64,000 nucleotides of DNA from IMG/VR virus record IMGVR_UViG_3300020576_001727, positions 39,062 to 103,061 of that record. The stretch is one strand, 5' to 3'. Below the pieces are notes generated by a model. That model was not told the DNA's origin and searched no databases. It saw only the letters and a program-made list of their open reading frames with translations. Of the stretch, positions 1 to 64,000 are shown piece after piece. How positions within the stretch are numbered: the first letter of the stretch is position 1; every line of letters starts with the position of its first letter. This DNA is from a virus (lineage: Duplodnaviria > Heunggongvirae > Uroviricota > Caudoviricetes). A program made the position numbers and the translations under genes.

Positions 1-1
1 A

Positions 2-514
2 TACCGAAGAAGACCTAATGATTTCAAGAGACGGATTCTATCTCGAATTTATACTAATAGAAAAGAGCTTTTTGACGAAGAACAAAAGTGGTTCGATTTA
101 GTAAAGAAAAAATCACGATATTATAATTTGTCATTTAGTGTTAAATGTCATTGGTCTAATAACGAAGAAACTAAGTTAACAGTAGGACAAAAAATATCGA
201 AAAGTCTTACTGGCGTTCCTCTCTCGCAGGAAAGATTGGAAAAAAGAAAAAATTTGATTTTTTCTGAAAAACATAGAGAAAATCTATCAAAAGCCGGAAT
301 AGGAAGAATTTTCGATAAAGAAACTCGTGAAAAAATTGCCAGAGCTAATAGAAAAACATATCATTATATAAATCCAACGGGGGAAGTAATCAAAGTCGAT
401 AATATTCAAAAATTTTGTCGAGAAAATGGATTGCATGAATCTCCAATGAGAAATTTATATAATGGAAAATATATGAATGATACATATAAAGGATGGAAAG
501 CTTTCCATCATTAA
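2..514 (+). CDS. GIY-YIG (Seg-like) homing endonuclease, truncated by the left window edge
   Basis: The frame is open from base 2 (YRRRPNDFKRRILSRIYTNRKELFDEEQKWFDLVKKKSRYYNL), the typical end of a GIY-YIG catalytic domain. NUMOD3-like repeats (SEKHRENLSKA, KETREKIARA) and a NUMOD1-like tail follow. The ORF-track start at 128 is internal. Confidence 0.8.
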   Translation, partial: YRRRPNDFKRRILSRIYTNRKELFDEEQKWFDLVKKKSRYYNLSFSVKCHWSNNEETKLTVGQKISKSLTGVPLSQERLEKRKNLIFSEKHRENLSKAGIGRIFDKETREKIARANRKTYHYINPTGEVIKVDNIQKFCRENGLHESPMRNLYNGKYMNDTYKGWKAFHH

Positions 515-568
515 CCCTTGGGCAGAGTGCAGTAGGCACAACGAAGTCCCATAACGAAAGAGAAAAAC

Positions 569-1342
569 ATGAATAATTTACCTAACCCGTTCCCGGGTCC
601 AATTTCCTTTGCGCAAATGACAACAACTCTCCAAATCGCGCCGGGAACACAATCTCCCAAACAATTCAAAGCCAAGAAAGCCGGAACCAAAGGATGCTTG
701 CTCTTCCTCGTGGTTGACGAATCCGGTTCAATGTCAGACCTGACAAAAGATACCATTGGCGGAATCAATACGCTGATCGAGGATCAAGCCAAGGATTCAA
801 TTCAGACCAATCTAACCATTGTCAAGTTCGAAGGCGGTCGTATCAACATTCCTGTCGATAATGTGAACGTGAAGGAAATTCATAATTTCTCGGATTATCG
901 TCCTCTTGGAATGACCAATCTTCTAGACGCGGTGGGGGAAACCATCACCAAAATCAATGGAATATTGTCTTCCAAGAAAAAGGAAGATCGTCCTTCCGTT
1001 ATCGTTCAGATCATTACGGACGGCGGGGAGAACGCTTCGCGCAAGTTCTCACGTCAACAAATCAAGGATATGGTCAAGGCTTGTGAAGCCGCTGACTGGA
1101 TCATTGGTTATGTCGGTGCCAATGTTGATGCGTTTACCGAATCCGCTGGATTGGGTGTATCTGGATTCGCAGCAAGTGGATATAATGCAGGATCGACCGA
1201 AAGCATGTATGTTGCTGTTAGTTCAGCCGCAAACAGAATGAAGTCAATGCGCGGTATGGGAATGAACTATGCAGATATTCAGGCGTCTGTCGGATCATTG
1301 TATAACGAAAAAGAAGTCGCAACAATGAATGGAGACAAATAA
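569..1342 (+). CDS. von Willebrand factor A (vWA) domain protein
   Basis: Intact MIDAS motif: VVDESGSM, GMTNLLDA, ITDGGEN. Confidence 0.85.
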   Translation: MNNLPNPFPGPISFAQMTTTLQIAPGTQSPKQFKAKKAGTKGCLLFLVVDESGSMSDLTKDTIGGINTLIEDQAKDSIQTNLTIVKFEGGRINIPVDNVNVKEIHNFSDYRPLGMTNLLDAVGETITKINGILSSKKKEDRPSVIVQIITDGGENASRKFSRQQIKDMVKACEAADWIIGYVGANVDAFTESAGLGVSGFAASGYNAGSTESMYVAVSSAANRMKSMRGMGMNYADIQASVGSLYNEKEVATMNGDK

Positions 1343-2172
1343 TGTCAGATGTAAGTGTTTACCTATCCGAGACAAACAAGCCTCTTAAAGAATATCGTGA
1401 TGAATATGGTAATTCATTTGTTGAGGGGAGAAAAAAATCTGCTTTTTATTTGAAGATTCGAAATACTGAAACATGGAACAACCGCAAACAGAAAGCCATT
1501 ATCTCTATTGATGGTCTTTCGGTTATTGATGGAAAGCCAGCAAGTGATAAGTCTTCCGGTTATGTTATCAATTGTAACGATGAAATAACGATCAAAGGTT
1601 GGAGAACCGGAATCAACACTGTCAATGAATTTTTCTTTGATAAAATGGACAATTCCTATTCTAGATCAATGGGTTATGGTAAGCAGAATGTCGGGGTTAT
1701 CGGAGTCATGTTCTTTAGAGAATATGACGATGATCGTTCGCGCGGAATTGGATGGATCAATAATTCCTTGAACATTTCAAACGAACCTATCTGGAATGGA
1801 GTTCCTACAGTCGGAACCGGATTACCGATTGCGACAAATCAGGTTAGAACGGCTGTTAATGCCAAAGAAGATGCCAGAAAATATGTTGGTTATTCTGCTT
1901 TTGGCACAAATTACACAGAAACCCAAGCTTCCGGTTTGGGAACTGGTTTCGGTTCGGAAATCAATTCACCTTCGATCAAAGTTGGAGATATCAAGTTTGA
2001 AGAAACTCCATTCAAGATCATTACAATTTATTATGATGATAGAGCGGGATTAGAGAAAAGAGGAATTGTGTTGGATAGAAGATCAAATCTTCCTAACCCT
2101 TTTCCACAATATCAATATGATGACGGATTTGCAAAATATCCTCCTGTGAAAACAACAAATTATAGAGGATGA
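1342..2172 (+). CDS. Hypothetical protein, translationally coupled to the vWA gene
   Basis: 276-aa ORF with a TAATG stop/start overlap and C-terminal PNPFP...GFAKYPP. Confidence 0.75.
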   Translation: MSDVSVYLSETNKPLKEYRDEYGNSFVEGRKKSAFYLKIRNTETWNNRKQKAIISIDGLSVIDGKPASDKSSGYVINCNDEITIKGWRTGINTVNEFFFDKMDNSYSRSMGYGKQNVGVIGVMFFREYDDDRSRGIGWINNSLNISNEPIWNGVPTVGTGLPIATNQVRTAVNAKEDARKYVGYSAFGTNYTETQASGLGTGFGSEINSPSIKVGDIKFEETPFKIITIYYDDRAGLEKRGIVLDRRSNLPNPFPQYQYDDGFAKYPPVKTTNYRG

Positions 2173-2176
2173 AAAT

Positions 2177-2410
2177 ATGGAAGAAAATACTTGGAATGAA
2201 AAGTTTGAAACAGATGCGGCTTCACAAGTGATTGGTCAATGGAAGCCAACTGATTATGATATTCGAATTCAAAGTTTGAGTTATGCTGGCAATTTTATTC
2301 AAGAAAATGAACCAAGAAAATTGGAAACATTTCTCAAAGCCGCAAAAGAGATTGAAAACTATTTGAAAAAAGGTGATATCAAGGTCGTTTACGAAAAAGG
2401 CGCACTCTGA
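2177..2410 (+). CDS. Hypothetical protein
   Basis: 77-aa ORF with an upstream GAGGA Shine-Dalgarno. Confidence 0.6.
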   Translation: MEENTWNEKFETDAASQVIGQWKPTDYDIRIQSLSYAGNFIQENEPRKLETFLKAAKEIENYLKKGDIKVVYEKGAL

Positions 2411-2433
2411 AATTGATAATTTGATGAAATGAT

Positions 2434-2473
2434 AAAGGACAGACTTGACAAGAGTCTGTCCTTTTGCTATATG
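2434..2473 (+). promoter_or_regulatory. Early sigma70-type promoter nested in a terminator-like hairpin
   Basis: TTGACA (2445-2450), N17, TATATG (2468-2473). Inverted repeat AAAGGACAGACT (2434-2445) / AGTCTGTCCTTT (2453-2464). Confidence 0.8.
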
Positions 2474-2502
2474 TGTTTTGTATCGTTATGGAGAAATTCG
2501 CT

Positions 2503-2808
2503 ATGGAAAACCAGATTTCTGAATTCCTCGTCGCTCTTGACGCGATGAAGAAGGCTTATAACGCCAAGATGGGCTATGCCGAAGAGACTCATGGAGTGAC
2601 CTTCCGCGCCGAAATGGGCAAGAAGTATGCTCGTATTGTCGAGTGTCGCGGCAAGGAACTGTATGGTTCCGCTTTCTGCTTTGTCGATCTTGCAACGGGT
2701 GACATTCTGAAGTCGGCAAGTTGGAAGGCACCTGCCAAGGGTGTTCGCGGCAATATCCGGAATGGCGCGGCTGATGTCGGTCCTTACGGCGCGCGTTATC
2801 TTCGATAA
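2503..2808 (+). CDS. Small phage protein (KYARIV...FVDLATGDILKSASWKAPAKGVRGNI type)
   Basis: GGAGA Shine-Dalgarno before ATG 2503. The motif resembles a widespread early phage protein of unknown function. Confidence 0.75.
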   Translation: MENQISEFLVALDAMKKAYNAKMGYAEETHGVTFRAEMGKKYARIVECRGKELYGSAFCFVDLATGDILKSASWKAPAKGVRGNIRNGAADVGPYGARYLR

Positions 2809-2813
2809 AAAAT

Positions 2814-2853
2814 AAAAGGCGGGGTTGACAAAATCCCGCCTTTTAGCTATATT
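2814..2853 (+). promoter_or_regulatory. Early promoter nested in an intrinsic terminator
   Basis: AAAAGGCGGG (2814-2823) / CCCGCCTTTT (2835-2844) stem with TTGACA (2825-2830) in the loop, N17, TATATT (2848-2853). Confidence 0.85.
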
Positions 2854-2882
2854 CACCATAGATGCTAATGGAGATAGCAATG
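2846..2882 (+). repeat. 37-bp direct repeat, copy 1 (-10 box, leader, SD and ATG)
   Basis: GCTATATTCACCATAGATGCTAATGGAGATAGCAATG is identical to 3296-3332. Confidence 0.95.
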
Positions 2883-3092
2883 CTTCGATTTTCGGAAAAT
2901 ATTCGTGGCGAGGAAGTTTTTCGGCTTCGTCCTGAAATGTTCGCACAGTCCAAGCCTTTCAGTGCATCCATTTTCAACGGCAAGGGCGAACTCTTTTTTA
3001 AGAAGATTGATGGAAAGTGGCATGAAAGTATCATGTCAGTTGACCGTTGTTTTGGGATTATGAGGTCCAAGTGGCGTCTCTTGAATATTTAA
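2880..3092 (+). CDS. Hypothetical protein
   Basis: Starts at the ATG of the repeated leader with a GGAG SD. 70 aa. Confidence 0.6.
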   Translation: MLRFSENIRGEEVFRLRPEMFAQSKPFSASIFNGKGELFFKKIDGKWHESIMSVDRCFGIMRSKWRLLNI

Positions 3093-3100
3093 GACAAGAA

Positions 3101-3274
3101 ATGTTAGAAGCTAGAAGGCGGGCGGACGATAAAAGTTTGCCCGCTTTCGTTCGTCATAAGTCTGATGCTATGTTCTGGCATTTGGTCAAAAGAGTCGGAA
3201 CCTTAGAAAGGGGCGGAATGACCGAAGAACCAGATATAAAATATGCAAATTTAATCGGATATCGTGAATTATAG
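3101..3274 (+). CDS. Hypothetical protein
   Basis: 57 aa, fills the gap before the next promoter. The start site is uncertain. Confidence 0.5.
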   Translation: MLEARRRADDKSLPAFVRHKSDAMFWHLVKRVGTLERGGMTEEPDIKYANLIGYREL

Positions 3275-3275
3275 C

Positions 3276-3303
3276 TTGACATTGGTTTCCTTTTTGCTAT
3301 ATT
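3276..3303 (+). promoter_or_regulatory. Early sigma70-type promoter
   Basis: TTGACA (3276-3281), N16, TATATT (3298-3303). Confidence 0.75.
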
Positions 3304-3332
3304 CACCATAGATGCTAATGGAGATAGCAATG
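3296..3332 (+). repeat. 37-bp direct repeat, copy 2
   Basis: Identical to 2846-2882, 450 bp downstream. Confidence 0.95.
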
Positions 3333-3854
3333 TTTACGGAAGCACCCAAGCCTACCGAAGAACAGCTTGCCCAAATTGCCGCTTTGAAGGCGGAAGCCAA
3401 GCGGAAGCGGGAAGCCAAGGAAGAGTCTTTCCAGCGTTGTGATACCGATGGTTTCCTTTCGCAGTGGGCACATGGAATTGGTGCCGAACAGGACGAAAAG
3501 ACCATCAAGATTCTGGAAAACGGCGGTTGCGCACAGTTCCCGGTTCTCTGTGATGCGGACGGCAATGTCCTTGCCCACAAAGTCTATAAGTTCGCAGATA
3601 TCCATCGTCCTGATCAGTGGAACGCGCCGATGAAGAAGATGTGGCGCATTCCCGACGATAAGCTTGCGAAGTATGGTCGCAAGTGGGTGCCGGTTGGGTA
3701 TGGAAGCCGGATTCAGAAAAAGCTAGGGTTGCACGAAGAGAGCCGGTGGTTCCCGGCTGTTGCCAAGCTGACGACTGGCGGGCGGAAGGCAACCGGGCTT
3801 TCGGGTTGCGCCAACGCTTTCGTCGCGGTGTTCAAGAAGGGTGAAGAGGAATAA
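3330..3854 (+). CDS. Phage hypothetical protein (SFQRCDTDGFLSQWA motif)
   Basis: Starts at the repeated leader ATG. 174 aa. Confidence 0.75.
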   Translation: MFTEAPKPTEEQLAQIAALKAEAKRKREAKEESFQRCDTDGFLSQWAHGIGAEQDEKTIKILENGGCAQFPVLCDADGNVLAHKVYKFADIHRPDQWNAPMKKMWRIPDDKLAKYGRKWVPVGYGSRIQKKLGLHEESRWFPAVAKLTTGGRKATGLSGCANAFVAVFKKGEEE

Positions 3855-3858
3855 AATC

Positions 3859-4116
3859 ATGATCAAAGTGTTTATAGTATTTGAGGTCGAAGAAGGAACG
3901 CGAAACATTGTCGGCGTTCCCTATGGCACCTTTGCCAATTTCGACGCTTCCGAAAATTTCGTGAAAGATATGTATACCAAATTTTATAATCGGTATATGA
4001 TGATTTCCGAATCTCCCGCTTGGGATACTTGGCCATTTAAGATTGAAGATTCTCTTGCCAATCCGCCGAAGTTGACATATTATCATCAGATTGATGGAAA
4101 GATGGAAAGGCTTTGA
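3859..4116 (+). CDS. Hypothetical protein
   Basis: GAGGA SD before ATG 3859. Confidence 0.6.
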   Translation: MIKVFIVFEVEEGTRNIVGVPYGTFANFDASENFVKDMYTKFYNRYMMISESPAWDTWPFKIEDSLANPPKLTYYHQIDGKMERL

Positions 4117-4118
4117 TC

Positions 4119-4409
4119 ATGAATCTCAAGGAATTTTTCATTCCTACCAAATCAGAAACTCGCTATCCTGCGGTTATGGTTGACTGCATAGTTTTTCATG
4201 ATATGCATATGCATTACGACGCTTTGGAAAAGGCGTTCAGACATTTCACAAGTTCGTTTCTGGAAAGGAATACTTTCGCCAATAAGATCGATTCGGGTGA
4301 AATTCCTGTTGAATTTGGCTATCTCGTCAACAACGAAACTTTTGAGGTTTTTGACGAAAAGAAAAGTGCATATCGTCGGAAGAATTATGTTGAAATGTGC
4401 GTATTCTAG
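4119..4409 (+). CDS. Hypothetical protein
   Basis: 96-aa ORF in the tightly packed early operon. Confidence 0.55.
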   Translation: MNLKEFFIPTKSETRYPAVMVDCIVFHDMHMHYDALEKAFRHFTSSFLERNTFANKIDSGEIPVEFGYLVNNETFEVFDEKKSAYRRKNYVEMCVF

Positions 4410-4449
4410 GAGATAAAAATAGGCACGAAGCCGTCAAAGGATATTTAAT

Positions 4450-4644
4450 ATGGCGACAGTTATTGGATTTGATCAAAAGCGTCTCAAACAAGCTACATGC
4501 AAGAATTGTAACGCAATCAACACATATCACGAAGGCGAGGTTCGACTTCTATGGTCCGGAACGGATTATGGAGGCGGTCCCGATGGTGCCAAGGGATTTT
4601 CATGTGCCAATTGCGGCAGTGATGTAATTACGGAAAGATGGTGA
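4450..4644 (+). CDS. Small zinc-ribbon protein
   Basis: Two CxxC motifs (CKNC, CANC) and an AAGGA SD. Confidence 0.7.
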   Translation: MATVIGFDQKRLKQATCKNCNAINTYHEGEVRLLWSGTDYGGGPDGAKGFSCANCGSDVITERW

Positions 4645-4645
4645 T

Positions 4646-4843
4646 ATGAAAATACCGTATAATTGGGATAAATTTGTCGAGTATATTGAAGCTCAAAAAG
4701 ATTTCATCAAGCGCAATCCCTCTATCGAAGGCGGAAATATCGTCTTTGACACTGGCGTTGACGGAAAGCATTGCTTTTGGTCCTATGAACCACCCGACGA
4801 AATTTCTATCGGAACGACCAAATATAGAAAAGTTGAAGAATGA
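4646..4843 (+). CDS. Hypothetical protein
   Basis: 65 aa, packed between neighbouring ORFs. Confidence 0.55.
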   Translation: MKIPYNWDKFVEYIEAQKDFIKRNPSIEGGNIVFDTGVDGKHCFWSYEPPDEISIGTTKYRKVEE

Positions 4844-5070
4844 GTCGTATTGCATCAAAAGAAACTCGAATGCGATTGCAGGAACAATTGAACGTGCCGG
4901 GAGTTTTCGTGGCGCGTCGTTTGGTTAAAAACGGCATGGGATACGATGATGATATGTTGGAAGTCCGAATGCCGTTGGGAAATCCAATTCCTCTTGATCA
5001 ACGCATTGATTCTTTTGAAAAATTCATTGTAGTTTACGTTAATGAATATACAGATAGGATTTTATCATGA
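4840..5070 (+). CDS. Hypothetical protein
   Basis: ATGA overlaps at both ends. Confidence 0.6.
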   Translation: MSRIASKETRMRLQEQLNVPGVFVARRLVKNGMGYDDDMLEVRMPLGNPIPLDQRIDSFEKFIVVYVNEYTDRILS

Positions 5071-5438
5071 AATTTGGTCTTGATACTGAAAAGATAATCA
5101 CACATTTGATGTTAAAGCAAAAACACGAATTAATTGATAAATTGGCGCAGACGAATAAGGAAGGAAATGTCCGAACCGACAGATTTGAAGCCAAGGTAAC
5201 GATCAATGATATTGAAATCGATTTTAATATTTTTGAATTATGGATGATGGATGTTTATGATAAAACAATTCAAGAAGCAAAAAACGAATTCAAAGACCTT
5301 GATGCGGAAGTCGGAAGACGCCTCGAAAAGCGTTTGAAGGAAGAAGCGAAGCCGCTTATTGACAAGATGGATGATTTGCGCTATAAATTGGAAGATATAG
5401 AAAGCGTGTTGATTCCTTATTGGGAGAGAAAGAAGTGA
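5067..5438 (+). CDS. Hypothetical protein with a C-terminal coiled coil
   Basis: 123 aa, ATGA overlap with the upstream gene. Confidence 0.65.
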   Translation: MKFGLDTEKIITHLMLKQKHELIDKLAQTNKEGNVRTDRFEAKVTINDIEIDFNIFELWMMDVYDKTIQEAKNEFKDLDAEVGRRLEKRLKEEAKPLIDKMDDLRYKLEDIESVLIPYWERKK

Positions 5439-5662
5439 AACAAGGTTCGATTCTAAAGGTGATCAAGCCCTTTATAATGAAGACTCCGGGGACTCGCGGT
5501 AAGGCGGTTAACGCCAAACTTGATGAAAAATTCATCGTCACAAGTCCCATGCATATGAACATACAGACGGTCAAGATTGATCGTTTGGGAAAGGCTCATA
5601 TCAATATCGGCTATAATTTCCCGATGAAAAATCTTCCCGAATATTTCTCGATTGTGGAGTGA
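5435..5662 (+). CDS. Hypothetical protein
   Basis: GTGA overlap start (MKQGSILKVIK...). Confidence 0.55.
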   Translation: MKQGSILKVIKPFIMKTPGTRGKAVNAKLDEKFIVTSPMHMNIQTVKIDRLGKAHINIGYNFPMKNLPEYFSIVE

Positions 5663-5666
5663 AAAA

Positions 5667-5876
5667 ATGAACTACCTTCCTAGCGGTTGGACCGAAGGAT
5701 ATCCGGGTGGAATTGCAACCAATCCAGACCCGATTCAGGGTGGAATCGTTGACAAGGAAATTGTCAGCGGCAAGTGGTTTCTGATCTTCAATCATCCGGA
5801 TAAGATCGCGGTTGATGGATATGCAACTCGCGCCGATGCTTTCAAGGATTGGTATGACGAAATTCATGGGAAGTGA
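5667..5876 (+). CDS. Hypothetical protein
   Basis: GGAG SD before ATG 5667. 69 aa. Confidence 0.65.
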   Translation: MNYLPSGWTEGYPGGIATNPDPIQGGIVDKEIVSGKWFLIFNHPDKIAVDGYATRADAFKDWYDEIHGK

Positions 5877-6055
5877 AAATGACTCCGATTCGATTTAAGG
5901 CATGGTCCAAGGTTGTGCAGGAAGATGATTTTGATGAAGAGAGCGAAGTCATCGTTAAAGTCATCATCGATTATAGAATTGAAGAAGTTCAGGAAACCAA
6001 GCCAACATTTGAATCCGAGTTGGCGGAACTGAAAAAGAAATATAACGTCGAATAA
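5873..6055 (+). CDS. Hypothetical protein ending FESELAELKKKY
   Basis: GTGA overlap. The C-terminus is shared with the next gene. Confidence 0.65.
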   Translation: MKMTPIRFKAWSKVVQEDDFDEESEVIVKVIIDYRIEEVQETKPTFESELAELKKKYNVE

Positions 6056-6079
6056 ACCACAAAATAGAAGGAATATATT

Positions 6080-6634
6080 ATGAGTCTAGATAAGATTTTT
6101 AATTCATATATTGATCATATTGCGTCACTGGCTGAACTTCATCCTATCGAAAATTTGAAGGTCGGACAGATTTACAGATATGGGGAAATGACAACAGAGA
6201 TACTTGCTATCAATGATGATGGCACCGTCAAAGTTCGCATGAACAATTGCATGGGTCTTCCGAATGGATTTGAACTCAATACATCGCATGGCATTTCCAC
6301 CGAATGGAAGCTGGATGATACAGGTTCGAACTTCCCCGATGTATTTGAGGAAGATCGTCCGAAGGAAGAATCGCCATTTGTTCCGGAATCTGTCAAGACA
6401 GAAACCGAAACATTCTATATCATTTCGGAAGACGATCCAACGCTTTTTGATGCTATCGATATCTTTAATGAAGGTGATGAATATGAAAGCGAGAAATCCG
6501 CTTTCCGTGATAAGCAGGACACTGAAAATGTCTATAAGGTGACTTTGACCGCGACTATCGGAGAAGTGTTTGAAGAAATGCCTTCATTCGAATCCGAGTT
6601 GGCGGAACTGAAAAAGAAGTATGGAAAAAAATGA
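6080..6634 (+). CDS. Acidic hypothetical protein ending FESELAELKKKY
   Basis: AAGGA SD. 184 aa. Confidence 0.7.
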   Translation: MSLDKIFNSYIDHIASLAELHPIENLKVGQIYRYGEMTTEILAINDDGTVKVRMNNCMGLPNGFELNTSHGISTEWKLDDTGSNFPDVFEEDRPKEESPFVPESVKTETETFYIISEDDPTLFDAIDIFNEGDEYESEKSAFRDKQDTENVYKVTLTATIGEVFEEMPSFESELAELKKKYGKK

Positions 6635-6825
6635 TTGAACCAAAAGACGTAAAGAAAGGCGAAAGATATATCGATAATAACAACAATGTTATCGAAGTAA
6701 TCGGCGCTGGAAGCGACTCAATCTGCTTTGTGTGGGTGGCAGTCCCTTTTGATATGTTCTTGCAAGGCTGGACCAGTTACGTTCCATTTCTTGATGATAA
6801 CTGGTCCAAACTAGAAAAGCCTTAG
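6631..6825 (+). CDS. Hypothetical protein
   Basis: ATGA overlap. Its stop overlaps the convergent tape-measure stop. Confidence 0.6.
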   Translation: MIEPKDVKKGERYIDNNNNVIEVIGAGSDSICFVWVAVPFDMFLQGWTSYVPFLDDNWSKLEKP

Positions 6826-9800
6826 ACTTCATCGATCTTCGACCAATAGGTAGGCATATTGACAACTCCCGACACATGCGAGTCTCTTGCATTTGCCGGG
6901 TTTTGTCCTTTGCTTTGACGGTTGACGGCGGCAAGGCTTCCGGACATTCTTTTGTGAGTATTGCCTTGGACCGTGCCAACTTTTTCGTCTGGTTTAGGCA
7001 TAGCGGCTCTTGCCCGGGCAACTGACATTTCCCGTTCTTTTTCACGCTGTTTCTTCGCGTTTTCCTCTGTCTCTCTAGCTCGTCTTTCGATATCCTCCTG
7101 TCTAGGCGGAACAAGCGATTCGGCTTCCGTTGCCTTTTTCATCTTGCGAAACAATGGATGCTTTTCTAGTCCTGTTTGACCGGCAACCAATTCAAAATCG
7201 GGAACAAGCTTGCCGTTTTTGTCCAAGCGAAATTTCATCGCAGAAGGCTTCATCTTGACTACATCGGGAGTCGATTTCTTGGCTTCTGTTTCCTTTTTCC
7301 AAGTGGATAGATTGAAGCCGGATCGTTCTTTCCGCCCTTCAGCAGCGGCTTGGGCGACCCAACCATCGCCTTTTCCAGCCGAACCCCATGTTGCCTCTTT
7401 TCCGAAACCAACATGCAAGGTGTTTCCTCCCATATATTCATTACCCGCACCGATGCCGGTTGCTCCTGCTTTAGAAGCATTTCGGACAAAAGCTTGCATG
7501 ACAGCACGATCATCCGGATTGTTGAAATCCAGTTTCTTTCCACCTCGCCACAAGACAAGATCGGCAGCATTTCCATTATCGTGTCGAGTCGATCCTGTTC
7601 TTTTTCCTCGCGTGCCGATTGCATCTTGTCCGCCTGAAGTGACTTCGACCTTATCGATTCCCGATTGGCTTCCCGCATAATTCAGAACGTCTGATAGATT
7701 ATCAGAGATTGGCTTATCTCGGATTTTACCCTGATTGGACATTTGAACGAAAGAATTCGTCATTGGTTTGCTGGGGTTGACAGGATCGAATTTCTTGTTT
7801 GTCGAAATTCGCGCATCCGGATTCAGCAGAGTATCAAAGGTTGATTTGGACTTGTCCGATAGTTGTCCCGGTTGTGTCGCATATTCCTGATTTCGAGCAA
7901 GGTTGGCACGATAAGCGGAATCGATATCCGAAACCGACTTCTTTTGCAAAATCTGCCAAGTCGTATCCATTCCCATTCCCCCCAAACCGGAACGAATGTG
8001 TTCAGTATTGCCCGCTTTCAAATCCTCGTCCAGATTGCGTCCACCTGTTCGTCTTGCATAGTCTTTTTGGGCAAGGAAATAAGCGGCGCTATCCTGATTT
8101 TTTGCACTAAAGTCTGTAATTGGATTGTCTGGATTCTCTCGATTATAGCGACGAACAACGTCCTTCCATGTTGTCTTTGTGAACTGATAGCGTCCAGCCG
8201 CCGTGGAATCAGGAGTTCCGAAGATTTCAGGATGCTTTGACATGTCGGTAAATTTCTTGCCGCCGACAATCGTGTTGTAATCAGGCGATTCCCAATAGTT
8301 TCCGCCCGAAGTGGCATTACCCATTGCCAATGTGTCCAGAAACGCTCTTTGATGAACCGGCAGATTTGTATCAGCAGTCGAAATGACTCTTCCCTTGGCA
8401 TCTGTCAGCATCGAACCCGCGCCTTGACTGATTCCGGCATTTCGACTTTTGACGTTGGTAATGGTCGATTTCACGTCCTTTCCCGGCATCATTGGAGTAT
8501 TGGAGAACAAACGCGCTTCCGTTCTCTTTCTCTGTTCATACTGGCGAGCAATTGTCGAGGAAGGTCCGTTTCTTCCATCATTCTCCTGTCTCGGATCACT
8601 GGTTGAATATCCATTATACGAACCATCATAGGTTGTTCTTGGAGAGAAACCATTTCCTGAATATTGTCCGCTCATCTGTGGAGCAAGATACGTTCCCATG
8701 CCGGTATCGAACCCACCAAACAGACGCTTGTAACGAATGGAATTGGTTGGATTGATATTGTTGTCACCAAATCGATATTCGATATTATTGGACTGTCTCT
8801 TTTGAGGCATGAAATAGAAGGCTGAATCATCCGATGCATTCTGATTGGAGACAGACGGATTCTTGGGAGCGAATCTATTCATTCCATTTAGCATATTCTG
8901 GATTGTAGAAGGCTTGGAAACCGCCTTGTTTGGCTTCAGGAGGCGTCTTGGCTTAGGACCGGGAGTAAGACCTTCCAAAGCAGCCAATTCGCGCTGGTAA
9001 CGCTCTAAATCCTGTAGAGCCTTGGTATAACGGTTATGATATCTCTTTTGCCATTCGGGAGATTGGGACAGATGATAGGAAATGCCTTCACGAAGCACTG
9101 ATATTTTTTGCTTCAATTCAAGGATTTTTTGTTCTTTAATGGCATTATCAGGCTTAAGCATTCGTCTTGGCTTAGGACCGACTTCATCACTTGTTGCCAA
9201 GTTTGGAGGAGTCATTAATGGCGACAAATTAGTTCCGTTGAATTCTCTTTGACGAATGATTCGATCCAGAGAAGTATCACGTTCTCTTTCTTGGGAATGA
9301 CTTGGTGTCTTCTTGATGCCAAACAGCTTTTCCAACCCTTCGCGGTATTTCTTTTGATTTGCTACCTGTTCTTCAAAAGTATCACCGGGAGTATCACCAA
9401 GAGATTGAACACCTAACCCGAAAGAAGCCATCCAAGTAAATGCTCTTGCCATCAACCCAAGTTCCGCTCCGGTTGGCATTTTGAACCCCTTGCCTTTTTT
9501 ATTACCCGGAATGTCTAAATCAGGAAAAAAACTGGTTCCCGACCCTCTTGAAATATTCTTTGATAGTTTTTCCAGCATCTTATGAGTAGTGATACTGTAA
9601 TCAAGCAACTTATTAAGGCTTTTATTAGCCGAATCCAGCTTGTCATCTACTACGGCAATAGCTCTATTCGTATAATTTTGAGGATTGCTTATCTCTGTGC
9701 TGACGGCTTGACGAACTTCTCTTTCAATTTTGTCACCAAGCGCAAAAACGATGATTCTTGCCAGACGTTCAGGAGTGCTTTTTTGCCCCTTTGATGTCCC

Positions 9801-10010
9801 TCCTGCCATTGGTGCGCGTTGAATGGACGATGATTTTCCTGAATGATTGTCTCGCATCTGTTTGACGCGAGAAGACATAGCTTCACGATCGCGCCGAAGC
9901 ATTTCCGCTGCTTCTCTCGCATTTTCATCGATATCTCTCTGTTTTCGATCCTCGATAACGGCTTTCTTTTCGGCTCTTTTGTCGAGTAGGTATCTAAGGA
10001 ATTCGCTCAT
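6822..10010 (-). CDS. Tape measure / baseplate hub (gp29-like) with lambda-type lysozyme and M15-like peptidase domains
   Basis: 1062 aa immediately downstream of gp26/gp51. Lysozyme motifs AFLDTLA...ESPDYNTIVGG...STAAGRYQFTKTTW...NQD. Peptidase motif RHDNGNAADL...LHVGFG. Confidence 0.75.
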   Translation of the reverse strand: MSEFLRYLLDKRAEKKAVIEDRKQRDIDENAREAAEMLRRDREAMSSRVKQMRDNHSGKSSSIQRAPMAGGTSKGQKSTPERLARIIVFALGDKIEREVRQAVSTEISNPQNYTNRAIAVVDDKLDSANKSLNKLLDYSITTHKMLEKLSKNISRGSGTSFFPDLDIPGNKKGKGFKMPTGAELGLMARAFTWMASFGLGVQSLGDTPGDTFEEQVANQKKYREGLEKLFGIKKTPSHSQERERDTSLDRIIRQREFNGTNLSPLMTPPNLATSDEVGPKPRRMLKPDNAIKEQKILELKQKISVLREGISYHLSQSPEWQKRYHNRYTKALQDLERYQRELAALEGLTPGPKPRRLLKPNKAVSKPSTIQNMLNGMNRFAPKNPSVSNQNASDDSAFYFMPQKRQSNNIEYRFGDNNINPTNSIRYKRLFGGFDTGMGTYLAPQMSGQYSGNGFSPRTTYDGSYNGYSTSDPRQENDGRNGPSSTIARQYEQRKRTEARLFSNTPMMPGKDVKSTITNVKSRNAGISQGAGSMLTDAKGRVISTADTNLPVHQRAFLDTLAMGNATSGGNYWESPDYNTIVGGKKFTDMSKHPEIFGTPDSTAAGRYQFTKTTWKDVVRRYNRENPDNPITDFSAKNQDSAAYFLAQKDYARRTGGRNLDEDLKAGNTEHIRSGLGGMGMDTTWQILQKKSVSDIDSAYRANLARNQEYATQPGQLSDKSKSTFDTLLNPDARISTNKKFDPVNPSKPMTNSFVQMSNQGKIRDKPISDNLSDVLNYAGSQSGIDKVEVTSGGQDAIGTRGKRTGSTRHDNGNAADLVLWRGGKKLDFNNPDDRAVMQAFVRNASKAGATGIGAGNEYMGGNTLHVGFGKEATWGSAGKGDGWVAQAAAEGRKERSGFNLSTWKKETEAKKSTPDVVKMKPSAMKFRLDKNGKLVPDFELVAGQTGLEKHPLFRKMKKATEAESLVPPRQEDIERRARETEENAKKQREKEREMSVARARAAMPKPDEKVGTVQGNTHKRMSGSLAAVNRQSKGQNPANARDSHVSGVVNMPTYWSKIDEV

Positions 10011-10240
10011 TTCTTGATCTTCTTAACTATTGATTGAGTGTCTTTCATCGCGTTCATGTGATCGACCATTCGAATGCGGTCTTCTTCCATTTGCACTTTG
10101 ATCAAGTCGGTATAAACCAATCTTTCCCAAGGCATGATATTATCAAGATAATCGATATTGAAACCGTGACTCTTCTGTAGTGCCAGATTGGATTTATAGT
10201 GGTTCAGCAGGTTGTCATGCTGAACCGTTAGACGAAAAAA
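10007..10240 (-). CDS. gp51: gp51-like hub/tail assembly protein with no start codon, the predicted -1 frameshift extension of gp26
   Basis: Reads HDNLLNHYKSNLALQKSHGFNIDYLDNIMPWERLVYTDLI, the gp51 pattern. The first ATG is within the MPWER motif. Not in the ORF track. Confidence 0.8.
   Translation of the reverse strand, partial: FFRLTVQHDNLLNHYKSNLALQKSHGFNIDYLDNIMPWERLVYTDLIKVQMEEDRIRMVDHMNAMKDTQSIVKKIKK
10201..10240 (-). promoter_or_regulatory. -1 programmed ribosomal frameshift signal
   Basis: Slippery heptamer T TTT TTC (10240-10234), 7-nt spacer, and a perfect 9-bp stem GGTTCAGCA/TGCTGAACC with an 8-nt loop (10226-10201). Confidence 0.75.
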
Positions 10241-10950
10241 TCCATTAGACTATCCATCTTGATATGATGTTCTGTGCCACAATTCACGCATTTATGGGTC
10301 TTTTCAATAACCAGATCGGGCATATTCGAAACATAATCAAGTATTTTCTTGAATGTCACTCTGTCCAAATCCAGTATCCATGTCTTGAATTCTTCAAAAG
10401 TAACGTCTTTTCGGCTGAATACTGTCTCGTCGCTATAAACACTTTCCATACTGTAATAGATCGAAGCGATATCCTGATCAATCTCGGAATCGTTTGGATT
10501 GTAATTGAGAGTGGATTCAAACGAAGTAGGCTTTAACTTGATGCCAACGCCTTTGGTGATTTCAATGGTCTTGGTCTTTTCAACTTCGCCGTCCAGTTTT
10601 GCGTCTCTCAAATCGATTGTAATCTCGAATGGAGTATCACAAGACTTTTCGTCCTTGACTGTCTGACAAGTGAAGTTCTGTGCAGCCTTTTCCCCGACCG
10701 ATTTTGATCTTAATGACAAAAGCAGGAAGTCAGCATCGATATTCGAAAGATTGATTACGTCGAAATTCGGTTCAAGCACGCACGCATTCATGACTTGTCG
10801 AGTAGCAGCGGCGACTTGTTTTACATCTTCGGATTGAGCCGCCATCAACAGAATTCGGTCTTCCTTGACTAGGTAGGATCGACATTCGAGTTCTTTTCCA
10901 GATAGTGGTAATTTAACAAAAAATGTTTGAAAGGCAATTTTAGGTAGCAT
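10228..10950 (-). CDS. gp26: Baseplate hub assembly protein gp26
   Basis: N-terminal MLPKI...LPLSGKELECRSYLVKEDRILLMA, then LRSKSVGE, two Cys pairs, and C-terminal DFFV. Confidence 0.9.
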   Translation of the reverse strand: MLPKIAFQTFFVKLPLSGKELECRSYLVKEDRILLMAAQSEDVKQVAAATRQVMNACVLEPNFDVINLSNIDADFLLLSLRSKSVGEKAAQNFTCQTVKDEKSCDTPFEITIDLRDAKLDGEVEKTKTIEITKGVGIKLKPTSFESTLNYNPNDSEIDQDIASIYYSMESVYSDETVFSRKDVTFEEFKTWILDLDRVTFKKILDYVSNMPDLVIEKTHKCVNCGTEHHIKMDSLMDFFV

Positions 10951-11483
10951 TAATATTCCTCTGTAGGTTGCATAGTGAAGTCTGTATAGGTGAATTGAAC
11001 CATTGTTCTCAAAAAGCCATCATCCGCCCATGACAGCGGCAAAGGCATGACACTGACTGGATAGGCTTTCTGAATCACTGTCTTGTGGATGATAGGTCCG
11101 TCATCACGTATTTTTTCGATAGTAATACGTGCTGCATATTCATCACGAAACGCCAGATCGTAAGACCCATTCCCGATTATGTATCGAAACCATTTATAGA
11201 AATAATCTCTCTCTTCCATGTTTTCTTGGGTTAGGAAGGTAAGAGTCAAGTCTGAATAAGACGTGATATTCGGTGTCTTGAACGATGGTCCATAGTAACG
11301 AAAATCCATTGTGTTCAAGGATTGTCCTGCCAATTCAGCATCCGAACAAAGCATCTTTCCACCTTGGGGAAGAGTGCCGATTTCGTTTTGAAGATTGGCG
11401 GGAGGCAATATCAATGTCTGGAATTTAGCGGCTTTGGCTAATCCGCGTCGAAACGAGGAACGGAATTCTTCAAGGTCGGACAT
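10950..11483 (-). CDS. gp54: Tail tube initiator (gp54/gp19-like fold)
   Basis: Tube-family motifs: GLAKAAKF, LCSDAELAG, YYGP..KTP, LTLTF, F.KW. Confidence 0.7.
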   Translation of the reverse strand: MSDLEEFRSSFRRGLAKAAKFQTLILPPANLQNEIGTLPQGGKMLCSDAELAGQSLNTMDFRYYGPSFKTPNITSYSDLTLTFLTQENMEERDYFYKWFRYIIGNGSYDLAFRDEYAARITIEKIRDDGPIIHKTVIQKAYPVSVMPLPLSWADDGFLRTMVQFTYTDFTMQPTEEY

Positions 11484-12081
11484 TGTTCTTCTTTCTCGAA
11501 TCTCTCCATACCTTGGCAGTCGTCGCCTTTTCGAAGTTCTGCAATGGTAGGAACAAAGCGTTTTCCCATTCGTTCGGGAATATCTTGATAAATTGGCTTC
11601 GGACGTGTCCAGCCAGATAACGCTTGACAGTGGGTTGAAAATATTGGCTGAAAGACTTGATCTTTTGATAGCTCAATTTCAGCTTGGTTGTCTGATCGTA
11701 TCTCTTGTTATTAGCGAGCGAACTAAGTTCTCCCAATAGAACGATTCTGCTTTTATAGTCGAGATAATGGAAATTCAGACCTAGAAAGCCATCGTCATAG
11801 ATTTCAATAGGAAAGACCAAAGGAAAGGTGTCATAGTAAGGCAATGTTTTCTTGTGTTTTGGATCATATACAAAGAAATACATGTTTCCGATGACATGAT
11901 TTGAATCTTGTCTTAAAGAGTCTGCCATTAACTCCTGTTTGACTACGCCATGCGCTTTTCTCGAAATTGTTTTCTTGTTTCCGGTCGCAACCAACTTGTC
12001 ATGAAACCATGTCAAGGAACGTCGAGTCTTGTCTCGTAACTGTGAATATGTTTGGTGTTTGTATTTGTCCGGATCGATCAT
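11470..12081 (-). CDS. gp2: DNA end protector protein
   Basis: GNMYFFVYDPKHKKTLPYYDTFPLVF...GLNFHYL. Confidence 0.92.
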   Translation of the reverse strand: MIDPDKYKHQTYSQLRDKTRRSLTWFHDKLVATGNKKTISRKAHGVVKQELMADSLRQDSNHVIGNMYFFVYDPKHKKTLPYYDTFPLVFPIEIYDDGFLGLNFHYLDYKSRIVLLGELSSLANNKRYDQTTKLKLSYQKIKSFSQYFQPTVKRYLAGHVRSQFIKIFPNEWENALFLPLQNFEKATTAKVWRDSRKKNNVRP

Positions 12082-12086
12082 GCCAT

Positions 12087-12094
12087 TATTTATC
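12087..12094 (-). promoter_or_regulatory. Late promoter (GATAAATA), 5 nt before the gp2 ATG
   Basis: Matches the T4-type TATAAATA core. No room for an SD. Confidence 0.6.
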
Positions 12095-12103
12095 GAACGG
12101 CTA

Positions 12104-12132
12104 TTGACATTGGAATTTTTTTCTGCTATATT
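12104..12132 (+). promoter_or_regulatory. Early promoter of the cassette between gp2 and gp4
   Basis: TTGACA (12104-12109), N17, TATATT (12127-12132). Shares TTGACATTGG...GCTATATT with the 3276 promoter. Confidence 0.8.
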
Positions 12133-12158
12133 GAAAATGTAAACAGGAGATTGAAGTC

Positions 12159-12347
12159 ATGCGCAAGATCAATGAACTTGAACTGAATCGAACCGACATT
12201 TTCGACGAGACTCGTCTTGACGGTTATACAGCACGTCAGTTGGATTGTATCATTAAGAAATTCACAGAACGTGCTCTCCACGGTGACTTTTGGGCATTCC
12301 AAGTAGCCATTGCCGCTGCTCAAAAGAAAATTTCCGAAAAGGTATAG
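12159..12347 (+). CDS. Hypothetical early protein
   Basis: AGGAG SD, first gene after the promoter. Confidence 0.65.
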   Translation: MRKINELELNRTDIFDETRLDGYTARQLDCIIKKFTERALHGDFWAFQVAIAAAQKKISEKV

Positions 12348-12362
12348 CAGGAGATTGAAATT

Positions 12363-12539
12363 ATGGCAATGTTTTTGGCAGTCTTGTCTTTCCCGTTCTG
12401 GTTTTTCGGGATTGCATTTGTCTTGGCGGCTTTGACCGGTGGAGTCACGGTCAACAAGCGCCCTGGCACTGGCGGCGATCATTTCTTCGCGTTTGTCATC
12501 GGTGTGGTTCTGTTGGTCATCGCATGGATGATGGTATAG
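12363..12539 (+). CDS. Small membrane protein with two predicted TM helices (58 aa)
   Basis: AGGAG SD. MAMFLAVLSFPFWFFGIAFVLAALTGG...FFAFVIGVVLLVIAWMMV. Below the ORF-track size cutoff. Confidence 0.7.
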   Translation: MAMFLAVLSFPFWFFGIAFVLAALTGGVTVNKRPGTGGDHFFAFVIGVVLLVIAWMMV

Positions 12540-12554
12540 AGGATCGAAATCAAC

Positions 12555-12749
12555 ATGCGCTATCATGTTTTTGGACAGGAATCGATTTACAAAGGAATAC
12601 GCTTGGTTCGTTTCCTGAAAGGAAGCGGCGGTGATTTCCGTTGGATTGGTGAAGTTGGGAAGGAAGACGATCCTCCCGCCAATCAATTTCTTTACAATAT
12701 CAACGAATTGCTCGAAAACAATTGGGTTTTCATTGAAGAAATGAACTAA
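12555..12749 (+). CDS. Hypothetical early protein
   Basis: GAGGA SD. 64 aa. Confidence 0.65.
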   Translation: MRYHVFGQESIYKGIRLVRFLKGSGGDFRWIGEVGKEDDPPANQFLYNINELLENNWVFIEEMN

Positions 12750-12774
12750 AGCGGCTTCATTGCCGCTTTTTTTT
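12748..12774. terminator. Bidirectional intrinsic terminator
   Basis: AAAGCGGC-TTCATT-GCCGCTTT followed by a T8 run, between convergent genes. Confidence 0.8.
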
Positions 12775-13216
12775 ATACCAAGAAATCCTCTGTCACCACA
12801 ACAAATTCCCAACCTTTTTCTTTGCAGAATTTGTTGGCGGCTTCGAACTTCGCGTGATTGACCGCGTAAGTTGCCATTTCTTCCATCAATCGCTTGGTCA
12901 TGGTCTTGCCTTCAGGCATCATTGTCTGTTTCTTTGGCTTGACTTCAATGATTTTTATCTTCACGTTGCCTTGGGTATCCTTCATTTTTACGATAAAGTC
13001 GGGGAAGTATCGATGCACTTTTCCATCAACGGGAGATAAATAAGGTATTACAAGTTCTTCCGAACCATAGGCAATAACGTTAGCGTTATTATCCAAATAT
13101 TCCATAACCTGTTTCTCCCAAAGGGAACGAAACACTATCTTATTAACATCACCGATATACTTTTTTGGATGTTTGGGAGTAAATATACCTTTGTATGATC
13201 TAACGCCTTTGCTCAT
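12773..13216 (-). CDS. gp4: Head completion nuclease
   Basis: YKG.F.PKHPKKYIGD...RSLWE...SEE..IPY.SP.DG..HRYFPDF...IEVKP. Confidence 0.93.
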   Translation of the reverse strand: MSKGVRSYKGIFTPKHPKKYIGDVNKIVFRSLWEKQVMEYLDNNANVIAYGSEELVIPYLSPVDGKVHRYFPDFIVKMKDTQGNVKIKIIEVKPKKQTMMPEGKTMTKRLMEEMATYAVNHAKFEAANKFCKEKGWEFVVVTEDFLV

Positions 13217-13230
13217 AAATATTATTTATA
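13214..13230. promoter_or_regulatory. Back-to-back late promoters for gp4 and gp48
   Basis: CATAAATA on + (13214-13221) and a TAAATA-type element on - at about 13223-13230. Confidence 0.6.
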
Positions 13231-13246
13231 CAAACCGGATGGAAAA

Positions 13247-14098
13247 ATGCCAATAATCTCATATCGAAACAGTTTTGTCGATACCAATAATCCCAATTTT
13301 GCAATATTGAACGCGGAAGCGAAGCAGATTCCGCAAATATACTCGTTTCCCAAAGGTGTGAACGAGTTTCCAGTGCCGGGACAACCTTCGAATCACTCGA
13401 TCATCTTCACTGCCAATGAATTCACCAATTTCTTTACGTCTGGCACGCTGGCAACAGCCGAAGAACGAGACAAGAACAGAACGGCTCGTATCAAGAAAGC
13501 GAAAGCAGCATTTTCGTTCTATATGCCAAATCCAATGATATTCACCAACACAATCGATTATATGCAAACAAATCTGACAGATAGATTGTTGTCGGGAGTG
13601 CAATCAGCCGTGAACAATAAGGGATTCGACACTCTCTTGAACGATGGGCAAACAGCAGTCAAGTTGGCTGGTTATTCGATCAATCCCAAGGTCGAAGTCA
13701 TTTTTGACAATATTCCCCAACGTCAATATTCATTCGAGTTCATGTTCGCGCCTGTTAATGAAGCGGAGACAAACGAGCTAAAGAAGATGATTCAACAATT
13801 GCGAGCAACAGCCGCTCCAAGACGTTCTGTTGATGGTAAAGGCATTGGACCGCAATTGTTGAACACATTCGTTTGGTCCGCTCCTGATACCATTGACGTT
13901 CAATTCTTTCATAATGGAGTGGAGAACACGAATATACCAAAGATCGATGAATGCGTTATCGAGCAAGTTGACGTTGACTATTCCCCGGGTGGGCAATGGG
14001 TCACTTTTCGTAATGGTTATCCAGTCCAGATCAGAATGAGACTTAACTTGCGTGAACGTGATCCTAATGACCGCGCAATGATCGAAAGAGGTTACTAA
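13247..14098 (+). CDS. gp48: Baseplate tail tube cap
   Basis: NPKVEVIF....RQYSFEFMFAP.NEAE...P..F.VQF...CVIEQVDVDYSP. Confidence 0.85.
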   Translation: MPIISYRNSFVDTNNPNFAILNAEAKQIPQIYSFPKGVNEFPVPGQPSNHSIIFTANEFTNFFTSGTLATAEERDKNRTARIKKAKAAFSFYMPNPMIFTNTIDYMQTNLTDRLLSGVQSAVNNKGFDTLLNDGQTAVKLAGYSINPKVEVIFDNIPQRQYSFEFMFAPVNEAETNELKKMIQQLRATAAPRRSVDGKGIGPQLLNTFVWSAPDTIDVQFFHNGVENTNIPKIDECVIEQVDVDYSPGGQWVTFRNGYPVQIRMRLNLRERDPNDRAMIERGY

Positions 14099-14766
14099 TG
14101 TTCTTTGGATATTTTCCTGTCACAACATATGGAAAGAATACAGTAACCGACATTCTTTTTCGAACCAAGTTCAAGGATATCGTCAAGAACGAGAATGTTG
14201 TCTATTATCTCTATTCAGTGAGAGAACAAGACACGCCTGAATCAATTGCCTTGAAATATTATGGTGATCCTCTAGCTCATTGGGTTATTCTCTATGCCAA
14301 TGATATTGTCGATCCTTATTACGATTGGGTTCTGACAGGCAAGAACTTTCACAACTTCATTCGAGACAAATACGGCTCGATTGAGTGGGCAAAGACCAAC
14401 ATTCACCATTACGAGAAAGTAATTCGTTCTCGCGATACCAATTCAAACAAGTGGACAGAGACGAGACAATACGTCGATTTGGCAGATGCCAGAACAAACG
14501 ATGCTGAAGACCTGCCTTACGATACCTATTCAGAACTTGCCGAAACCTATTATCCTAACATATCCGGGCTATTCAAGAATGGAAGTGCAGTTGAAATTGT
14601 TATTTCCAAGGAAGCAATTACCTATTATGATTGGGAAAATGCAGAGAACGAGAAGAAAAGAAATATTCGTCTAATAAAGAAAGAGTATTATCCTCAAATT
14701 CAATCGGAAATGAATAGCTTTGTTCAGGGACGCAACACATTCTTTCGTGATTTGCGAGGCTTCTAA
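14098..14766 (+). CDS. gp53: Baseplate wedge subunit
   Basis: MFFGYFP..Y...TDIL.R, LysM-like E.DTPESIA.KYYGD...HWVILYAN.IVDPYYDW, IHHYE. Confidence 0.9.
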   Translation: MFFGYFPVTTYGKNTVTDILFRTKFKDIVKNENVVYYLYSVREQDTPESIALKYYGDPLAHWVILYANDIVDPYYDWVLTGKNFHNFIRDKYGSIEWAKTNIHHYEKVIRSRDTNSNKWTETRQYVDLADARTNDAEDLPYDTYSELAETYYPNISGLFKNGSAVEIVISKEAITYYDWENAENEKKRNIRLIKKEYYPQIQSEMNSFVQGRNTFFRDLRGF

Positions 14767-15992
14767 TGTCTATCATCAATCCCGAAGCTTTAACTGGATT
14801 TACAATCGATACAGACGCCAATATCGATCTTCTGAAAGAAACCAGTATAACAGGCATTTCGATCATTGAATCGCTTATGTCACCTACCATCGAATTCAAT
14901 ATCGAAGTCCAGTCCTATCGTCACAATGGCTATGTCAAAGACCTTGACAAGTATGCAGGAGCTAATCTGTTTTTTCGAGCAAAAAGACCGATCTTGGAAA
15001 AATTCGGTTATATTCCTGATTTCGCATTTAATGGCAAGGTCTTTCGAGTATCGGAACGAAAGCCAATATCAGATCAGGTCGATTCATTCTCAATCATCGG
15101 TTCAGATGAAACAGTCTTTCGCAATGCGTCCCGTCGAATGTCCAAGTCTTGGAAATGCGTTCCGCCTCATGTCATAGTTGCCGATGCTCTGAAAGGTTGT
15201 GTCGGTGTTCCCAAGTTGATTGTGGAATCGGCTTCGCCAGTTCGCACCTATTTTGCTGAAAATATTCATCCTTATCAGGTCGTCGCGCAACAATCAGACG
15301 TTGCCTTGGCAGGGGGAAACGATCCGTCTTTTCTTCATTATATGACAACGGAAGATTTGGTTGGAACACACAGATTTGAATCCCTGTATGGAATGACTCG
15401 AAAGAACCATATCGCGGAATTCGCATATTCCGAACAAGGTCGAGTTGCGCAAGTCTTTGAGAATCCAGACTCGATTTTGAGCTATGAATTTCCTTGTGAT
15501 TTCGATCTTATTGCCGATTTGATGAATGGAGTGGACGGCTCGAATGACTTCAATTCTTTGTTGCTGATTAATCCGTTCAATGGCATTCATTCGATCATTG
15601 GAGGAAATAATTCCCAATGCGGAATGGGAGGCGGGGAAGGTGACGTTTCTTTCACCAATCAGGGTTCAGCCGCAAGTGAGCCGAATTGCGAAATCGATGT
15701 AGAGCGACACAAGCTGAAGAGAACGGCAAGACTGTCTCTATTGGATGCGGACAAGGTTGCTCTAAGAATGACAGTTGGATTTCATCCGAGCTTACACGTA
15801 GGGAAGATGATCAAGGCTTCTTTCCCAAACAAGATATATAAATCGACAGACCAAGTTGAAGTCAATGATGATTATGGCACTGGTTATTATTTGATTTCGG
15901 CTTTGACTCACACTTTCAAGACTGATGGAATGGCGACAACAACTATCGATTGCTTGTCCAAATCGGTCGGAAATGGACAGACATTAGGATAA
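14766..15992 (+). CDS. Baseplate hub protein (gp27-like)
   Basis: 408 aa between gp53 and gp5. C-terminal LHVGKMI...GTGYYLISALTHTF as in tail-D/gp27 hubs. Confidence 0.6.
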   Translation: MSIINPEALTGFTIDTDANIDLLKETSITGISIIESLMSPTIEFNIEVQSYRHNGYVKDLDKYAGANLFFRAKRPILEKFGYIPDFAFNGKVFRVSERKPISDQVDSFSIIGSDETVFRNASRRMSKSWKCVPPHVIVADALKGCVGVPKLIVESASPVRTYFAENIHPYQVVAQQSDVALAGGNDPSFLHYMTTEDLVGTHRFESLYGMTRKNHIAEFAYSEQGRVAQVFENPDSILSYEFPCDFDLIADLMNGVDGSNDFNSLLLINPFNGIHSIIGGNNSQCGMGGGEGDVSFTNQGSAASEPNCEIDVERHKLKRTARLSLLDADKVALRMTVGFHPSLHVGKMIKASFPNKIYKSTDQVEVNDDYGTGYYLISALTHTFKTDGMATTTIDCLSKSVGNGQTLG

Positions 15993-15995
15993 TAA

Positions 15996-18800
15996 ATGAG
16001 TAATATCGAATATTTCATTGTTGAAGGCGGTCATGATGGTGATCCAGACCCGGAAGAAACCGGACGTATTCGCGTCCGTCAAATGGGCAAGCATGGTCAA
16101 AACGTCAAGACCGAACACCTTCCTCTGAATCAAACTCTCAAATCAGACGCATCCGAATTTCATCGCCCACCGACTCCGGGGACGATCTTGGCTGGTTATA
16201 TTCCCAAAGGTGCCGAACATACTGGATATTCTCACTTGCTTGGTTCGTTCGCAACCAAACAGGAATCGGGTGCTTCCGTTCCCGGCAATACAACTTTGCC
16301 TTTCTTGGACAAAGCACAAAACATCGAATTGAAAATCAAGCTTCCTCCCAACATCAAATCCATTCTGGAAAGCAACAGAACAGGATTGGAGAAGTTCAAG
16401 AAAGAGATTGAAGAAAAAGGGGAGAAATTTAAACAGGCGACTCTTCGCGGTTTGCCTTCCGATGGTGCAGTCTTTGCTTTGTCGGGAATTCGAAATACTC
16501 CATTCAAGAACATTTCAACTGCTATAGACAAAGCAGCCTCGCAAATGACCAGTTCCAAATTAGCTGGTTTAAGCGGTCTTGTGTCTAGTCTTGACTTGAA
16601 CAGTCTTATCTCTCAATTGATTTCTCAATTAGATTTGCCTGACACAATGGTCCAGACTTTGGAAAGCTTTGTCAAGACGGCAAGTGGAGATATCAATTCG
16701 GTATCGCCTCCCGGTGGAGCTTCCCTTGGCAATCTGATTAACCAAGAAAAATTCCTGACTAAAGCACTGGACTTGATGAAAGATGTCAAGACAACCGGGG
16801 AATTGTTGCGAGTAATTCAGACCTTACAGCATCCGGACACATTGGCTGATACGCTTTCGGATATCTCTAATGTTTCAATCAATTCCGATTCGATCTTTGG
16901 AGCAATCAAACAGGAAATCAACTCCAAAGGCGAGATAGTCGAAGTCGCCAATGATTTTATTGAAAATATCAAGAATGCATTGCAAAGCCTATTGAGTTCG
17001 ATCCCCGGAACCGGCGTTGACGGAGACAGTTTCTTTACGTCTGAAGGAACTCCTATTCAGGATTTGATTCAAAGAATGAAGGATACTGCCAAGGCGACCG
17101 AACTAAAGGAAGCTGTTGAAAAGGTATCGAGTTCCCTGAATTCTCGTAAACAAAAGCAGAGAACGAACAACAACAGCGCGGGCAAAGGCGCAACCCAAGA
17201 TATCATTTTCAAGGCGAAACAACTTATTGCTCGCGATGGAAGAGTCATTCCTTTCTTTCCAACAACCAAGAATGGCGTATCAGGAACGACTACATCGGTA
17301 GGAACGCCGGGAAGTGATCCTTCTCCTGTCCCAAGTTCGAACGTAGCAGCGGAAGCATTGATTGCAGCCATTGCGGCGTTTGACAAGGCAAACAGCGCCT
17401 TCGACACTGCAAATTCGGCGGTTGGGTCATCTTCCGGTCAAGCTGGCAATACAGCCAATTCGGCTCTTTTGGTAGCGCAAGCGGCTTTCGGAAAGGCAAA
17501 TAGTGCTAATGATATAGCGGTTTCGGCTTATTCGACAATTAACACGGAATCGTCTCGTTTAACCAGTGCGTTTGGTCAAGCCAACAATGCATTGTCAGTC
17601 GGTCAAGCAGCCTTTGCCAAAGCTAATACTTACGTGGCGTCAGATGCTTCAAATACGCTTAATACAGCTATTGGAGCGTTTACCAAAGCGAATACAGCTT
17701 CGAATACTGCTATTGGAGCATTTGATAAAGCCAATGCGGAAGCAACTCGCCTAACTTCAGCTTATGCTACAGTGAACGCCGAATCAACTCGTCTAACCAG
17801 TGCTTATGCAACTGTCAATGCTGAATCGTCTCGTTTAACATCTGCATTTGGTCAAGCCAATACCGCGAATCTGGTAGCAAAAGAAGCTTCCAACGTCGCG
17901 ACTGGATCATTTGCCAAAGCCAACGCGGAAGCAACTCGATTGACTTCTGCTTACGCTACGATCAATTCGGAATCAATTCGCCTGACTTCGGCTTTTGCGG
18001 CGGCAAATGCTAAGATGAATCCTGATTTTAGTAATGCAAATACAGTGGTTCCTAATACAAATATGCGCGCACCATTACGCGAAAACATAAAACAAATATT
18101 GGATTGGAACGAAGCTAATACAAATGGTTGGTATGCAGGAGCAAATTCAGCCAATGCACCAACACAGACGGCGGCTGACGATTGGTATGTTGGAATGGTG
18201 ACAGCATATTCTAACGATTATACAGAACAGGTTGTTTATAGTCTTTTGAACGGCGGAACGGCGACACCGTCCGCCAATACATATTCTTATCGAAGAACAC
18301 AACGTAATTCGGTTTGGGGTGATTGGGTAAGAATACTTCGATCCCAAGACGAAATTCGCACGGAAGCTTATTCTAACGCGGCTGGTGAAAGAACTCGTTT
18401 GACTTCTGCATACGCAGCCGCAAACGGAACATATTCCGATTCCGGTTATTTTACATCGATTGTGACGCCTCAATCAGGAAGTATTGTCTCTTATTCAGCC
18501 AATGGACATTTCAAGAGAATCGATCTTGAAACAGGATTTTTCTCTATCAATGTCGCCATTACCAACAAAGGAACGGCGAATGGCGCAGCTTTCTGTAACG
18601 TTCCTTTCGTCGCGGCGGATACATTCTATAATGAATTTGCAGGAAGACGAACGGGTGATGGTGCAATGTTGCAAGGACAAATCAATCCAGCCTCGAATTC
18701 TTTGATCATATTTGTTTATGACAATTCATCACCTTTCGCCACTGGAAATCTTATGTATCGAATGTCTGGCGTAGTCAGAACACAACCATTTACAGGATAA
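15996..18800 (+). CDS. gp5 N-terminal OB-fold fused to a helical region, an Ala/Asn coiled-coil stalk, a knob and a receptor-binding tip
   Basis: N-terminal DPDPEETGRIRVRQMGKHG...LP. 14-residue repeats (AEATRLTSAYATVN) at about 17340-18015. Knob-like ANTNGWY...YRRT....WGDWVRI. C-terminal tip domain ending MSGVVRT. Confidence 0.7.
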   Translation: MSNIEYFIVEGGHDGDPDPEETGRIRVRQMGKHGQNVKTEHLPLNQTLKSDASEFHRPPTPGTILAGYIPKGAEHTGYSHLLGSFATKQESGASVPGNTTLPFLDKAQNIELKIKLPPNIKSILESNRTGLEKFKKEIEEKGEKFKQATLRGLPSDGAVFALSGIRNTPFKNISTAIDKAASQMTSSKLAGLSGLVSSLDLNSLISQLISQLDLPDTMVQTLESFVKTASGDINSVSPPGGASLGNLINQEKFLTKALDLMKDVKTTGELLRVIQTLQHPDTLADTLSDISNVSINSDSIFGAIKQEINSKGEIVEVANDFIENIKNALQSLLSSIPGTGVDGDSFFTSEGTPIQDLIQRMKDTAKATELKEAVEKVSSSLNSRKQKQRTNNNSAGKGATQDIIFKAKQLIARDGRVIPFFPTTKNGVSGTTTSVGTPGSDPSPVPSSNVAAEALIAAIAAFDKANSAFDTANSAVGSSSGQAGNTANSALLVAQAAFGKANSANDIAVSAYSTINTESSRLTSAFGQANNALSVGQAAFAKANTYVASDASNTLNTAIGAFTKANTASNTAIGAFDKANAEATRLTSAYATVNAESTRLTSAYATVNAESSRLTSAFGQANTANLVAKEASNVATGSFAKANAEATRLTSAYATINSESIRLTSAFAAANAKMNPDFSNANTVVPNTNMRAPLRENIKQILDWNEANTNGWYAGANSANAPTQTAADDWYVGMVTAYSNDYTEQVVYSLLNGGTATPSANTYSYRRTQRNSVWGDWVRILRSQDEIRTEAYSNAAGERTRLTSAYAAANGTYSDSGYFTSIVTPQSGSIVSYSANGHFKRIDLETGFFSINVAITNKGTANGAAFCNVPFVAADTFYNEFAGRRTGDGAMLQGQINPASNSLIIFVYDNSSPFATGNLMYRMSGVVRTQPFTG

Positions 18801-18807
18801 TGAAGAT

Positions 18808-19419
18808 ATGACAGAAAAATGGAATGAACCGGAAGATGCTCGCACTAAAGGCGGGACGTATCCGAATTACAACATAAAGCGAACGCCATCGGGTCATACG
18901 ATCATGATGGACGATACGGAAGGCGCGGAAAGTATCACTATCCAACATCGTTCGGGTTCAATGATTCAGATGCATCCAAATGGAACTGTTCATTTCAGAA
19001 ACAATGGAGACAAGATCGAAGTCGTCTTGGGAGACGGCAAGATGAAGATAACCGGATCAATGGATATTTCCGTTGACGGCGGCGGAAGTCTGAACGTTGA
19101 AGGCGATTATGACATGACAGTCCAAGGCAACGTCAATACAGTCGTCAACGGCAATCAGAAGACAGTCGTTAACGGTGCTTCCGAAACTGTTGTGGGAGGA
19201 AATCAGACAAGCGTTGTCAAAGGAAATCAGCAAACATCTGTGCAAGGAAACGTTGAACAACTGGTTGATGGTGCAACCAATATTCAATCGGAAGGCGGAA
19301 TAGCCTTGCACGCATCGGGAGCGGGAATGTCTCTCGCGTCTGAAGGCAATATGGCTATCGACTCCGGGGGTGATCTATCGGTTATGACAACCGGCAACGT
19401 TCACTTTAACGAAGCTTGA
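18808..19419 (+). CDS. gp5: gp5 C-terminal beta-helix (needle), encoded separately
   Basis: YPNYNIKRTPSGHTIMMDDTEGAESITIQHRSGSMIQMHPNG followed by VxGN 8-residue repeats. Confidence 0.88.
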   Translation: MTEKWNEPEDARTKGGTYPNYNIKRTPSGHTIMMDDTEGAESITIQHRSGSMIQMHPNGTVHFRNNGDKIEVVLGDGKMKITGSMDISVDGGGSLNVEGDYDMTVQGNVNTVVNGNQKTVVNGASETVVGGNQTSVVKGNQQTSVQGNVEQLVDGATNIQSEGGIALHASGAGMSLASEGNMAIDSGGDLSVMTTGNVHFNEA

Positions 19420-19669
19420 TTTCGTAAATATCTTCTTCCATGAAAGTCTTGTGTTCAAAAGACCCGCGAAACGGCGAATTGTTTCCTGCCGTATATCGAA
19501 CTGTTCTTCCCCCAAATTCAATATCTTCGGCTTGTAAAGCATATTCGAGATATTTCTTGATGGCGACTTGTGTGTCATACATCGATCCATCATGATTTTC
19601 GCAAACAATAGTCGCGAAAATAAAATATCCCGGTTCTGGATATGTCAAGGTGATAACCGCTTTTTTCAT
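19406..19669 (-). CDS. Hypothetical early protein (inverted cassette)
   Basis: 87 aa, ATGA-coupled to the upstream gene. Confidence 0.65.
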   Translation of the reverse strand: MKKAVITLTYPEPGYFIFATIVCENHDGSMYDTQVAIKKYLEYALQAEDIEFGGRTVRYTAGNNSPFRGSFEHKTFMEEDIYEIKLR

Positions 19670-19824
19670 TCTTCTTTCTCTTTGTTAAAAGATCGAACTA
19701 TCTCCCGTCTCATTCCGGGGGATAAACTCTCCCATTCATCAACCGAATATCCATTGATTGGTGCAGGATGAACGGCTTTGTTGTAAGTGAAGAATTTTCG
19801 AGAAATGTCATAATTAGGACTCAT
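19666..19824 (-). CDS. Hypothetical early protein, 52 aa
   Basis: MSPNYDISRKFFTYNKAVHPAPINGYSVDEWESLSPGMRREIVRSFNKEKEE. Its stop overlaps the next ATG. Confidence 0.55.
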   Translation of the reverse strand: MSPNYDISRKFFTYNKAVHPAPINGYSVDEWESLSPGMRREIVRSFNKEKEE

Positions 19825-19861
19825 CACCTATTCGTCCGTTCTTTCATGATCATCAATCCTT

Positions 19862-20074
19862 TCAATCAAGTTCAATGAACAGATATTCAATGTCCGCGCC
19901 GTGATATTCCTCTAGCGCAAGCATTGCCTGTTCTTTGGTTTCAAAACCTTCAACGGCTACAAGTTCATAATCGTAAAAATGGGCGATGACAAACTTATGA
20001 TTCGGATTTCCGGTTCCCGCACCATATTCCGCATCGATGTTTCGAGCGGTGCCGATCTTTACATAATCCATCAT
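19862..20074 (-). CDS. Hypothetical early protein
   Basis: GGAGA SD. 70 aa. Confidence 0.65.
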   Translation of the reverse strand: MMDYVKIGTARNIDAEYGAGTGNPNHKFVIAHFYDYELVAVEGFETKEQAMLALEEYHGADIEYLFIELD

Positions 20075-20159
20075 TTGTCTCTCCTAAGCCAAAACGATTT
20101 GGCGATTGCGGATGGTAATGAAACCAATCCAATCGGCGGGTTCAAAGGCGTCTGGCATC

Positions 20160-20345
20160 TTAATATCCAATGTCAATGTTGCGAATCTGCCAAGGTCCGT
20201 TCTTCTGGTGAAGAGGATCATTGGCGACGACTTCATCCAGACGCTTTTCGGCGGCGAGCTTGACGCCATTCCAATTGAAATGCTCGAAATGAATTACAAA
20301 AGTGTAGTTCTTTTCGTTGAAGGCGATTGCGCGGAAATTAACCAT
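20160..20345 (-). CDS. Hypothetical early protein, first gene of the inverted cassette
   Basis: MVNFRAIAFNEKNYTF...IDIGY, starting just downstream of the promoter. The ORF-track start at 20507 lies upstream of the promoter. Confidence 0.6.
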   Translation of the reverse strand: MVNFRAIAFNEKNYTFVIHFEHFNWNGVKLAAEKRLDEVVANDPLHQKNGPWQIRNIDIGY

Positions 20346-20372
20346 TGCTCTATCTCTCTCAATTTCATGATT

Positions 20373-20401
20373 AACATAATCCAAATCGAAACATTTGTCA
20401 A
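20373..20401 (-). promoter_or_regulatory. Early promoter of the inverted cassette
   Basis: TTGACA (20401-20396), N17, TATGTT (20378-20373). Confidence 0.75.
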
Positions 20402-20411
20402 GCCTATGTTC

Positions 20412-20419
20412 AATAAATA
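20412..20419 (+). promoter_or_regulatory. Late promoter re-starting the baseplate operon
   Basis: AATAAATA upstream of the PAAR gene SD (AAGGA). Confidence 0.6.
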
Positions 20420-20441
20420 CTCTATAAAAAGGAAGACTAAA

Positions 20442-20732
20442 ATGCCCGGTGCCCACAGACACGGCGATTTGAGAACATGCGGTGCCACAACTATTGTTTC
20501 CGGTCAATCTTCCGTTTTTTGTAACGGCAAGTTATGGGCGGTTGAAGGTGATCCGAACACGCATGGTTCTGGCGGTTTGATCGCAACCGGAAGCAAGGTT
20601 TTCATTAACGGCAAGAAAGTCATTGTGAACAGCCAAGACCCGGCAAATCCTGACAACAGATGTCCAGACGAAGGCGGGGAACATTGCTCGCCCGATACAG
20701 CGGCGGGGAGTGGAAATGTATTCTGCTATTAA
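20442..20732 (+). CDS. gp5.4: PAAR spike-tip protein (gp5.4-like)
   Basis: MPGAHRHGD.RTCGATT...VFCNGK..AVEGDPNTHG...VFINGK. The true start is 20442 (SD present). Confidence 0.9.
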   Translation: MPGAHRHGDLRTCGATTIVSGQSSVFCNGKLWAVEGDPNTHGSGGLIATGSKVFINGKKVIVNSQDPANPDNRCPDEGGEHCSPDTAAGSGNVFCY

Positions 20733-20749
20733 TACAAGAAAGAATCAAC

Positions 20750-21181
20750 ATGCGTATTGATGGTCGAATCAACACTAACGAAGTTTCCAGAATAAACGAA
20801 AATTATCGAGACTTGGACTTGGCTTTCCTTGCGCATCCTGCATCGGGGGATATCGTCAAGAAAACCGGAGTCGATGCAATCAAGAAATCCGTTCGCAATC
20901 TCTTGATGCTGAAAAAGGGTGAACTTGGATTTTCTCCCGAAAAAGGATGCGGAATCGATTTCATTCTATTCGAACCTTTCTCGCCAGCGGCGGTTGAAAT
21001 GCTGATCAAGGAAATTCGCTATACCTTGGAAGCATTTGAACCGCGTATCAGCATTGTCGAAATCATCGTTTCGGACGAAGATCAATTGGCACAAAATGCA
21101 ATCAAGGTTGATATAATCTTCTCAATTATCAATCACAATGAACCAATAACAGTTACGATTTTCCTTGAAAGAATTCGATAA
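20750..21181 (+). CDS. gp25: Baseplate wedge initiator
   Basis: YRDLDLAF..HP..GDI......DAIKKSVRNLL...GE..F.PE.GC...FEPR. Confidence 0.92.
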   Translation: MRIDGRINTNEVSRINENYRDLDLAFLAHPASGDIVKKTGVDAIKKSVRNLLMLKKGELGFSPEKGCGIDFILFEPFSPAAVEMLIKEIRYTLEAFEPRISIVEIIVSDEDQLAQNAIKVDIIFSIINHNEPITVTIFLERIR

Positions 21182-23257
21182 ATGACAGCAAATTCCACAC
21201 TAAGAATCACAGAACTTGATCCAAATACCATCAAAGAAAATCTTAAGACTTATCTTAAGAGTCAGTCTGAATTTCAAGACTATAACTTTGAAGGAAGTGG
21301 ACTGAATATCCTTCTAGATTTGCTTGCCTATAATACTCACTACATGGCTTTCTACATGAACATGTTAGGAAGTGAAGCCTTTATCGATACCGCTCAATTG
21401 CGTTCTTCTCTCGTTTCCCATGCCAAGCATATTGGTTATGTTCCAAACGGAAAGACTCCTGCTACAGCCTTTGTCAATGTCAAGGTTACTCCCGGCAATA
21501 CCGAAGATGATTCAGTTGGCAGTCTCACATTGCCACGTTGGACTCAATTCATTGGAGAATCGTTGGAAGGCGTGAACTATCCTTATGTCGCCATCAATTC
21601 GAACAATGCAGTCAAGATCAATGGAGCGTTCAATTTCTCCAATGTTGTCTTGAAACAGGGACAGGTCCAGACCAAAACTTGGTCGGTCAATGCAGCGAAC
21701 GAAAGACGTGAATACACAATCCCAAGTGCTAACGTCGATATCAATGAAGTCTATGTAACCGTTCAGGAATCTGCAACCAATACCTATTTCGAAATCTATA
21801 ACCGCTTTGAGGATTTGACCGAACTGACAAGCAACAGCAAGGTCTATTTCATCGAAGAATTGTCGGGTGGTAATGGTCACTTCAAGCTTTATTTTGGAGA
21901 CGGCTTCCTTGGCAAGAAACCAAGCAACGGCAATATCGTCACTGTCACCTATCTGGATACTGTTGGCGATATCGGGAATGGAGCAAATTCTTTCATTCTT
22001 TATGAAGACGTAGGCGGTTATAGTCAGAACGTCATTATCTCGACTCGTTCCCCTTCAACCGGTGGAGCGAAAGCAGAAACAAACGAAGAAATCCGTTACC
22101 GCGCGCCTTTGCATTATTCAACCCAAAATCGTGCTGTTACAACCTTGGATTATCAGGCTTTGATTTCCAAGGATTATCCTAACATTGATTCGATTTCTGT
22201 TTGGGGAGGCGAAACAGAAGAACCGCCAGTTTATGGCAAGGTCTATATCTCTCTTAAGCCGGTTTCCAACTATTACATCACGGAACTGGAAAAGCAGAGA
22301 ATTCTTAATGACTTGATCCGAAACAGAAGCGTTTTGACTGTCATTCCTGAAATCATCAATCCAGATTACACTTACCTTAAGCTGGAAACGAAGGTCTTCT
22401 ATGACAAGAACAAGACCAATCTGGACGAAGGACAGCTTAAGACTTTGGTTCGTAACGCAATTCTCGAATATCGTGACAATAAGTTGCAGAAATTCGATGC
22501 CAAGTTCCGTATCTCGAATTTACAGAAATACATTCAGGATGCAGACCCGGCTTTCAATAGCTGCACCGCTGTTGTCACCATGCAGAAGCGTATCCTTCCT
22601 ACCTTGAACGATACCAAGAACTATACGATCAATTTCAAACAGAAGTTGAAAAAGGGTATTGTCAATAGCGAAAAGTTGTCTTCCTTCCCCGCTATCCAAG
22701 TTTATGATAATACAGGAGTTTTGCGCAACTGCTTTATTGAGGAAATTCCAAATTCGGCTTCCGGTATCAGCAAATATCGAGTGATTACGGAAGGTTCTGG
22801 TTATGAAGATGCCAAGGTCACAATTTCCGGGGATGGAACGGGAGCTAAGGCAAATGCCAAGATCATCAACAAATCCGTTCGTGAAATCGTCGTCACTGCC
22901 AAGGGAAGTCTTTATCAGCAAGCATCGGTCGCAATCACGTCCAATACAGGAACGGGAGCAACCGCTACGGCTGATTTGCAGTTTGATGAAGGAACTTTGA
23001 GACTTTATTACTATAGAACAAACGGACAGAAAGTCGTTCTGAATTCAAATCTTGGAACTATCAATTACAAGACAGGTATTCTCCAAATCAATAATTTGAA
23101 TGTCTTTGGTATCATTGAAAATGACAACTATAATTTCGATGTTCTTACCTTGAATGTTCAGCCTTATGAAAATGACATATTATCTGTGCGAAATGCCATC
23201 ATAGATATAGACGAGAATGATGCATCATCAATCAACATACAAATGATACCTGAATAA
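21182..23257 (+). CDS. gp6: Baseplate wedge subunit
   Basis: ELD...IKENLK.YL..Q.EF.DYNFEGSGL.ILLDLLAYNTHY, QNRAVTTLDY, PPVYGKVYIS. Confidence 0.95.
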   Translation: MTANSTLRITELDPNTIKENLKTYLKSQSEFQDYNFEGSGLNILLDLLAYNTHYMAFYMNMLGSEAFIDTAQLRSSLVSHAKHIGYVPNGKTPATAFVNVKVTPGNTEDDSVGSLTLPRWTQFIGESLEGVNYPYVAINSNNAVKINGAFNFSNVVLKQGQVQTKTWSVNAANERREYTIPSANVDINEVYVTVQESATNTYFEIYNRFEDLTELTSNSKVYFIEELSGGNGHFKLYFGDGFLGKKPSNGNIVTVTYLDTVGDIGNGANSFILYEDVGGYSQNVIISTRSPSTGGAKAETNEEIRYRAPLHYSTQNRAVTTLDYQALISKDYPNIDSISVWGGETEEPPVYGKVYISLKPVSNYYITELEKQRILNDLIRNRSVLTVIPEIINPDYTYLKLETKVFYDKNKTNLDEGQLKTLVRNAILEYRDNKLQKFDAKFRISNLQKYIQDADPAFNSCTAVVTMQKRILPTLNDTKNYTINFKQKLKKGIVNSEKLSSFPAIQVYDNTGVLRNCFIEEIPNSASGISKYRVITEGSGYEDAKVTISGDGTGAKANAKIINKSVREIVVTAKGSLYQQASVAITSNTGTGATATADLQFDEGTLRLYYYRTNGQKVVLNSNLGTINYKTGILQINNLNVFGIIENDNYNFDVLTLNVQPYENDILSVRNAIIDIDENDASSINIQMIPE

Positions 23258-25815
23258 TGTCCAACACAAAACTTTCTATTCTGGCACCTGAACAAGTTCC
23301 TTTTTTCATTCGGAATGAAAATCCGAATTTGGAACTGTTTTTGCAAAAATATTATGAGTTTCTTGAACAGAATGATCAGGTTATCAATCACATAACCAAT
23401 TTCCGCAAGAACATTGACGTTGACGAAGTTCAAGATGCTGAAATGGAGGATTTGATATTCTCCAAATTCATGAAGAATTTCCCTGATACAACCATTGCCA
23501 ACAAGAATATTATCCTGAAAAATATCAAGGATTTCTACAGAGCAAAGGGAACGGAAAAGGCGGTTCGCTTTCTTGTCAACATTCTCGGCGGCGTTTCCAA
23601 TACCGAAGTTTATTTGCCCAAGACAGACATTCTCAAAGCGTCTGGCGGAAAATGGTTCAAACAGAAGACGGCTCGTATCGCGGATATCACAATCGACGGG
23701 GTTGCCAACAATTCGTTTGCCGCATTGCAGAAATTTACAGAACGTTTGATCACTGGCAACACAACAAATTCATCGGCAATTGTCGAAAGTGTCAACCGCA
23801 CCTATGAAAAAGGCGCATTGATTTCCGAACTCTATCTTTCCGAAATTTACAACAATTTTTCCGCGCGAGAATACATCAATGCAACCTATACCGAAGAAGG
23901 CGAAGAGCATACTATTGCCGCTCGAATCTTTGGTGGGCAGGTTCGCTCGATTTACATCAATGATCCGGGTTCGGGTTATTCTGTCGGACAATACATCAAT
24001 TTCGTAACCCAAGCCAACAATTCGGGTTCGGGAGCAAACGCAATCATTACCGATGTTTCGACGGGTAATGTTAGAGCAATTCAAGTAGTTGCGGGCGGCT
24101 CTGGTTTCAAAGTTGCCGATCCTTTGCTTATCATCGGAAGTGGAACCGGCGCGGCTGCCATTGTCGATACTGTTGCAACATCGGAAGTCTATCATCCAAA
24201 CACATACAACATTGGAGTTAGCACGATTGCCAATGTTACCAATACTCTGATGTCAAATGGAAATACCTCAATTGGTTCTTTGCTGAATTATATGGTCATT
24301 TCTGGTTTAGGACCGGCTACGTCCATAGTCGTGACCAATCCGGGTTCTGGTTACGAAGCGCCGCCTTCAGCCAACATTATTGCTAATAATTTCATTAAGA
24401 CTGCTGGCATTTTGGGAAGAATGAATATCCGTTCATCCGGCGCTGGTTATGCGGTAGGAGAAAAACTGAATTTTACTTTGCCACCGGGAGTTTATCAAGG
24501 CGAAGGCGCGAACGGAATCGTTTCGTCTGTTGATGCGAATGGAGCTATCACAGGCGTTCAATTCACCGAACAAACCGGTTTCTATATCGGCGGTTTGGGA
24601 TATCGTCAAACAGGTTTGCCTTATGTGACGATCAATACAGCCAATGGCGTCAACGGTAATGTCGAAATGGTTTGCATCTTGGGTCATGGCGAAGAACTTG
24701 CTCCAATCAATTCGGCAGTCGGACAGATTTCGACTATCAGCATTATAGATACCGGTTTGGCTTATAATACCGCTCCATTGATCGACATGACTGGATTGGG
24801 TAATGGAGACGCCAATCTAGAGGCTATCATCGTCGCGGGTGTTTATGAATATCCGGGTCGTTATCTGGACGATGGAAGCTTCCTTTCTTCGACCAACTAT
24901 CTTCGTGGGCGCGACTATTATCAGAACTATTCCTATGACATTCGTTCTCACGTTCCTATGTCGAAATATAAAGATGTCTTGCTTAAGATCGGTCATCCTA
25001 GCGGATTGAAGGTGTTCGGAACTTATATCAATGAAGCAAATCCAACCGATACACAACCGGCAACACAAGCAAATGTCAGTGTTATTCAAAGTCCAGTCGA
25101 TTATTTGGGAGCAAATCTTAAGGCTTGGTGGAATGCCGATTATTCAACCTATCTGACTTATGATGCGGACAATTATGTCACGTCTTGGCGCGATATCATT
25201 TCGAATATCAATCTGATTGCGACAAGCAACGCTCGACCATTGTATCAGTCCAATGGGTTTGGAGAAACGGTCGCAACAGTTTTGTTTGATGGAAATGAAA
25301 ACTATCTAACCGCCAACTCTGGATTGGGAAATCTTCCGATTGGAGCAAGCAATTGTGAAATTTGGCTATTGATTGAAAGCACCAATACAGCAACCGAAAG
25401 TTCGGAAGTTCTGTTGAATTATGGTTCTGGTATTGTCGATAGACGCGGCGTTGCATTTGGTAAAAATGTCAACAACACTTATCCATTGTTGATACAAACT
25501 TCCAATGCCAACACTGTTCTAACCAATATCAATTTGAATGAACATGTTGATCATTTCTATGCAAATCAGATCATCATTCGTGCTGAATTTGGAATGAACA
25601 CGACTTCTATTTCTGTGAATGGCAATACCAAGAACACGTCTGCCGTTTCGACTTACACCTATGGAGCAAACGTTATCACTCTTGCTGCTAGAGCGGATGG
25701 TGATGTTTCAACATCGTTCCAAGGAAAAATTTCAGATGTCATGATCACAAACGCATTGACAGACGGTCAAGCCAACGTAATTCTCGCATATTTGCAAACA
25801 AAAATAACCAAATAA
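23257..25815 (+). CDS. gp7: Baseplate wedge gp7-like protein with GSGY modules and a C-terminal lectin-like domain
   Basis: IKDFYRAKGTEKAVRFL, P.TDILKASGGKW, DYYQNYSY.IRS, HPSGLKVFG. C-terminal AWWNAD...VTSWRD...VLFDG. Confidence 0.75.
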   Translation: MSNTKLSILAPEQVPFFIRNENPNLELFLQKYYEFLEQNDQVINHITNFRKNIDVDEVQDAEMEDLIFSKFMKNFPDTTIANKNIILKNIKDFYRAKGTEKAVRFLVNILGGVSNTEVYLPKTDILKASGGKWFKQKTARIADITIDGVANNSFAALQKFTERLITGNTTNSSAIVESVNRTYEKGALISELYLSEIYNNFSAREYINATYTEEGEEHTIAARIFGGQVRSIYINDPGSGYSVGQYINFVTQANNSGSGANAIITDVSTGNVRAIQVVAGGSGFKVADPLLIIGSGTGAAAIVDTVATSEVYHPNTYNIGVSTIANVTNTLMSNGNTSIGSLLNYMVISGLGPATSIVVTNPGSGYEAPPSANIIANNFIKTAGILGRMNIRSSGAGYAVGEKLNFTLPPGVYQGEGANGIVSSVDANGAITGVQFTEQTGFYIGGLGYRQTGLPYVTINTANGVNGNVEMVCILGHGEELAPINSAVGQISTISIIDTGLAYNTAPLIDMTGLGNGDANLEAIIVAGVYEYPGRYLDDGSFLSSTNYLRGRDYYQNYSYDIRSHVPMSKYKDVLLKIGHPSGLKVFGTYINEANPTDTQPATQANVSVIQSPVDYLGANLKAWWNADYSTYLTYDADNYVTSWRDIISNINLIATSNARPLYQSNGFGETVATVLFDGNENYLTANSGLGNLPIGASNCEIWLLIESTNTATESSEVLLNYGSGIVDRRGVAFGKNVNNTYPLLIQTSNANTVLTNINLNEHVDHFYANQIIIRAEFGMNTTSISVNGNTKNTSAVSTYTYGANVITLAARADGDVSTSFQGKISDVMITNALTDGQANVILAYLQTKITK

Positions 25816-25817
25816 AT

Positions 25818-25825
25818 CATAAATA
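25818..25825 (+). promoter_or_regulatory. Late promoter upstream of gp8
   Basis: CATAAATA. Confidence 0.55.
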
Positions 25826-25837
25826 TAGAAACCCATT

Positions 25838-27163
25838 ATGAGCAACACCGCAACTCCATACATGACAATTTTCAAGGCTGAACAGTTCTTGGAATCCATC
25901 ACAGAACCGGAATCATCCAATCTCTATATGACGATTGGTCGGGTTCATGCTTGGTCCAATGAAGCAAGCCCGGATATTGTTGAAGTCACTCCTACTACCA
26001 TCAACAAACTTTGGAAAAATATGATGGGAGGAAAAAGAATTACTGGTAATGATGTCCGTCATGTAGTTTATCGCAATGACTGGCAAGCTAACACAGTATA
26101 TTCTCAATGGGATCAAGACCAAAACATGTTTGTTGGTCAAGCTAATGCCAATTTCTATGTCGTTACAAATGATTGGAATGTTTATAAATGCCTTTTCAAT
26201 AATAATGGGGCAAATTCGACAATCCAGCCTAACACAACTACTACGTCGATTTTGACAACACAAGATGGTTACATCTGGAAATTCTTGTATAACATCACTC
26301 CATTTGAACGTTCCCGTTTTGTCAACGATCAATACATTCCTGTTAAAAAACTATCCTATAACAACAATTCATTGCAATGGACTGTTCAGGATGCTGCTGT
26401 TGATGGTGCGATCTATGCCATTGAAATTACCAATCCCGGAGAAGGCTATGCCAACGCCAATACGATTTCAATTGCAATCGACGGGGATGGTGAAGCCGCT
26501 CTAGCTTTGGCGACGATCAATGCGGCAAGCAACACTCTTTCCACAATTTACATGACAAATTATGGTAGTGGTTACTCCAATGCGAAGATTACCATAAACG
26601 ATACCGGAAATGGCATCAATGGACAGGCTAGAGCCTTGTATAGTCCATATGGAGGGCATGGAAGCAATCCAATCTATGAATTGGGTGGAACCAATTTGAT
26701 GATTTCCTTGCGTATGAAGCCAAACGAAACCGATTTATTGACAACAAATGCCCAATTCAGACAGGTCGCCTTGGTTTCAAATCCTATTCGATTTGGGACG
26801 AGCAACGTCGAATCAAACACATATTTTTCGGCAATGACCGAAATTACAGTGTCGGGAGCATCCGGAGATTATGCAGAAGGTGAATATGTTTATCAAGGCG
26901 TAAACACGGTTGATGCTACCTTTATCGGATTGGTTGCGGAATGGAATTCGAGCAATTCCAAATTGAAACTAACAAACGTGACAGGCTCTCCAACAACAGA
27001 CACGTTGATTGGAGCAAATACCGGATCACTTTCTTTCTTGATTTCGTATAAAAATGAAGAAGTTATCCACAATTCCGGGCAAGTCCTGTTCATAAATAAC
27101 ATAGAAGCTATCCAACGTGATCCTGATCAGACCGAAGAATTTAAGATCATTTTGAATTTTTAA
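25838..27163 (+). CDS. gp8: Baseplate wedge subunit
   Basis: LYMTIGR...W..E..P, FYVVTNDWNVYKCLFNNNG, DGYIWKFLY, C-terminal IQRDPDQTEEFKIILNF. Confidence 0.92.
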   Translation: MSNTATPYMTIFKAEQFLESITEPESSNLYMTIGRVHAWSNEASPDIVEVTPTTINKLWKNMMGGKRITGNDVRHVVYRNDWQANTVYSQWDQDQNMFVGQANANFYVVTNDWNVYKCLFNNNGANSTIQPNTTTTSILTTQDGYIWKFLYNITPFERSRFVNDQYIPVKKLSYNNNSLQWTVQDAAVDGAIYAIEITNPGEGYANANTISIAIDGDGEAALALATINAASNTLSTIYMTNYGSGYSNAKITINDTGNGINGQARALYSPYGGHGSNPIYELGGTNLMISLRMKPNETDLLTTNAQFRQVALVSNPIRFGTSNVESNTYFSAMTEITVSGASGDYAEGEYVYQGVNTVDATFIGLVAEWNSSNSKLKLTNVTGSPTTDTLIGANTGSLSFLISYKNEEVIHNSGQVLFINNIEAIQRDPDQTEEFKIILNF

Positions 27164-27172
27164 GAGAAAAGA

Positions 27173-30100
27173 ATGGCCAAAGTCAATATTTCCAACTCTC
27201 AAATCGTAACAACTGAAATGAGAAATAGTCCCTATTATAACGATTGGGACGAAGATAAGAACTATCATGCAATGGTATTTCGTCCTGAATTTGCTGTTCA
27301 GGCGCGCGAACTATCTCAACTTGGTTCTATCTTGCAAAACCAGATCGAAAGATTTGGCCAACATATGTTTGTTAACGGAACTCCTGTTTTGGGTGGCGGA
27401 ATCGACTTCGCGGCTGTTACAACACTCAATCTTGCCTCCACTTATAATGGCGTCGATATCGATGTCAATGATTTTGCAAACACTCGCGTTCAATATTCCA
27501 GCAATACCAATGTTCTAGGTGAAGTTTGGGGAGTAAGTGACGCCAATGCAAACGAGCCGCCGAACATTCATTTGAGATATACAACAGCCGAAGATTTTGG
27601 ACCGGGCGACACTATCAAGGTCGCGGGGCAAAGCGTCTATGCCAACGTAATTTCTTCTGCAAATGCGGTTTCCAATGGGTTTGCTGCTTTCATCTATGAC
27701 TCCGTATATTTCGTGGACGGATATTTCATCAAAGTTCCAAAGCAGACAATCATTGTCGAAAAATATCGTTATGCAGGAGCGAACGTCAAGATCGGTTTGG
27801 AAAAGAACAAGACAATTGTTACTGAAAATGACGATTCCAGCTTGCTCGATCCCGCTGCTGAATCTTCCAACTTTGACGCGCCGGGAGCGCACCGTTTCAA
27901 GTTTGAATTGAACCTGACAACCAGAACACTCGAATCAGATGATTTGGAAGAATTCATCGAACTGGCACGATTTGAAGATGGTGTCTTGGTTAATAAAGTC
28001 GAAAATACCAAGTATGCCGAACTTGAAGAAATGTTGGCACGTCGCACTTATGATGAATCTGGAAACTATACAGTTCGTCCTTTCATCGGTGACGTTCGCG
28101 AAAAAGACGCCGACGAAGTTTATTTCACTTTATCGCCGGGTAAAGCTTACATCAACGGTTATGAATATGAAACCATTGCCGATACTCGCCTGACAGTTCC
28201 AAAAGCAAGAGTGAAAGCCAACACAGTCGAAAACTATGACTTGAACATGAATTATGGCAACTATGTCATTGTCGATAATGTGGCAGGAACATTTGATGGA
28301 ACGACTATGGAATTGGTCGATATGCATTGCGTTCCGGGTCATCTGATCGATTTTTCCGGTTCAACAGTTTATTCCAAAACAAAGATTGGAACGGCTCGCG
28401 TTGTTGACATGAACTTTTATGGCGGGGACGCAAATACAATCCTACGCAAGCACGAATTGTATTTGACCGATACTCGTTTTACGTCTCTGTCCAGCAATCT
28501 TGCTTCTTCTGCTTCATTGTCCCAAGTCACATTCCAGTCGGGTCAAGTCTCTCCACAACATCACGCTTACGTGAACAATACAATTCGTCTGATCAGCGGA
28601 CCCGGGGCAGGATATGTTGGTTTGATCACTTCCTATAACGGAACATCAAGAATTGCAACGGTTAATCCGCCATTCCAGACACAACCAACAAACGCAACCA
28701 ATTATCGTATCGAATTCGCATTTCAAGATGTCGAATCCTTTACCAAACATACTTCCTATACATCGGGAGCAACTTCCAACTCGAATTGCAATATAACACT
28801 TCTGAACAAGCGTTATAGATTTGGACAGGAAGGCATCGATTATGGAGCGCCGGTCATTATCAGCGAACCAAGCTTGAACAAGTTGATTTTCCCTTATCCT
28901 AACGAATTCATTGCGAATAATATCGTCACTGACTCCTACCTATATCGAAGAAAATATAGCGGTGTCCAGTTTACGGACGGTGTTTCGGCTGCAATCACGG
29001 CGGGAGCTACTGAAGACTTCGAAGGGGCTACAGCTTCATCCGGCATTGCCTCGACAGTCATGGATAATTTCCTGATTTTCTGTGAAAATTCACAGGGATC
29101 GACAAGAGCGAATGGTGAACAGATTTCTGCATCTGTCACAATTTCCGGTTCACCTGAACAGGCGACTTTCAATACTGCTTTGGGAACGGCTGACACGTTT
29201 ACCGCGACAATCTTTGCCAAAATGGAAAATACAGGCGCGGGAGCGGTTCCAAGAGTCAAGACTTTGGTTCTGGCAAACACCAAGATTTTTGCTAGACAGG
29301 GTTCGGCTAACGCATCAATTCTTTCGTCTTATAATTCAAACACTCACGTTTTCCTAAATGACGGACAGGTTTTGATTTCAAATCCTTCCAAGTCAACAAC
29401 CGTCAAACAAAGTTTGTATATTTCAGACGTTCAAAGCATCGTTAAAATCTATAATTTGAATGGCGCAACATTAAGTGGTGGCGCGAATCTTCAATCATTT
29501 GCAGACGTGACAAGTTATTATTCGTTTGATAATGGACAACGCGCAAGCTATTATGATCATGCTTCTATTACACTTAAGCCGGGTTATAATGCACCAAAAG
29601 GCGCATTGCTTGTTTGCACTCGTTATTACAAGTCGGGTGGAGATACTGGATATTTCAACGTCGATTCCTATCCAAGCTTGGACGAAGACATTACGGAAGA
29701 AACAGTCAACATCGGAACCGGTTATGCCTTGATTCCTACTTTCGAGAATATTCCTCTAAGAGACGCAATCGACTTCAGACCGGTTCGTTTGAATGCAAGC
29801 GGCACGACTCCAAACTTCTCTTTGGTTGGTATCAAGACTCCTATTCCAGCAACAGATTTACAGTCTAGTTACTCCTATTATTTGGGAAGAAAAGACTTGA
29901 TTGTTGCAATGCCAAACAGACAGATCGAATTGATTCAGGGTGAGCCTGATTTGAATCCAAAATTCCCTCCTGTGCCAGCAACGGGAATGATTTTGTATCG
30001 TCTGACAGTGCCGCCTTATACTCTTAGCTATAGCAATGTCATTGCCCAATATGTGGAAAACAAACGATATACAATGCGCGACATTGGTTTGATTGATACT

Positions 30101-30838
30101 CGTCTAAAGAACGTCGAATATTACGTTTCTTTGAGTTTGTTGGAAAAATCAGCTTTTGATTTGAATATCACAGACCAAAACGGATTGCCTCGCACCAAAT
30201 ATGGAATTCTTGCTGAAAACTTCACCGGGCACGAACTAGGTGCATCTGATCGTGATGACTATGTTATTTCGGTCGATTTGCAAGGAAAAATCTATAATGG
30301 TCGCGCGGTTCCAACAACCAATATAGAATCATCGCAACTTCAGCCAATATCATATACTAACGTTAAGTTGACGGGTGGGCAGAAAGCAACTTTGACATAT
30401 AACGTTGCCTTTGGAATGGGTCAACATGCACCGACAAAAACAACAGACCCACAAGTTGTTGGGGATTTGACTGGTTATATTCGAACAATTCCAGAAGCAG
30501 ACGTTTATTACACGCCTAAAGTTTATGAAGTCAAGCCTCCTGTCGGCAATCCTCTTCCTCCGGGCGGGAAGCCACCGGGTGGCGGCGATGGCGGCGGCGA
30601 TGGAGGCGGCGGTGGTGGCGGCGGTGGAGGTCTATGGGATAGTGTTCCGAGAAACTCGATAACTCCTATCAGCGAACCAACGGTTGGACCGGAAATAGGA
30701 ACTGGTGACACAGACCCAACCGAACCGACCGAAGCTTTGCCGCCAAGCCCATATACAAATCCTGTGGGTAAGCCGTCCGCTGCGATTCCTGTCATTCAAC
30801 CAATTCGCGGACAAATTGCCAGTGACCCTAACGGTTAA
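27173..30838 (+). CDS. VrlC-like (DUF4815-type) baseplate/fibre attachment protein, N-terminal part
   Basis: SPYYNDWDEDKNY...FRP.FAVQARELSQL...LQNQIE.FG, PGAHR, LARRTYDESGNY, ENKRYTMRDIG....R.KN.EYY..LSLLE. Confidence 0.8.
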   Translation: MAKVNISNSQIVTTEMRNSPYYNDWDEDKNYHAMVFRPEFAVQARELSQLGSILQNQIERFGQHMFVNGTPVLGGGIDFAAVTTLNLASTYNGVDIDVNDFANTRVQYSSNTNVLGEVWGVSDANANEPPNIHLRYTTAEDFGPGDTIKVAGQSVYANVISSANAVSNGFAAFIYDSVYFVDGYFIKVPKQTIIVEKYRYAGANVKIGLEKNKTIVTENDDSSLLDPAAESSNFDAPGAHRFKFELNLTTRTLESDDLEEFIELARFEDGVLVNKVENTKYAELEEMLARRTYDESGNYTVRPFIGDVREKDADEVYFTLSPGKAYINGYEYETIADTRLTVPKARVKANTVENYDLNMNYGNYVIVDNVAGTFDGTTMELVDMHCVPGHLIDFSGSTVYSKTKIGTARVVDMNFYGGDANTILRKHELYLTDTRFTSLSSNLASSASLSQVTFQSGQVSPQHHAYVNNTIRLISGPGAGYVGLITSYNGTSRIATVNPPFQTQPTNATNYRIEFAFQDVESFTKHTSYTSGATSNSNCNITLLNKRYRFGQEGIDYGAPVIISEPSLNKLIFPYPNEFIANNIVTDSYLYRRKYSGVQFTDGVSAAITAGATEDFEGATASSGIASTVMDNFLIFCENSQGSTRANGEQISASVTISGSPEQATFNTALGTADTFTATIFAKMENTGAGAVPRVKTLVLANTKIFARQGSANASILSSYNSNTHVFLNDGQVLISNPSKSTTVKQSLYISDVQSIVKIYNLNGATLSGGANLQSFADVTSYYSFDNGQRASYYDHASITLKPGYNAPKGALLVCTRYYKSGGDTGYFNVDSYPSLDEDITEETVNIGTGYALIPTFENIPLRDAIDFRPVRLNASGTTPNFSLVGIKTPIPATDLQSSYSYYLGRKDLIVAMPNRQIELIQGEPDLNPKFPPVPATGMILYRLTVPPYTLSYSNVIAQYVENKRYTMRDIGLIDTRLKNVEYYVSLSLLEKSAFDLNITDQNGLPRTKYGILAENFTGHELGASDRDDYVISVDLQGKIYNGRAVPTTNIESSQLQPISYTNVKLTGGQKATLTYNVAFGMGQHAPTKTTDPQVVGDLTGYIRTIPEADVYYTPKVYEVKPPVGNPLPPGGKPPGGGDGGGDGGGGGGGGGGLWDSVPRNSITPISEPTVGPEIGTGDTDPTEPTEALPPSPYTNPVGKPSAAIPVIQPIRGQIASDPNG

Positions 30839-30846
30839 ACAAAGAA

Positions 30847-30854
30847 AATAAATA
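30847..30854 (+). promoter_or_regulatory. Late promoter, 7 nt before ATG 30862
   Basis: AATAAATA with no SD between it and the ATG. Confidence 0.5.
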
Positions 30855-30861
30855 ACTAGCC

Positions 30862-33579
30862 ATGACAACAACAATTACATCTAGTATTTCCTCTGATAAA
30901 TCGTCCGGAACGGGAGTTCCAACTAACGGGGGTGGAATCTATAATTCCACCACAACCGTTGCGTTGCCAGTAGCAAAGCCGGATGATCCTTATAAACCAT
31001 ATATGCGTAATCTAGATATTGATGTTGCGGCGGCGCAATTGCGTCCGCGCCGTCAAGTTTATGTTTATTTTGATGAAATTAACATGGCTGGTTTTTGGGA
31101 AAATCCAAACATCGTAACTATTTCGGGAGGAAGACCACAAGCCGGGTCGCCTCGTTTTGAAGACGTTCTTTACAAGCAATCTGAAGATGCATCGATTGCG
31201 GGAGGTAATGCTCGAATTTTGCTTGCCGAAGCAGATTTTGTTATGAACAGAACCAATGTTTACATTACCGCTATCGACGGATTGAAATCTGCTGTCACTA
31301 CTGCAAACACAATTCGAGGAATGGAAAGCGGCAATGTTGGAACAATTATCGGATATGAACATCGTTCTGGTTATATTCGCCCGGGTTCAAACAACAGCCA
31401 TATCGTCATGGCATTGGACGCAAACAGCACCATCAATAATTACTATGTCGGAAACAATTTGACAATTGTAACAGGCGCTAATGCCGGTCGTCAAGGTGCT
31501 AATATTATTTCGTATAATGCACAAACCAGAACCGCGCGAGTCTCTCCTGCTTTTCCTTACAGACAGGCAAATGCAATCTATTCATTGGGCGATGCTCGAA
31601 AGCCATATTCAGCCAATGTCTGGCAAGCTGCTTATACAACAGAATTTGGCTTCTTTGCGGGTGTTCTTCACATTCCAAATCCTGCAAATAATCGAGTCAA
31701 ATTTCTTACTGGCGATCATATCCTTACTATTATCGATACTCCGCAAGGACCGGAAAGTGATGATTATCGCACCAAAGCATCTTATAAATTCTCGGCGGCT
31801 CGTCTTGATATCAATCAAACACAGTTGAATCCTAAAAGTTCAACAGCCGGGGTTGGCAATACTTTCAGCAATTCTCTTGTCGGCGGTGGAAGTCCCGGCA
31901 ATGCGTTGACATATCAGCCTATTGGACGCCCACCGACTGGCATGACTTTGCCTACACGTCATCAACCTTTGGCACAAACTTTCCGTATTTTTCCTGACAG
32001 ATGGCCAAATGGCGTATTTCTTCATTCAATCGATCTTTTCTTCCGAGAAAAGGACACGGTTGCTAATCTACCAGTTGTGGTTGAAGTTCGCACAACCGTT
32101 AATGAAATTCCTAGCACCGAAATTCTTCCGGGCGCGGTTGCTGTTGTGCAAAATGACAACATCATTACTTCGGAAAATCCATCCTACAGATACGATCCTG
32201 ATCAGGCGGGTTCTCCCGGGGGAGCGATTCCGAAAGTCGATCCTCAATCGAATACGGCGACACGTTTCCAATTTCCGTCTCCAATATATCTTGCTCCTGC
32301 AACAACCTATGCATTTACAGTCAAGATGCCTACCAATTTCTATGAATTATATGTGGCAGAAGGTGGACAAAAGCGTTGGAATACCAACAATATAATGCAA
32401 AAATTACAGTTTTATGGCGGCGGTTTGTTCAAATCTCAAAATTCTCTTCTTTATCAAATCATCGATAATGAAGACATGATGTTTGGTCTTAACTTCTGTG
32501 AATTCCCCGTTAACACAACGGGAGAATTGATTCTTTCGGAAACCAAGATGCTCGGTGCCGTTGGCAGTGGAACTGTCAGCAATACACCTGAAATAAGAGC
32601 AAATAGCTATGCTGATAGTATGACTATTATTTCTGATACCTTGGAATTGCCAGCTACTAAGGCAAGAGCTTCGTATAGAGCAAGAACAGATTCAAACAAC
32701 ACTGTTGATACTCTATACACAAGTTTCGTTCCTGAAAAAAATATCAATTTCAGAGAAAGAAAGGAAATCATTTCCCCTGATTATTTGCCAAGATCACTTT
32801 ATGTCAAATATCAGTTAAGCACTGTCGATCCGATGGTTTCGCCAGTTGTCTATTATAAGAGACAGGAAGCAATTTTCCACGAAAATATCATCAACAACAT
32901 GCCTTTGTCAAACAATCTTATCAACATTGTTGATGGGGGAGCAAGCTATAATGGTTCTAATACGTCTGTTGTGTTTACGTCAAGAACTGGTTCGGGAGCG
33001 AATGCTTATGTGACAACCAATACAACTACAGGCGAAATCGAAAGCGTCATTGTCGATCAGCCGGGTTCTGGTTATTTCGACAACGTTGAAATTTCTCTCG
33101 TTTCGTCTTCCGGTTCGAACGCTGTTTTGAATGTTAGCCACGAATTGAATGCGTTCGGCGGTCCTGCTTTGATGCGTTATATCTCCAAACCAGCAACTTT
33201 GGCGGATGGTTTCGAAGGCGGTGATCTTCGCGTTTATCTAACCGCAATTCGTCCAGCTACTTCCAATATTCAGGTTTATTTCAAGGTGCGCAATTCCTTG
33301 GATGAAAAGTCATTGGATGAATTGTCTTGGCAGAAAGCAGAACAATATACTTCGCCATATACATATTCGACGGGATTGAAGCCTGTTGAACTGGAATTCA
33401 GACCTTCGAATTCGGAAAACGCTTTGCGTTACGAATCGGGAGAGACGACTTATACAACGTTCAATCAATACCAAATCAAGATTGTCGGATCAAGTTCGGG
33501 AACAACAATTTATGACATTCCTCAATTCTTGGATATGCGTGCGATTGCTTTGCCGGGTGATCCTAACCTAGCGATCTAA
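30862..33579 (+). CDS. VrlC-like baseplate protein, C-terminal part
   Basis: PYMRNLDI......LRP...VYVYFD, PLAQTF....GVFLHSIDLFF..KD, ATRFQFPSPIYL, YQIKIV......P....MRAIAL. Confidence 0.75.
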   Translation: MTTTITSSISSDKSSGTGVPTNGGGIYNSTTTVALPVAKPDDPYKPYMRNLDIDVAAAQLRPRRQVYVYFDEINMAGFWENPNIVTISGGRPQAGSPRFEDVLYKQSEDASIAGGNARILLAEADFVMNRTNVYITAIDGLKSAVTTANTIRGMESGNVGTIIGYEHRSGYIRPGSNNSHIVMALDANSTINNYYVGNNLTIVTGANAGRQGANIISYNAQTRTARVSPAFPYRQANAIYSLGDARKPYSANVWQAAYTTEFGFFAGVLHIPNPANNRVKFLTGDHILTIIDTPQGPESDDYRTKASYKFSAARLDINQTQLNPKSSTAGVGNTFSNSLVGGGSPGNALTYQPIGRPPTGMTLPTRHQPLAQTFRIFPDRWPNGVFLHSIDLFFREKDTVANLPVVVEVRTTVNEIPSTEILPGAVAVVQNDNIITSENPSYRYDPDQAGSPGGAIPKVDPQSNTATRFQFPSPIYLAPATTYAFTVKMPTNFYELYVAEGGQKRWNTNNIMQKLQFYGGGLFKSQNSLLYQIIDNEDMMFGLNFCEFPVNTTGELILSETKMLGAVGSGTVSNTPEIRANSYADSMTIISDTLELPATKARASYRARTDSNNTVDTLYTSFVPEKNINFRERKEIISPDYLPRSLYVKYQLSTVDPMVSPVVYYKRQEAIFHENIINNMPLSNNLINIVDGGASYNGSNTSVVFTSRTGSGANAYVTTNTTTGEIESVIVDQPGSGYFDNVEISLVSSSGSNAVLNVSHELNAFGGPALMRYISKPATLADGFEGGDLRVYLTAIRPATSNIQVYFKVRNSLDEKSLDELSWQKAEQYTSPYTYSTGLKPVELEFRPSNSENALRYESGETTYTTFNQYQIKIVGSSSGTTIYDIPQFLDMRAIALPGDPNLAI

Positions 33580-33581
33580 AA

Positions 33582-33797
33582 ATGACAGATTTTGCAAAAA
33601 TTGAAAATCTTGAAGGCTATGTCAAAGACCTTAGAACTGGTGCAATTGTCCTTCAAGATAGAAATATTGAAAAGAAAATGAATCTCGAAAGAGAGAAAAT
33701 TGAAAAAGAAATGAAGGCTCGGAATGAAATTGTGGAATTGCGTAAAGAAGTCCAAGAAATTAAAGAACTATTAAAGAGATTGATCAATAATGGCTAG
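33582..33797 (+). CDS. Small coiled-coil protein
   Basis: KDLRTGAIV...LRKEVQEIKELLKRLI, a type often found before fibre genes in T4-like phages. Confidence 0.65.
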   Translation: MTDFAKIENLEGYVKDLRTGAIVLQDRNIEKKMNLEREKIEKEMKARNEIVELRKEVQEIKELLKRLINNG

Positions 33798-35370
33798 TTT
33801 TTCCAATGTAAGTCTGGCAACGTTAGTTACAAGCTGGATTATCGAATTCAATAAGATAGCAAAATATCTTACTGATCAAGTCTATACGACTTCGATTAGC
33901 GATTCGTCTAATTCAAACATTGCAACAGCCGCTGCCGTCAACACTTTGCATGATAAAGTTATTTCGTCCTATGCGGTGGCAAACAGTGCTGCCAATACTT
34001 CTGTTGGTGCTTTCGCTTCTCTCAATGCAGAAACAATTCGTTTGACTTCTGCATTTACTCAAGCTAATACTGCAAATCTTGTGGCGAATGAAGCATCGAA
34101 CGTTGCGATAGGCGCATTTGCAAAAGGTAATACAGAAGGTTCTAGATTAACTTCTGCATATGCAACCGTCAATGCCGAAACGACTCGCTTGACTTCTGCA
34201 TTTACTCAAGCTAATACTGCAAATCTTGTGGCGAATGAAGCGTCGAACGTTGCAATAGGATCGTTTTCAAAGGTTAATACAGAAGCAACTCGTCTGACTT
34301 CGGCGTTCGCGGATGCCAACTCTTCTAATGTTCGATCAATTTCGGCGTTTGATAGAGCAAATACAGCCAACACAACTGCGGTCGCGGCATTTGCTTATGC
34401 CAATTCTCTTTATGGCGGTTCTGTTGCTGCCGCCTTTGAGCAAGCAAATACTGCGAATCTTGTTGCCAAGGAAGCTGCCAATGTTGCTACTGGTGCCTTT
34501 ACCAAAGCCAACACAGAAGCAACTCGATTGACTTCTGCTTTTGCGGTGGCGAATACTGCCGATTCGATAGCAGATCAAGCAACTTTAACCGGTCAAGGGG
34601 CTTTCAATAAAGCCAATACGGAATCAACTCGCCTAACTTCAGCCTTTGCACAAGCAAATACGGCAAATACAAATGCTGGACAGGCTCTATTGGTCGGTCA
34701 AGGGGCTTTCAATAAAGGCAACACAGAAGGTTCTAGATTGACTTCCGCCTATGCAACCGTCAATACGGAATCAAATAGACTTACTTCCGCCTTTGCAAAA
34801 GCAAACTCTGCTCAAAGTGACGCTGCGACTGGACTTATTCAATCCAGTTCGGCATTCGATATAGCTAACAACGCGTTCGACATATCCTCGGTTGTTTATG
34901 ATTTTCTATTTCTACCAAATCCGTTTCAAACACCTCTTGATAATCTTTATGCTGCAAAAGGTTCCACCGGAACATGGACTCCGGAATTCGTCGGGCAGAC
35001 CACACCCGGGACATTCACTTATACGACTCAAGTAGGAACATATGCAAAAATTGGTAATATCGTTCTCGCATCTTTTGTCTGCACGGTGAACGTTCAATCA
35101 GTTGCCGCTGTTGGAACGTTAATAATTAATGGTTTACCATTCAACTCAAATGAAGGAACATTAAGATACGCCGGGTCCGTAGGCGCAGTCTCCGGCGTGG
35201 GAACACTGCCTACTAACTGGGCGGGCTGGGCACTTAGATTGCACGGCGCTGCTTCTTTGGGTGTATTATATTATAATTCGACAACAGGCGAGACATCAGT
35301 TGCACAAGGTAGTGTCGTCGCTTCCAGTTTTTCTATGTCCGGCACAATCGTTTATAGAACGGCTTCATAA
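33790..35370 (+). CDS. Tail fibre / whisker with a 14-residue coiled-coil repeat stalk and a receptor-binding tip
   Basis: N-terminal W...FN anchor, ANTANLVA/ETTRLTSAF repeats, C-terminal GTWTP...GTYAKIGNIV...GLPF...MSGTIVYRT. Confidence 0.75.
   Translation: MASFSNVSLATLVTSWIIEFNKIAKYLTDQVYTTSISDSSNSNIATAAAVNTLHDKVISSYAVANSAANTSVGAFASLNAETIRLTSAFTQANTANLVANEASNVAIGAFAKGNTEGSRLTSAYATVNAETTRLTSAFTQANTANLVANEASNVAIGSFSKVNTEATRLTSAFADANSSNVRSISAFDRANTANTTAVAAFAYANSLYGGSVAAAFEQANTANLVAKEAANVATGAFTKANTEATRLTSAFAVANTADSIADQATLTGQGAFNKANTESTRLTSAFAQANTANTNAGQALLVGQGAFNKGNTEGSRLTSAYATVNTESNRLTSAFAKANSAQSDAATGLIQSSSAFDIANNAFDISSVVYDFLFLPNPFQTPLDNLYAAKGSTGTWTPEFVGQTTPGTFTYTTQVGTYAKIGNIVLASFVCTVNVQSVAAVGTLIINGLPFNSNEGTLRYAGSVGAVSGVGTLPTNWAGWALRLHGAASLGVLYYNSTTGETSVAQGSVVASSFSMSGTIVYRTAS
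34042..34260 (+). repeat. Near-perfect tandem duplication with a 147-bp (49-aa) period inside the fibre gene
   Basis: TTGACTTCTGCATTTACTCAAGCTAATACTGCAAATCTTGTGGCGAATGAAGC starts at both 34042 and 34189. Confidence 0.9.
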
Positions 35371-35708
35371 TGACGAAATATCTAGACCTTTATCTTGACC
35401 AAGGCGCTGATTTTGAAAAGAATATTCGTCTCTTGGACGAGTCAACCGGCAATAGCATCAATATTGCCGGTTACTCTTTTACGTCGAAAATCAGAAAAGG
35501 TCCGTTGACGACCAATACGGCAGGAGTTTTTACAACTTCGATTGTCAATGCATCAAATGGAACATTCCGTATCTCGATAAACTCTGCCAACACAAGCAAT
35601 ATCGAATTTGGACGTTATGTCTATGATATTATTCAGACAAATACGTCCAACACCAAAACTAAAATTTATGACGGGATAGTGATTGTCTCGCCGGGAGTAT
35701 CGCGATGA
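35370..35708 (+). CDS. Small structural adaptor (BppU-like fold)
   Basis: DLYLDQGADF......D.STG..INIAGY.F.SKIRK...GRYVYD...IYDG.V.VSPGV. Confidence 0.65.
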   Translation: MTKYLDLYLDQGADFEKNIRLLDESTGNSINIAGYSFTSKIRKGPLTTNTAGVFTTSIVNASNGTFRISINSANTSNIEFGRYVYDIIQTNTSNTKTKIYDGIVIVSPGVSR

Positions 35709-36451
35709 AACCAGTCAATAGAGCGCAATTTCGAGAATATTGCCTAAGAGCCTTGGGTAAAGGCGTCACCGAACAAAATATGGACCCGGATCAAATCGAG
35801 GATCGAATTGACGAAGCCTTGGATTTTTGGCGAAATTTCCATCATGACGCAACCCAACGTGTCTATTTACAGCATCAAATTACACAGACCGATATAGATA
35901 ATCAGTATATTCCTGTAAATAATGATGTTCTGGCAATCACTCGAATTTTTCGTTCGGGCGGTAGTTCAGGTTCGGGCAACATCAACATGTTCGATCTTCG
36001 CTACCAGATTTTCTTGAACGATTTTGTCAGTTTCCGAGCAACGGCGCACTTGGATTATTTCTTGATTCGTCAATATCTTGCGCAAATTGATGAACTTTTT
36101 GTTGGAGAAATTCCTATTACTTTTAATCGTCATACAGACAGATTGAATTTGCATTGGGATTGGGAAACCGACGCCGTTCTTAATCAATACATCATCATTG
36201 AAGCTTTGGTCGAACTGGACGTTGATACCTATCCTCAAATTTGGTCGGATCGAATGTTGCAAAAGCTTTGCATCGCCTACCTTAAGCGTCAATGGGGAGC
36301 GAACTTGGCTAAATTTGATGTTATTCAGTTGCTAGGTGGCGCACAGTTGCGAGGCGGGGAAATCTATGCCGAAGCAATGCAGGAAATCGAAACAATAGAA
36401 CAAAAAATTCGAGACGAGTTTGAAGAACCACCGCGAATGCAAATTGGTTAA
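35705..36451 (+). CDS. gp13: Neck protein
   Basis: F.EYCLRALGK.V......DQIEDRIDEAL.F...H, KRQWGANL.KF..IQL.GG..L.G..IY.EA..E. Confidence 0.93.
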   Translation: MKPVNRAQFREYCLRALGKGVTEQNMDPDQIEDRIDEALDFWRNFHHDATQRVYLQHQITQTDIDNQYIPVNNDVLAITRIFRSGGSSGSGNINMFDLRYQIFLNDFVSFRATAHLDYFLIRQYLAQIDELFVGEIPITFNRHTDRLNLHWDWETDAVLNQYIIIEALVELDVDTYPQIWSDRMLQKLCIAYLKRQWGANLAKFDVIQLLGGAQLRGGEIYAEAMQEIETIEQKIRDEFEEPPRMQIG

Positions 36452-36491
36452 GCGATTAGAATACTAGGAGGTAGATTGTTCCAAAAATCCA

Positions 36492-36590
36492 ATGAACAAT
36501 CCTGAATATAGAGAGAAAGTTCGACTATCTAAATTGGGAAGAAAACTAACTGTTATGCCAGATGGTTCTAGAAAATATATAAAGGAATAA
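36492..36590 (+). pseudogene. Remnant C-terminal tail of a GIY-YIG/NUMOD homing endonuclease
   Basis: MNNPEYREKVRLSKLGRKLTVMPDGSRKYIKE aligns with the end of the 52168-52731 endonuclease (KMRLAKTGTKRQYLPDGSFRMIK), 12 of 23 residues identical. Confidence 0.7.
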
Positions 36591-36594
36591 TACA

Positions 36595-37449
36595 ATCGCC
36601 ACGTCACCTCACTTTAACAATTATAGCAAGTCTCTTTCAGGAGAGCAAATTCTTTTAGAGGATTTGCTGAATGAATGTGTTTATCTCATGGGAGCCGATT
36701 GTGTCTATATTGCTAGAGAAAGTGCATCGGCTGTTGATTGGATTCTAGGAGAAGACCCAACCAGCAAGTTCGAAAAATCATATCCAATGGAAATGCTGAT
36801 TACCAACGTCGATCAATGGAACGCAGGTGCTGATCTATTTTCGAAATTTGGAATGAAAATCAACAAGGGAACGAACGTGGTTGTCACAAGACGAACGTTC
36901 AACAAATACGTTCCCGAAACTCTCGCGAAGCGCCCGCGTGAAGGCGATTTGGTCTATATCCCGCCTTTGCAGAAGCTTTTTGAAATCAAATTCGTCAATC
37001 ACGAAGACAACTTTTACACGCATGGTAAAGTGTTGCCTTACTACTATGAATTGCAGCTTGAAATGTTCAAATATTCGCATGAACCAATCGATACAGGAAT
37101 TGACGAAATCGATCAAATCGAAAATGACAACACCTATATCATTGATTTTTATATGGTATCCGGTTCGGGTGATTATCAGAAGAACGAAATGATTTCGTCG
37201 GGAACTGTCTTGGCAAAGGTCAAGGAATGGAATCCAGAAACCAAAGTTCTTTCTGTATATTCGATATCCGGATCATTCGAGGATGGTGCAGTCATTGAAG
37301 GAGTCACGTCCGGAGCATCTTGGACCATTGGTGATTTTGATGAATTGGAAGATTCCGAAGAAAATCGACTATATACGAACATCGAAATCGAAAGTGAAGC
37401 CAACACGTTTATTTCGAATATCGAAACAAATCCGTTTGGAGCGCCTTGA
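36595..37449 (+). CDS. gp14: Neck protein, apparent ATC start
   Basis: The frame reads (I)ATSPHFNNY...EQILLEDLLNE upstream of the ORF-track start at 36664. AAGGA SD 8 nt before ATC 36595. Core motifs PREGDLVY.P...LFEIKFVNHE.NFY..GK...YELQ.EMF.YS.E. Confidence 0.85.
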   Translation: MATSPHFNNYSKSLSGEQILLEDLLNECVYLMGADCVYIARESASAVDWILGEDPTSKFEKSYPMEMLITNVDQWNAGADLFSKFGMKINKGTNVVVTRRTFNKYVPETLAKRPREGDLVYIPPLQKLFEIKFVNHEDNFYTHGKVLPYYYELQLEMFKYSHEPIDTGIDEIDQIENDNTYIIDFYMVSGSGDYQKNEMISSGTVLAKVKEWNPETKVLSVYSISGSFEDGAVIEGVTSGASWTIGDFDELEDSEENRLYTNIEIESEANTFISNIETNPFGAP

Positions 37450-38450
37450 TGCAAAATGTTCATTGGTATCATAGACTTACGGAAAAATATATAGCTGCTT
37501 TCGGATCACTTTTCAACAACATCACGTTGGTAAAGTATAACAAAGCGCATACAGCCGAAATCAAACGAACCAAAGTTCCTCTTGTTTTTGGTCCAAAGGA
37601 AAAGTATCTAGCTCGCAATCAGGAAGACCCTGAATTGAAAAAGAAAATTCAGGCAACATATCCGATGATGTCTTATGGAGCGCCAATCCTTTCTTATGAC
37701 AGAGAACGTCAACAGAACAGAATGGCTAGAATTCCTCGTAACTATGAAGTGGCGGGTAATGCCGACACGGTTTATCAAGGTGTTCCTTACAATCTGGCGT
37801 TCGAATTAAGCATTCTTGCTCGAAACAAGGACGATGCTTATCAAATTGTTGAACAAATTATTCCATCATTCAATCCAGACTTCACATTTACTCAAATTCT
37901 GATTCCAGAAATCGGAATTGTCAAGGACATTCCTGTTATTCTCGAAAATATCAGTTTTGTTGATAATCTTGAAGACGATTGGGAGATTTACGAAACAGAA
38001 ATCACGCTTTCGTTTACAATGAAAGCATATTATTACGGTCCTGTCACAAATACCAAGATCATTCGTCGGGTGTTTGCCAACACTTTCATTGATGAAAGCC
38101 TCTATGCAGGTGCTTTGGTTAGAGTTCATCTGGCAAACGGTAACAACGGAATATATCAAACCGAAGATATTGTCTATCAAGGCGATGATTTGACAACCGC
38201 AACTGCGGGCGGAATTGTTACTAAATATTCAGCCAATAATGGCTATCTGGTCATCGGGGGAGTCCAAGGAACTTTCCAGACAGGAGCTAATATCAAAGCA
38301 TATTCGACCAATGCGGTGTATAAACTATCTCGATTTGATATGACACCTTTGAAGGTTCAGTCGATCAAAATTGAACCAGACCCAAATACAGCGAATGCTA
38401 ATGATAGTTATGGCTATAGCGAAACAATTCGGGAATATCCAGACGTATGA
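37446..38450 (+). CDS. gp15: Tail sheath stabiliser / tail terminator
   Basis: YH....KY..AFGSLFNNI, KVPL.FGPKEKYLAR, VPYNL.FELSI....DDA.QIVEQI.P.F.P.F, F.MKAY.YGP. Confidence 0.92.
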   Translation: MMQNVHWYHRLTEKYIAAFGSLFNNITLVKYNKAHTAEIKRTKVPLVFGPKEKYLARNQEDPELKKKIQATYPMMSYGAPILSYDRERQQNRMARIPRNYEVAGNADTVYQGVPYNLAFELSILARNKDDAYQIVEQIIPSFNPDFTFTQILIPEIGIVKDIPVILENISFVDNLEDDWEIYETEITLSFTMKAYYYGPVTNTKIIRRVFANTFIDESLYAGALVRVHLANGNNGIYQTEDIVYQGDDLTTATAGGIVTKYSANNGYLVIGGVQGTFQTGANIKAYSTNAVYKLSRFDMTPLKVQSIKIEPDPNTANANDSYGYSETIREYPDV

Positions 38451-38944
38451 TGTCAAATAATGACGAACAATTCAAAAAGCTTTCTCAAAAGCTTGGCTTG
38501 GATTTTGAACAAGAAACAATTGATTTAAAACAGGATTCCAATGGCACATTTCAAGCCGTGGTTCCGACTCATACGTCCAACACAGCTTTAGCTCCTATCA
38601 CAATCGCAAATCGTGATTCGGACGAAGAACAAGATTATCAAAAAGTTAGAAATAATTATGATCTTCTGGCACAAGTTGGAAATCAGGCTGTTGCTGATCT
38701 TTTGGCAATTGCTCGATTGACTTCCGAACCAAGAGCATTCGAAGTCGTCGCAACTCTGATCAAGTCACTAAACGAAACCAACAAAAATCTTTATGCAATT
38801 CATGAAGAGTCAAAGAAAGCAAAACTTTCAACCATTGCAACAGCCAAGGAAGGCACGCCTTCTGTCACCAACATTGATAAAGCAGTGTTTGTTGGTTCTC
38901 AATCAGAATTGTTGCAACAGATTGAAAAATCAAACAAAAAATGA
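38447..38944 (+). CDS. gp16: Terminase small subunit
   Basis: DY..VR.N, EPRAFEVVATLIK, VFVGS..EL. Confidence 0.9.
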   Translation: MMSNNDEQFKKLSQKLGLDFEQETIDLKQDSNGTFQAVVPTHTSNTALAPITIANRDSDEEQDYQKVRNNYDLLAQVGNQAVADLLAIARLTSEPRAFEVVATLIKSLNETNKNLYAIHEESKKAKLSTIATAKEGTPSVTNIDKAVFVGSQSELLQQIEKSNKK

Positions 38945-40554
38945 CAAATTCAATTCCCCAAGACTTAAAGATATATCATAACAACCAAAATCTTTTGTTG
39001 GCTGGCGAACCTTACAAGTATACCAAGCACGAAATTGACGAGTTCAAGAAGTGCAAGGACAGCTTGCTTTATTTTGTTGAAAACTATTATAAAATCATCG
39101 ACGTTGATACGGGTTTGATACAATTCAAAGCACGTCATTATCAGGAAAAATACCTGAAATTGATGGAAAAAAATCGAAACGTTATTACCAAATGGCCAAG
39201 ACAGAGCGGAAAAAGCACGACTTCCATTGGCTTTCTTTTGTGGTTCCTAATTTTCAACGCAAACATCACTGTTGGTATTCTGGCACAAAAAGCAGAAACC
39301 GCGCAAGAACTTTTCCATCGCCTAAGACTTGCTTATGAACATCTGCCCAAGTTCCTTCAGCCGGGGATTGCCAATGGTGGATGGAACAAGCGTTCTATGC
39401 ATCTAGGCAACGGTTCAAGATGCATCGCTGGCGCGACAAGTTCCGGTTCCGTCCGAGGAATGAGTTTCCGTTGTATTTTCTTGGACGAATTTGCGCACAT
39501 TGAAGATAACGTCGCAGATGATTTCTGGAAATCCGTTTATCCAACAATTTCATCCGGTAAAGAAACCAAGGTCATCATCACAAGCACGCCTAAAGGTTAT
39601 AACCATTTCTATGACATGTGGACCAAAGCCGAAAAGAAACAGACGGACTTTATTCCTATGTCGATCAATTGGAACGATCCGCCCGGAAGAGACGAAAAAT
39701 GGAAACTTGAACAAATTGAAGTATTGGGACCGGCTGGATTCAGACAGGAATTCGAGAGTTCGTTCGAAGGAAGTTCGACTACTCTGATTTCTCCTGACAA
39801 ACTAGTCGAACTTCAAAAAAACGTCATTCCTCCGCTATTCGAATCGGAAGGCTTAAACATTTATGAAAAGCCTATTCCGGGTCATAACTATGCAATTTGT
39901 GTAGATACAAGCCGGGGACAAAATCTGGACTATCACGCCTTTTGCGTTGTTGATGTAACCAATTTTCCTTACAAATTGGTTGGAATGTTCCGACGAAATG
40001 ATATCCATCCTACCATTCTTCCAAACTACATTTTCAATGTTTGGAAACAATACAACTATGCCGCCGTCTTGGTCGAAGTATCGGACATTGGCGCACAGGT
40101 TGCTGACATGTTGGTTGGTGACTTGGATTGCGAAATCATCCGAGTGAGCAACAAACCCGGTAAGGGACAAACGATTGGTATGGGTATTGGTAGCAAAATT
40201 CAGAATGGGTTGAAAACTTCCCCTGCAACCAAGAGAATCGGTTGTGCCGACTTAAAAGCACTAATCGAGACAGACAAACTAATTGTTCAGGACAAAGAAA
40301 CTGTTAAAGAATTCATGTCCTTTGTTGCCGATAATCAAAGCTTTTCGGCAGAAGAAGGAAAACATGATGATTGCGTCATGTCTTTGGTATTGTTTGGTTG
40401 GTTATCTCACCAAAGATACTTCCGTCATGAAAATACAGACATTCGCGCTGAATTGGAAAAACTAAACGAAGAATATCTTGAAAATCAGTTGACTCCTTTT
40501 GGTATTGTTGATGATGGCTTGGATTTTGTTGATGCTTATACGCCTAGATACTAA
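38941..40554 (+). CDS. gp17: Terminase large subunit
   Basis: PRQSGKSTT, GMSFRCIFLDEFAH, STPKG.NHFY, D.SRG...DY, HDDCVM. Confidence 0.97.
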   Translation: MTNSIPQDLKIYHNNQNLLLAGEPYKYTKHEIDEFKKCKDSLLYFVENYYKIIDVDTGLIQFKARHYQEKYLKLMEKNRNVITKWPRQSGKSTTSIGFLLWFLIFNANITVGILAQKAETAQELFHRLRLAYEHLPKFLQPGIANGGWNKRSMHLGNGSRCIAGATSSGSVRGMSFRCIFLDEFAHIEDNVADDFWKSVYPTISSGKETKVIITSTPKGYNHFYDMWTKAEKKQTDFIPMSINWNDPPGRDEKWKLEQIEVLGPAGFRQEFESSFEGSSTTLISPDKLVELQKNVIPPLFESEGLNIYEKPIPGHNYAICVDTSRGQNLDYHAFCVVDVTNFPYKLVGMFRRNDIHPTILPNYIFNVWKQYNYAAVLVEVSDIGAQVADMLVGDLDCEIIRVSNKPGKGQTIGMGIGSKIQNGLKTSPATKRIGCADLKALIETDKLIVQDKETVKEFMSFVADNQSFSAEEGKHDDCVMSLVLFGWLSHQRYFRHENTDIRAELEKLNEEYLENQLTPFGIVDDGLDFVDAYTPRY

Positions 40555-40558
40555 AATC

Positions 40559-40566
40559 CATAAATA
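40559..40566 (+). promoter_or_regulatory. Late promoter for gp18-19
   Basis: CATAAATA, with a downstream AAGGAG SD. Confidence 0.65.
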
Positions 40567-40614
40567 AAACGAAAAGAACTCCATTCATAAAAATAACTAA
40601 AGGAGAATTTTAAC

Positions 40615-42501
40615 ATGGCATATCAGCTAAGCCCGGGCGTCCTAGACAGAGAAATTGATCTAACTGGAATTGTTCCCGGTGTCGCATCAACCGAAGGTGG
40701 TTACGTAGGAAATTTCAATTGGGGACCATTGGAAGAAATCACAATGGTTTCGAACGAAGCGGAATTGGTCGAAAGATTCGGCAAGCCGGATGATAACACA
40801 TACGTATCGTTCTTTACAGCCGCAAATTTCCTTTCTTATGCTCGCAACCTGAAATTGGTTAGAGCAAACGCAAACTCCAACACCGCTGTCGCCAACTCGA
40901 CGGCTGGTGCGGTTCGTATCAAGAACGAAACAGATTATATCGAAAATTATTACGATGGTTCGGGTGCCGTTGGTTCTTGGGCTGCGAAATATGTTGGTGA
41001 GCTAGGTAATTCTCTAAAAGTTTCTATCTGCCCTTCCGATGCAGCATTTTCCGGAAACAACAGCTTGACTGCTAACGCGGTTTCGGGTTCTGCTAACGTA
41101 ACTCTTTCGGACGTTGCAGCAAATGACACTTCCCGCGTTTTGGCGGTTGGTGACTATATCACCTTGGCAGGAGCCGGGGAAAAGGAAATTGTCGCAATTT
41201 CCGGGCTTACAGTTACCGTCAACTCTGCTTTCAGTTCCAATCTTTCCGAAGTCGCAGTTTCTTCGCGTTGGTATTATTCCGACGAGTTTGAAGATGCGCC
41301 CGGAACTTCAGCTTATGCTTCGGCTCGTTCTGGCGCAAATGACGAAATGCATGTCATTGTTGTTGATGCGGGTGGAAAAATCTCTGGTATTCCAAACACA
41401 GTTCTGGAAAAGTTCGCGTTTGTTTCCAAGGCTTCCGATGCGGTCGCTTCGGCTGGCGTAACCAACTATTACAAGGACGTTATCAAAGATCGTTCCAAGT
41501 ATATTTGGTGGATGGATCATATGTCGGGCGGAACCAATTGGGGTTCATCCGCCGTTAGCACAACATTTACCAATGTCAAGAACACCGAAACGGTTCGTTT
41601 GTCGGGTGGTGTGGACGTTGCTCCTACCAACGGTCAAGCAATGCTTGCCTATGACAGATTCAAAGACGATCTTGTTGACGTTACTTTCCTAATGACTGGC
41701 GATTGGGGTTCAACCGTCTCCGGTTATGTTATCAGTAACGTTGCTGAAGTAAGACGCGATTGCGTTGTCTATATTTCGCCCAGCCGCGCCGATGTTGTTT
41801 TGAACGATGGTAATGAAGTTGCCGATGTTCTTTCTTACAGAAACGGATTTACTTCTTCTTCCTATGCGTTCATGACAGACAATTGGAAGTATCAGTTTGA
41901 CAAGTATAACAACACCTTCCGTTGGATTCCTGACAATGGAGACATTGCCGGTATTTCGGCGCGTTCCGACTTCGATACAGACCCTTGGTTCTCGCCAGCC
42001 GGTCTAAATCGCGGTCAAATGAAGAATGTCACAAAGCTTGCTTGGATTTCCAACCAAAGCGAACGCGATGAACTTTACAAGAAAGGCGTCAACTCTGTTG
42101 TTACCTTCCCGGGTGAAGGAACCGTTCTATGGGGTGACAAGACTTTGCTATCAAAGCCTTCTGCATTCGATAGAATCAACGTTCGTCGTTTGTTCATCGT
42201 CCTACGTAAAGCAATTACCAAGGCGGCTCGTTATTCTCTATTCGAAATGAATGATCGTTTCACTCGCGCACAGTTTGTTGCGATGGTCGAACCATTCCTA
42301 AGAGACGTTCAGGGAAGACGCGGTATCTATGATTTCCGAGTCAATTGTAACGAAGTGAACAACACTCCGGTTGTCATTGATCGTAACGAATTTATTGCTG
42401 ATATCATTGTCAAGCCAGCGCGTTCGATCAATTACATTACTTTGAACTTTGTCGCAATCGGAACCGGAGTCACCTTCGAAGAAGTTGTCGGATCGTTCTA
42501 A
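40615..42501 (+). CDS. gp18: Tail sheath protein
   Basis: LSPGV..REIDLT, PWFSPAG.NRG, AFDRINVRRLF, FEMND..TRA.F, KPARSINYITLNFVA. Confidence 0.97.
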   Translation: MAYQLSPGVLDREIDLTGIVPGVASTEGGYVGNFNWGPLEEITMVSNEAELVERFGKPDDNTYVSFFTAANFLSYARNLKLVRANANSNTAVANSTAGAVRIKNETDYIENYYDGSGAVGSWAAKYVGELGNSLKVSICPSDAAFSGNNSLTANAVSGSANVTLSDVAANDTSRVLAVGDYITLAGAGEKEIVAISGLTVTVNSAFSSNLSEVAVSSRWYYSDEFEDAPGTSAYASARSGANDEMHVIVVDAGGKISGIPNTVLEKFAFVSKASDAVASAGVTNYYKDVIKDRSKYIWWMDHMSGGTNWGSSAVSTTFTNVKNTETVRLSGGVDVAPTNGQAMLAYDRFKDDLVDVTFLMTGDWGSTVSGYVISNVAEVRRDCVVYISPSRADVVLNDGNEVADVLSYRNGFTSSSYAFMTDNWKYQFDKYNNTFRWIPDNGDIAGISARSDFDTDPWFSPAGLNRGQMKNVTKLAWISNQSERDELYKKGVNSVVTFPGEGTVLWGDKTLLSKPSAFDRINVRRLFIVLRKAITKAARYSLFEMNDRFTRAQFVAMVEPFLRDVQGRRGIYDFRVNCNEVNNTPVVIDRNEFIADIIVKPARSINYITLNFVAIGTGVTFEEVVGSF

Positions 42502-42523
42502 TAATAAAAAGGATTGAAAAAAG

Positions 42524-43081
42524 ATGGATATCTCTAATTTTCGCGCGATGATGACAGGAGACGGGGCAAGACCTAACTTGTTCCGTATCACTGTCAACCT
42601 ACCGGCTGCTTTGCAAAACCTGAATTCGGGAAATCGATTTGGGGAGAAACTACAGTTTACTGCACGTTCTGCCCAAATTCCCGGCAAGACTATCAGTAAG
42701 GTTCCAACCCAATATATGGGTCGTGAAGTTTACTTCGCTGGAAACCAGATTTTTGCTGACTGGACCATTACTGTTCAGAATGACGAAGATTTTGTTACCA
42801 GACGAGTTTTTGAAAAATGGATGGCGGGCATCAACTCTCACATTTCCAACATTCGTGACTCTCGTTTGCTTGGTCCAAATGATTACGTTGCAGACGCAAT
42901 TGTTGAACATTTGGGTAAGGAAGGTCCGGATTCTATCATTGCCAAATACAAGATGATTGCTCTTTGGCCAACCGATCTTGCTCCAATTGAACTTGATTGG
43001 GGACAGAATGACGTTATCGAAGAATATACGGTAACACTTTCATTCGATACATGGATTTCCGAAGAAGACGGAATTATCTAA
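42524..43081 (+). CDS. gp19: Tail tube protein
   Basis: GARPNLF, YMGR.VYFAG...F..WTITV.NDEDF..R..FEKW, WPT....IEL.W. Confidence 0.95.
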   Translation: MDISNFRAMMTGDGARPNLFRITVNLPAALQNLNSGNRFGEKLQFTARSAQIPGKTISKVPTQYMGREVYFAGNQIFADWTITVQNDEDFVTRRVFEKWMAGINSHISNIRDSRLLGPNDYVADAIVEHLGKEGPDSIIAKYKMIALWPTDLAPIELDWGQNDVIEEYTVTLSFDTWISEEDGII

Positions 43082-43082
43082 C

Positions 43083-43090
43083 CATAAGTA
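43083..43090 (+). promoter_or_regulatory. Variant late promoter (CATAAGTA), 6 nt before the gp20 ATG
   Basis: One mismatch to the core motif. No SD present. Confidence 0.45.
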
Positions 43091-43096
43091 GTTAGT

Positions 43097-44812
43097 ATGA
43101 ATAAGAAATTTGGTCTAGAAATCATTTCTCCTGAAGAAGAAAAACAACTTCAGGAGAAAATGAAAAAATTCACTTTGCCGGAAGAAGACGGCTCTTTAAA
43201 CGTCCATTATGGCGGCTATTATGGCATCTATATGGACATGGACGGCAATGTCAAGAATGACGTTGAATTGGTCAATCGATATCGAGACATGGCGTCACAA
43301 CCAGAATTGGACGAAGCCATTGAAGATATCGTCAATGAATCGATTGTTTTCGATGATGACGGTATTTGTGTTGAACTAAATCTCGATAAAATCGAAGAAA
43401 TCAATGACAAGATGAAAGATCGAATCAAGAAAGAATTCGATAACGTCTTGGATTTGTTGGATTGGAAAAACAAGTCCTATGAAATTTTCCGTAACTGGTA
43501 TGTAGACGGACGCATTTATTATCATGTTCTAGTCGATCCCGAAAACACTCTTAAGGGTATTCAGGAAGTCAACTATGTCGATTCCAGAACGATCAAGAAA
43601 GTTCGTCAAATCCAGAAGAAGAAAGACCCTCAAACAGGCGTCGAACTTATTGAAAAAATTGATGAATATTTTATCTATAATCAGAACGGTATCGCTAGTG
43701 CCCAATCGAATATTGGGGTGAAGATTGCCAAGGATGCTGTTGTTTACGTTCCTTCTGGTCTTTTGAGCGCGAAGAAAAATCAGGTTGTCTCATACCTGCA
43801 TAAGGCGATTAAACCGGCAAATCAGTTGCGAATGGTTGAAGATGCGTTGGTCATCTATCGACTGGCAAGAGCGCCGGAACGTCGCCTTTTCTATATCGAC
43901 GTTGGAACGATGTCAACCGCCAAAGCTAACCAGTATGTCAAGGATATTCAACAGAATTTCAAAAACAAATTGGTCTATGACGCTAACACAGGTGAAATTC
44001 GCGATGATCGCAAATTCATGTCAATGTTGGAAGACTTTTGGCTACCAAGACGTGAAGGCGGACGCGGAACCGAAATCAGCACTCTGCCGGGCGGACAGAA
44101 TCTAGGAGATATTGAAGATATTCTTTATTTCCAGAAAAAGCTTTACAAGGCGCTGAACGTGCCGATTTCTCGACTTGAACAGGGACAGGGGTTTAGCCTT
44201 GGTCGTTCAACAGAAATCAGCAGAGACGAACTTAAGTTCTTCAAATTCGTTGAAAAATTGCGTTTGAAATTCTCTCAATTGTTCGATCAATTGATGCAAA
44301 TTCAGCTTACGTTGAAAAATATTTGCAGCAAGGACGATTGGAGAAAATGGCGTTCCAAGATTTTCTATCAGTTCCAAAAAGACAATAACTTTGAAGAACT
44401 TAAGGAAAATGAACTTCAGCAAGAACGTCTAGGACTGTTGGGGACAATCACTCCATATGTCGGTCAATACTTTTCGCGTGATTACGTCTTGAAGAAAGTC
44501 TTGCGTCTAAGCGATGAAGAAATCGAAGAAATGGATGCACAAATCCAGATCGAAAAGAACGATCCGAACAACCCAATGCAGCAAATGATGAAGAACGCTG
44601 GCATGGGTGGATTTGGAGGCGGCTTCGGTTCCCCATTCGGGGGTGACATAGGCGGTGATCCTTCGATGGGTGGTGATCCTTCCATGATGGGCGGTGATCC
44701 GATGGCAGGACAGGGACAAGACCCGACTCAACAGAACGGTCCTAGTTCCGGGGGATTTGGACAAAATCAATCTGGAATAAATAATTCAGAAAAACAAGGA
44801 ACTAAAAAATGA
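43097..44812 (+). CDS. gp20: Portal protein
   Basis: YVDGR.YYH, YLHKAIKPANQLRM.EDALVIYRLARAPERR.FYIDVG, EDFWLPRREGGRGTEI.TLPG, with a Gly/Met-rich tail. Confidence 0.97.
   Translation: MNKKFGLEIISPEEEKQLQEKMKKFTLPEEDGSLNVHYGGYYGIYMDMDGNVKNDVELVNRYRDMASQPELDEAIEDIVNESIVFDDDGICVELNLDKIEEINDKMKDRIKKEFDNVLDLLDWKNKSYEIFRNWYVDGRIYYHVLVDPENTLKGIQEVNYVDSRTIKKVRQIQKKKDPQTGVELIEKIDEYFIYNQNGIASAQSNIGVKIAKDAVVYVPSGLLSAKKNQVVSYLHKAIKPANQLRMVEDALVIYRLARAPERRLFYIDVGTMSTAKANQYVKDIQQNFKNKLVYDANTGEIRDDRKFMSMLEDFWLPRREGGRGTEISTLPGGQNLGDIEDILYFQKKLYKALNVPISRLEQGQGFSLGRSTEISRDELKFFKFVEKLRLKFSQLFDQLMQIQLTLKNICSKDDWRKWRSKIFYQFQKDNNFEELKENELQQERLGLLGTITPYVGQYFSRDYVLKKVLRLSDEEIEEMDAQIQIEKNDPNNPMQQMMKNAGMGGFGGGFGSPFGGDIGGDPSMGGDPSMMGGDPMAGQGQDPTQQNGPSSGGFGQNQSGINNSEKQGTKK
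44776..44783 (+). promoter_or_regulatory. Late promoter inside the gp20 3' end, serving the prohead core genes
   Basis: AATAAATA, then an AAGGA SD before 44809. Confidence 0.55.
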
Positions 44813-45591
44813 ACGGAAACAAGATTTTCAAGTCTTTCATTCAAGGCAAACTTCATGAAGCCGAAGAACATTTGATCGAAAATTTGAATCAATTGGCTGC
44901 TATGGTCATTGATGGTCAAAAGAAGCTTATGGCTACTGGAATCGTCTCGGAAGCTTCAACAGACCCGATGGAACATGCGAACAAGGCGGTGAAGCCTGTC
45001 AAGGTTCGCGGCTATGACAAAAATCATAAGAAAAAAGAACTAAAGTTTGAGTCCATCGAAGCTTTCGAGGAATGGGCTGATTCCGAACTAGCCGAAGATT
45101 TTGATATCCACGAAATTCTGGAAGACGTTGAACAGATCGATGAAGCTGGTTTTAGTGCGCCTTTAAGTCCATTACAAAAAACAAATAAAACAGATAGTGG
45201 CTATATGAAGAATGGTAAATCATACGTTTTTAATATCAGTAATCCAGATATGAGAATTAATAGACGTGCTGGATTAGATAAAAAAATTCATTGGGATGAC
45301 GAAGCACACAAGGGCGTCGATCAACAAAAAAATCAATTAAATCGTATAAAAAGACGCTTGGCTTCTAAAAAACTCGCCAAGGAAGATGAAATCGATCCTT
45401 CCCTAAAACTTTCTGACAAGCGAGAAGTCATGGAAGGTTCGGAAGCTACTCGCAAAATTCTTCTAGCAAAGGTTAGAGCCGGTTTTGGTAAGGCTGAAAA
45501 ATCCGAACGCGAACCAATCAAGCGTTATCCAGACGAACACTATAAGAACATGGAAAAACGCGCAATGGAAAAGAGAAGAGCTACGGCTTAA
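44809..45591 (+). CDS. Prohead core / internal head protein (gp67-like N-terminus)
   Basis: Lies between gp20 and gp21 and carries several [ILV]-x-E motifs. Confidence 0.55.
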   Translation: MNGNKIFKSFIQGKLHEAEEHLIENLNQLAAMVIDGQKKLMATGIVSEASTDPMEHANKAVKPVKVRGYDKNHKKKELKFESIEAFEEWADSELAEDFDIHEILEDVEQIDEAGFSAPLSPLQKTNKTDSGYMKNGKSYVFNISNPDMRINRRAGLDKKIHWDDEAHKGVDQQKNQLNRIKRRLASKKLAKEDEIDPSLKLSDKREVMEGSEATRKILLAKVRAGFGKAEKSEREPIKRYPDEHYKNMEKRAMEKRRATA

Positions 45592-45594
45592 TAA

Positions 45595-45780
45595 ATGTCC
45601 AATCTGGAAAAGCTACCCAACGTATTGATGCTTCAAAGAAAATCGATCCGCATGTTTCCGGGTGGAATCAGCGTTGGGCTTTATCATTCCAGTGAACTCG
45701 ACCAATACTTCACGATTTCCAATAAGGGAACGAGCGTGACGGAATCTGTGGAGGATGAACATGTTCCGAAACGTAGTTGA
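45595..45780 (+). CDS. Small prohead-region protein
   Basis: P.VLMLQRKSIRMFPGG..VGLY, a pattern seen in T4-like head clusters. Confidence 0.6.
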   Translation: MSNLEKLPNVLMLQRKSIRMFPGGISVGLYHSSELDQYFTISNKGTSVTESVEDEHVPKRS

Positions 45781-46171
45781 ACATATTCGTAACCGCAAAC
45801 TGAACGAAGCCAAGGCTATTCTTTTCCAAAAAATTCAGGAAGAAGTCGAAGTCGTCTTGGAAGATCGCAAGCGTTGGCTTCAAGCGGAAACCATTCTTTC
45901 CGATGAAGAAAGACAGGTTTTAGACGAAGCCCGCTTCCATATCGTTCGCCTTCGCATTCGTCGCGGAAAAATCCAGCGTCGAAAGAAAGTGTCCAACATT
46001 AAAGGATACACTTTCAGAGGCGGAAAACTGACTAAGATGTCGCCGCGCGAAAGACGCAATCGTAGAATCTCACAAAGACGCGGAAAAATCAAGAGAAAAT
46101 CGAAGATGTCACGATCCTTGCAAAAACGCAAGCGTTCGATGCGTCGTCTAAAAGCATTTGGGGGAAGATGA
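45755..46171 (+). CDS. gp68: Prohead core protein
   Basis: Very basic C-terminus MSPRERRNRRISQRRGKIKRK...QKRKRSMRR, directly before gp21. Confidence 0.75.
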   Translation: MNMFRNVVEHIRNRKLNEAKAILFQKIQEEVEVVLEDRKRWLQAETILSDEERQVLDEARFHIVRLRIRRGKIQRRKKVSNIKGYTFRGGKLTKMSPRERRNRRISQRRGKIKRKSKMSRSLQKRKRSMRRLKAFGGR

Positions 46172-46824
46172 TGAGTAAATTAATCATCGAAGAAATTAAG
46201 CCGGAATATATCGAAGTCATTACCGAAGAACACAACGGTAAGAAGAATTTCTATATTCAGGGAAAATTCATGCAAGCCGAATGTGTCAACGGAAATCGTC
46301 GCCGCTATCCGCTCGATACCATGCGTAAGGAAGTTGAACGTTACAACAATCTTTATGTCAATGATGGTCGCGCCTATGGTGAATTGAACCATCCGGATTC
46401 TCCAAAAATCAATCTTGATCGCGTGTCTCACCTGATCACTTCCTTGAAACAGGAAGGTAACGATTTTGTCGGGAAGGCTCGTATTCTCGATACTCCAATG
46501 GGAACAATTGTTCAAAAAATCATGGAAGGCGGCGGCAAGTTGGGAGTATCCAGTCGAGGCGTCGGTTCCGTGAGAGAAGATCGCGGAATCTTTGTTGTTC
46601 AGGAGGATTTCAGATTGGCAACCGCTGCCGATATCGTTTCCGAACCATCCGCGCCCGAAGCTTTCGTCCAAGGAATTATGGAAGGAAAGAATTGGGTTTG
46701 GGAAGCTGGACTCTGGAAAGAAGAAACCTTGGCTAAGGTCAAGAAAAACATTCAAGAAGCAAAAAAAGCCGAGTTGGAAGATGTATTACTTCGCCAATTC
46801 AGTAAATTAATGTCGAAATTCTAA
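46168..46824 (+). CDS. gp21: Prohead protease
   Basis: GELNHPD, LGVSSRG.GS, ADIVSEPSAP.AFV.GIMEG..W. Confidence 0.96.
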   Translation: MMSKLIIEEIKPEYIEVITEEHNGKKNFYIQGKFMQAECVNGNRRRYPLDTMRKEVERYNNLYVNDGRAYGELNHPDSPKINLDRVSHLITSLKQEGNDFVGKARILDTPMGTIVQKIMEGGGKLGVSSRGVGSVREDRGIFVVQEDFRLATAADIVSEPSAPEAFVQGIMEGKNWVWEAGLWKEETLAKVKKNIQEAKKAELEDVLLRQFSKLMSKF

Positions 46825-46828
46825 AACC

Positions 46829-46836
46829 TATAAATA
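46829..46836 (+). promoter_or_regulatory. Late promoter for gp22-23
   Basis: Exact TATAAATA, followed by an AAGGAG SD. Confidence 0.8.
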
Positions 46837-46860
46837 TGCAGAAACAAGGAGTTATATAAT

Positions 46861-48090
46861 ATGGCGAAAGAACAAGTCACTTTGGCGGAAGCTGCTGCCG
46901 AAATCCTAAAGGCAAGTATTTCTAAAGCACCTAAAGAAGGTCCAAAGAAACTTCCGGGCGAAATCGATGACACTGGCGAGGCAATTGTTACACCTACTGC
47001 CGGTGGAAAAGACTATGCCAAGAAAGTAAAGAAAGACAAGTCTGAACCAACAGATCATCAGTCGGCACCAGAAGGTCCAAAGAAGCTTCCTAAAGGCTCT
47101 ATTCCAGAAGAAAAGATCACAGTCAACGTCGATAAGGACGGGGACGATGATGATGATTCCGAGGATGACAACAAGGGCAAGAAGGACAAGATCACTGTTG
47201 ACGGCAACAACGCCAAGGACGGGGAACCGGACGAAGACGATAAAAACGATTCCGGGGATGATGATGAATCGGATGATGACGAAGACGATAACAAGAATCC
47301 ATTCAAGAAAGAAGAACGCCGTTCTCTAGCAAATGTTCTTGAAAATGAAATCGAATTCGACGTTTCCGAAGATATTAAGGCTATGTTCAAGGGAACAACT
47401 CTTTCGGAAGACTTCAAAGCCAAGGCTACTACCATTTTCGAAGCTGCTGTAGTTCGCAAGATCAAGGAAGTCCAGCAAAAACTAGCTGAAGAATATGACA
47501 ATATTCTTGGTGAAGAAATCGAATCTATTGAAGCCGATCTTTCAGAACAGCTTGACGATTTTGTCAAGGTTGTCGCTTCCGATTGGTTGGAAGAAAACAA
47601 GGTTCCTCTTGAAAATTCTCTAAGAACAGAACTTACAGAAGACTTCATCGAAGGTCTGAAGAACTTGTTTGCAGAACATTATATCGATATTCCTGACAGC
47701 AAAATTGATGTCGTTTCTGAAATGACAGAAGAAAATAATCAGTTGAAATCTCAACTAGATGAAGAATTTGCTGAAAAAATCGAAACTTATAAATACATTA
47801 CAGAGTTGGAAAAGACTATTGTTTTGGGTGAAGCAATCCGAGAAAACAACCTAACTCTTGCACAGGAAGAAAAGATCAAGGAACTTGCTGAAGAAGTCAA
47901 GTATGAAAATCCTGATAAGTTTGCTGCAAAGATCGGAACATTGATCGAAAGCTACTTCAAGGATGATGTTAAGACTGAAAACAAGCAAGCTCTAAGTGAA
48001 GAAGCCGACTTTGGAACAGAAGAAGTTACCCACGATGCAAATATCAATGCATTGAGTCTGGCACTTTCTAGATATTCCCGAAACAAATAA
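46861..48090 (+). CDS. gp22: Prohead scaffolding protein
   Basis: LSEDFKAKATTIFEAAV, WL.EN...E..LR.ELTE.F..GLK.LF.EHYI..P. Confidence 0.92.
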   Translation: MAKEQVTLAEAAAEILKASISKAPKEGPKKLPGEIDDTGEAIVTPTAGGKDYAKKVKKDKSEPTDHQSAPEGPKKLPKGSIPEEKITVNVDKDGDDDDDSEDDNKGKKDKITVDGNNAKDGEPDEDDKNDSGDDDESDDDEDDNKNPFKKEERRSLANVLENEIEFDVSEDIKAMFKGTTLSEDFKAKATTIFEAAVVRKIKEVQQKLAEEYDNILGEEIESIEADLSEQLDDFVKVVASDWLEENKVPLENSLRTELTEDFIEGLKNLFAEHYIDIPDSKIDVVSEMTEENNQLKSQLDEEFAEKIETYKYITELEKTIVLGEAIRENNLTLAQEEKIKELAEEVKYENPDKFAAKIGTLIESYFKDDVKTENKQALSEEADFGTEEVTHDANINALSLALSRYSRNK

Positions 48091-48120
48091 GTCAATTAAG
48101 AATAATAATAGGAGACAAAA

Positions 48121-49464
48121 ATGTATCTTAATGAAGCACTAGAAAAGAAGTGGGCACCGATTCTGGACCACAAAGACCAGAACTCAATCAAAGACCCATA
48201 TCGCCGTGCGGTTACTGCAATCTGCCTAGAAAACCAGATGAAGAATGGTTTCCAAGGTTCGGTTCTTAACGAAGCTGCACCAACCAACTCTGTCGCATCC
48301 GGTGGTGTCCAGAACTACGATCCTATCATGATTTCCATGATTCGTCGTGCTTTGCCGAACTTGATGGCATATGACGTTTGCGGTGTTCAGCCGATGACAG
48401 GTCCAACCGGGCTTATCTTCGCAATGCGTTCCCGTTACACCAACATGAGCGGAACCGAAGCATTGTTCAACGAAGCTGATACTTTGTTCTCTGCTGCTAA
48501 TGCTGGACAGAACACAGCTAACGTTGGAACTCACGTTGGTTCTGACCCTGTTTCCAACACTGCAAATGCCAGCGCATATACAGTCGGTAAGGGTATGACA
48601 ACTGCACAGGGCGAAGCTCTTGGAGACGCCGGAAACAACGCATTTGCTGAAATGGCAATGAGCATTGAACGAGTTTCCGTTACTGCACGCGAACGCGCTC
48701 TAGCAGCTAACTACTCGCTTGAAATTGCACAAGACTTGAAGGCAATTCATGGTCTTGATGTTGAAACCGAATTGGCAAACATTCTTTCGAATGAAATGCT
48801 TGCTGAAATCAACCGTGAAGTTGTTCGTCATATCTATCGTTCGGCTACAGTCGGCGCACAGACAGGAACAACTACCGCTGGTATCTTCGACCTAGACACT
48901 GACTCCGGTGGACGTTGGATGGTTGAAAAGTTCAAGGGTATGGTATTCCAGTTCGAACGTGAAGCCAACGCAATTGCTCGTGCAACCCGTCGCGGAAAGG
49001 GTAACATCGTTATCGTTTCTTCGGACGTTGCATCCGCTCTAGCTCTTGCTGGTGTTCTTGATTACACTCCTGCATTGCTTGCACAGACCAACCTAACCGT
49101 TGATGACACTGGCAACACATTTGCCGGAACAATGAACGGTGGAAGAACTAAGGTTTACATCGATCCTTACTACGGTGGTTCGATCAATGGTAACGAACTT
49201 GCCGTTGTTGGTTACAAGGGAACTTCCGCGTTTGACGCTGGTTTGTTCTATTGCCCATACGTTCCTCTTCAGATGGTTCGTGCTGTTGACTCCGGTTCGT
49301 TCCAGCCTCGTATCGGGTTCAAGACTCGTTACGGAATGGTCGCAAACCCATACGCAACTTCCAACGCAACCGGCGCTGTCGGTGCTAGAACCGACGCAAA
49401 CGGTGTCGCTACAGGTGACGCTAACATTTACTACAGAATTTTCCTTATCAAGAATCTTCTATAA
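48121..49464 (+). CDS. gp23: Major capsid protein
   Basis: RRA.PNLMAYD.CGVQPMTGPTGLIFAMRS, ELAQDL-type EIAQDLKAIHGLD.E.EL.NIL, YCPYVPL, SFQPRIGFKTRYG. Confidence 0.98.
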   Translation: MYLNEALEKKWAPILDHKDQNSIKDPYRRAVTAICLENQMKNGFQGSVLNEAAPTNSVASGGVQNYDPIMISMIRRALPNLMAYDVCGVQPMTGPTGLIFAMRSRYTNMSGTEALFNEADTLFSAANAGQNTANVGTHVGSDPVSNTANASAYTVGKGMTTAQGEALGDAGNNAFAEMAMSIERVSVTARERALAANYSLEIAQDLKAIHGLDVETELANILSNEMLAEINREVVRHIYRSATVGAQTGTTTAGIFDLDTDSGGRWMVEKFKGMVFQFEREANAIARATRRGKGNIVIVSSDVASALALAGVLDYTPALLAQTNLTVDDTGNTFAGTMNGGRTKVYIDPYYGGSINGNELAVVGYKGTSAFDAGLFYCPYVPLQMVRAVDSGSFQPRIGFKTRYGMVANPYATSNATGAVGARTDANGVATGDANIYYRIFLIKNLL

Positions 49465-49495
49465 TCAAAAGAATAGGGACAACCTATCGAAATTG

Positions 49496-49525
49496 GAGGC
49501 GGCTTTCGGGTCGCCTCTTTTTTTT
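49496..49525 (+). terminator. Intrinsic terminator after gp23
   Basis: GAGGCGGCT-TTCG-GGTCGCCTC followed by T8, with a UUCG loop. Confidence 0.9.
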
Positions 49526-49530
49526 ATGGC

Positions 49531-49559
49531 TTGACAATCCCGACTCATTCCCCTATTAT
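49531..49559 (+). promoter_or_regulatory. Early promoter immediately after the gp23 terminator
   Basis: TTGACA (49531-49536), N17, TATTAT (49554-49559). Confidence 0.8.
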
Positions 49560-49585
49560 CCAACCAAACGTATTTCAATGGGTGA

Positions 49586-49930
49586 ATGATGAATAAAGTG
49601 ATAGAAACCCCACATACTTCCTGTGGAATTGGTTATATTCCCGGTAATATGTTGAAATATGATAGAGAAAACAATCTCCTGATTGGAGAAAGAGAAGCTT
49701 TACCAAATTGCTTGCGTAGCAAAATTTACATACAAAGCCCTGTTTCTCTCTCTTCGAAAGAATTTAATTATCGCTGTCAATACGATATATCAAAGAATTC
49801 ATGGTTCGGGCACGGAGCGAACTCTATTCCACTCGATATTATGAATATAGTTATGGAAATGAAGAGTTTTCCAAGAAAATTCGTTGAAGTTTGGAAATGC
49901 CACAACGAAAATCTTTATTTCATAGCATGA
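49586..49930 (+). CDS. Hypothetical protein, paralogue 1 (IYIQSPVS...F)
   Basis: AT-rich ORF sharing a motif with four neighbours. Confidence 0.6.
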   Translation: MMNKVIETPHTSCGIGYIPGNMLKYDRENNLLIGEREALPNCLRSKIYIQSPVSLSSKEFNYRCQYDISKNSWFGHGANSIPLDIMNIVMEMKSFPRKFVEVWKCHNENLYFIA

Positions 49931-49940
49931 AAGACCTGAT

Positions 49941-50246
49941 ATGGAAGAAAAGAAAATTTGGATGAATGGAAACGATTTCCATTGGCATAAACTGCCTAAT
50001 GGAATCAACTTCTTTTTTCCCAAGGAACGAGATGTTTCCATGATCAATAAGACAATCGTTATAGAAAGCCCAAAGAGCGGAAATTCCATAGAATTCATAT
50101 ATATGCAAAAATCAACAGAAATTCATAATTCAAATATTGAAGGATATTTATCAATGCTTGATGAATATCTAGGCAAAGGAAAAAGACAATTTCATTGGTG
50201 GTTGCCGAAGAACGGTTCTTCTTTCAGAATTTTCATGGGTGTTTGA
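49941..50246 (+). CDS. Hypothetical protein, paralogue 2 (IVIESPKSG...F)
   Basis: Shared motif. Confidence 0.6.
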   Translation: MEEKKIWMNGNDFHWHKLPNGINFFFPKERDVSMINKTIVIESPKSGNSIEFIYMQKSTEIHNSNIEGYLSMLDEYLGKGKRQFHWWLPKNGSSFRIFMGV

Positions 50247-50600
50247 ATGAAAATTTTCCATTCAGTTCCATTTAACGGCGTGCATTTCGGCAATCCAGAC
50301 ATGACTATTGGAGGAAGCAATTCGAGGTTGAAATATGATAGTTTCAATCAATATTTCTTTTATCATAATGCTTTGGTGCAAGAATATGCATATGTTCATA
50401 TCAAAAGTCCCAAGACAACTGCTTTCAAATCGTTCAAAAGTCTCGAAAGAAAGAAAATTCAAGACTTGGAATCATATCGTTTTGGAAATATATTAAAGCA
50501 ATTCGATTATGGATTGAATATCAATATCTTCTCTGATATGGAAAAAGATTCGAATTGGCTGTTTATTCTAATACGAGAAAAAATGACATTGGAGTTTTGA
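50247..50600 (+). CDS. Hypothetical protein, paralogue 3 (VHIKSPKT...F)
   Basis: Shared motif. Confidence 0.6.
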   Translation: MKIFHSVPFNGVHFGNPDMTIGGSNSRLKYDSFNQYFFYHNALVQEYAYVHIKSPKTTAFKSFKSLERKKIQDLESYRFGNILKQFDYGLNINIFSDMEKDSNWLFILIREKMTLEF

Positions 50601-50601
50601 A

Positions 50602-51312
50602 ATGAGAATTATTGGCGGACATGATTACTATGACAGTGCAATGGCTTTCGGGCGTGATACCGAAACCATTTTCGTTCGTCATAAGAAGGATTCCAACAAA
50701 CAGAAATTGGGTTGGATGACGGCTGGTGTTGAAAACGCTCGCCAGATCGACAAGCCTTGGATGCGAGATACCTTCTATTGGCCAATCACTGTCTATTTTT
50801 GCGATACCATCTATCGAGGCGTCTATTATAACGAGTCATTGAGACAAGAGCCTTACTCCGTAAGACATTTCGTCTGGAAAGCCGATGATATCAATATCGA
50901 AAAGCTTGATAAACTCGGGCGATATTTCTTCAGCCGGGAAAGAGAGACTCCTTTCCAGTGGACTCTTAATCAGGATAGTGTGGAGGGATATTTCACTCCT
51001 GAAAAAATGAGTAAATTCGAGATTGATCGGATGATTGACAATCGGATTGCGTTCGCCTATCGCGTTAGAGACGCTTTCAACAAAGGCGATGGGGAATTCC
51101 ATGTCAATGAGGAAGGCTTGAAGGATATCGGTTTTCAGAAAGCCGTCGATCCTTGGACCGCTTTTCAGGAACTTTCCATGTGGATTGGTGGTGTCCTGCC
51201 CAAGTCGGGAAATCCGATGGTCGAAATCGAAGATAACAAGATGAAAATTACCAAGGCTGGCTTTGATGACAAGGTTTCTTTCAGGCATCCAATCAAGATG
51301 GATAGAACATGA
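50602..51312 (+). CDS. Phage hypothetical protein
   Basis: MRIIGG.DYYD...DPWTAFQELSMWIGG...K.GFD.K.SFR pattern. Confidence 0.75.
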   Translation: MRIIGGHDYYDSAMAFGRDTETIFVRHKKDSNKQKLGWMTAGVENARQIDKPWMRDTFYWPITVYFCDTIYRGVYYNESLRQEPYSVRHFVWKADDINIEKLDKLGRYFFSRERETPFQWTLNQDSVEGYFTPEKMSKFEIDRMIDNRIAFAYRVRDAFNKGDGEFHVNEEGLKDIGFQKAVDPWTAFQELSMWIGGVLPKSGNPMVEIEDNKMKITKAGFDDKVSFRHPIKMDRT

Positions 51313-51707
51313 ACGATTTCAATATATTTCAGCAAAAAGCTTTATATAAAGCAGAGTTTGATCATTATTTGATAGACGGAAGCTGTTTTTCTGTCTATCC
51401 AATCTTGGATTGGAATGAACATACTATTGGTCATATGATGTTGATGAAGATCGAATACTTTGGGAACAAAGAATTTCATAAAATATTCCAAAAACACATT
51501 ATCGAAGTAGTAAGCCCAACCACTGGCGATAGAAGAATCTTTCATGGAACTCCAAATGAGTTTTATACAATAGGAAAAAACAACAAATATCCTTTCTTGT
51601 TCGGTGCAATGATTAACCAATTCAAATTCCCAAAGGAACGCAAATTAGCAGTTTGGAAGAATGATAGCATTTACATTATTTATCCAGATGTAGGAGTGTT
51701 GACATGA
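51309..51707 (+). CDS. Hypothetical protein, paralogue 4 (IEVVSPTTG...F)
   Basis: Shared motif, ATGA overlap. Confidence 0.6.
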   Translation: MNDFNIFQQKALYKAEFDHYLIDGSCFSVYPILDWNEHTIGHMMLMKIEYFGNKEFHKIFQKHIIEVVSPTTGDRRIFHGTPNEFYTIGKNNKYPFLFGAMINQFKFPKERKLAVWKNDSIYIIYPDVGVLT

Positions 51708-51862
51708 TAGCAGGAAGCCCATTGATCAGCCTCACATGGCGACGTGTTCCCAAGAAGGTAGCGCTTCGCTTTCGAGAACACACAGAGACACAGACCAAGA
51801 TCGATTTTTTGAAAAATTTGATCGAAAGCGCCAAAAAGGAACTTGACAGCCTGACAGATTGA
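51704..51862 (+). CDS. Hypothetical protein, 52 aa
   Basis: AGGAG SD, ATGA overlap. MIAGSPLISLTW...KKELDSLTD. Confidence 0.55.
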   Translation: MIAGSPLISLTWRRVPKKVALRFREHTETQTKIDFLKNLIESAKKELDSLTD

Positions 51863-51871
51863 GTCTATGTT
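51843..51871 (+). promoter_or_regulatory. Early promoter
   Basis: TTGACA (51843-51848), N17, TATGTT. Confidence 0.7.
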
Positions 51872-51901
51872 CCGAGTGTAATCGAAACCAAGGAGTCATT
51901 C

Positions 51902-52171
51902 ATGTCCTACCTGATCTTCAACGCAGAGACGCGCATCATCGTCAAGGAAGGCTTCAAGACAGAGAAGGGTGCCAAGAACGTCCGGACCCGCCTCCTGAAG
52001 ACCGAACGTTACGCGGGTAAGCTTCTTGAAGTCTGTGATCGCAAGTTCTTTGACGAGCATGTCGAAGAAATGGTCGAGCGCACCAATCTCTTGACCGGCA
52101 AGAAGTATATGGAAGCGCGGAATACGCCTTCCTGCTGCTCGCCTTCCAGCGAATCGTATTGGTCGGCTTAA
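51902..52171 (+). CDS. Early phage protein (NLLTGKKY.E..NTP.CCSPSSESYWS motif)
   Basis: AAGGAG SD, recognisable conserved C-terminus. Confidence 0.75.
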   Translation: MSYLIFNAETRIIVKEGFKTEKGAKNVRTRLLKTERYAGKLLEVCDRKFFDEHVEEMVERTNLLTGKKYMEARNTPSCCSPSSESYWSA

Positions 52172-52731
52172 AGCTTAATCATTCTAAAGCTACCGTCTGG
52201 CAAATACTGGCGTTTTGTCCCGGTTTTTGCCAGACGCATCTTATCAACACCGGGCTGGTGAATTTTCATCCATTCTTCACCGCGATATACTTTTCTATTT
52301 TTGATTTGTTCTGGCGTCAATTTTCCTGTCCATGTCGATTTTGAAGCAATTTTTCGTTTATGTTCTGTTGTAAATTTTCTGCCCTTTAGCTTTTGGCTTA
52401 TGGCTTGTTTCGTTTCGGCAGAATGTTGACCAGAAAATGTAAATTTTTTTCCTCCATTGTGTCGATTCAACCAAAGTGGATTATCCTTTGCTTTAATTTT
52501 AGTTAGGAATTTTGTCTCCCAACGAAGAGCGCCCTCTCTAGTTTCAAACACACGTCTGACTTGATATGAAAAAACCTCTTTACCTTCATCTTCTATCATT
52601 TTTTTGATAATTTTAGAGGAAGAAAAATATGAAATCCACAGTTGACTTGGATCAGCATTTTTGCTAATACGTATACCGTAGTATCGTTTGCCGGAAGGCT
52701 TATGAGTTAGGACATATGAAAATGGTTTCAT
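52168..52731 (-). CDS. GIY-YIG (Seg-like) homing endonuclease with NUMOD3 repeats
   Basis: FSYVLTHKPSGKRYYGIR...YFSSS...F.YQVRRVF...ALRWE.K.L...WLN, HSAETKQAIS, TTEHKRKIA. Confidence 0.85.
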   Translation of the reverse strand: MKPFSYVLTHKPSGKRYYGIRISKNADPSQLWISYFSSSKIIKKMIEDEGKEVFSYQVRRVFETREGALRWETKFLTKIKAKDNPLWLNRHNGGKKFTFSGQHSAETKQAISQKLKGRKFTTEHKRKIASKSTWTGKLTPEQIKNRKVYRGEEWMKIHQPGVDKMRLAKTGTKRQYLPDGSFRMIKL

Positions 52732-52736
52732 ACATC

Positions 52737-52744
52737 TATTTATG
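52737..52744 (-). promoter_or_regulatory. Late promoter, 5 nt before the endonuclease ATG
   Basis: CATAAATA-GATGT-ATG. Confidence 0.6.
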
Positions 52745-52760
52745 TTATTGGAGCATGTGA

Positions 52761-53138
52761 TTGCTGATCTTTTCCAGCGACCTTTTCAGCTATCAACCAG
52801 TGTTGGGAATTTTGGAAACAAATCTCTCAACACTGGTTTTGGCTATGGAAACAGATAGAGATATTTTCAAGTCTCTTAGAGATTTGACCGAATTCTATAT
52901 CCGGTCGGAAAACACCGGCAAGACAATCAAATATCATAACGCTTCATCCGAGATGACGGCGAGGATCGACTTTATATCTTGCTGGCGAATAAATAATCCC
53001 AACACAGGGGTTATTTCATGTCAAACGTTCAACTTGCAACAGATATCCAAGCCAATTTTCTTCAAAAATATCGAATCAATCAAAACCTGCTTGGTTCTTC
53101 CAAGTTCATTTTCATTACCCATAACATGCCGTTCTTGA
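52761..53138 (+). CDS. Hypothetical protein, paralogue 5 (FYIRSENTG...Y); 3' end overlaps gp3
   Basis: GGAG SD 7 nt before TTG 52761 and the shared motif. Overlaps gp3 by 121 nt. Confidence 0.45.
   Translation: MLIFSSDLFSYQPVLGILETNLSTLVLAMETDRDIFKSLRDLTEFYIRSENTGKTIKYHNASSEMTARIDFISCWRINNPNTGVISCQTFNLQQISKPIFFKNIESIKTCLVLPSSFSLPITCRS
52988..53017 (+). promoter_or_regulatory. Late promoter overlapping an SD-sequestering hairpin of gp3
   Basis: AATAAATA (52988-52995). Stem AAATAATCCC (52991-53000) / GGGGTTATTT (53007-53016), then ATG 53018. Confidence 0.7.
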
Positions 53139-53554
53139 ACTATTTTTGCCAATCGATTCAGCTTCCAAGCGTTTCGACCTCGCCAGCTATTCAACCGACT
53201 CCATTGGTTAATATTCCAAGAGCCGGGGACAAGATGATTTATGAGCCTTTCACTGTCACCGCATTGATCGATGAAGACCTTCGCATGTGGGAAGAAACCC
53301 ACAACTGGATTCGAGGATTAACGTTTCCCGAAAAGGACTCGGAATATTCCAGACAAAAGAAAATGGGCATCTATCACGATATGCACCTTTTGTTCCTAAA
53401 AAACAGCAACACTGACAATCTGAAAATGAAGTTCATTAAATGCTTTCCTTCTTCGATTTCCTCTGTTAGAATGTCTAGCACAGATGCAGCCGATGTAATG
53501 TTGACTGCTGATATCACCTTTTATTACGATATATTCAATTTTGAGAGAAATTAA
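53018..53554 (+). CDS. gp3: Tail completion / sheath stabiliser
   Basis: NYFCQS..LPS, GDK..YE.F.V....DED...W.E...W, F...FP.S.S, TF.Y..F. Confidence 0.9.
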   Translation: MSNVQLATDIQANFLQKYRINQNLLGSSKFIFITHNMPFLNYFCQSIQLPSVSTSPAIQPTPLVNIPRAGDKMIYEPFTVTALIDEDLRMWEETHNWIRGLTFPEKDSEYSRQKKMGIYHDMHLLFLKNSNTDNLKMKFIKCFPSSISSVRMSSTDAADVMLTADITFYYDIFNFERN

Positions 53555-53997
53555 TGACGTTAGACGAATTGCTAGAAAATTGGGAAACTGATTCGGTTAT
53601 CAGCACCGACTCACAAAAGTTATCCGAAGAATCGACCAAGACAGGTAAACTCCAATCCAAATATGTAAAAATTCGAGCAGAATCCAACATGCGTGCCCGA
53701 AAATACCAAGCCGCTTTCAATGAGCGCAGGGCTTGGAAGCAGCAATATTTTCGGGGTGAATTCAACAATCCCGATGATCTGAAAAAATACAACGTTCCCG
53801 CCTATCGCGGACCCTCTACCAGTATCGAGATAAATAACCTGTTAGAACAAGACAGGGAATTGAACGATATTCTGTTGAAAAAAGCGGTCTATGATGAAAT
53901 GGTCGGGGCTTGTGACTTGATCCTCAAAGAACTTCATAACCGCACATTTGCCATTGGCAGTGCTATTAAATGGAATATCTTCATTAGCGGTGGATGA
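53554..53997 (+). CDS. uvsY: Recombination mediator
   Basis: W..DS.I, KY, Y..G, L.....R.F.I..AI.W..F..G, located before uvsW. Confidence 0.85.
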   Translation: MTLDELLENWETDSVISTDSQKLSEESTKTGKLQSKYVKIRAESNMRARKYQAAFNERRAWKQQYFRGEFNNPDDLKKYNVPAYRGPSTSIEINNLLEQDRELNDILLKKAVYDEMVGACDLILKELHNRTFAIGSAIKWNIFISGG

Positions 53998-54608
53998 CCC
54001 ATAAACTACTAATTAAAACTCATAATAAAACCGGGTTAAAATATCTTTGCTATACTCAAAAAGAAGATCATAACTCGTATCATGGTTCTGGTTTAAGGTG
54101 GAAACGTCATATCAAAAAACATGGATATGACGTTTCCACCTTTTTGATTCTTGAAACAGATGATTTTGAAGTTCTGAAAACCAAAGGACTAGAGTTTAGT
54201 AAATTGTATGATGTTGTCGATTCTAATGAATGGGCGAATATGATTCCAGAATCTGGTGACGGTGGTAGTTCCACAAAAAATACTATATGGATAACTAATG
54301 GAGTAAATGATAAAATAATAAAAAATAATAGAAAAATTCCCGAAGGATGGACAAAGGGGAGAACAAACTGTATTTTTAATGATTCATCTAATCAGAAAAA
54401 ATTCAATTCTATCAAAAATCAAAATTATATCAAAAAAATTAAAGTTAAAAAAGAAAAACAAAAGAAAATTTTAGTTAAAAGAACACATAGTGAAGCGGCG
54501 TTCGAAATATCTAGAAGAATATATATTTGTGAGAATTGTAACAAAAAATGTTTACATCATAATTATCACAAAAAACACGGTAAAAAATGTCAGAAATTAT
54601 TAAATTAA
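53994..54608 (+). CDS. GIY-YIG homing endonuclease
   Basis: KTHNKTGLKYL.YT...Y.GSG.RW.RHIKKHG...WAN.I.E.GDGG, IWITNG...IPEGW.KGR. Very AT-rich. Confidence 0.85.
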   Translation: MTHKLLIKTHNKTGLKYLCYTQKEDHNSYHGSGLRWKRHIKKHGYDVSTFLILETDDFEVLKTKGLEFSKLYDVVDSNEWANMIPESGDGGSSTKNTIWITNGVNDKIIKNNRKIPEGWTKGRTNCIFNDSSNQKKFNSIKNQNYIKKIKVKKEKQKKILVKRTHSEAAFEISRRIYICENCNKKCLHHNYHKKHGKKCQKLLN

Positions 54609-56056
54609 CTAAATTTAACGAAACATTTATTAAAATAGATTGCTCTGACGGCGTAGCTAAAGAATTATATGACATATTTTCTTTCTATGTTCCAAATTAT
54701 CAACATATGCCTAGATTTAAGGCTAGAGTCTTTGACGGCAAAATTCGTCTTTTTGACGCTCGTAAGCGATTGATTTATAAGGGTTTATACGGACGTATTT
54801 TGGAATTTGCCAAAAACTCTGGATATAAGGTCGAATCCGGATGGAAGCCTTATGACAATTCCTTAACTCGCGAAGAAACCATCGAAATTTTCAAGCGCGT
54901 CAACGGCAAGTTCGAACCCAAGGATCATCAGATTGATTTTCTCCATAACTGCTTGAAATATCAGAACTGTTTGGTTCTTTCTCCTACGTCCAGCGGAAAA
55001 TCCTTTGCTATCTATAACCTGATCAGAACCATCAAGAAAACGGGCAAGGGATTGCTGGTTGTGCCGTCGATCAATCTGGTTGGACAGATGTTCAAGGACT
55101 TTGCCGAATACTCGGAAAAAAATGGTTGGGTAGTGTCCGACAATTGCCATCTGATTTACGAAGGGCAGGAGAAGCATTCTCCCAAGCCCATATACATTTC
55201 CACATGGCAATCGCTTCAAACTCTTGGACCGAAATATTTCGCTCAATTCGATTATGTCATTGTGGACGAAGCCCACGGTGCGAAAGCTACTGAATTAAAG
55301 CGCATTATGGAACGTTGTGTCAACGCCAAATTTCGGATTGGCACAACCGGAACTCTGGACGGAATGGAGACGAACGAACTTGTCATTCAAGGTTTGTTTG
55401 GAAATATCGTTCAGGTCATATCGACTTCGGAAATGATCAAAAAAGGTGACGCCTCCCAACTAGCAATTAATTGCATGATTTTGAATCATACGAACAAGAA
55501 AGAAAACGAAAGAATTCTAGGACTTGACTATTCGAATCAGTTGGGTTATCTTGTTGATTGCGAACCTAGAAACAGGTTTATTCGAAAGATCGTAGCAGGA
55601 GAGAAAGGCAACAGACTAGTTCTTTTCCAATATGTCGAGAAACATGGAATTCCATTATTCAAGGCATTCAAAGCAGAGTATCCGGACAAGGAAGTTTACT
55701 TCATTAGTGGTGGTATTCCTGTCAAGGAAAGAGAACGAATTCGAGAAAGACTGTCCCAAACGGATGATGCTGTTCTATTCGCATCATACGGAACATATTC
55801 AACCGGAATGAACGTTCCAAGCTTGAAGCATGTCTTTTCGACATTGCCGGGAAAGTCGAGAGTGAGAGTCCTTCAAACAATTGGACGAGTCTTGCGTCTG
55901 TATGAAGGAAAGCTTTTGGCTATGTTTTGGGATTTCGCAGACGAAATGCGGGTTGGGAAGAGAACCAATCTGTCATATAAACACTTTGAGGAACGCCTTG
56001 AAATTTACATGAAAGAAAGCTTCAGGGTCAAACAATACAGGATCGATATCACATGA
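54587..56056 (+). CDS. uvsW: DNA helicase
   Basis: SPTSSGKS, VIVDEAH, GTTGT, STGMN.P.L, LQTIGR.LR. Confidence 0.95.
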   Translation: MSEIIKLTKFNETFIKIDCSDGVAKELYDIFSFYVPNYQHMPRFKARVFDGKIRLFDARKRLIYKGLYGRILEFAKNSGYKVESGWKPYDNSLTREETIEIFKRVNGKFEPKDHQIDFLHNCLKYQNCLVLSPTSSGKSFAIYNLIRTIKKTGKGLLVVPSINLVGQMFKDFAEYSEKNGWVVSDNCHLIYEGQEKHSPKPIYISTWQSLQTLGPKYFAQFDYVIVDEAHGAKATELKRIMERCVNAKFRIGTTGTLDGMETNELVIQGLFGNIVQVISTSEMIKKGDASQLAINCMILNHTNKKENERILGLDYSNQLGYLVDCEPRNRFIRKIVAGEKGNRLVLFQYVEKHGIPLFKAFKAEYPDKEVYFISGGIPVKERERIRERLSQTDDAVLFASYGTYSTGMNVPSLKHVFSTLPGKSRVRVLQTIGRVLRLYEGKLLAMFWDFADEMRVGKRTNLSYKHFEERLEIYMKESFRVKQYRIDIT

Positions 56057-56559
56057 ATGATGTTAAAACCGATTTTCAGTCTAACACCGATCTTCTTTGC
56101 TATATCAAGTTGAAAAATGGGCAAGAAATTCTAGCTGAAGTTTCCGAGAATGAGATACATACCAAGAATGATATTAAGCGGGAACTGACATTCTATAGAC
56201 CTTTGGTTATCCAGATTCAGTTTGATGGTTCTTCAATGCCAAGGATTATGACATTCCCGTTTATCAGTCCATTTATTACGGATGAAGAGAGTTGCACATT
56301 TCCCAAGGATTATGTCCTGTTTTTGACGAATAAAGTCAATGACATGATGAAGGAAATGTATTTCAAAAATTGGGAACAATTGATGGATGAAGCCTATGTC
56401 GAGGATGAAGCGCCAGAAGTTGACGAAGAAGGCAATCCATTAATGACGGATGAACAGATGGAATCCCTTCCTGCCACGGAAGAAATCAAAAAGGAAGAGA
56501 CGAAAAAGGAGTCCATTCCGACGAAGGTTTACGAAGGAAAGAAACGAACAATCCAGTAA
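56053..56559 (+). CDS. Hypothetical protein following uvsW
   Basis: IKLKNGQEILAEV N-terminus and an acidic tail. Confidence 0.7.
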   Translation: MNDVKTDFQSNTDLLCYIKLKNGQEILAEVSENEIHTKNDIKRELTFYRPLVIQIQFDGSSMPRIMTFPFISPFITDEESCTFPKDYVLFLTNKVNDMMKEMYFKNWEQLMDEAYVEDEAPEVDEEGNPLMTDEQMESLPATEEIKKEETKKESIPTKVYEGKKRTIQ

Positions 56560-56569
56560 GTGATATTAT

Positions 56570-57022
56570 ATGCAAAAAGAAGCAATCCAGTTTGTATTAA
56601 CACAATTTTCAGATTATTTAAACATACCATATAATGGTGATTGGCAATCTTTATGGAAAGAGATTTCATATGAGTATGAAATTGATGAAACAGTTGATTG
56701 TGACGAAAAGTTATGTCAACTTTTGATTAACGAATCGTTCTTTGGAAGAAAATTGTTTCCTTCTTTGCCAGAAGGCGTTTCTGAACAAGAACTCCATGCA
56801 TTTTATTCATCTGTTGAATGGAAAAAGTTAAGAAAAGAGACATTAGAATATTATGGCAATAGATGTCATCGATGCAATTCTACCGACGATGTTGCTGTTG
56901 ATCATATCAAATCCTTAAGACGATTCTGGAATTTAAGATTGGAAAAAGATAATCTACAGTTATTGTGTAAGAAATGTAATCAACATAAAGGTTCAATATT
57001 TATTGTCGATTACAGAACTTAA
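56570..57022 (+). CDS. HNH endonuclease
   Basis: FYSSVEWKKLR...CHRC...VDHIK...NLQLLCKKCN..KG. Confidence 0.9.
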   Translation: MQKEAIQFVLTQFSDYLNIPYNGDWQSLWKEISYEYEIDETVDCDEKLCQLLINESFFGRKLFPSLPEGVSEQELHAFYSSVEWKKLRKETLEYYGNRCHRCNSTDDVAVDHIKSLRRFWNLRLEKDNLQLLCKKCNQHKGSIFIVDYRT

Positions 57023-57051
57023 CTAATCGAACTCACATTCGTTCGTTCGAT

Positions 57052-57078
57052 GCTTGCATTCGCAAGCTGTTGTTTTTT
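57052..57078 (+). terminator. Putative intrinsic terminator
   Basis: GCTTGC-ATTC-GCAAGC followed by TGTTGTTTTTT. Confidence 0.55.
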
Positions 57079-57158
57079 CTTGACTCTTGACTCTTTTTCG
57101 TTTAACGTATGTCCAATGACTCGGATTCTACAGTTAGCTTGTAAGGGTTCTGGGTTCT

Positions 57159-57187
57159 ATTATACAAAAAACATAAAATCCTGTCAA
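57159..57187 (-). promoter_or_regulatory. Perfect-consensus sigma70 promoter with no downstream ORF
   Basis: TTGACA (57187-57182), N17, TATAAT (57164-57159) on the minus strand. Confidence 0.85.
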
Positions 57188-57291
57188 GACATATTTTTCT
57201 AAAGATACAGGATGAAGTGAAATAAATTTCTAATGTAATGAAGTGATGTAGAAAAGTATTTCTGATGGGGTCTAACCCATTGGAAACATTA

Positions 57292-57879
57292 ATGAACGAT
57301 AAGAAACCCTCCAAGCATTACGTTGACAACAAGCGATTCCTCGCGTGTATCATCGAATATAAACAAAAATTGAAGAATGCGAGAGAAGCGGGTAAACCAG
57401 ACCCAATCATACCCGATTATGCCGGGGAATGCATCCTTAAAATCGCTGAAAATCTCGCCAATCGCCACTACAGTTTTTCCCGGTATTCGTATCGTGACGA
57501 AATGATATCGGACGGAATCGAAAACTGTATCAAGTATTTTGATCGATTTGACGAAACAAAATACTCCAATCCTCATACCTATTTTACCACGATTTGCTGG
57601 CAAGCGAACGTCCAGCGCATCAATGAGGAAAAGAAAAACAAATACATCATGTATAAGAGCTTCGAACGTGAAATGATTCACTCTTCGAACAGCGAAAGAT
57701 TCATGCAGGAAAATTCGGGCTTGATTGATCCGGAAATGTATGATAACATTGCTGAATATATCGAAAGCTATGAGAAAAAAGAAGCCGAAAAGAAGGAAAA
57801 ACGGGCTTCCAAAATAAAAGAAAAAAAAGTCAAGGACAGTCTTGAACTGTTTTTTGGTGGAGATAACGAAAATGAATAA
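57292..57879 (+). CDS. gp55: Late-transcription sigma factor
   Basis: HYVDNKRFL, Y.GECILKIAENLA....FS.YSYRDEMISDGIENC.KY...FD....NP..YFT.I. Confidence 0.95.
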   Translation: MNDKKPSKHYVDNKRFLACIIEYKQKLKNAREAGKPDPIIPDYAGECILKIAENLANRHYSFSRYSYRDEMISDGIENCIKYFDRFDETKYSNPHTYFTTICWQANVQRINEEKKNKYIMYKSFEREMIHSSNSERFMQENSGLIDPEMYDNIAEYIESYEKKEAEKKEKRASKIKEKKVKDSLELFFGGDNENE

Positions 57880-58045
57880 CGAACACCTAATTCCTCCTAT
57901 TGTCATGGATTTGATTGAGAAATATCAGAAGCTTGAAAAGAAAGATTCTGAACGAATGAACTTGGAAGCCCGTTTGTTGGCTATCCAATCCAAACTAGAG
58001 AAAGTTTTGCCTCGTGACAGATATAAAAAATCTTCAATACAATGA
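57872..58045 (+). CDS. Small protein following gp55
   Basis: HLIPPIV.D....R..LEARL..I pattern. Confidence 0.65.
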   Translation: MNNEHLIPPIVMDLIEKYQKLEKKDSERMNLEARLLAIQSKLEKVLPRDRYKKSSIQ

Positions 58046-58262
58046 TCTTGGTATATGGAATGAATGCGAGGAAAGAGCATCTTGGTTGTTGAAAAGCAAC
58101 GGTGGTAAAGTTGTATTCAAACTTACCGAATATACCGATGTCGAATCTCTGACTCGTATTATCTATCAGAGAGAAGTTGCTTTACGTGAATCTAATGAAA
58201 AAAGCTTGTTTGAACGCCAGAATGTGATACCGAATAAGGAACTGCCGATTGATGAAACGTGA
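58014..58262 (+). CDS. Hypothetical protein
   Basis: 82 aa, overlapping both neighbours. Confidence 0.5.
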   Translation: MTDIKNLQYNDLGIWNECEERASWLLKSNGGKVVFKLTEYTDVESLTRIIYQREVALRESNEKSLFERQNVIPNKELPIDET

Positions 58263-59058
58263 ATTTAAGTCAGGAACGATGTATCTTGGTGATAATCGAG
58301 AAATAATGAAATCCCTTGAAAATGAAAGCGTTGATTTGGTGGTGACTTCGCCGCCATATGATAATTTGCGCACATATAATGATTCCTTAGAATGGTCTTT
58401 TGATGTTTTCAAGACGGTTGCCAAGGAACTTGCTCGTTTGATCAAACAAGGTGGTGTTATTGTCTGGAATGTAAATGATGCGACTATCAATGGTTCCGAG
58501 ACAGGTTCTTCATTTCGTCAAGCCTTGTATTTCAAGGACGAATTGGGTTTGAATTTGCATGATACGATGATCTGGCATAAACCAATGGTGCCGATGAATC
58601 ATAATCGATATGAACAAAACTTTGAATATATGTTTGTCTTAAGTAAAGGAAAACCTAATAATTTCAATGGATTGATGAAAAAAAGTCGTTATGCTGGCAA
58701 GAGAATATCTAAAAATACTCATAGACAATCCAATGGTAAAATGAAAATGATGACTGGCGGAACTACGGCAGAATATTCTTTGAAAACAAATGTATGGGAT
58801 ATTTCGCCCGATTTTGTGACTAATATTGGTCATCCTGCCATTTTTCCCGTTCAAATTCCACAAGATCATATCATGACATGGATCAATGAAGGTGATATTG
58901 TTCTCGATCCTTTCATGGGTTCCGGAACAACGGCAATCGCAGCAATCAACACTGACAGAAAATGGATTGGTATTGAGAAAGAACAAGAATATTATGATAA
59001 GGCTTGCGAACGTATTCGCTGTCATGCATTAAACCAATCTGTTGTAAAATTTGGATAA
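58249..59058 (+). CDS. Solitary amino-DNA methyltransferase (N4-C or N6-A, beta class)
   Basis: Catalytic VTSPPY precedes HPAIFP and the SAM-binding LDPFMGSGTT. Confidence 0.92.
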   Translation: MMKREFKSGTMYLGDNREIMKSLENESVDLVVTSPPYDNLRTYNDSLEWSFDVFKTVAKELARLIKQGGVIVWNVNDATINGSETGSSFRQALYFKDELGLNLHDTMIWHKPMVPMNHNRYEQNFEYMFVLSKGKPNNFNGLMKKSRYAGKRISKNTHRQSNGKMKMMTGGTTAEYSLKTNVWDISPDFVTNIGHPAIFPVQIPQDHIMTWINEGDIVLDPFMGSGTTAIAAINTDRKWIGIEKEQEYYDKACERIRCHALNQSVVKFG

Positions 59059-59059
59059 A

Positions 59060-59109
59060 CATAAATATCATTGCGCATACCAAAATGACTAAGGAACGCA
59101 ATGATATTT
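59060..59109 (+). promoter_or_regulatory. Late promoter overlapping a 13-bp hairpin that buries the HNH start codon
   Basis: CATAAATA (59060-59067). AAATATCATTGCG (59063-59075) is the exact complement of CGCAATGATATTT (59097-59109). The AAGGA SD lies in the loop. Confidence 0.85.
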
Positions 59110-59814
59110 TTAGAAAACAAATATACCAATTGGTATTATCGAATAATAACAAATGCAAAAGAAAAACCTAGACAAGGAGGCGAAATTCATCATATAATAC
59201 CTAAATCATTAGGTGGTAAAAATAATAGTGAAAATCTGGTTCGTCTCTCTCATAGAGAACATTTTATTTGTCATCTTTTGTTGACTAGAATGACGGAAGG
59301 ACAGAGTCGTCATAAAATGTGTTGGGCTTTGCATCGATTGACTTTTTCTCGCAAAATCCTTTCTAGTCATGAATATGAGATTGTTAGGAAAATTCATGTC
59401 CAAAATGTTTCTGGAAACAATCATATTTCGGTCAAAAATCCAAATTGGATTGAACAGACACGTCAGAGAGTTTTGAACGATTGGAAAGACAATGAAGAGA
59501 GACGATTAAAAACATCGGAGAGAACTTCGTTCTTGTGGCAAGAAAAAAGAGAAATAATGCTTTCGATTGCTCGAAAAAACTTTATAGAAGCTTCTAAAGC
59601 ATCAGCCAATAGTCGTAGAGGTAAACCACGTCCTACTCACTGGAAAAGTTTGGCAGGAGAAAATAATCCTCAATTTGGTAAACCATCAAAAGGTGCCATG
59701 ATCATGAAATCGACCAAGGCAACTTGTCAATATTGCAAATTAACCACAACCATAGGCAACATCAAACGTTGGCATGGTGAAAACTGTAAAAGAAAGGAGG
59801 TATCAGAAGAATGA
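59101..59814 (+). CDS. HNH homing endonuclease (Mob-like)
   Basis: KY..WY..II..A...EIHHIIPKSLGG.N...NLV.L..REHFICH.LL, NPQFGK, C-terminal CQYC...RWHGENCK. Confidence 0.9.
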   Translation: MIFLENKYTNWYYRIITNAKEKPRQGGEIHHIIPKSLGGKNNSENLVRLSHREHFICHLLLTRMTEGQSRHKMCWALHRLTFSRKILSSHEYEIVRKIHVQNVSGNNHISVKNPNWIEQTRQRVLNDWKDNEERRLKTSERTSFLWQEKREIMLSIARKNFIEASKASANSRRGKPRPTHWKSLAGENNPQFGKPSKGAMIMKSTKATCQYCKLTTTIGNIKRWHGENCKRKEVSEE

Positions 59815-60906
59815 CTAAAGTTATGGTTATCCCTGATTTGCACTTTCGGCGTTCGTAATGACTTCAAAGCTTTTTTCCATCACCAAGAAAAATTCAACAA
59901 AGATATCTTTGAAATTATTCGCAAATTCGATATCAAGCACGTCTTCCATACAGGAGACTTGTTTGATCGCCGTAAGTATGTGAACTTTGCGACACTTCAA
60001 AAGACCAAGGAAATTTTTCTTGATCCGATGGCAGAAATGGTCCGGAATGAGGGAAGACAATTCCATATCATTCCGGGGAATCATGACGTGTATTTTCGCA
60101 ATACGTTAGAAATTAATTCCCTTGAATTGACTTTGAAGGAATATCCTTTCAATCTCTATATGCAGCCAACCGAAGTGATTGTCGGCAATAATGCTGTCTT
60201 GATGCTTCCTTGGATTTGTGACGAAAATCAGGAACAAACCATGAAAGCCATTCAGGAAACCAAGGCTCGATACTGCTTTGGTCATTTGGAACTGTTTGGC
60301 TTCGAAATGGACAAGGGAAACGTCTCGACTCATGGAGACGATCCGAAAATATTCGAAAAATTCGATATGGTCGTGACTGGTCACTTTCATCATCGCAGCA
60401 AGAGAGACAACATTTATTATATCGGTTCTGCCTATGAATTCACATGGGCGGATTATAACGATACGAAAGGCGTTGTCTCAATCGATCTTGACAAGGAACA
60501 TATTACCTATCATACTAATCACCACAAAATTTTCAAGATGTATGAATATAATGACGAATTGTATCCGACTCAGATCGAACACGAATTAGGTTCTATCCAG
60601 CCTTCGGATTATGAAAATTGTTTCGTCAAAATCAAGGTTTATAAGAAAAATAATCCATACCTGTTTGACAAGATAGTTGAAAAAATTCAGTCTTGCAATC
60701 CTGCCAAGCTGAACATCATCGATGCGTCTTCCATGTTGCTCGAAAATGTCGAGATTGACATGAAAGAAATCGAGGATACTCCAACCCTGATCAGAAGCTA
60801 TGTCGATTCCGTCCCGAATGAGGAAGGACGTATCCAAATCGATTTGGTCAAACAGGAATTGCTTTCTCTGTATCAGGAAGCCATAACACTAGAGAATGTT
60901 GAATGA
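59811..60906 (+). CDS. gp47: Recombination endonuclease (Mre11/SbcD-like), interrupted by a +1 frameshift at about 59844-59847
   Basis: MTKVMVIPDLH is in frame 59811. FGVRND...GDLFDRRK...GNHD...FGHLE...GHFH is in the +1 frame. Confidence 0.85.
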
Positions 60907-62621
60907 TTTTATTCAAGAAAGTCAGATTTAAGAATTTCCTGTCCTATGGTAACGCTTGGACCGAAATCGACCTGTCAGCCAATCATATGACGTTGGTAGT
61001 TGGTGAGAATGGTTCGGGCAAATCGACCATGATGGACGCCATTTGCTTCGCCTTGTTTGGCAAGCCTTTTCGCAAGATCAATAAGCCAACTCTTGTCAAT
61101 TCGATTAACCAGAAAAATTGTCTGGTCGAAATCGAGTTTGAAACCAATGGACAATCTTATAAAATCGCCCGGGGATTGAAGCCGGTTGCGTTCACGATTC
61201 ATGTCAACGGAACTCTTCTGAACAAGGATGCAGCCGTCAAGGATTATCAGGAAGTTCTAGAGAAGCAGATTCTTCGAACCACGTTCAAATCATTTACACA
61301 GATTGTCATCCTTGGGTCTGCGACCTTCACTCCATTCATGAAATTGACTGCCTATGATCGTCGCCAAGTGCTTGACGATCTTCTAGATATTCAGGTTTTT
61401 TCGGTCATGCATATTCTGGCAAAGCAGAAGATGTCGGAACTGAAAACCCAAATCCAGACTTTCTCAATCCAGATGAATTCCGCCAAGGATACTGAAAAGC
61501 TTTTGATTAAGCAAATCAATGACTTGAAGAAAAATTCGAGTGAGATTGAGAAAACCATTATCGAGGATATCCAGAAAAATAACGATTTGAAGAATAATAT
61601 TCTCAAAGACGTGCTTTCTTGGGAAGAAAAATCCAAGGAAATGAAAGACAGTCTTGGTGACGAAAGCAAGTTCCGCTCAATGTCGAACGAGTTGATTCCT
61701 TTGCATACCAAAATCAAAGGGAAGATCGACAGGCTCGAAAAGGAAAATCATTTCTTTGATGAAAATGACGTATGTTCTGTCTGTCACCAAACGATTGATG
61801 AACATTTCAAGAACGATATCACAAACAAGAATAAGACCGAACTTGCCAGTCTCTATGATGGCATGAAGAATATGATTTCAAAAATAACAGAAATCAGAAA
61901 TAAACTTTCCGATTATGATGCAACCAAGCAAAAAATTAACGAGTTGGATACGGCAATCAAGGTCAATAAATCCAAGATGGATTCAATTGAAAAATACGTC
62001 GAAACCAAACAGAAGGAATTGGAATCCTTGGCAAATTCAGGAGAAGATAGCTTGCTCGCCAAGAATCTTCAATACCTACAGGATGCGCGCGAGAAGATCG
62101 CCAACATCGAAAAACAGGTAAAGACTGCTAATCTCTCTAAAGACAATCTCGATATCGTATTGGAATTGTTGAAAGACGGCGGAATCAAAAGTCAGATCAT
62201 TGGAAAATATCTGCCAATCATCAATCAGACGATTAACAAATATCTAACCAGTATGGATTTCATGGTCAATTTTTACTTGGATGAAAATTTCAAGGAAACT
62301 CTGAAATCTCGATATCGTGATGAATTCTCTTATGAAAATTTCTCGGAAGGCGAAAAGGCTCGTATCGATCTTTCCTTGCTTCTGACTTGGCGTCTGATTG
62401 CCAAAATGAGAAATTCGGTCAATACTAACCTATTGATTTTGGACGAAGTTTTTGACGGAAGCTTGGACACAAGCGGTTCGGACGAACTTGTTAGCATTCT
62501 TAAGGAAGTGGTGAAAGGTTGTAATATTTTCGTAATTTCTCACCGTGAGAGTATGCGTGAACAGTTCGATAAAATGATCAAGGTGCGCAAAGAGAAAAAT
62601 TATTCTATTATGGAGGCTTAA
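60903..62621 (+). CDS. gp46: Recombination ATPase (Rad50/SbcC-like)
   Basis: KNFLSYGN, GENGSGKST, CSVC zinc hook, FSEGEKARIDL, LILDE.FD, ISH. Confidence 0.96.
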   Translation: MILFKKVRFKNFLSYGNAWTEIDLSANHMTLVVGENGSGKSTMMDAICFALFGKPFRKINKPTLVNSINQKNCLVEIEFETNGQSYKIARGLKPVAFTIHVNGTLLNKDAAVKDYQEVLEKQILRTTFKSFTQIVILGSATFTPFMKLTAYDRRQVLDDLLDIQVFSVMHILAKQKMSELKTQIQTFSIQMNSAKDTEKLLIKQINDLKKNSSEIEKTIIEDIQKNNDLKNNILKDVLSWEEKSKEMKDSLGDESKFRSMSNELIPLHTKIKGKIDRLEKENHFFDENDVCSVCHQTIDEHFKNDITNKNKTELASLYDGMKNMISKITEIRNKLSDYDATKQKINELDTAIKVNKSKMDSIEKYVETKQKELESLANSGEDSLLAKNLQYLQDAREKIANIEKQVKTANLSKDNLDIVLELLKDGGIKSQIIGKYLPIINQTINKYLTSMDFMVNFYLDENFKETLKSRYRDEFSYENFSEGEKARIDLSLLLTWRLIAKMRNSVNTNLLILDEVFDGSLDTSGSDELVSILKEVVKGCNIFVISHRESMREQFDKMIKVRKEKNYSIMEA

Positions 62622-62788
62622 TGAAGAAATTTGGTTTAGCCAAGCAAATTGGCGAATTCAAGGAATGGATTCGATTATTTAATGATAATCAAAGAGTTAT
62701 GGAGTTTCCGACAGTCGAGGAAGCTGAAATTTTTCGGCAGATGATGGAATATCCTTCCACATATAAGGTCGAAGAAATTCCCTCTTGA
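62621..62788 (+). CDS. Hypothetical protein, 55 aa
   Basis: GGAGG SD, TAATG overlap with gp46. Confidence 0.6.
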   Translation: MKKFGLAKQIGEFKEWIRLFNDNQRVMEFPTVEEAEIFRQMMEYPSTYKVEEIPS

Positions 62789-62813
62789 CGTTTGTTTCTC
62801 AATCGGCTATCTT
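62785..62813 (+). promoter_or_regulatory. Early promoter
   Basis: TTGACG (62785-62790), N17, TATCTT (62808-62813). Confidence 0.7.
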
Positions 62814-62838
62814 GAATCCAGAAACAGGAAATTGATTC

Positions 62839-64000
62839 ATGAAGCTTGATTTGAGTAACAGCCGCGTTCAGGCGGCAAAATCTGGACTAGCTCGCCTTCT
62901 TGCGAATGAAGGGCTTAAGATCAAATGGCAGATGGGTATTTCAACCGCCGCATTTGATACAAAGACTCGTGCCATTTATATGCCGATTTGGAACAATGCG
63001 CTTCCCGAATTGGTCGATATGCTTTGCATTCACGAAACCGGTCATGCCTTGCACACAAAGGCTGATCCGGAAGCTTTGACCAAGCGAATCAATGCCAAGA
63101 CCAAAGATGCAATCCAGACGATTCATACTGTTTGGAATGTCTTGGAAGATATTCGCATCAATGAACTCCAAAAGATCAAATATCCGGGTTCCCGGCACGA
63201 TTTCCATGTTGGCTATAAGGAACGCTATAAGCGTAATGATTATGGCGGCAACATCGATTTCATCAATAATCAGTCGTTTGTTGATCGCTTGAATGTGCAT
63301 TTCAAGGTTCCGGGGGTGATGGTAAAGTTCAATCCCGAAGAAGAAGCACTTGTCAAGCGAATTGGCAAGATTTGCACAGAAAATGAAGTCGAATCAATGA
63401 TTTATGAAGTGCTGGACATTCTGCGAAAGCAGCAACAGTCCAGTGCGCTTTCTCCCAATGATGGCAATCAGGGGGAGGAAGAATCCGGAATGAAAATTGG
63501 TGTTCTCACCAACAAGAAGCCGAAGAAAGGTGATGAACAGGAAGAATCCGAATCCTATGATGATCTTGATGCATTGATTGATATGCGTGATGAAGAATCA
63601 GACGAAGATGAATCCGGCGACAAAGACGATGCATCCGGTGACGATGGTTCTGACGGTTCGGAAGAATCTGACGGCAAGGACTCGGGCAAGTCCAAGGATG
63701 GAAAATCTGAAAAAGACGGCGATAAGAAGTCTGGCAAGGGTGACTCCAAGGAAGGTGATAAAGACGACGAATCGGATGATGGTGAAGGTTCCGGCAAGGA
63801 TGGAAAATCCGAAAAGGAAACCAAGACCGAATCCAAGGGCGGTGGAAAAGGCGCTGGTTTGGGTAAGCCTCTGCCAATCATCAAATTCGTGACTGTCGAG
63901 AGTGAAAACGCTAGTCTCGAAAAATATATCATGAAAGCGGGACGCGGCGTTCAAATGCCAGAAGATTATGAAGATAGGAAAGTCAGACCTATTGATATCA
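62839..64000 (+). CDS. CobT-like HEXXH metallopeptidase-domain protein with an acidic linker, truncated at the right edge
   Basis: LARLLANE...TAAFD...R...P.W...DML..HETGHAL.T...N..ED.RI, then a long D/E/K/G-rich linker. Absent from the ORF track because it has no stop in the window. Confidence 0.75.
   Translation, partial: MKLDLSNSRVQAAKSGLARLLANEGLKIKWQMGISTAAFDTKTRAIYMPIWNNALPELVDMLCIHETGHALHTKADPEALTKRINAKTKDAIQTIHTVWNVLEDIRINELQKIKYPGSRHDFHVGYKERYKRNDYGGNIDFINNQSFVDRLNVHFKVPGVMVKFNPEEEALVKRIGKICTENEVESMIYEVLDILRKQQQSSALSPNDGNQGEEESGMKIGVLTNKKPKKGDEQEESESYDDLDALIDMRDEESDEDESGDKDDASGDDGSDGSEESDGKDSGKSKDGKSEKDGDKKSGKGDSKEGDKDDESDDGEGSGKDGKSEKETKTESKGGGKGAGLGKPLPIIKFVTVESENASLEKYIMKAGRGVQMPEDYEDRKVRPIDI

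Follow-up and report, generated by a model that had tools for sequence, protein, structure and literature searches.

A predicted -1 frameshift linking a gp26-like chaperone gene to a gp51-like extension in an uncultured T4-like phage

Does the gp26-like gene of this uncultured T4-like phage code for one protein or for two? The window analysed here is a 64-kb stretch of a complete genome of 170,409 bp, and the coordinates below follow its minus-strand reading. In frame 0, the gene (10228..10950, minus strand) would encode a short chaperone form of 240 aa; its 3' end reads ATG GAT TTT TTC GTC TAA and its coordinates include the stop TAA (10230-10228). The -1 frame opens just 4 codons 5' of the T-run, past a TAG (10250..10252, minus strand), and stays open down to a TGA (10009-10007) that overlaps the ATG of the next gene (10010-10008; ATGA). 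Any shift is therefore confined to positions 10249-10231, between the -1-frame TAG and the 0-frame TAA. This overlap contains the slippery heptamer T_TTT_TTC in X_XXY_YYZ phase (10234..10240, minus strand; read, like the TAG, from the sequence). Seven nucleotides (10233-10227) separate the heptamer from a predicted hairpin (10201..10226, minus strand) with an 8-nt loop and a 9-bp stem, in which 10226-10218 pairs with 10209-10201. Beyond the T-run, the -1 frame encodes a 75-aa extension (10007..10234, minus strand) corresponding to a gp51-like C-terminal domain, whose first ATG, GTG or TTG is the ATG at 10135 (codon 34), which leaves 33 codons without a start.

The original prediction had described this gp26 end, a start-less gp51 in the -1 frame, the heptamer, its spacer and the stem, and every one of these details was confirmed in the sequence. 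The same applies to its slippage product of about 314 aa with a stop overlapping the downstream ATG: the predicted fusion amounts to 239+75 = 314 aa and its junction reads ...MDFFRLTVQHDNLL... The predicted tryptic peptides are MDSLMDFFR and LTVQHDNLLNHYK for the long form, and the C-terminal MDSLMDFFV for the short one; trypsin would cleave the originally proposed junction peptide at its Arg.

The most probable answer, to which we assign a probability of about 0.85, is that the gp26-like gene is a tail (baseplate-hub) assembly chaperone gene giving a short and a long form by a -1 ribosomal slip at U_UUU_UUC. One gene would then yield two proteins that share their N-terminal part. Ribosomes would mostly stop at the TAA and release the 240-aa form, and a minority, with tRNA-Phe occupying the P site as well as the A site, would move back by one nucleotide on U_UUU_UUC. 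A pause on the heptamer is probably induced by the 9-bp hairpin located 7 nt further on, and ribosomes that slipped would read 75 codons in the -1 frame to give the 314-aa long form, the presumed counterpart of T4 gp51. We infer that it is the ribosome that slips, in a minority of cases, and that the two products serve the tail-length protein and the tube as lambda gpG/gpGT do.

At the protein level, gp26 matched Pfam T4_baseplate (PF12322; 8.5e-44, residues 11-239) and phrog_150 (1.8e-43), and was only about 30% identical to gp26 of known phages. The extension matched phrog_634 'baseplate hub assembly catalyst' (4.9e-14, profile positions 58-119 of 121) and, in a tblastn search, 428 phage records with alignments beginning at its residue 1. 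A single T4_baseplate domain and a single phrog_634 match, the only copy of the extension, were found in the whole 170,409-bp genome. The fusion reading drew its strongest support from T4 gp51, because gp51 is itself a gp26-like domain plus the extension. The Mosigvirus (T4-type) protein displayed a T4_baseplate domain (residues 1-201, 4.6e-59) followed, in a single frame, by a C-terminal tail homologous to the window extension. Homology of the fusion to gp51 also ran across the junction: a profile of 66 fusions aligned as a single block to gp51 residues 114-246, gap-free at that point. In the window, the gp51-type tail adjoins the T4_baseplate domain only after a -1 shift. The earlier remark that gp26 and gp51 are separate genes in T4 thus stands as far as the genes go, but it missed the composite nature of gp51.

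The AF2 model of gp26 reached a pLDDT of 92. When its N-domain (model residues 1-95) was compared with 48,161 chains, the top three were 3fgx, 3klu and 2ob9 (the HK97 tail assembly chaperone), with moderate Z values of 7.9, 6.9 and 6.9, respectively. All three are termed phage tail assembly chaperones (PMC9603447). The model therefore supports a tail assembly chaperone (TAC) fold for this domain, to which gp26 adds a zinc-ribbon-like C-terminal domain.

The slippery signal was conserved among relatives. Searches with gp26 alone as query recovered no related loci, and in blastn the junction sequence matched none of the phage records; an alignment query was used instead. The resulting set comprised 67 non-redundant junctions (<90% identical) from cyanophages, uncultured viral contigs and phages of Vibrio, Stenotrophomonas, Rhizobium and Nitratidesulfovibrio. 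The kinship among them means that P values do not refer to independent events. The pattern NNT TTT TTN was present in all 67, though its first codon varied in amino acid: AGT (23), TCT (16), AAT (14), GAT (11), GCT (2) and GGT (1), to which BUCT-ZZ01 adds ACT, i.e. 6-7 different X-carrying codons overall. The P-site codon was invariably TTT (67/67) and the A-site codon was TTC in 60 relatives, TTT in 5 and TTA in 2. The two TTA cases alter the 0-frame residue and keep the slippery motif. TTC accounts for just 29% of Phe codons in gp26-like genes, as against 60/67 at the A site, and other in-frame FF pairs within gp26 were mostly non-slippery. Judged from these codon choices, which go against the usage of the genes themselves, heptamer conservation exceeds both chance and what the protein sequence requires.

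The surroundings of the heptamer were likewise constrained. One sense codon lay between the heptamer and the 0-frame stop in 62 of the 67 relatives. In P-HM1, L086 and S-RIM8 the -1-frame stop directly abuts the T-run, so that a shift is possible there on the T-run alone. The -1 peptide was conserved from the first residue past the T-run (FFR[LIV]...), and the base following TTC G, which is the second base of its frame-0 codon and the third of the Arg codon in frame -1, varied freely. The C that ends the heptamer (position 7) might be retained for the long-form Arg codon and not for slip efficiency. In E. coli, U_UU.C and H_HH.U_UU.Y both belong to the motifs most prone to shifting (PMC4066793). 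As a point against the fusion reading, Vibrio phage K469 displayed no heptamer and carried ATGATG at the gp26 stop.

The downstream hairpin of the window was unusually stable (MFE -16.8 kcal/mol, z = -4.1), none of 200 shuffles folding as well. A role as terminator was rejected owing to the lack of a T-run 3' of the stem. Among relatives, the mean downstream MFE was -8.35 kcal/mol versus -4.45 kcal/mol in control windows, and 45% displayed z < -2. One helix class showed covariation above both shuffles and slid partners, but RNAalifold found no consensus structure over the 67 junctions and about one third of the relatives had no significant downstream structure. Hairpins are lineage-specific in register, and the window stem lies one register off the commonest class. 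In contigs assembled from public runs, a single difference was noted at 10167-10248 among those listed (10211, in the hairpin loop and synonymous in the -1 frame) and many in the flanks, which is a hint only.

A further element was observed upstream. GAGG or GGAG starting 13-15 nt upstream occurred in 45 of the 67 relatives versus 7% of background windows, and the Glu codon at this site was GAG in 41 cases and GAA in 17, though GAG makes up 28% gene-wide. In E. coli dnaX, the -1 signal consists of an internal Shine-Dalgarno sequence, a heptamer and a hairpin. Many relatives resemble it: their heptamer is preceded by GAGG at a distance of about 10 nt and followed, after 5-7 nt, by a hairpin. 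The window, which has no upstream GAGG, differs from dnaX in displaying the heptamer and hairpin only.

Other processes could underlie the two-frame layout. Efficient transcriptional slippage would normally call for a longer run than T6, which counts against the idea that RNA polymerase adds an extra U on T6 in a few percent of transcripts, giving the same 314-aa fusion. Neither would polymerase slippage account for a run kept at precisely T6 with a C after it in 60 of the 67 relatives, since a longer run would slip better, nor for its fixed codon phase. The enriched features, namely an SD-like GAGG some 10 nt before the run, a hairpin 5-7 nt after it and a stop one codon on, are relevant to a ribosome and not to a polymerase. 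It is true that all lineages have a pure homopolymer at the site and none a mixed heptamer, that five relatives have T7 or T8 runs, and that UUUUUUU is avoided in genes, possibly owing to transcriptional slippage (PMC4066793). The title of Vladimirov et al. 2022 was also counted in favour of polymerase slippage; yet the 'other mechanism' of that paper, as PMC10885494 reads it, refers to separate short and long genes and not to slippage. On balance, transcriptional slippage is unlikely.

Translation without any fusion, with the gp51-like ORF read alone, whether initiated at ATG 10135 (42 aa), at a non-canonical codon or, past the gp26 stop, by reinitiation, would agree with GenBank records annotating gp51 as ORFs of 32-63 aa. 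An ATG also overlaps the gp26 stop in Vibrio VH7D, Stenotrophomonas BUCT608 and Vibrio K469. Close to the junction, however, start codons were sporadic: the first ATG occurred at codon 3-4 in 34 of the 67 relatives, where some independent translation is possible, and later in the remainder. In the commonest hairpin class this near ATG sits within the 5' arm. In the window, initiation at 10135 would forfeit the conserved first 33 residues. Independent translation would also leave unexplained the invariant NNT TTT TTN, the Arg conserved before any ATG and the collinearity with full-length gp51, and we consider it very improbable. As for a homopolymer sequencing error splitting one ordinary 314-aa gene, T-runs are error-prone in some chemistries, but the two-frame layout recurred in 90 of 90 loci examined, including cultured isolates from many laboratories. 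No indel was present at the T-run in assembled contigs from four independent public runs. This explanation was rejected on these grounds, its likelihood being negligible.

Ribosomal slippage thus being preferred, the locus can be set beside known chaperone pairs. It resembles lambda gpG/gpGT in having a predicted short and long form with a common N-terminus, a probable -1 shift late in the short ORF, a chaperone-fold N-domain and a gene abutting the next large tail gene. It differs in that its proteins display no sequence similarity to gpG or gpT, its heptamer is T_TTT_TTC instead of the lambda G_GGA_AAG, gp26 is twice the size of gpG with its zinc-ribbon-like domain, and the gene downstream is not recognisable as a tape measure. 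In a pair of the lambda type, the short form would bind the tape measure and the extension the tube protein, with neither present in the virion. The lambda pair and the -1 frameshift conserved among tail assembly chaperone genes were reportedly described by Levin in 1993 and by Xu, Hendrix and Duda in 2004, and Xu et al. are said to have presented T4 as the long-held exception to the rule of a short and a frameshift-extended tail chaperone in long-tailed phages. T4 gp26 (208 aa) matches the same Pfam family, and T4-type gp51 (249 aa in T4) is collinear with the predicted fusion; both are listed as hub assembly chaperones (PMC3004832). In Tevenvirinae, in contrast to the single gene plus frameshift of the window, each form has a gene of its own, the two lying on opposite strands, and gp26 ends GAA TTC TTT..., without slippery run, followed by gene 25. 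The proposal that gp26 and gp51 form a G/GT-type short and long chaperone pair is supported by the invariant heptamer, junction homology, gp51 collinearity, the single gp26-like domain and the TAC fold. Most T4-like lineages would accordingly follow the short/long chaperone rule, T4 genes 26 and 51 representing a derived two-gene version.

As cited in PMC12846349 and PMC10885494, Vladimirov et al. 2022 covers the same gene family, describing a poly-T slippery signal where the short gene ends and, as the T4 alternative, one short and one long fused gene. Going by these citations, the frameshift site in T4-like phages has apparently been published already, and the window therefore adds an instance and not a principle. 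Its practical value concerns the annotation of gp51, which was missing or cut to an internal ATG in all GenBank records examined, none of which had a joined CDS. The survey further yields testable details of the signal, i.e. A-site TTC, upstream GAGG on a non-preferred codon and lineage-specific hairpins.

The order tube-like gene, chaperone, extension, tape measure had initially been proposed for this locus. The downstream gene (6822..10010, minus strand; 1062 aa) is a tape measure by position only. Its product displayed a lambda-lysozyme-like stretch at 553-644 (7e-8), and searches of its parts against Pfam, PHROG and NCBIfam gave nothing besides. No similarity to Mosigvirus (T4-type) gp29 was detected by BLASTP, and the T4 tape-measure families phrog_1283 and PF25671 had no match in the complete genome. 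A T4_Tape_measure cluster appeared at rank 26 (score 0.82) in an Atlas search, which is a weak lead. A more elaborate scenario is tentative and, in our view, somewhat doubtful: the ribosomal slip would rely on a lineage-variable dnaX-like signal, of which the window lineage dropped the GAGG to lean on its unusually strong hairpin, and the 1062-aa lysozyme/peptidase protein would be the tail-length protein served by the chaperone pair, replacing the gp29 absent from the genome.

When the 75-aa extension was modelled in complex with the protein of the gp19-like tube gene (42524-43078), the score was 0.00, which says nothing either way. The gp19-like tube gene itself lies at 42524-43081, next to a probable sheath gene. 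A tube-like gene of 177 aa (10950..11483, minus strand) does precede gp26, its stop overlapping the gp26 start, but it is a small tube paralogue (phrog_45 tail tube, 3.6e-24; Pfam Phage_TTP_2, 7.7e-7). The gene order gp2, tube-like gene, gp26 was also encountered in Rhizobium phage LG08.

The gp26-like ORF (10950-10228, minus strand; 240 aa) is, judging from its profile matches, a homologue of T4 gp26 (Pfam T4_baseplate, 8.5e-44; phrog_150, 1.8e-43). Read on the minus strand, its 3' end is ATG GAT TTT TTC GTC TAA, which contains the slippery heptamer T_TTT_TTC in X_XXY_YYZ phase (10240-10234); 7 nt past it lies a hairpin with a 9-bp stem and an 8-nt loop (10226-10201, minus strand; MFE -16.8 kcal/mol, z -4.1). 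The -1 frame, closed upstream by a TAG (10252-10250), opens 4 codons ahead of the T-run and continues for 75 open codons beyond it, up to a TGA (10009-10007) overlapping the ATG of the next gene. No ATG, GTG or TTG was found in this extension ahead of codon 34 (ATG 10135). The 75 aa matched the gp51 profile phrog_634 ('baseplate hub assembly catalyst'; 4.9e-14), covering only profile positions 58-119 of 121. A -1 shift would give a long product of 314 aa. Heptamer, spacer, stem-loop, start-less frame and product length were all found where the original prediction had placed them, and the gp26/gp51-like frameshift layout is confirmed.

A tblastn search with the extension matched 428 phage records, cyanomyoviruses almost throughout, each match beginning at query residue 1 and reaching into the end of gp26 as annotated. 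Junctions were collected from annotated isolates, from 19 viral contigs through a motif within gp51 and from 80 viral contigs through gp26 alignment; 67 were left once those more than 90% identical had been removed. The T-run expected at the gp26 end of related genomes was kept, since all 67 displayed NNT TTT TTN. The codon holding the first T was AGT (23), TCT (16), AAT (14), GAT (11), GCT (2) or GGT (1), its T being constant while the encoded amino acid varied. The P-site codon was invariably TTT (67/67) and the A-site codon TTC in 60, TTT in 5 and TTA in 2, the last changing the frame-0 Phe to Leu with the slippery motif retained. TTC made up only 29% of Phe codons in the same genes, where other in-frame Phe-Phe pairs were encoded in many ways. 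A single sense codon separated heptamer and stop in 62 of the 67. The motif was also present in distant lineages (Stenotrophomonas BUCT608, KVP40-like Vibrio VH7D, Rhizobium LG08, Nitratidesulfovibrio SRB7757 and the freshwater cyanophages BUCT-ZZ01 and S-CRM01). In P-HM1, S-RIM8 and the related locus L086, the frame change is possible only on the T-run because a -1-frame stop immediately adjoins it.

The -1 peptide was conserved starting with its first residues (FFR[LIV]..H..L..Y..NF...MPWE) and aligned gap-free from the heptamer on. The base following TTC G, position 2 of the last gp26 codon and position 3 of the -1-frame Arg codon, was free to vary. Start codons near the junction were sporadic, the first ATG falling at codon 3-4 in 34 of the 67 and far later in the others. 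Vibrio phage K469 (locus L116, 1940-2150) was the sole non-Tevenvirinae relative examined that lacked the heptamer; its gp26 ends CTT TTT GCG TAA and its gp51-like ORF begins with ATGATG over the gp26 stop, so that the small ORF may be translated independently, or the tetramer T_TTT may serve for slippage.

For a programmed shift at the T-run the probability is put at 0.85, and its mechanism is very probably -1 ribosomal frameshifting. Transcriptional slippage on the same run would yield the same protein; it is given a low probability, because the fixed phase of T6-C, the stable downstream fold, a compensatory helix and an upstream GAGG/GGAG favour the ribosome. The run was fixed at T6 followed by C with constant codon phase, although the Arg codon that the long product needs may be what retains this C. 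Among tetramers in E. coli, U_UU.C ranks second in its tendency to shift, and heptamers of the form H_HH.U_UU.Y belong to the most efficient group (PMC4066793).

Also in favour of the ribosome, the 42 nt downstream were more stable in related sequences than control windows of the same genes (mean fold -8.35 vs -4.45 kcal/mol; Wilcoxon P = 2e-7, from sequences that share ancestry); z was below -2 in 45% of relatives, and a third lacked significant structure. The commonest class displayed a 10-bp helix with compensatory pairs (GGCUCA/UGAGUC, GGCGCA/UGCGUC, GGCACA/GUGUC), whose covariation in related sequences was higher than in any of 500 shuffles or with any slid partner. The covarying hairpins anticipated in relatives were recovered in this class, and no consensus structure was found across the whole junction alignment. 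Most relatives further carried an SD-like motif, GAGG or GGAG beginning 13-15 nt upstream of the heptamer (45 of 67 vs 7% of background windows). The upstream Glu codon was GAG in 41 and GAA in 17, GAG being non-preferred gene-wide (28% of Glu codons). In the window the motif was absent from that place, which is occupied by ATGGATAG.

The junction differs from that of Tevenvirinae (a Mosigvirus and a Gelderlandvirus), where gp26 ends with GAA TTC TTT and two or three more sense codons, without a slippery run; gene 25 comes next and gene 51 is on the opposite strand. Their gp51 (250 aa) consists of a T4_baseplate domain (residues 1-201, 4.6e-59) and a 50-aa tail. A profile of 66 predicted fusions aligned with gp51 residues 114-246 in one stretch, crossing the junction gap-free (...LedFFrlalah... 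with ...LEVFKLLVNP...), and the window fusion alone matched gp51 by BLAST at 1e-7 with an alignment spanning the junction. The window's genome is a complete record of 170,409 bp with terminal repeats that holds one T4_baseplate domain and one phrog_634 match; a gp51-type protein would therefore arise there only through the shift. The interpretation as a gp26/gp51-like frameshift fusion is supported by this collinearity with T4-type gp51 and by the single gp26-like domain.

The AlphaFold2 model of gp26 was confident (pLDDT 92.3, pTM 0.86). Foldseek returned no significant match in the PDB (highest probability 0.75, for 2ob9, the HK97 tail assembly chaperone), and the top three hits of an exhaustive structural aligner over 48,161 chains were 3fgx (Z 7.9), 3klu (6.9) and 2ob9 (6.9), all over model residues 1-95. 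All three are described as phage tail assembly chaperones (PMC9603447), and gp26 and gp51 are listed as hub assembly chaperones in a T4 tail review (PMC3004832). Beyond this chaperone-fold N-domain, gp26 comprises a second domain (residues ~90-240), which has no counterpart in lambda gpG; in the window it displays Cys motifs in pairs (C95..C103; residues 221-224, CxxC), and in T4-type proteins weak zinc-ribbon matches.

The gene downstream (6822-10010, minus strand) encodes a 1062-aa protein with a lambda-lysozyme-like stretch (residues 553-644, 7e-8) and, on visual inspection, a region resembling a peptidase (H..D...H) around residues 800-870. It had been called a tape measure, a designation resting on position only: the protein displayed neither gp29 similarity nor a tape-measure family match, and the complete genome yielded no gp29 homologue and no phrog_1283 or PF25671 match. 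In this lineage it may serve as the tail-length protein. Upstream, the 177-aa gene encodes a tube-like paralogue, and the gp19-like tube gene is located elsewhere (42524-43081), adjoining a probable sheath gene. Rhizobium phage LG08 has the same gene order as the window at 10950-12081 (minus strand): gp2 (DNA end protector), small tube-like protein, gp26. Cyanophages do not share it and have a conserved gene of no known function ahead of gp26.

This kind of site was apparently published already (Virology 2022), so novelty is low and the window adds one member. Both statements found cite Vladimirov, Gautam & Davidson: the passage in the PRFect paper (PMC10885494) mentions that in some T4-like phages two chaperone genes, one short and one long and fused, take the place of the frameshift, and that in a 2025 paper (PMC12846349) names poly-T slippery sequences as known -1 signals in 'TAC-N genes of T4-like phages'. 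In GenBank, gp51 was absent from the ACG-2014d record and appeared in the others examined as an ORF of 31-63 aa (in BUCT-ZZ01 a 43-aa 'hypothetical protein'). For most of these ORFs the annotated start is an internal ATG; those of S-SSM7, Sf-CH1a and S-CRM01 begin at the gp26 stop. No joined CDS or ribosomal-slippage join was found in the records behind the relatives' loci L001-L004, L029, L112, L113, L117 and L118. Sequence near-identical or related to window positions 9700-10900 occurred in runs whose labels name wastewater, sludge or aquatic metagenomes, and contigs of a public wastewater run (X3) and a 'metagenome' run (X4) were mostly 90-99% alike to the window.

Follow-up and report, generated by a model that had tools for sequence, protein, structure and literature searches.

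A predicted gp5-type spike foot continued by a coiled-coil fibre in one gene of an uncultured T4-like phage

For phages with contractile tails, fibres at the rim of the baseplate are credited with host recognition, and the role of the central spike is regarded as purely mechanical or enzymatic. A tail gene in an uncultured Caudoviricetes genome raises the question of whether a spike component may itself carry a recognition fibre. The window, that is, the whole stretch of DNA analyzed, comprises 64,000 nucleotides of IMG/VR record IMGVR_UViG_3300020576_001727 (positions 39,062 to 103,061). Within it, the initial annotation described a split gp5 whose OB-fold half is fused to a complete fibre. 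The open reading frame (ORF), its parts, and the tail genes discussed below are as follows:

14766..15992, + strand: candidate gp27-like hub protein, 408 aa, directly upstream of the fusion ORF (phrog_350 'tail protein', E 1.4e-19)
15996..18800, + strand: OB-domain/fibre fusion ORF P0001, 934 aa, no stop in frame
15996..16469, + strand: predicted gp5-type OB domain, aa 1-158 (core 1 to about 90 plus a hairpin; AlphaFold2 model, VIA, Foldseek, profile)
16470..17270, + strand: conserved mixed alpha/beta domain, aa 159-425, in the slot of the T4 lysozyme (AlphaFold2 secondary structure)
17271..17345, + strand: G/S/T/P-rich linker, the fusion junction, aa 426-450 (sequence)
17346..18023, + strand: Ala/Asn/Ser/Thr-rich coiled coil with a 14-residue repeat, aa 451-676 (periodicity, trimer model)
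18060..18362, + strand: knob domain, aa 689-789 (likeness to an Arthrobacter phage minor tail protein)
18381..18428, + strand: one further coiled-coil repeat, aa 796-811 (same 14-residue motif as the main array)
18429..18797, + strand: beta-rich end domain, the presumed tip, aa 812-934 (strands predicted at low confidence)
18808..19419, + strand: gp5C-like beta-helix needle, 203 aa (PF22178, E 2.4e-7; PF06715, E 5.5e-5; phrog_430, E 2.5e-28)
20442..20732, + strand: PAAR-motif protein (spike tip), 96 aa (PF05488, E 2e-6; phrog_281)
33790..35370, + strand: stand-alone coiled-coil fibre P0028, 526 aa (repeats in common with P0001; paralogous to its fibre part)

The 934-aa ORF is a real gene. Contigs from four sequencing studies bridge its junction (17150-17350) with substitutions only, so the stop or frameshift near 17200 that would mark an artefactual fusion does not occur in them; the only indels among these contigs are in-frame and lie near 18652. 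One run, X5, gave no contig over 17715-18803, and the argument does not draw on it. Relatives of 933, 840, 841, and 980 aa with the same architecture were found in other independent assemblies, in which the gene order gp48-gp53-hub-fusion-needle is kept, and relatives at approximately 60% identity retain the single frame. The pN/pS ratio of P0001 was 0.08 overall and 0.04-0.21 across segments, demonstrating purifying selection on every segment and hence on both sides of the junction. A search for a programmed frameshift found no slippery heptamer at the junction, and a search for an internal start found no late-promoter-like motif inside the ORF. An assembly or sequencing artefact, in which two genes were joined through a lost stop codon or a frameshift, has in its favour the origin of the window in a metagenome record, and nothing else was found to support it; given the bridging contigs, the single-frame relatives, and the selection pattern, we regard it as extremely improbable. 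Direct searches returned little: megablast of positions 14000-20000 against 50,697 phage records gave no match, phmmer of P0001 against PDB sequences gave chance matches only, and Pfam gave only sub-threshold noise.

In structure prediction, roughly the first 100 residues adopt the OB-domain fold of contractile-tail spikes. The start of the protein (V-E-G...DP...GR-RVR...G-H), which had been read as a gp5/VgrG OB-fold signature, is in register with T4 gp5. The AlphaFold2 model of the 430-residue N-terminal part reached a pLDDT of 84 (84-94 over the OB domain), and its five-stranded OB barrel superposes on solved spike OB domains. In VIA, the best Z scores were 11.0, 9.8, and 9.6, and all nine chains with Z of at least 8 were contractile-system spikes, among them the P1 spike (Z 11.0, rmsd 2.4 over 78 residues, model 1-85), the T4-type KP1 gp5 (Z 9.6, rmsd 3.0 over 109 residues, model 1-158 against chain 7-130), and VgrG, PVC, and AFP spikes at Z 8-10. 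Foldseek likewise ranked gp5 chains first. The N-terminus thus models as a gp5-type OB-fold, as the initial annotation had supposed.

The sole PDB sequence matches of the family profile were five T4-type gp5 sequences, at weak E values of 0.033-0.17, with P0001 residues 12-100 aligned in register with gp5 10-106. The profile also matched Pfam-verified Gp5_OB domains of the phages Mosig (9.8e-9), Melnitz (1.1e-6), and DLP_6 (2.2e-4), these E values being per genome. Neither PF06714 (Gp5_OB) nor PF04717 (Phage_base_V) matched P0001 at E ≤ 0.1; PF06714 matched nowhere in the genome at E ≤ 1, and PF04717 matched one of the 61 family members. Because the Pfam Gp5_OB model gave no match and the PDB profile E values are weak, the OB assignment rests mainly on the predicted structure and the transitive profile matches. 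The failure of that Pfam model leaves some room for a different reading, in which the foot family is not the base of the central spike: its OB domain would anchor a fibre elsewhere in the baseplate or tail, and another protein would plug the hub. OB folds are common, with ribosomal and proteasomal OB proteins reaching Z 5-7, and the gp27 identity of the upstream neighbour is an unproven lead. However, every match at Z ≥ 8 is a spike protein, the PDB profile matches are to gp5 only, true Gp5_OB domains in related phages are also matched, the 170-kb genome yielded no second OB candidate, and the hub-foot-needle order is conserved. We therefore consider this placement very unlikely.

The neighbouring genes are consistent with a spike locus. 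P0001 lies in a tightly packed late operon between the gp27-like candidate and gp5C. The nearest named Atlas clusters of the upstream 408-aa protein (P0003) carry Phage_GPD, GpP/Gp44-like or XkdQ hub families, and a 409-410-aa gene occupies the same upstream position in all relatives' contigs. P0003 had no Pfam match, only chance phmmer matches among PDB sequences, and no tblastn match in the phage records, and its identity as gp27-like is a lead only. That gp5 is split, with the needle as a separate downstream gene, was borne out: the gene at 18808-19419 carries Gp5_trimer_C and Gp5_C, and its tblastn search matched gp5 genes of 1754 phage records. The PAAR gene has an ATG start with GGAAG and ATAAATA motifs upstream, and a relative's contig also carries a 96-aa PAAR gene. 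The reported lack of a lysozyme domain was likewise confirmed, since Pfam found no lysozyme or other hydrolase family in P0001 and PF00959 is absent from the whole genome.

What occupies the lysozyme slot is the conserved mixed alpha/beta domain. The initial annotation had described about 350 helical residues here; in the AlphaFold2 model, residues 100 to about 425 are indeed mostly helical, and the description was therefore roughly right, but two beta hairpins or sheets are also present. VIA-wide and Atlas shape searches with the 430-residue model, which were dominated by the OB part, gave no fold match beyond it, and an Atlas look-up of residues 100-430 gave no usable feature match, with structure rows at TM of about 0.3. 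The conserved columns of the middle domain are mostly glycine, proline, and structural residues, and this preponderance of glycine and proline makes the domain look structural rather than catalytic.

Stand-alone relatives place the fusion in an evolutionary context. Proteins of approximately 415 aa from uncultured T4-like phages (P0029-P0176) are homologous to P0001 over residues 1 to about 425, with E values down to 1e-128; they have the same OB and middle domains and stop where the linker of P0001 begins. The initial annotation had proposed checking whether the OB gene of relatives ends at about 400 aa, and this proved to be so, with ends at about 400-430 aa: 58 stand-alone relatives stop at equivalent positions 403-430 (median 423). 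Altogether, about 150 relatives lack any fibre, longer family members carry inserts (e.g., DUF4214) and not fibres, and the contigs of stand-alone relatives have the same upstream gene, there of 409 aa. An IMG/VR search with a profile from a four-sequence alignment returned only unfused relatives, at up to 30% identity. The fused trio forms one group (SH-aLRT 100) whose sister is the unfused P0029. The fused forms are thus one small group nested among unfused proteins, and the fusion is derived.

Beyond residue 425, the proposed fibre layout was largely recovered, with the OB half and a coiled-coil fibre in one open frame. The G/S/T/P linker spans residues 426-450. The approximately 225 residues of 14-mer coiled coil correspond to residues 451-676, with autocorrelation over 446-690 peaking at lag 14 (0.31) and lag 7, a hydrophobic period of 3.55, and a 42-nt tandem repeat in the coding stretch. 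These repeats are 54-72% identical to those of the stand-alone fibre P0028, and phrog_13173 'tail fiber protein' was matched at E 1.3e-4. The knob-like domain (689-789) is 37% identical to residues 269-368, an internal domain, of an Arthrobacter phage minor tail protein (tblastn E 2e-9, pairwise E 2e-16); it is followed by the one further repeat (about 796-811) and a beta-rich end. A homotrimer model of residues 625-934 scored 0.90, against 0.00 for the best of three controls; of proteins with solved structures, 21 of 30 that are pairs of one chain attained the mark for this score, as did none of 23 that are single chains, a calibration made with two copies and not three. Runs agreed in at least 66% of contacts with partner pLDDT of at least 70, and the model showed heptad-spaced coiled-coil contacts and tight three-fold contacts at 876-928. 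The model thus supports the predicted trimeric state of the fibre part. The AlphaFold2 monomer model of 685-934 had a mean pLDDT of 39.8 and no recognisable end-domain fold, and a word-index search with the knob and tip (685-934) found only P0004.

The distal parts vary between close relatives. The N-terminal parts of P0001 and the fused relative P0005 are 72% identical and their tips are unrelated; the knob is absent from P0005 and replaced in P0006, and pN/pS is highest in the knob and tip (0.21 in the end domain). The alignment of P0005 with P0028 extends over 431 residues (E 2e-73) and takes in the tips, which are approximately 50% identical. The claim that the terminal domain of P0001 itself resembles the tip of the 33790 fibre did not hold up (BLAST E 0.66; hhalign probability 0.1%), although the tip of P0005 does match, and profile-profile comparison of the P0001 end domain with the tips of P0028, P0005, and P0006 was not significant. 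Such knob and tip swaps, together with the sharing of modules with P0028 and siphophage proteins and a conserved N-terminus, suggest evolution of the kind seen in receptor-binding proteins. P0028 lies directly before the gp13/gp14/gp15 homologues, the position of wac (fibritin) in T4; the label of a 'peripheral' baseplate fibre for this gene is therefore unproven.

Split gp5 genes have been published for Sinorhizobium phage phiM9 and Rhizobium phage P10VF (PMC4621102), in which gp5.2 is the OB protein and gp5.1 the beta-helix protein. Methylophilales phage Melnitz and Pelagibacter phage Mosig have genes with the annotation 'Gp5 N-terminal OB domain'. The present phage resembles these four in being a T4-superfamily myovirus with the same late baseplate neighbourhood and with separate genes for the OB domain and the beta-helix needle. 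Unlike P0001, none of their OB proteins has a coiled-coil fibre; those of Melnitz and Mosig are short, at about 346-361 aa, stop behind a small domain that in Melnitz is VanY-like, and are matched by Pfam Gp5_OB, whereas P0001 is not. Compared with T4 gp5 in its (gp27-gp5*-gp5C)3 cell-puncturing complex (PDB entries 1K28, 1PDL, and 5IV5), the N-terminal OB domain is in register, a further domain is inserted after it, and the needle becomes a chain of its own, which in T4 results from cleavage and here from its being encoded by another gene. Both phages also have a gene for a PAAR-type tip protein close by. In contrast to T4, the inserted domain is not a lysozyme, and the chain runs on for about 500 residues as a fibre.

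Siphophages have central fibres fused to the hub protein (lambda gpJ, Tal of the TP901-1/SPP1 type, T5 pb3-pb4), which lack a needle and have the fibre behind a gp27-like hub domain; in the 'evolved' VgrG spikes of type VI secretion, a C-terminal extension follows the beta-helix. By analogy, P0001 would likewise be a trimeric central protein extended by a C-terminal module on or near the tail axis, but its extension would follow the OB foot and coexist with a separate needle. The P0001 N-terminus is an OB foot and not a gp27-like fold, the gp27-like candidate being a separate upstream gene. A spike foot continuing as a trimeric fibre with knob and tip is a layout not described in the literature searched.

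We consider it fairly probable that P0001 combines a spike foot with a fibre so that a single central trimeric fibre stands beside the needle and adds host recognition. P0001 would be one polypeptide of two modules. Its first 425 residues would form the 'foot' of a split gp5 spike, namely the OB domain, whose T4 counterpart is plugged into the trimeric gp27 hub, and the conserved domain of about 270-330 residues in place of the T4 lysozyme. At the family's usual end, a flexible linker would lead into a fibre module presumably taken from a P0028-type fibre gene, with a coiled coil of about 33 nm, a knob, and an end domain. As the spike is trimeric, each virion would have just one such fibre, built from three chains. 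Such a fibre cannot share the axis of the needle, and the three linkers of about 25 residues would therefore converge beside it, breaking the three-fold symmetry. The fibre would come out next to the gp5C-like needle and the PAAR tip, both encoded by genes of their own, and extend far past them, so that it may contact the host surface before they do, adding host recognition at the baseplate centre. When the spike is driven into the envelope, the fibre would leave with the foot protein, as T4 gp5* does. We infer one off-axis fibre per virion, and hub placement and receptor binding from homology and gene order. A coiled coil running instead up into the tail tube was rejected by reasoning: the distal domains resemble external fibre modules, and in T4 the OB domains close the hub channel.

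The same distal domains bear on two other roles for the fibre. It might be mainly an assembly clamp that trimerises the foot domains to start the hub and is then cleaved at the linker, leaving a mature virion without a central fibre. T4 gp5 is reportedly cleaved during maturation between the lysozyme and the beta-helix, which provides a precedent, and the C-termini of some fibres are intramolecular chaperones that are later cut off. The G/S/T/P linker at the junction is exposed and lies where family members naturally end, the three-fold contacts of the trimer model are strong in both the coiled coil and the end domain, and about 150 relatives manage without a fibre. We nevertheless judge a clamp or cleaved product unlikely: a pure clamp needs no knob and no distal domains that can be exchanged, the distal parts here vary among close relatives and recur in the stand-alone fibre and in siphophage tail proteins, as is typical of receptor-binding parts, and Pfam found no protease or autocleavage motif in P0001. 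Alternatively, the fibre might remain in the virion without binding a receptor, as a sensor or tether like T4 fibritin; it might, for example, hold other fibres, sense the environment, or keep the baseplate at a distance from the cell. The closest paralogue, P0028, occupies the wac position upstream of gp13/14/15, and both proteins are long coiled coils with a C-terminal globular part. Fibritin-type C-termini, however, are small and conserved, whereas the distal domains here vary, are swapped between relatives, and have the highest pN/pS, which makes a fibritin-like role distinctly doubtful.

Receptor binding from the spike foot thus remains our preferred reading, and one additional fibre for sensing the host probably stands at the centre of this phage's baseplate. 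The full form of this proposal is more tentative: a single trimeric receptor-binding fibre may rise from a gp5* foot beside the needle and break the symmetry of the hub, host recognition might be coupled to release or firing of the puncturing device, and the fibre might be discarded on penetration.

For annotation, the analysis gives a large family of about 415-aa proteins, so far 'hypothetical', an identity as predicted spike feet. The module in the slot after the gp5 OB domain would differ between phages: T4 has a lysozyme there, Melnitz a VanY-like domain, and this family the mixed alpha/beta domain, to which a fibre is added here. A fibre covalently part of the spike foot would bring recognition to the axis of a T4-type baseplate, and it raises the structural question of how a trimeric fibre coexists with a trimeric needle. 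It also suggests a possible attachment site for binding modules in phage engineering. If true, this arrangement would add to wedge-bound fibres and neck whiskers a third mode of attachment for receptor-binding proteins on contractile tails.

The viral record that bears the window is 170,409 bp long with direct terminal repeats. The major capsid protein that it encodes shares about 60% identity with its counterparts in Pelagibacter phage Mosig, Methylophilales phage Melnitz and T4-like cyanophages, which identifies the record as an uncultured T4-superfamily myovirus. The 934-aa open reading frame, P0001, belongs to a compact late operon in which neighbouring genes overlap or stand 3-7 nt apart, and gp25 and gp6 come after the gp48-to-needle genes. 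The genes of the operon, together with that of the spike tip, are as follows:

13247-14098, gp48-like tube cap, late operon
14098-14766, gp53, late operon
14766-15992, P0003, hub candidate of 408 aa, late operon
15996-18800, P0001, 934-aa fusion, late operon
18808-19419, P0002, needle gene product of 203 aa, late operon
20442-20732, PAAR-motif gene, 96 aa, spike tip

A late-promoter-like motif (CATAAATA) was found upstream of the first operon gene, and none was found inside P0001. The spacer at 15994-15996 varies between strains, with 39 extra bases between the hub-gene stop and the fusion-gene start in the contig of run X4.

The long frame is real. Contigs from four sequencing studies, aligned to 15900-19500, bridge the junction at 17150-17350 with substitutions only, show no stop or frameshift near 17200, the sign of an artefactual fusion that the initial annotation had named, and carry as their only indels in-frame ones near 18652. 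One run matches the window without a difference and may be the window's own source. The protein collection held three relatives of the same architecture, P0004 (933 aa, 98% identity), P0005 (840 aa) and P0006 (980 aa), and a further fused copy of 841 aa was found on another contig; the relatives' contigs keep the order gp53, 410-aa gene, fusion and 202-aa needle gene. Measured against the P0004 gene, pN/pS was lowest (0.04-0.06) across the N-terminal part and the coiled coil and reached 0.12-0.21 in the knob and the end domain, indicating purifying selection on the whole frame. Runs with close relatives were labelled activated sludge, wastewater and seawater.

The N-terminal foot (residues 1 to ~425) comprises an OB domain and a middle domain. 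Residues 1-430, used as query in an exhaustive HMMER search, retrieved 159 relatives, nearly all stand-alone proteins of ~400-440 aa. Among the 61 relatives that we aligned, the 58 unfused members end at the equivalent of P0001 residues 403-430 (median 423), where the G/S/T/P linker starts. The AlphaFold2 model built from this alignment was confident (mean pLDDT 84), and its first ~90 residues superpose on central-spike OB domains, best on that of phage P1 (VIA Z, a structural superposition score against solved chains, 11.0), followed by a Streptomyces contractile injection system (9.8) and Klebsiella phage KP1 gp5 (9.6; model 1-158 against chain 7-130), with cyanophage A-1(L), PVC, Algoriphagus, AFP and VgrG ranking next. 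The nine VIA matches that reached a Z of at least 8 were all spikes, and the chains ranked highest by Foldseek for the foot model were gp5. Searched against PDB sequences, the foot-family profile matched T4-type gp5 alone, in register and weakly (E 0.033-0.17), and in Mosig, Melnitz and Stenotrophomonas phage DLP_6 it fell on Gp5_OB domains that Pfam verifies. The Pfam Gp5_OB model itself had no match in P0001 or elsewhere in the genome; the OB assignment therefore rests on structural and transitive evidence, and we class the N-terminus as an OB fold of divergent gp5 type without assigning it to the Pfam family.

Residues ~100-425, which occupy the slot of the T4 lysozyme, form mainly helices and two beta elements in the AlphaFold2 model, and no fold match was obtained for them in the Atlas look-up or in VIA and Atlas shape searches. 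The columns conserved in at least 75% of the foot family are mainly Gly and Pro, the only charged ones being E140 and R360, which suggests that the middle domain has a structural role and not a catalytic one. No lysozyme family was found in P0001, and PF00959 (Phage_lysozyme) had no match across the 170,409-bp genome.

Among the neighbouring genes, P0002 has repeats of the Gp5_trimer_C and Gp5_C families, and 1754 phage records contain gp5 genes whose C-terminal halves it matches; judged by these sequence matches, it is the needle. The sole family match of P0003 was the PHROG 'tail protein', and a language-model look-up placed it, as a lead, near the Phage_GPD, GpP/Gp44 and XkdQ hub clusters; by position it is likely the gp27 equivalent. 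Upstream of the PAAR gene stand GGAAG and a late-promoter-like motif, ATAAATA, and the mechanical ORF list shows it only within a 208-aa TTG-started frame at 20106-20732. Elsewhere in the window, a 1062-aa ORF at 6822-10010 (minus strand) adjoins the gp26/gp51 region and, by position, may encode a tape-measure (gp29-like) protein. Two adjacent large genes, 27173-30838 (1221 aa) and 30862-33579 (905 aa), match consecutive parts of phrog_358 (2056 positions), with profile positions 4-1108 in the former and 1202-1580 in the latter, and the pair looks like a giant structural protein split in two genes.

Beyond the foot, P0001 continues as a fibre module:

Residues 426-450, linker
Residues ~451-676, repeat region rich in Ala, Asn, Ser and Thr
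Residues 689-789, knob
Residues 796-811, extra coiled-coil repeat after the knob
Residues 812-934, C-terminal beta-rich end domain

The repeat region has a clear periodicity of 14 residues, and its hydrophobic residues recur with a period of 3.55, as expected of a coiled coil, and at the textbook rise of ~0.15 nm per residue it would be ~33 nm long. Its repeats are 54-72% identical to those of P0028, a stand-alone fibre of 526 aa (33790-35370), and the knob shares 37% identity with an internal domain (269-368) of a minor tail protein, 710 aa long, from an Arthrobacter phage. When residues 625-934 were modelled as a homotrimer, the score was 0.90, against 0.00 for the best of three controls; in calibration, which was based on two copies, not three, 21 of 30 proteins with solved structures as one-chain pairs came up to this mark, and none of 23 solved as single chains did. 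Contact agreement between runs was at least 66% and partner pLDDT at least 70. Contacts were heptad-spaced in 627-676, and both the knob and the end domain showed three-fold contacts. The modelling supports, without proving, a trimeric fibre.

The distal domains vary among relatives. P0005 is 72% identical to P0001 over the foot, yet lacks the knob and ends in an unrelated tip, and P0006 has a different intermediate domain. The P0005 tip is ~50% identical to that of P0028, the window phage's own stand-alone fibre; distal modules have thus passed between the foot-fused gene and a stand-alone fibre gene, as is typical for receptor-binding proteins. P0001's own end domain, which the initial annotation had likened to the P0028 tip, showed no significant similarity to it. 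In a quick maximum-likelihood tree of foot domains (midpoint root, drawn only), the three fused proteins formed one group (SH-aLRT 100). Its sister was P0029, an unfused protein of 424 aa (support 99), and the group as a whole fell within the unfused proteins. The simplest reading is a single event joining a P0028-like fibre, minus its N-terminal anchor, to the end of a foot gene. Longer foot-family members elsewhere carry inserts such as DUF4214 and no fibres; no other fused forms were found among the longer proteins of the collection or in IMG/VR.

A split gp5 has already been published for phiM9 and P10VF (PMC4621102). It is also annotated in Melnitz and Mosig. The Melnitz OB protein differs from P0001 in carrying a domain resembling VanY, a D-Ala-D-Ala carboxypeptidase, which suggests that another cell-wall enzyme has taken the lysozyme slot there. 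The VanY match after Gp5_OB in the Melnitz-3 'OB domain protein' (MZ577098.1 76363-77403) is weak (E 1.1e-4, below cut-off). A limited full-text search of the literature found no description of a gp5 OB-fibre fusion. Siphophage hub proteins with a central-fibre extension, such as gpJ and Tal, are standard, and type VI secretion has its extended VgrGs; in the former the extension follows the gp27-like domain and in the latter the beta-helix, whereas in P0001 it follows the OB foot.

In T4, as reported by Kanamaru et al. 2002 (PDB 1K28), three gp5 OB domains lie beneath the gp27 trimer with the lysozyme domains on the spike exterior, and gp5 is cut between lysozyme and beta-helix, gp5* being released during penetration. 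Here a gene boundary takes the place of that cut, and because the T4 lysozyme domains are exterior, the foot C-terminus would be expected on the spike exterior as well. Three flexible linkers could then meet beside the needle, giving each virion a single trimeric fibre whose length would carry it well beyond needle and PAAR tip. Such a hub-anchored fibre would make early host contact and add a recognition function at the baseplate centre. We infer receptor binding, the location at the hub and this off-axis geometry.

The main rival explanations are that the fibre is cleaved off or serves assembly only, or that it has a fibritin-like role without receptor binding. The fibritin-like role draws support from P0028, which lies directly before the gp13, gp14 and gp15 homologues (35705-38450), the position of wac (fibritin) in T4, and so may itself correspond to a neck whisker or to fibritin and not belong to the baseplate. 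Its C-terminus is a globular domain of ~150 aa where fibritin has the foldon.

The initial annotation had described a split gp5 whose OB half is fused to a fibre with two tip domains, serving receptor recognition from the spike. Its anatomy is sound and its observations hold except for the tip resemblance; the function is plausible, not proven. What is new in P0001 is the domain architecture; the component that bears it is a known one.
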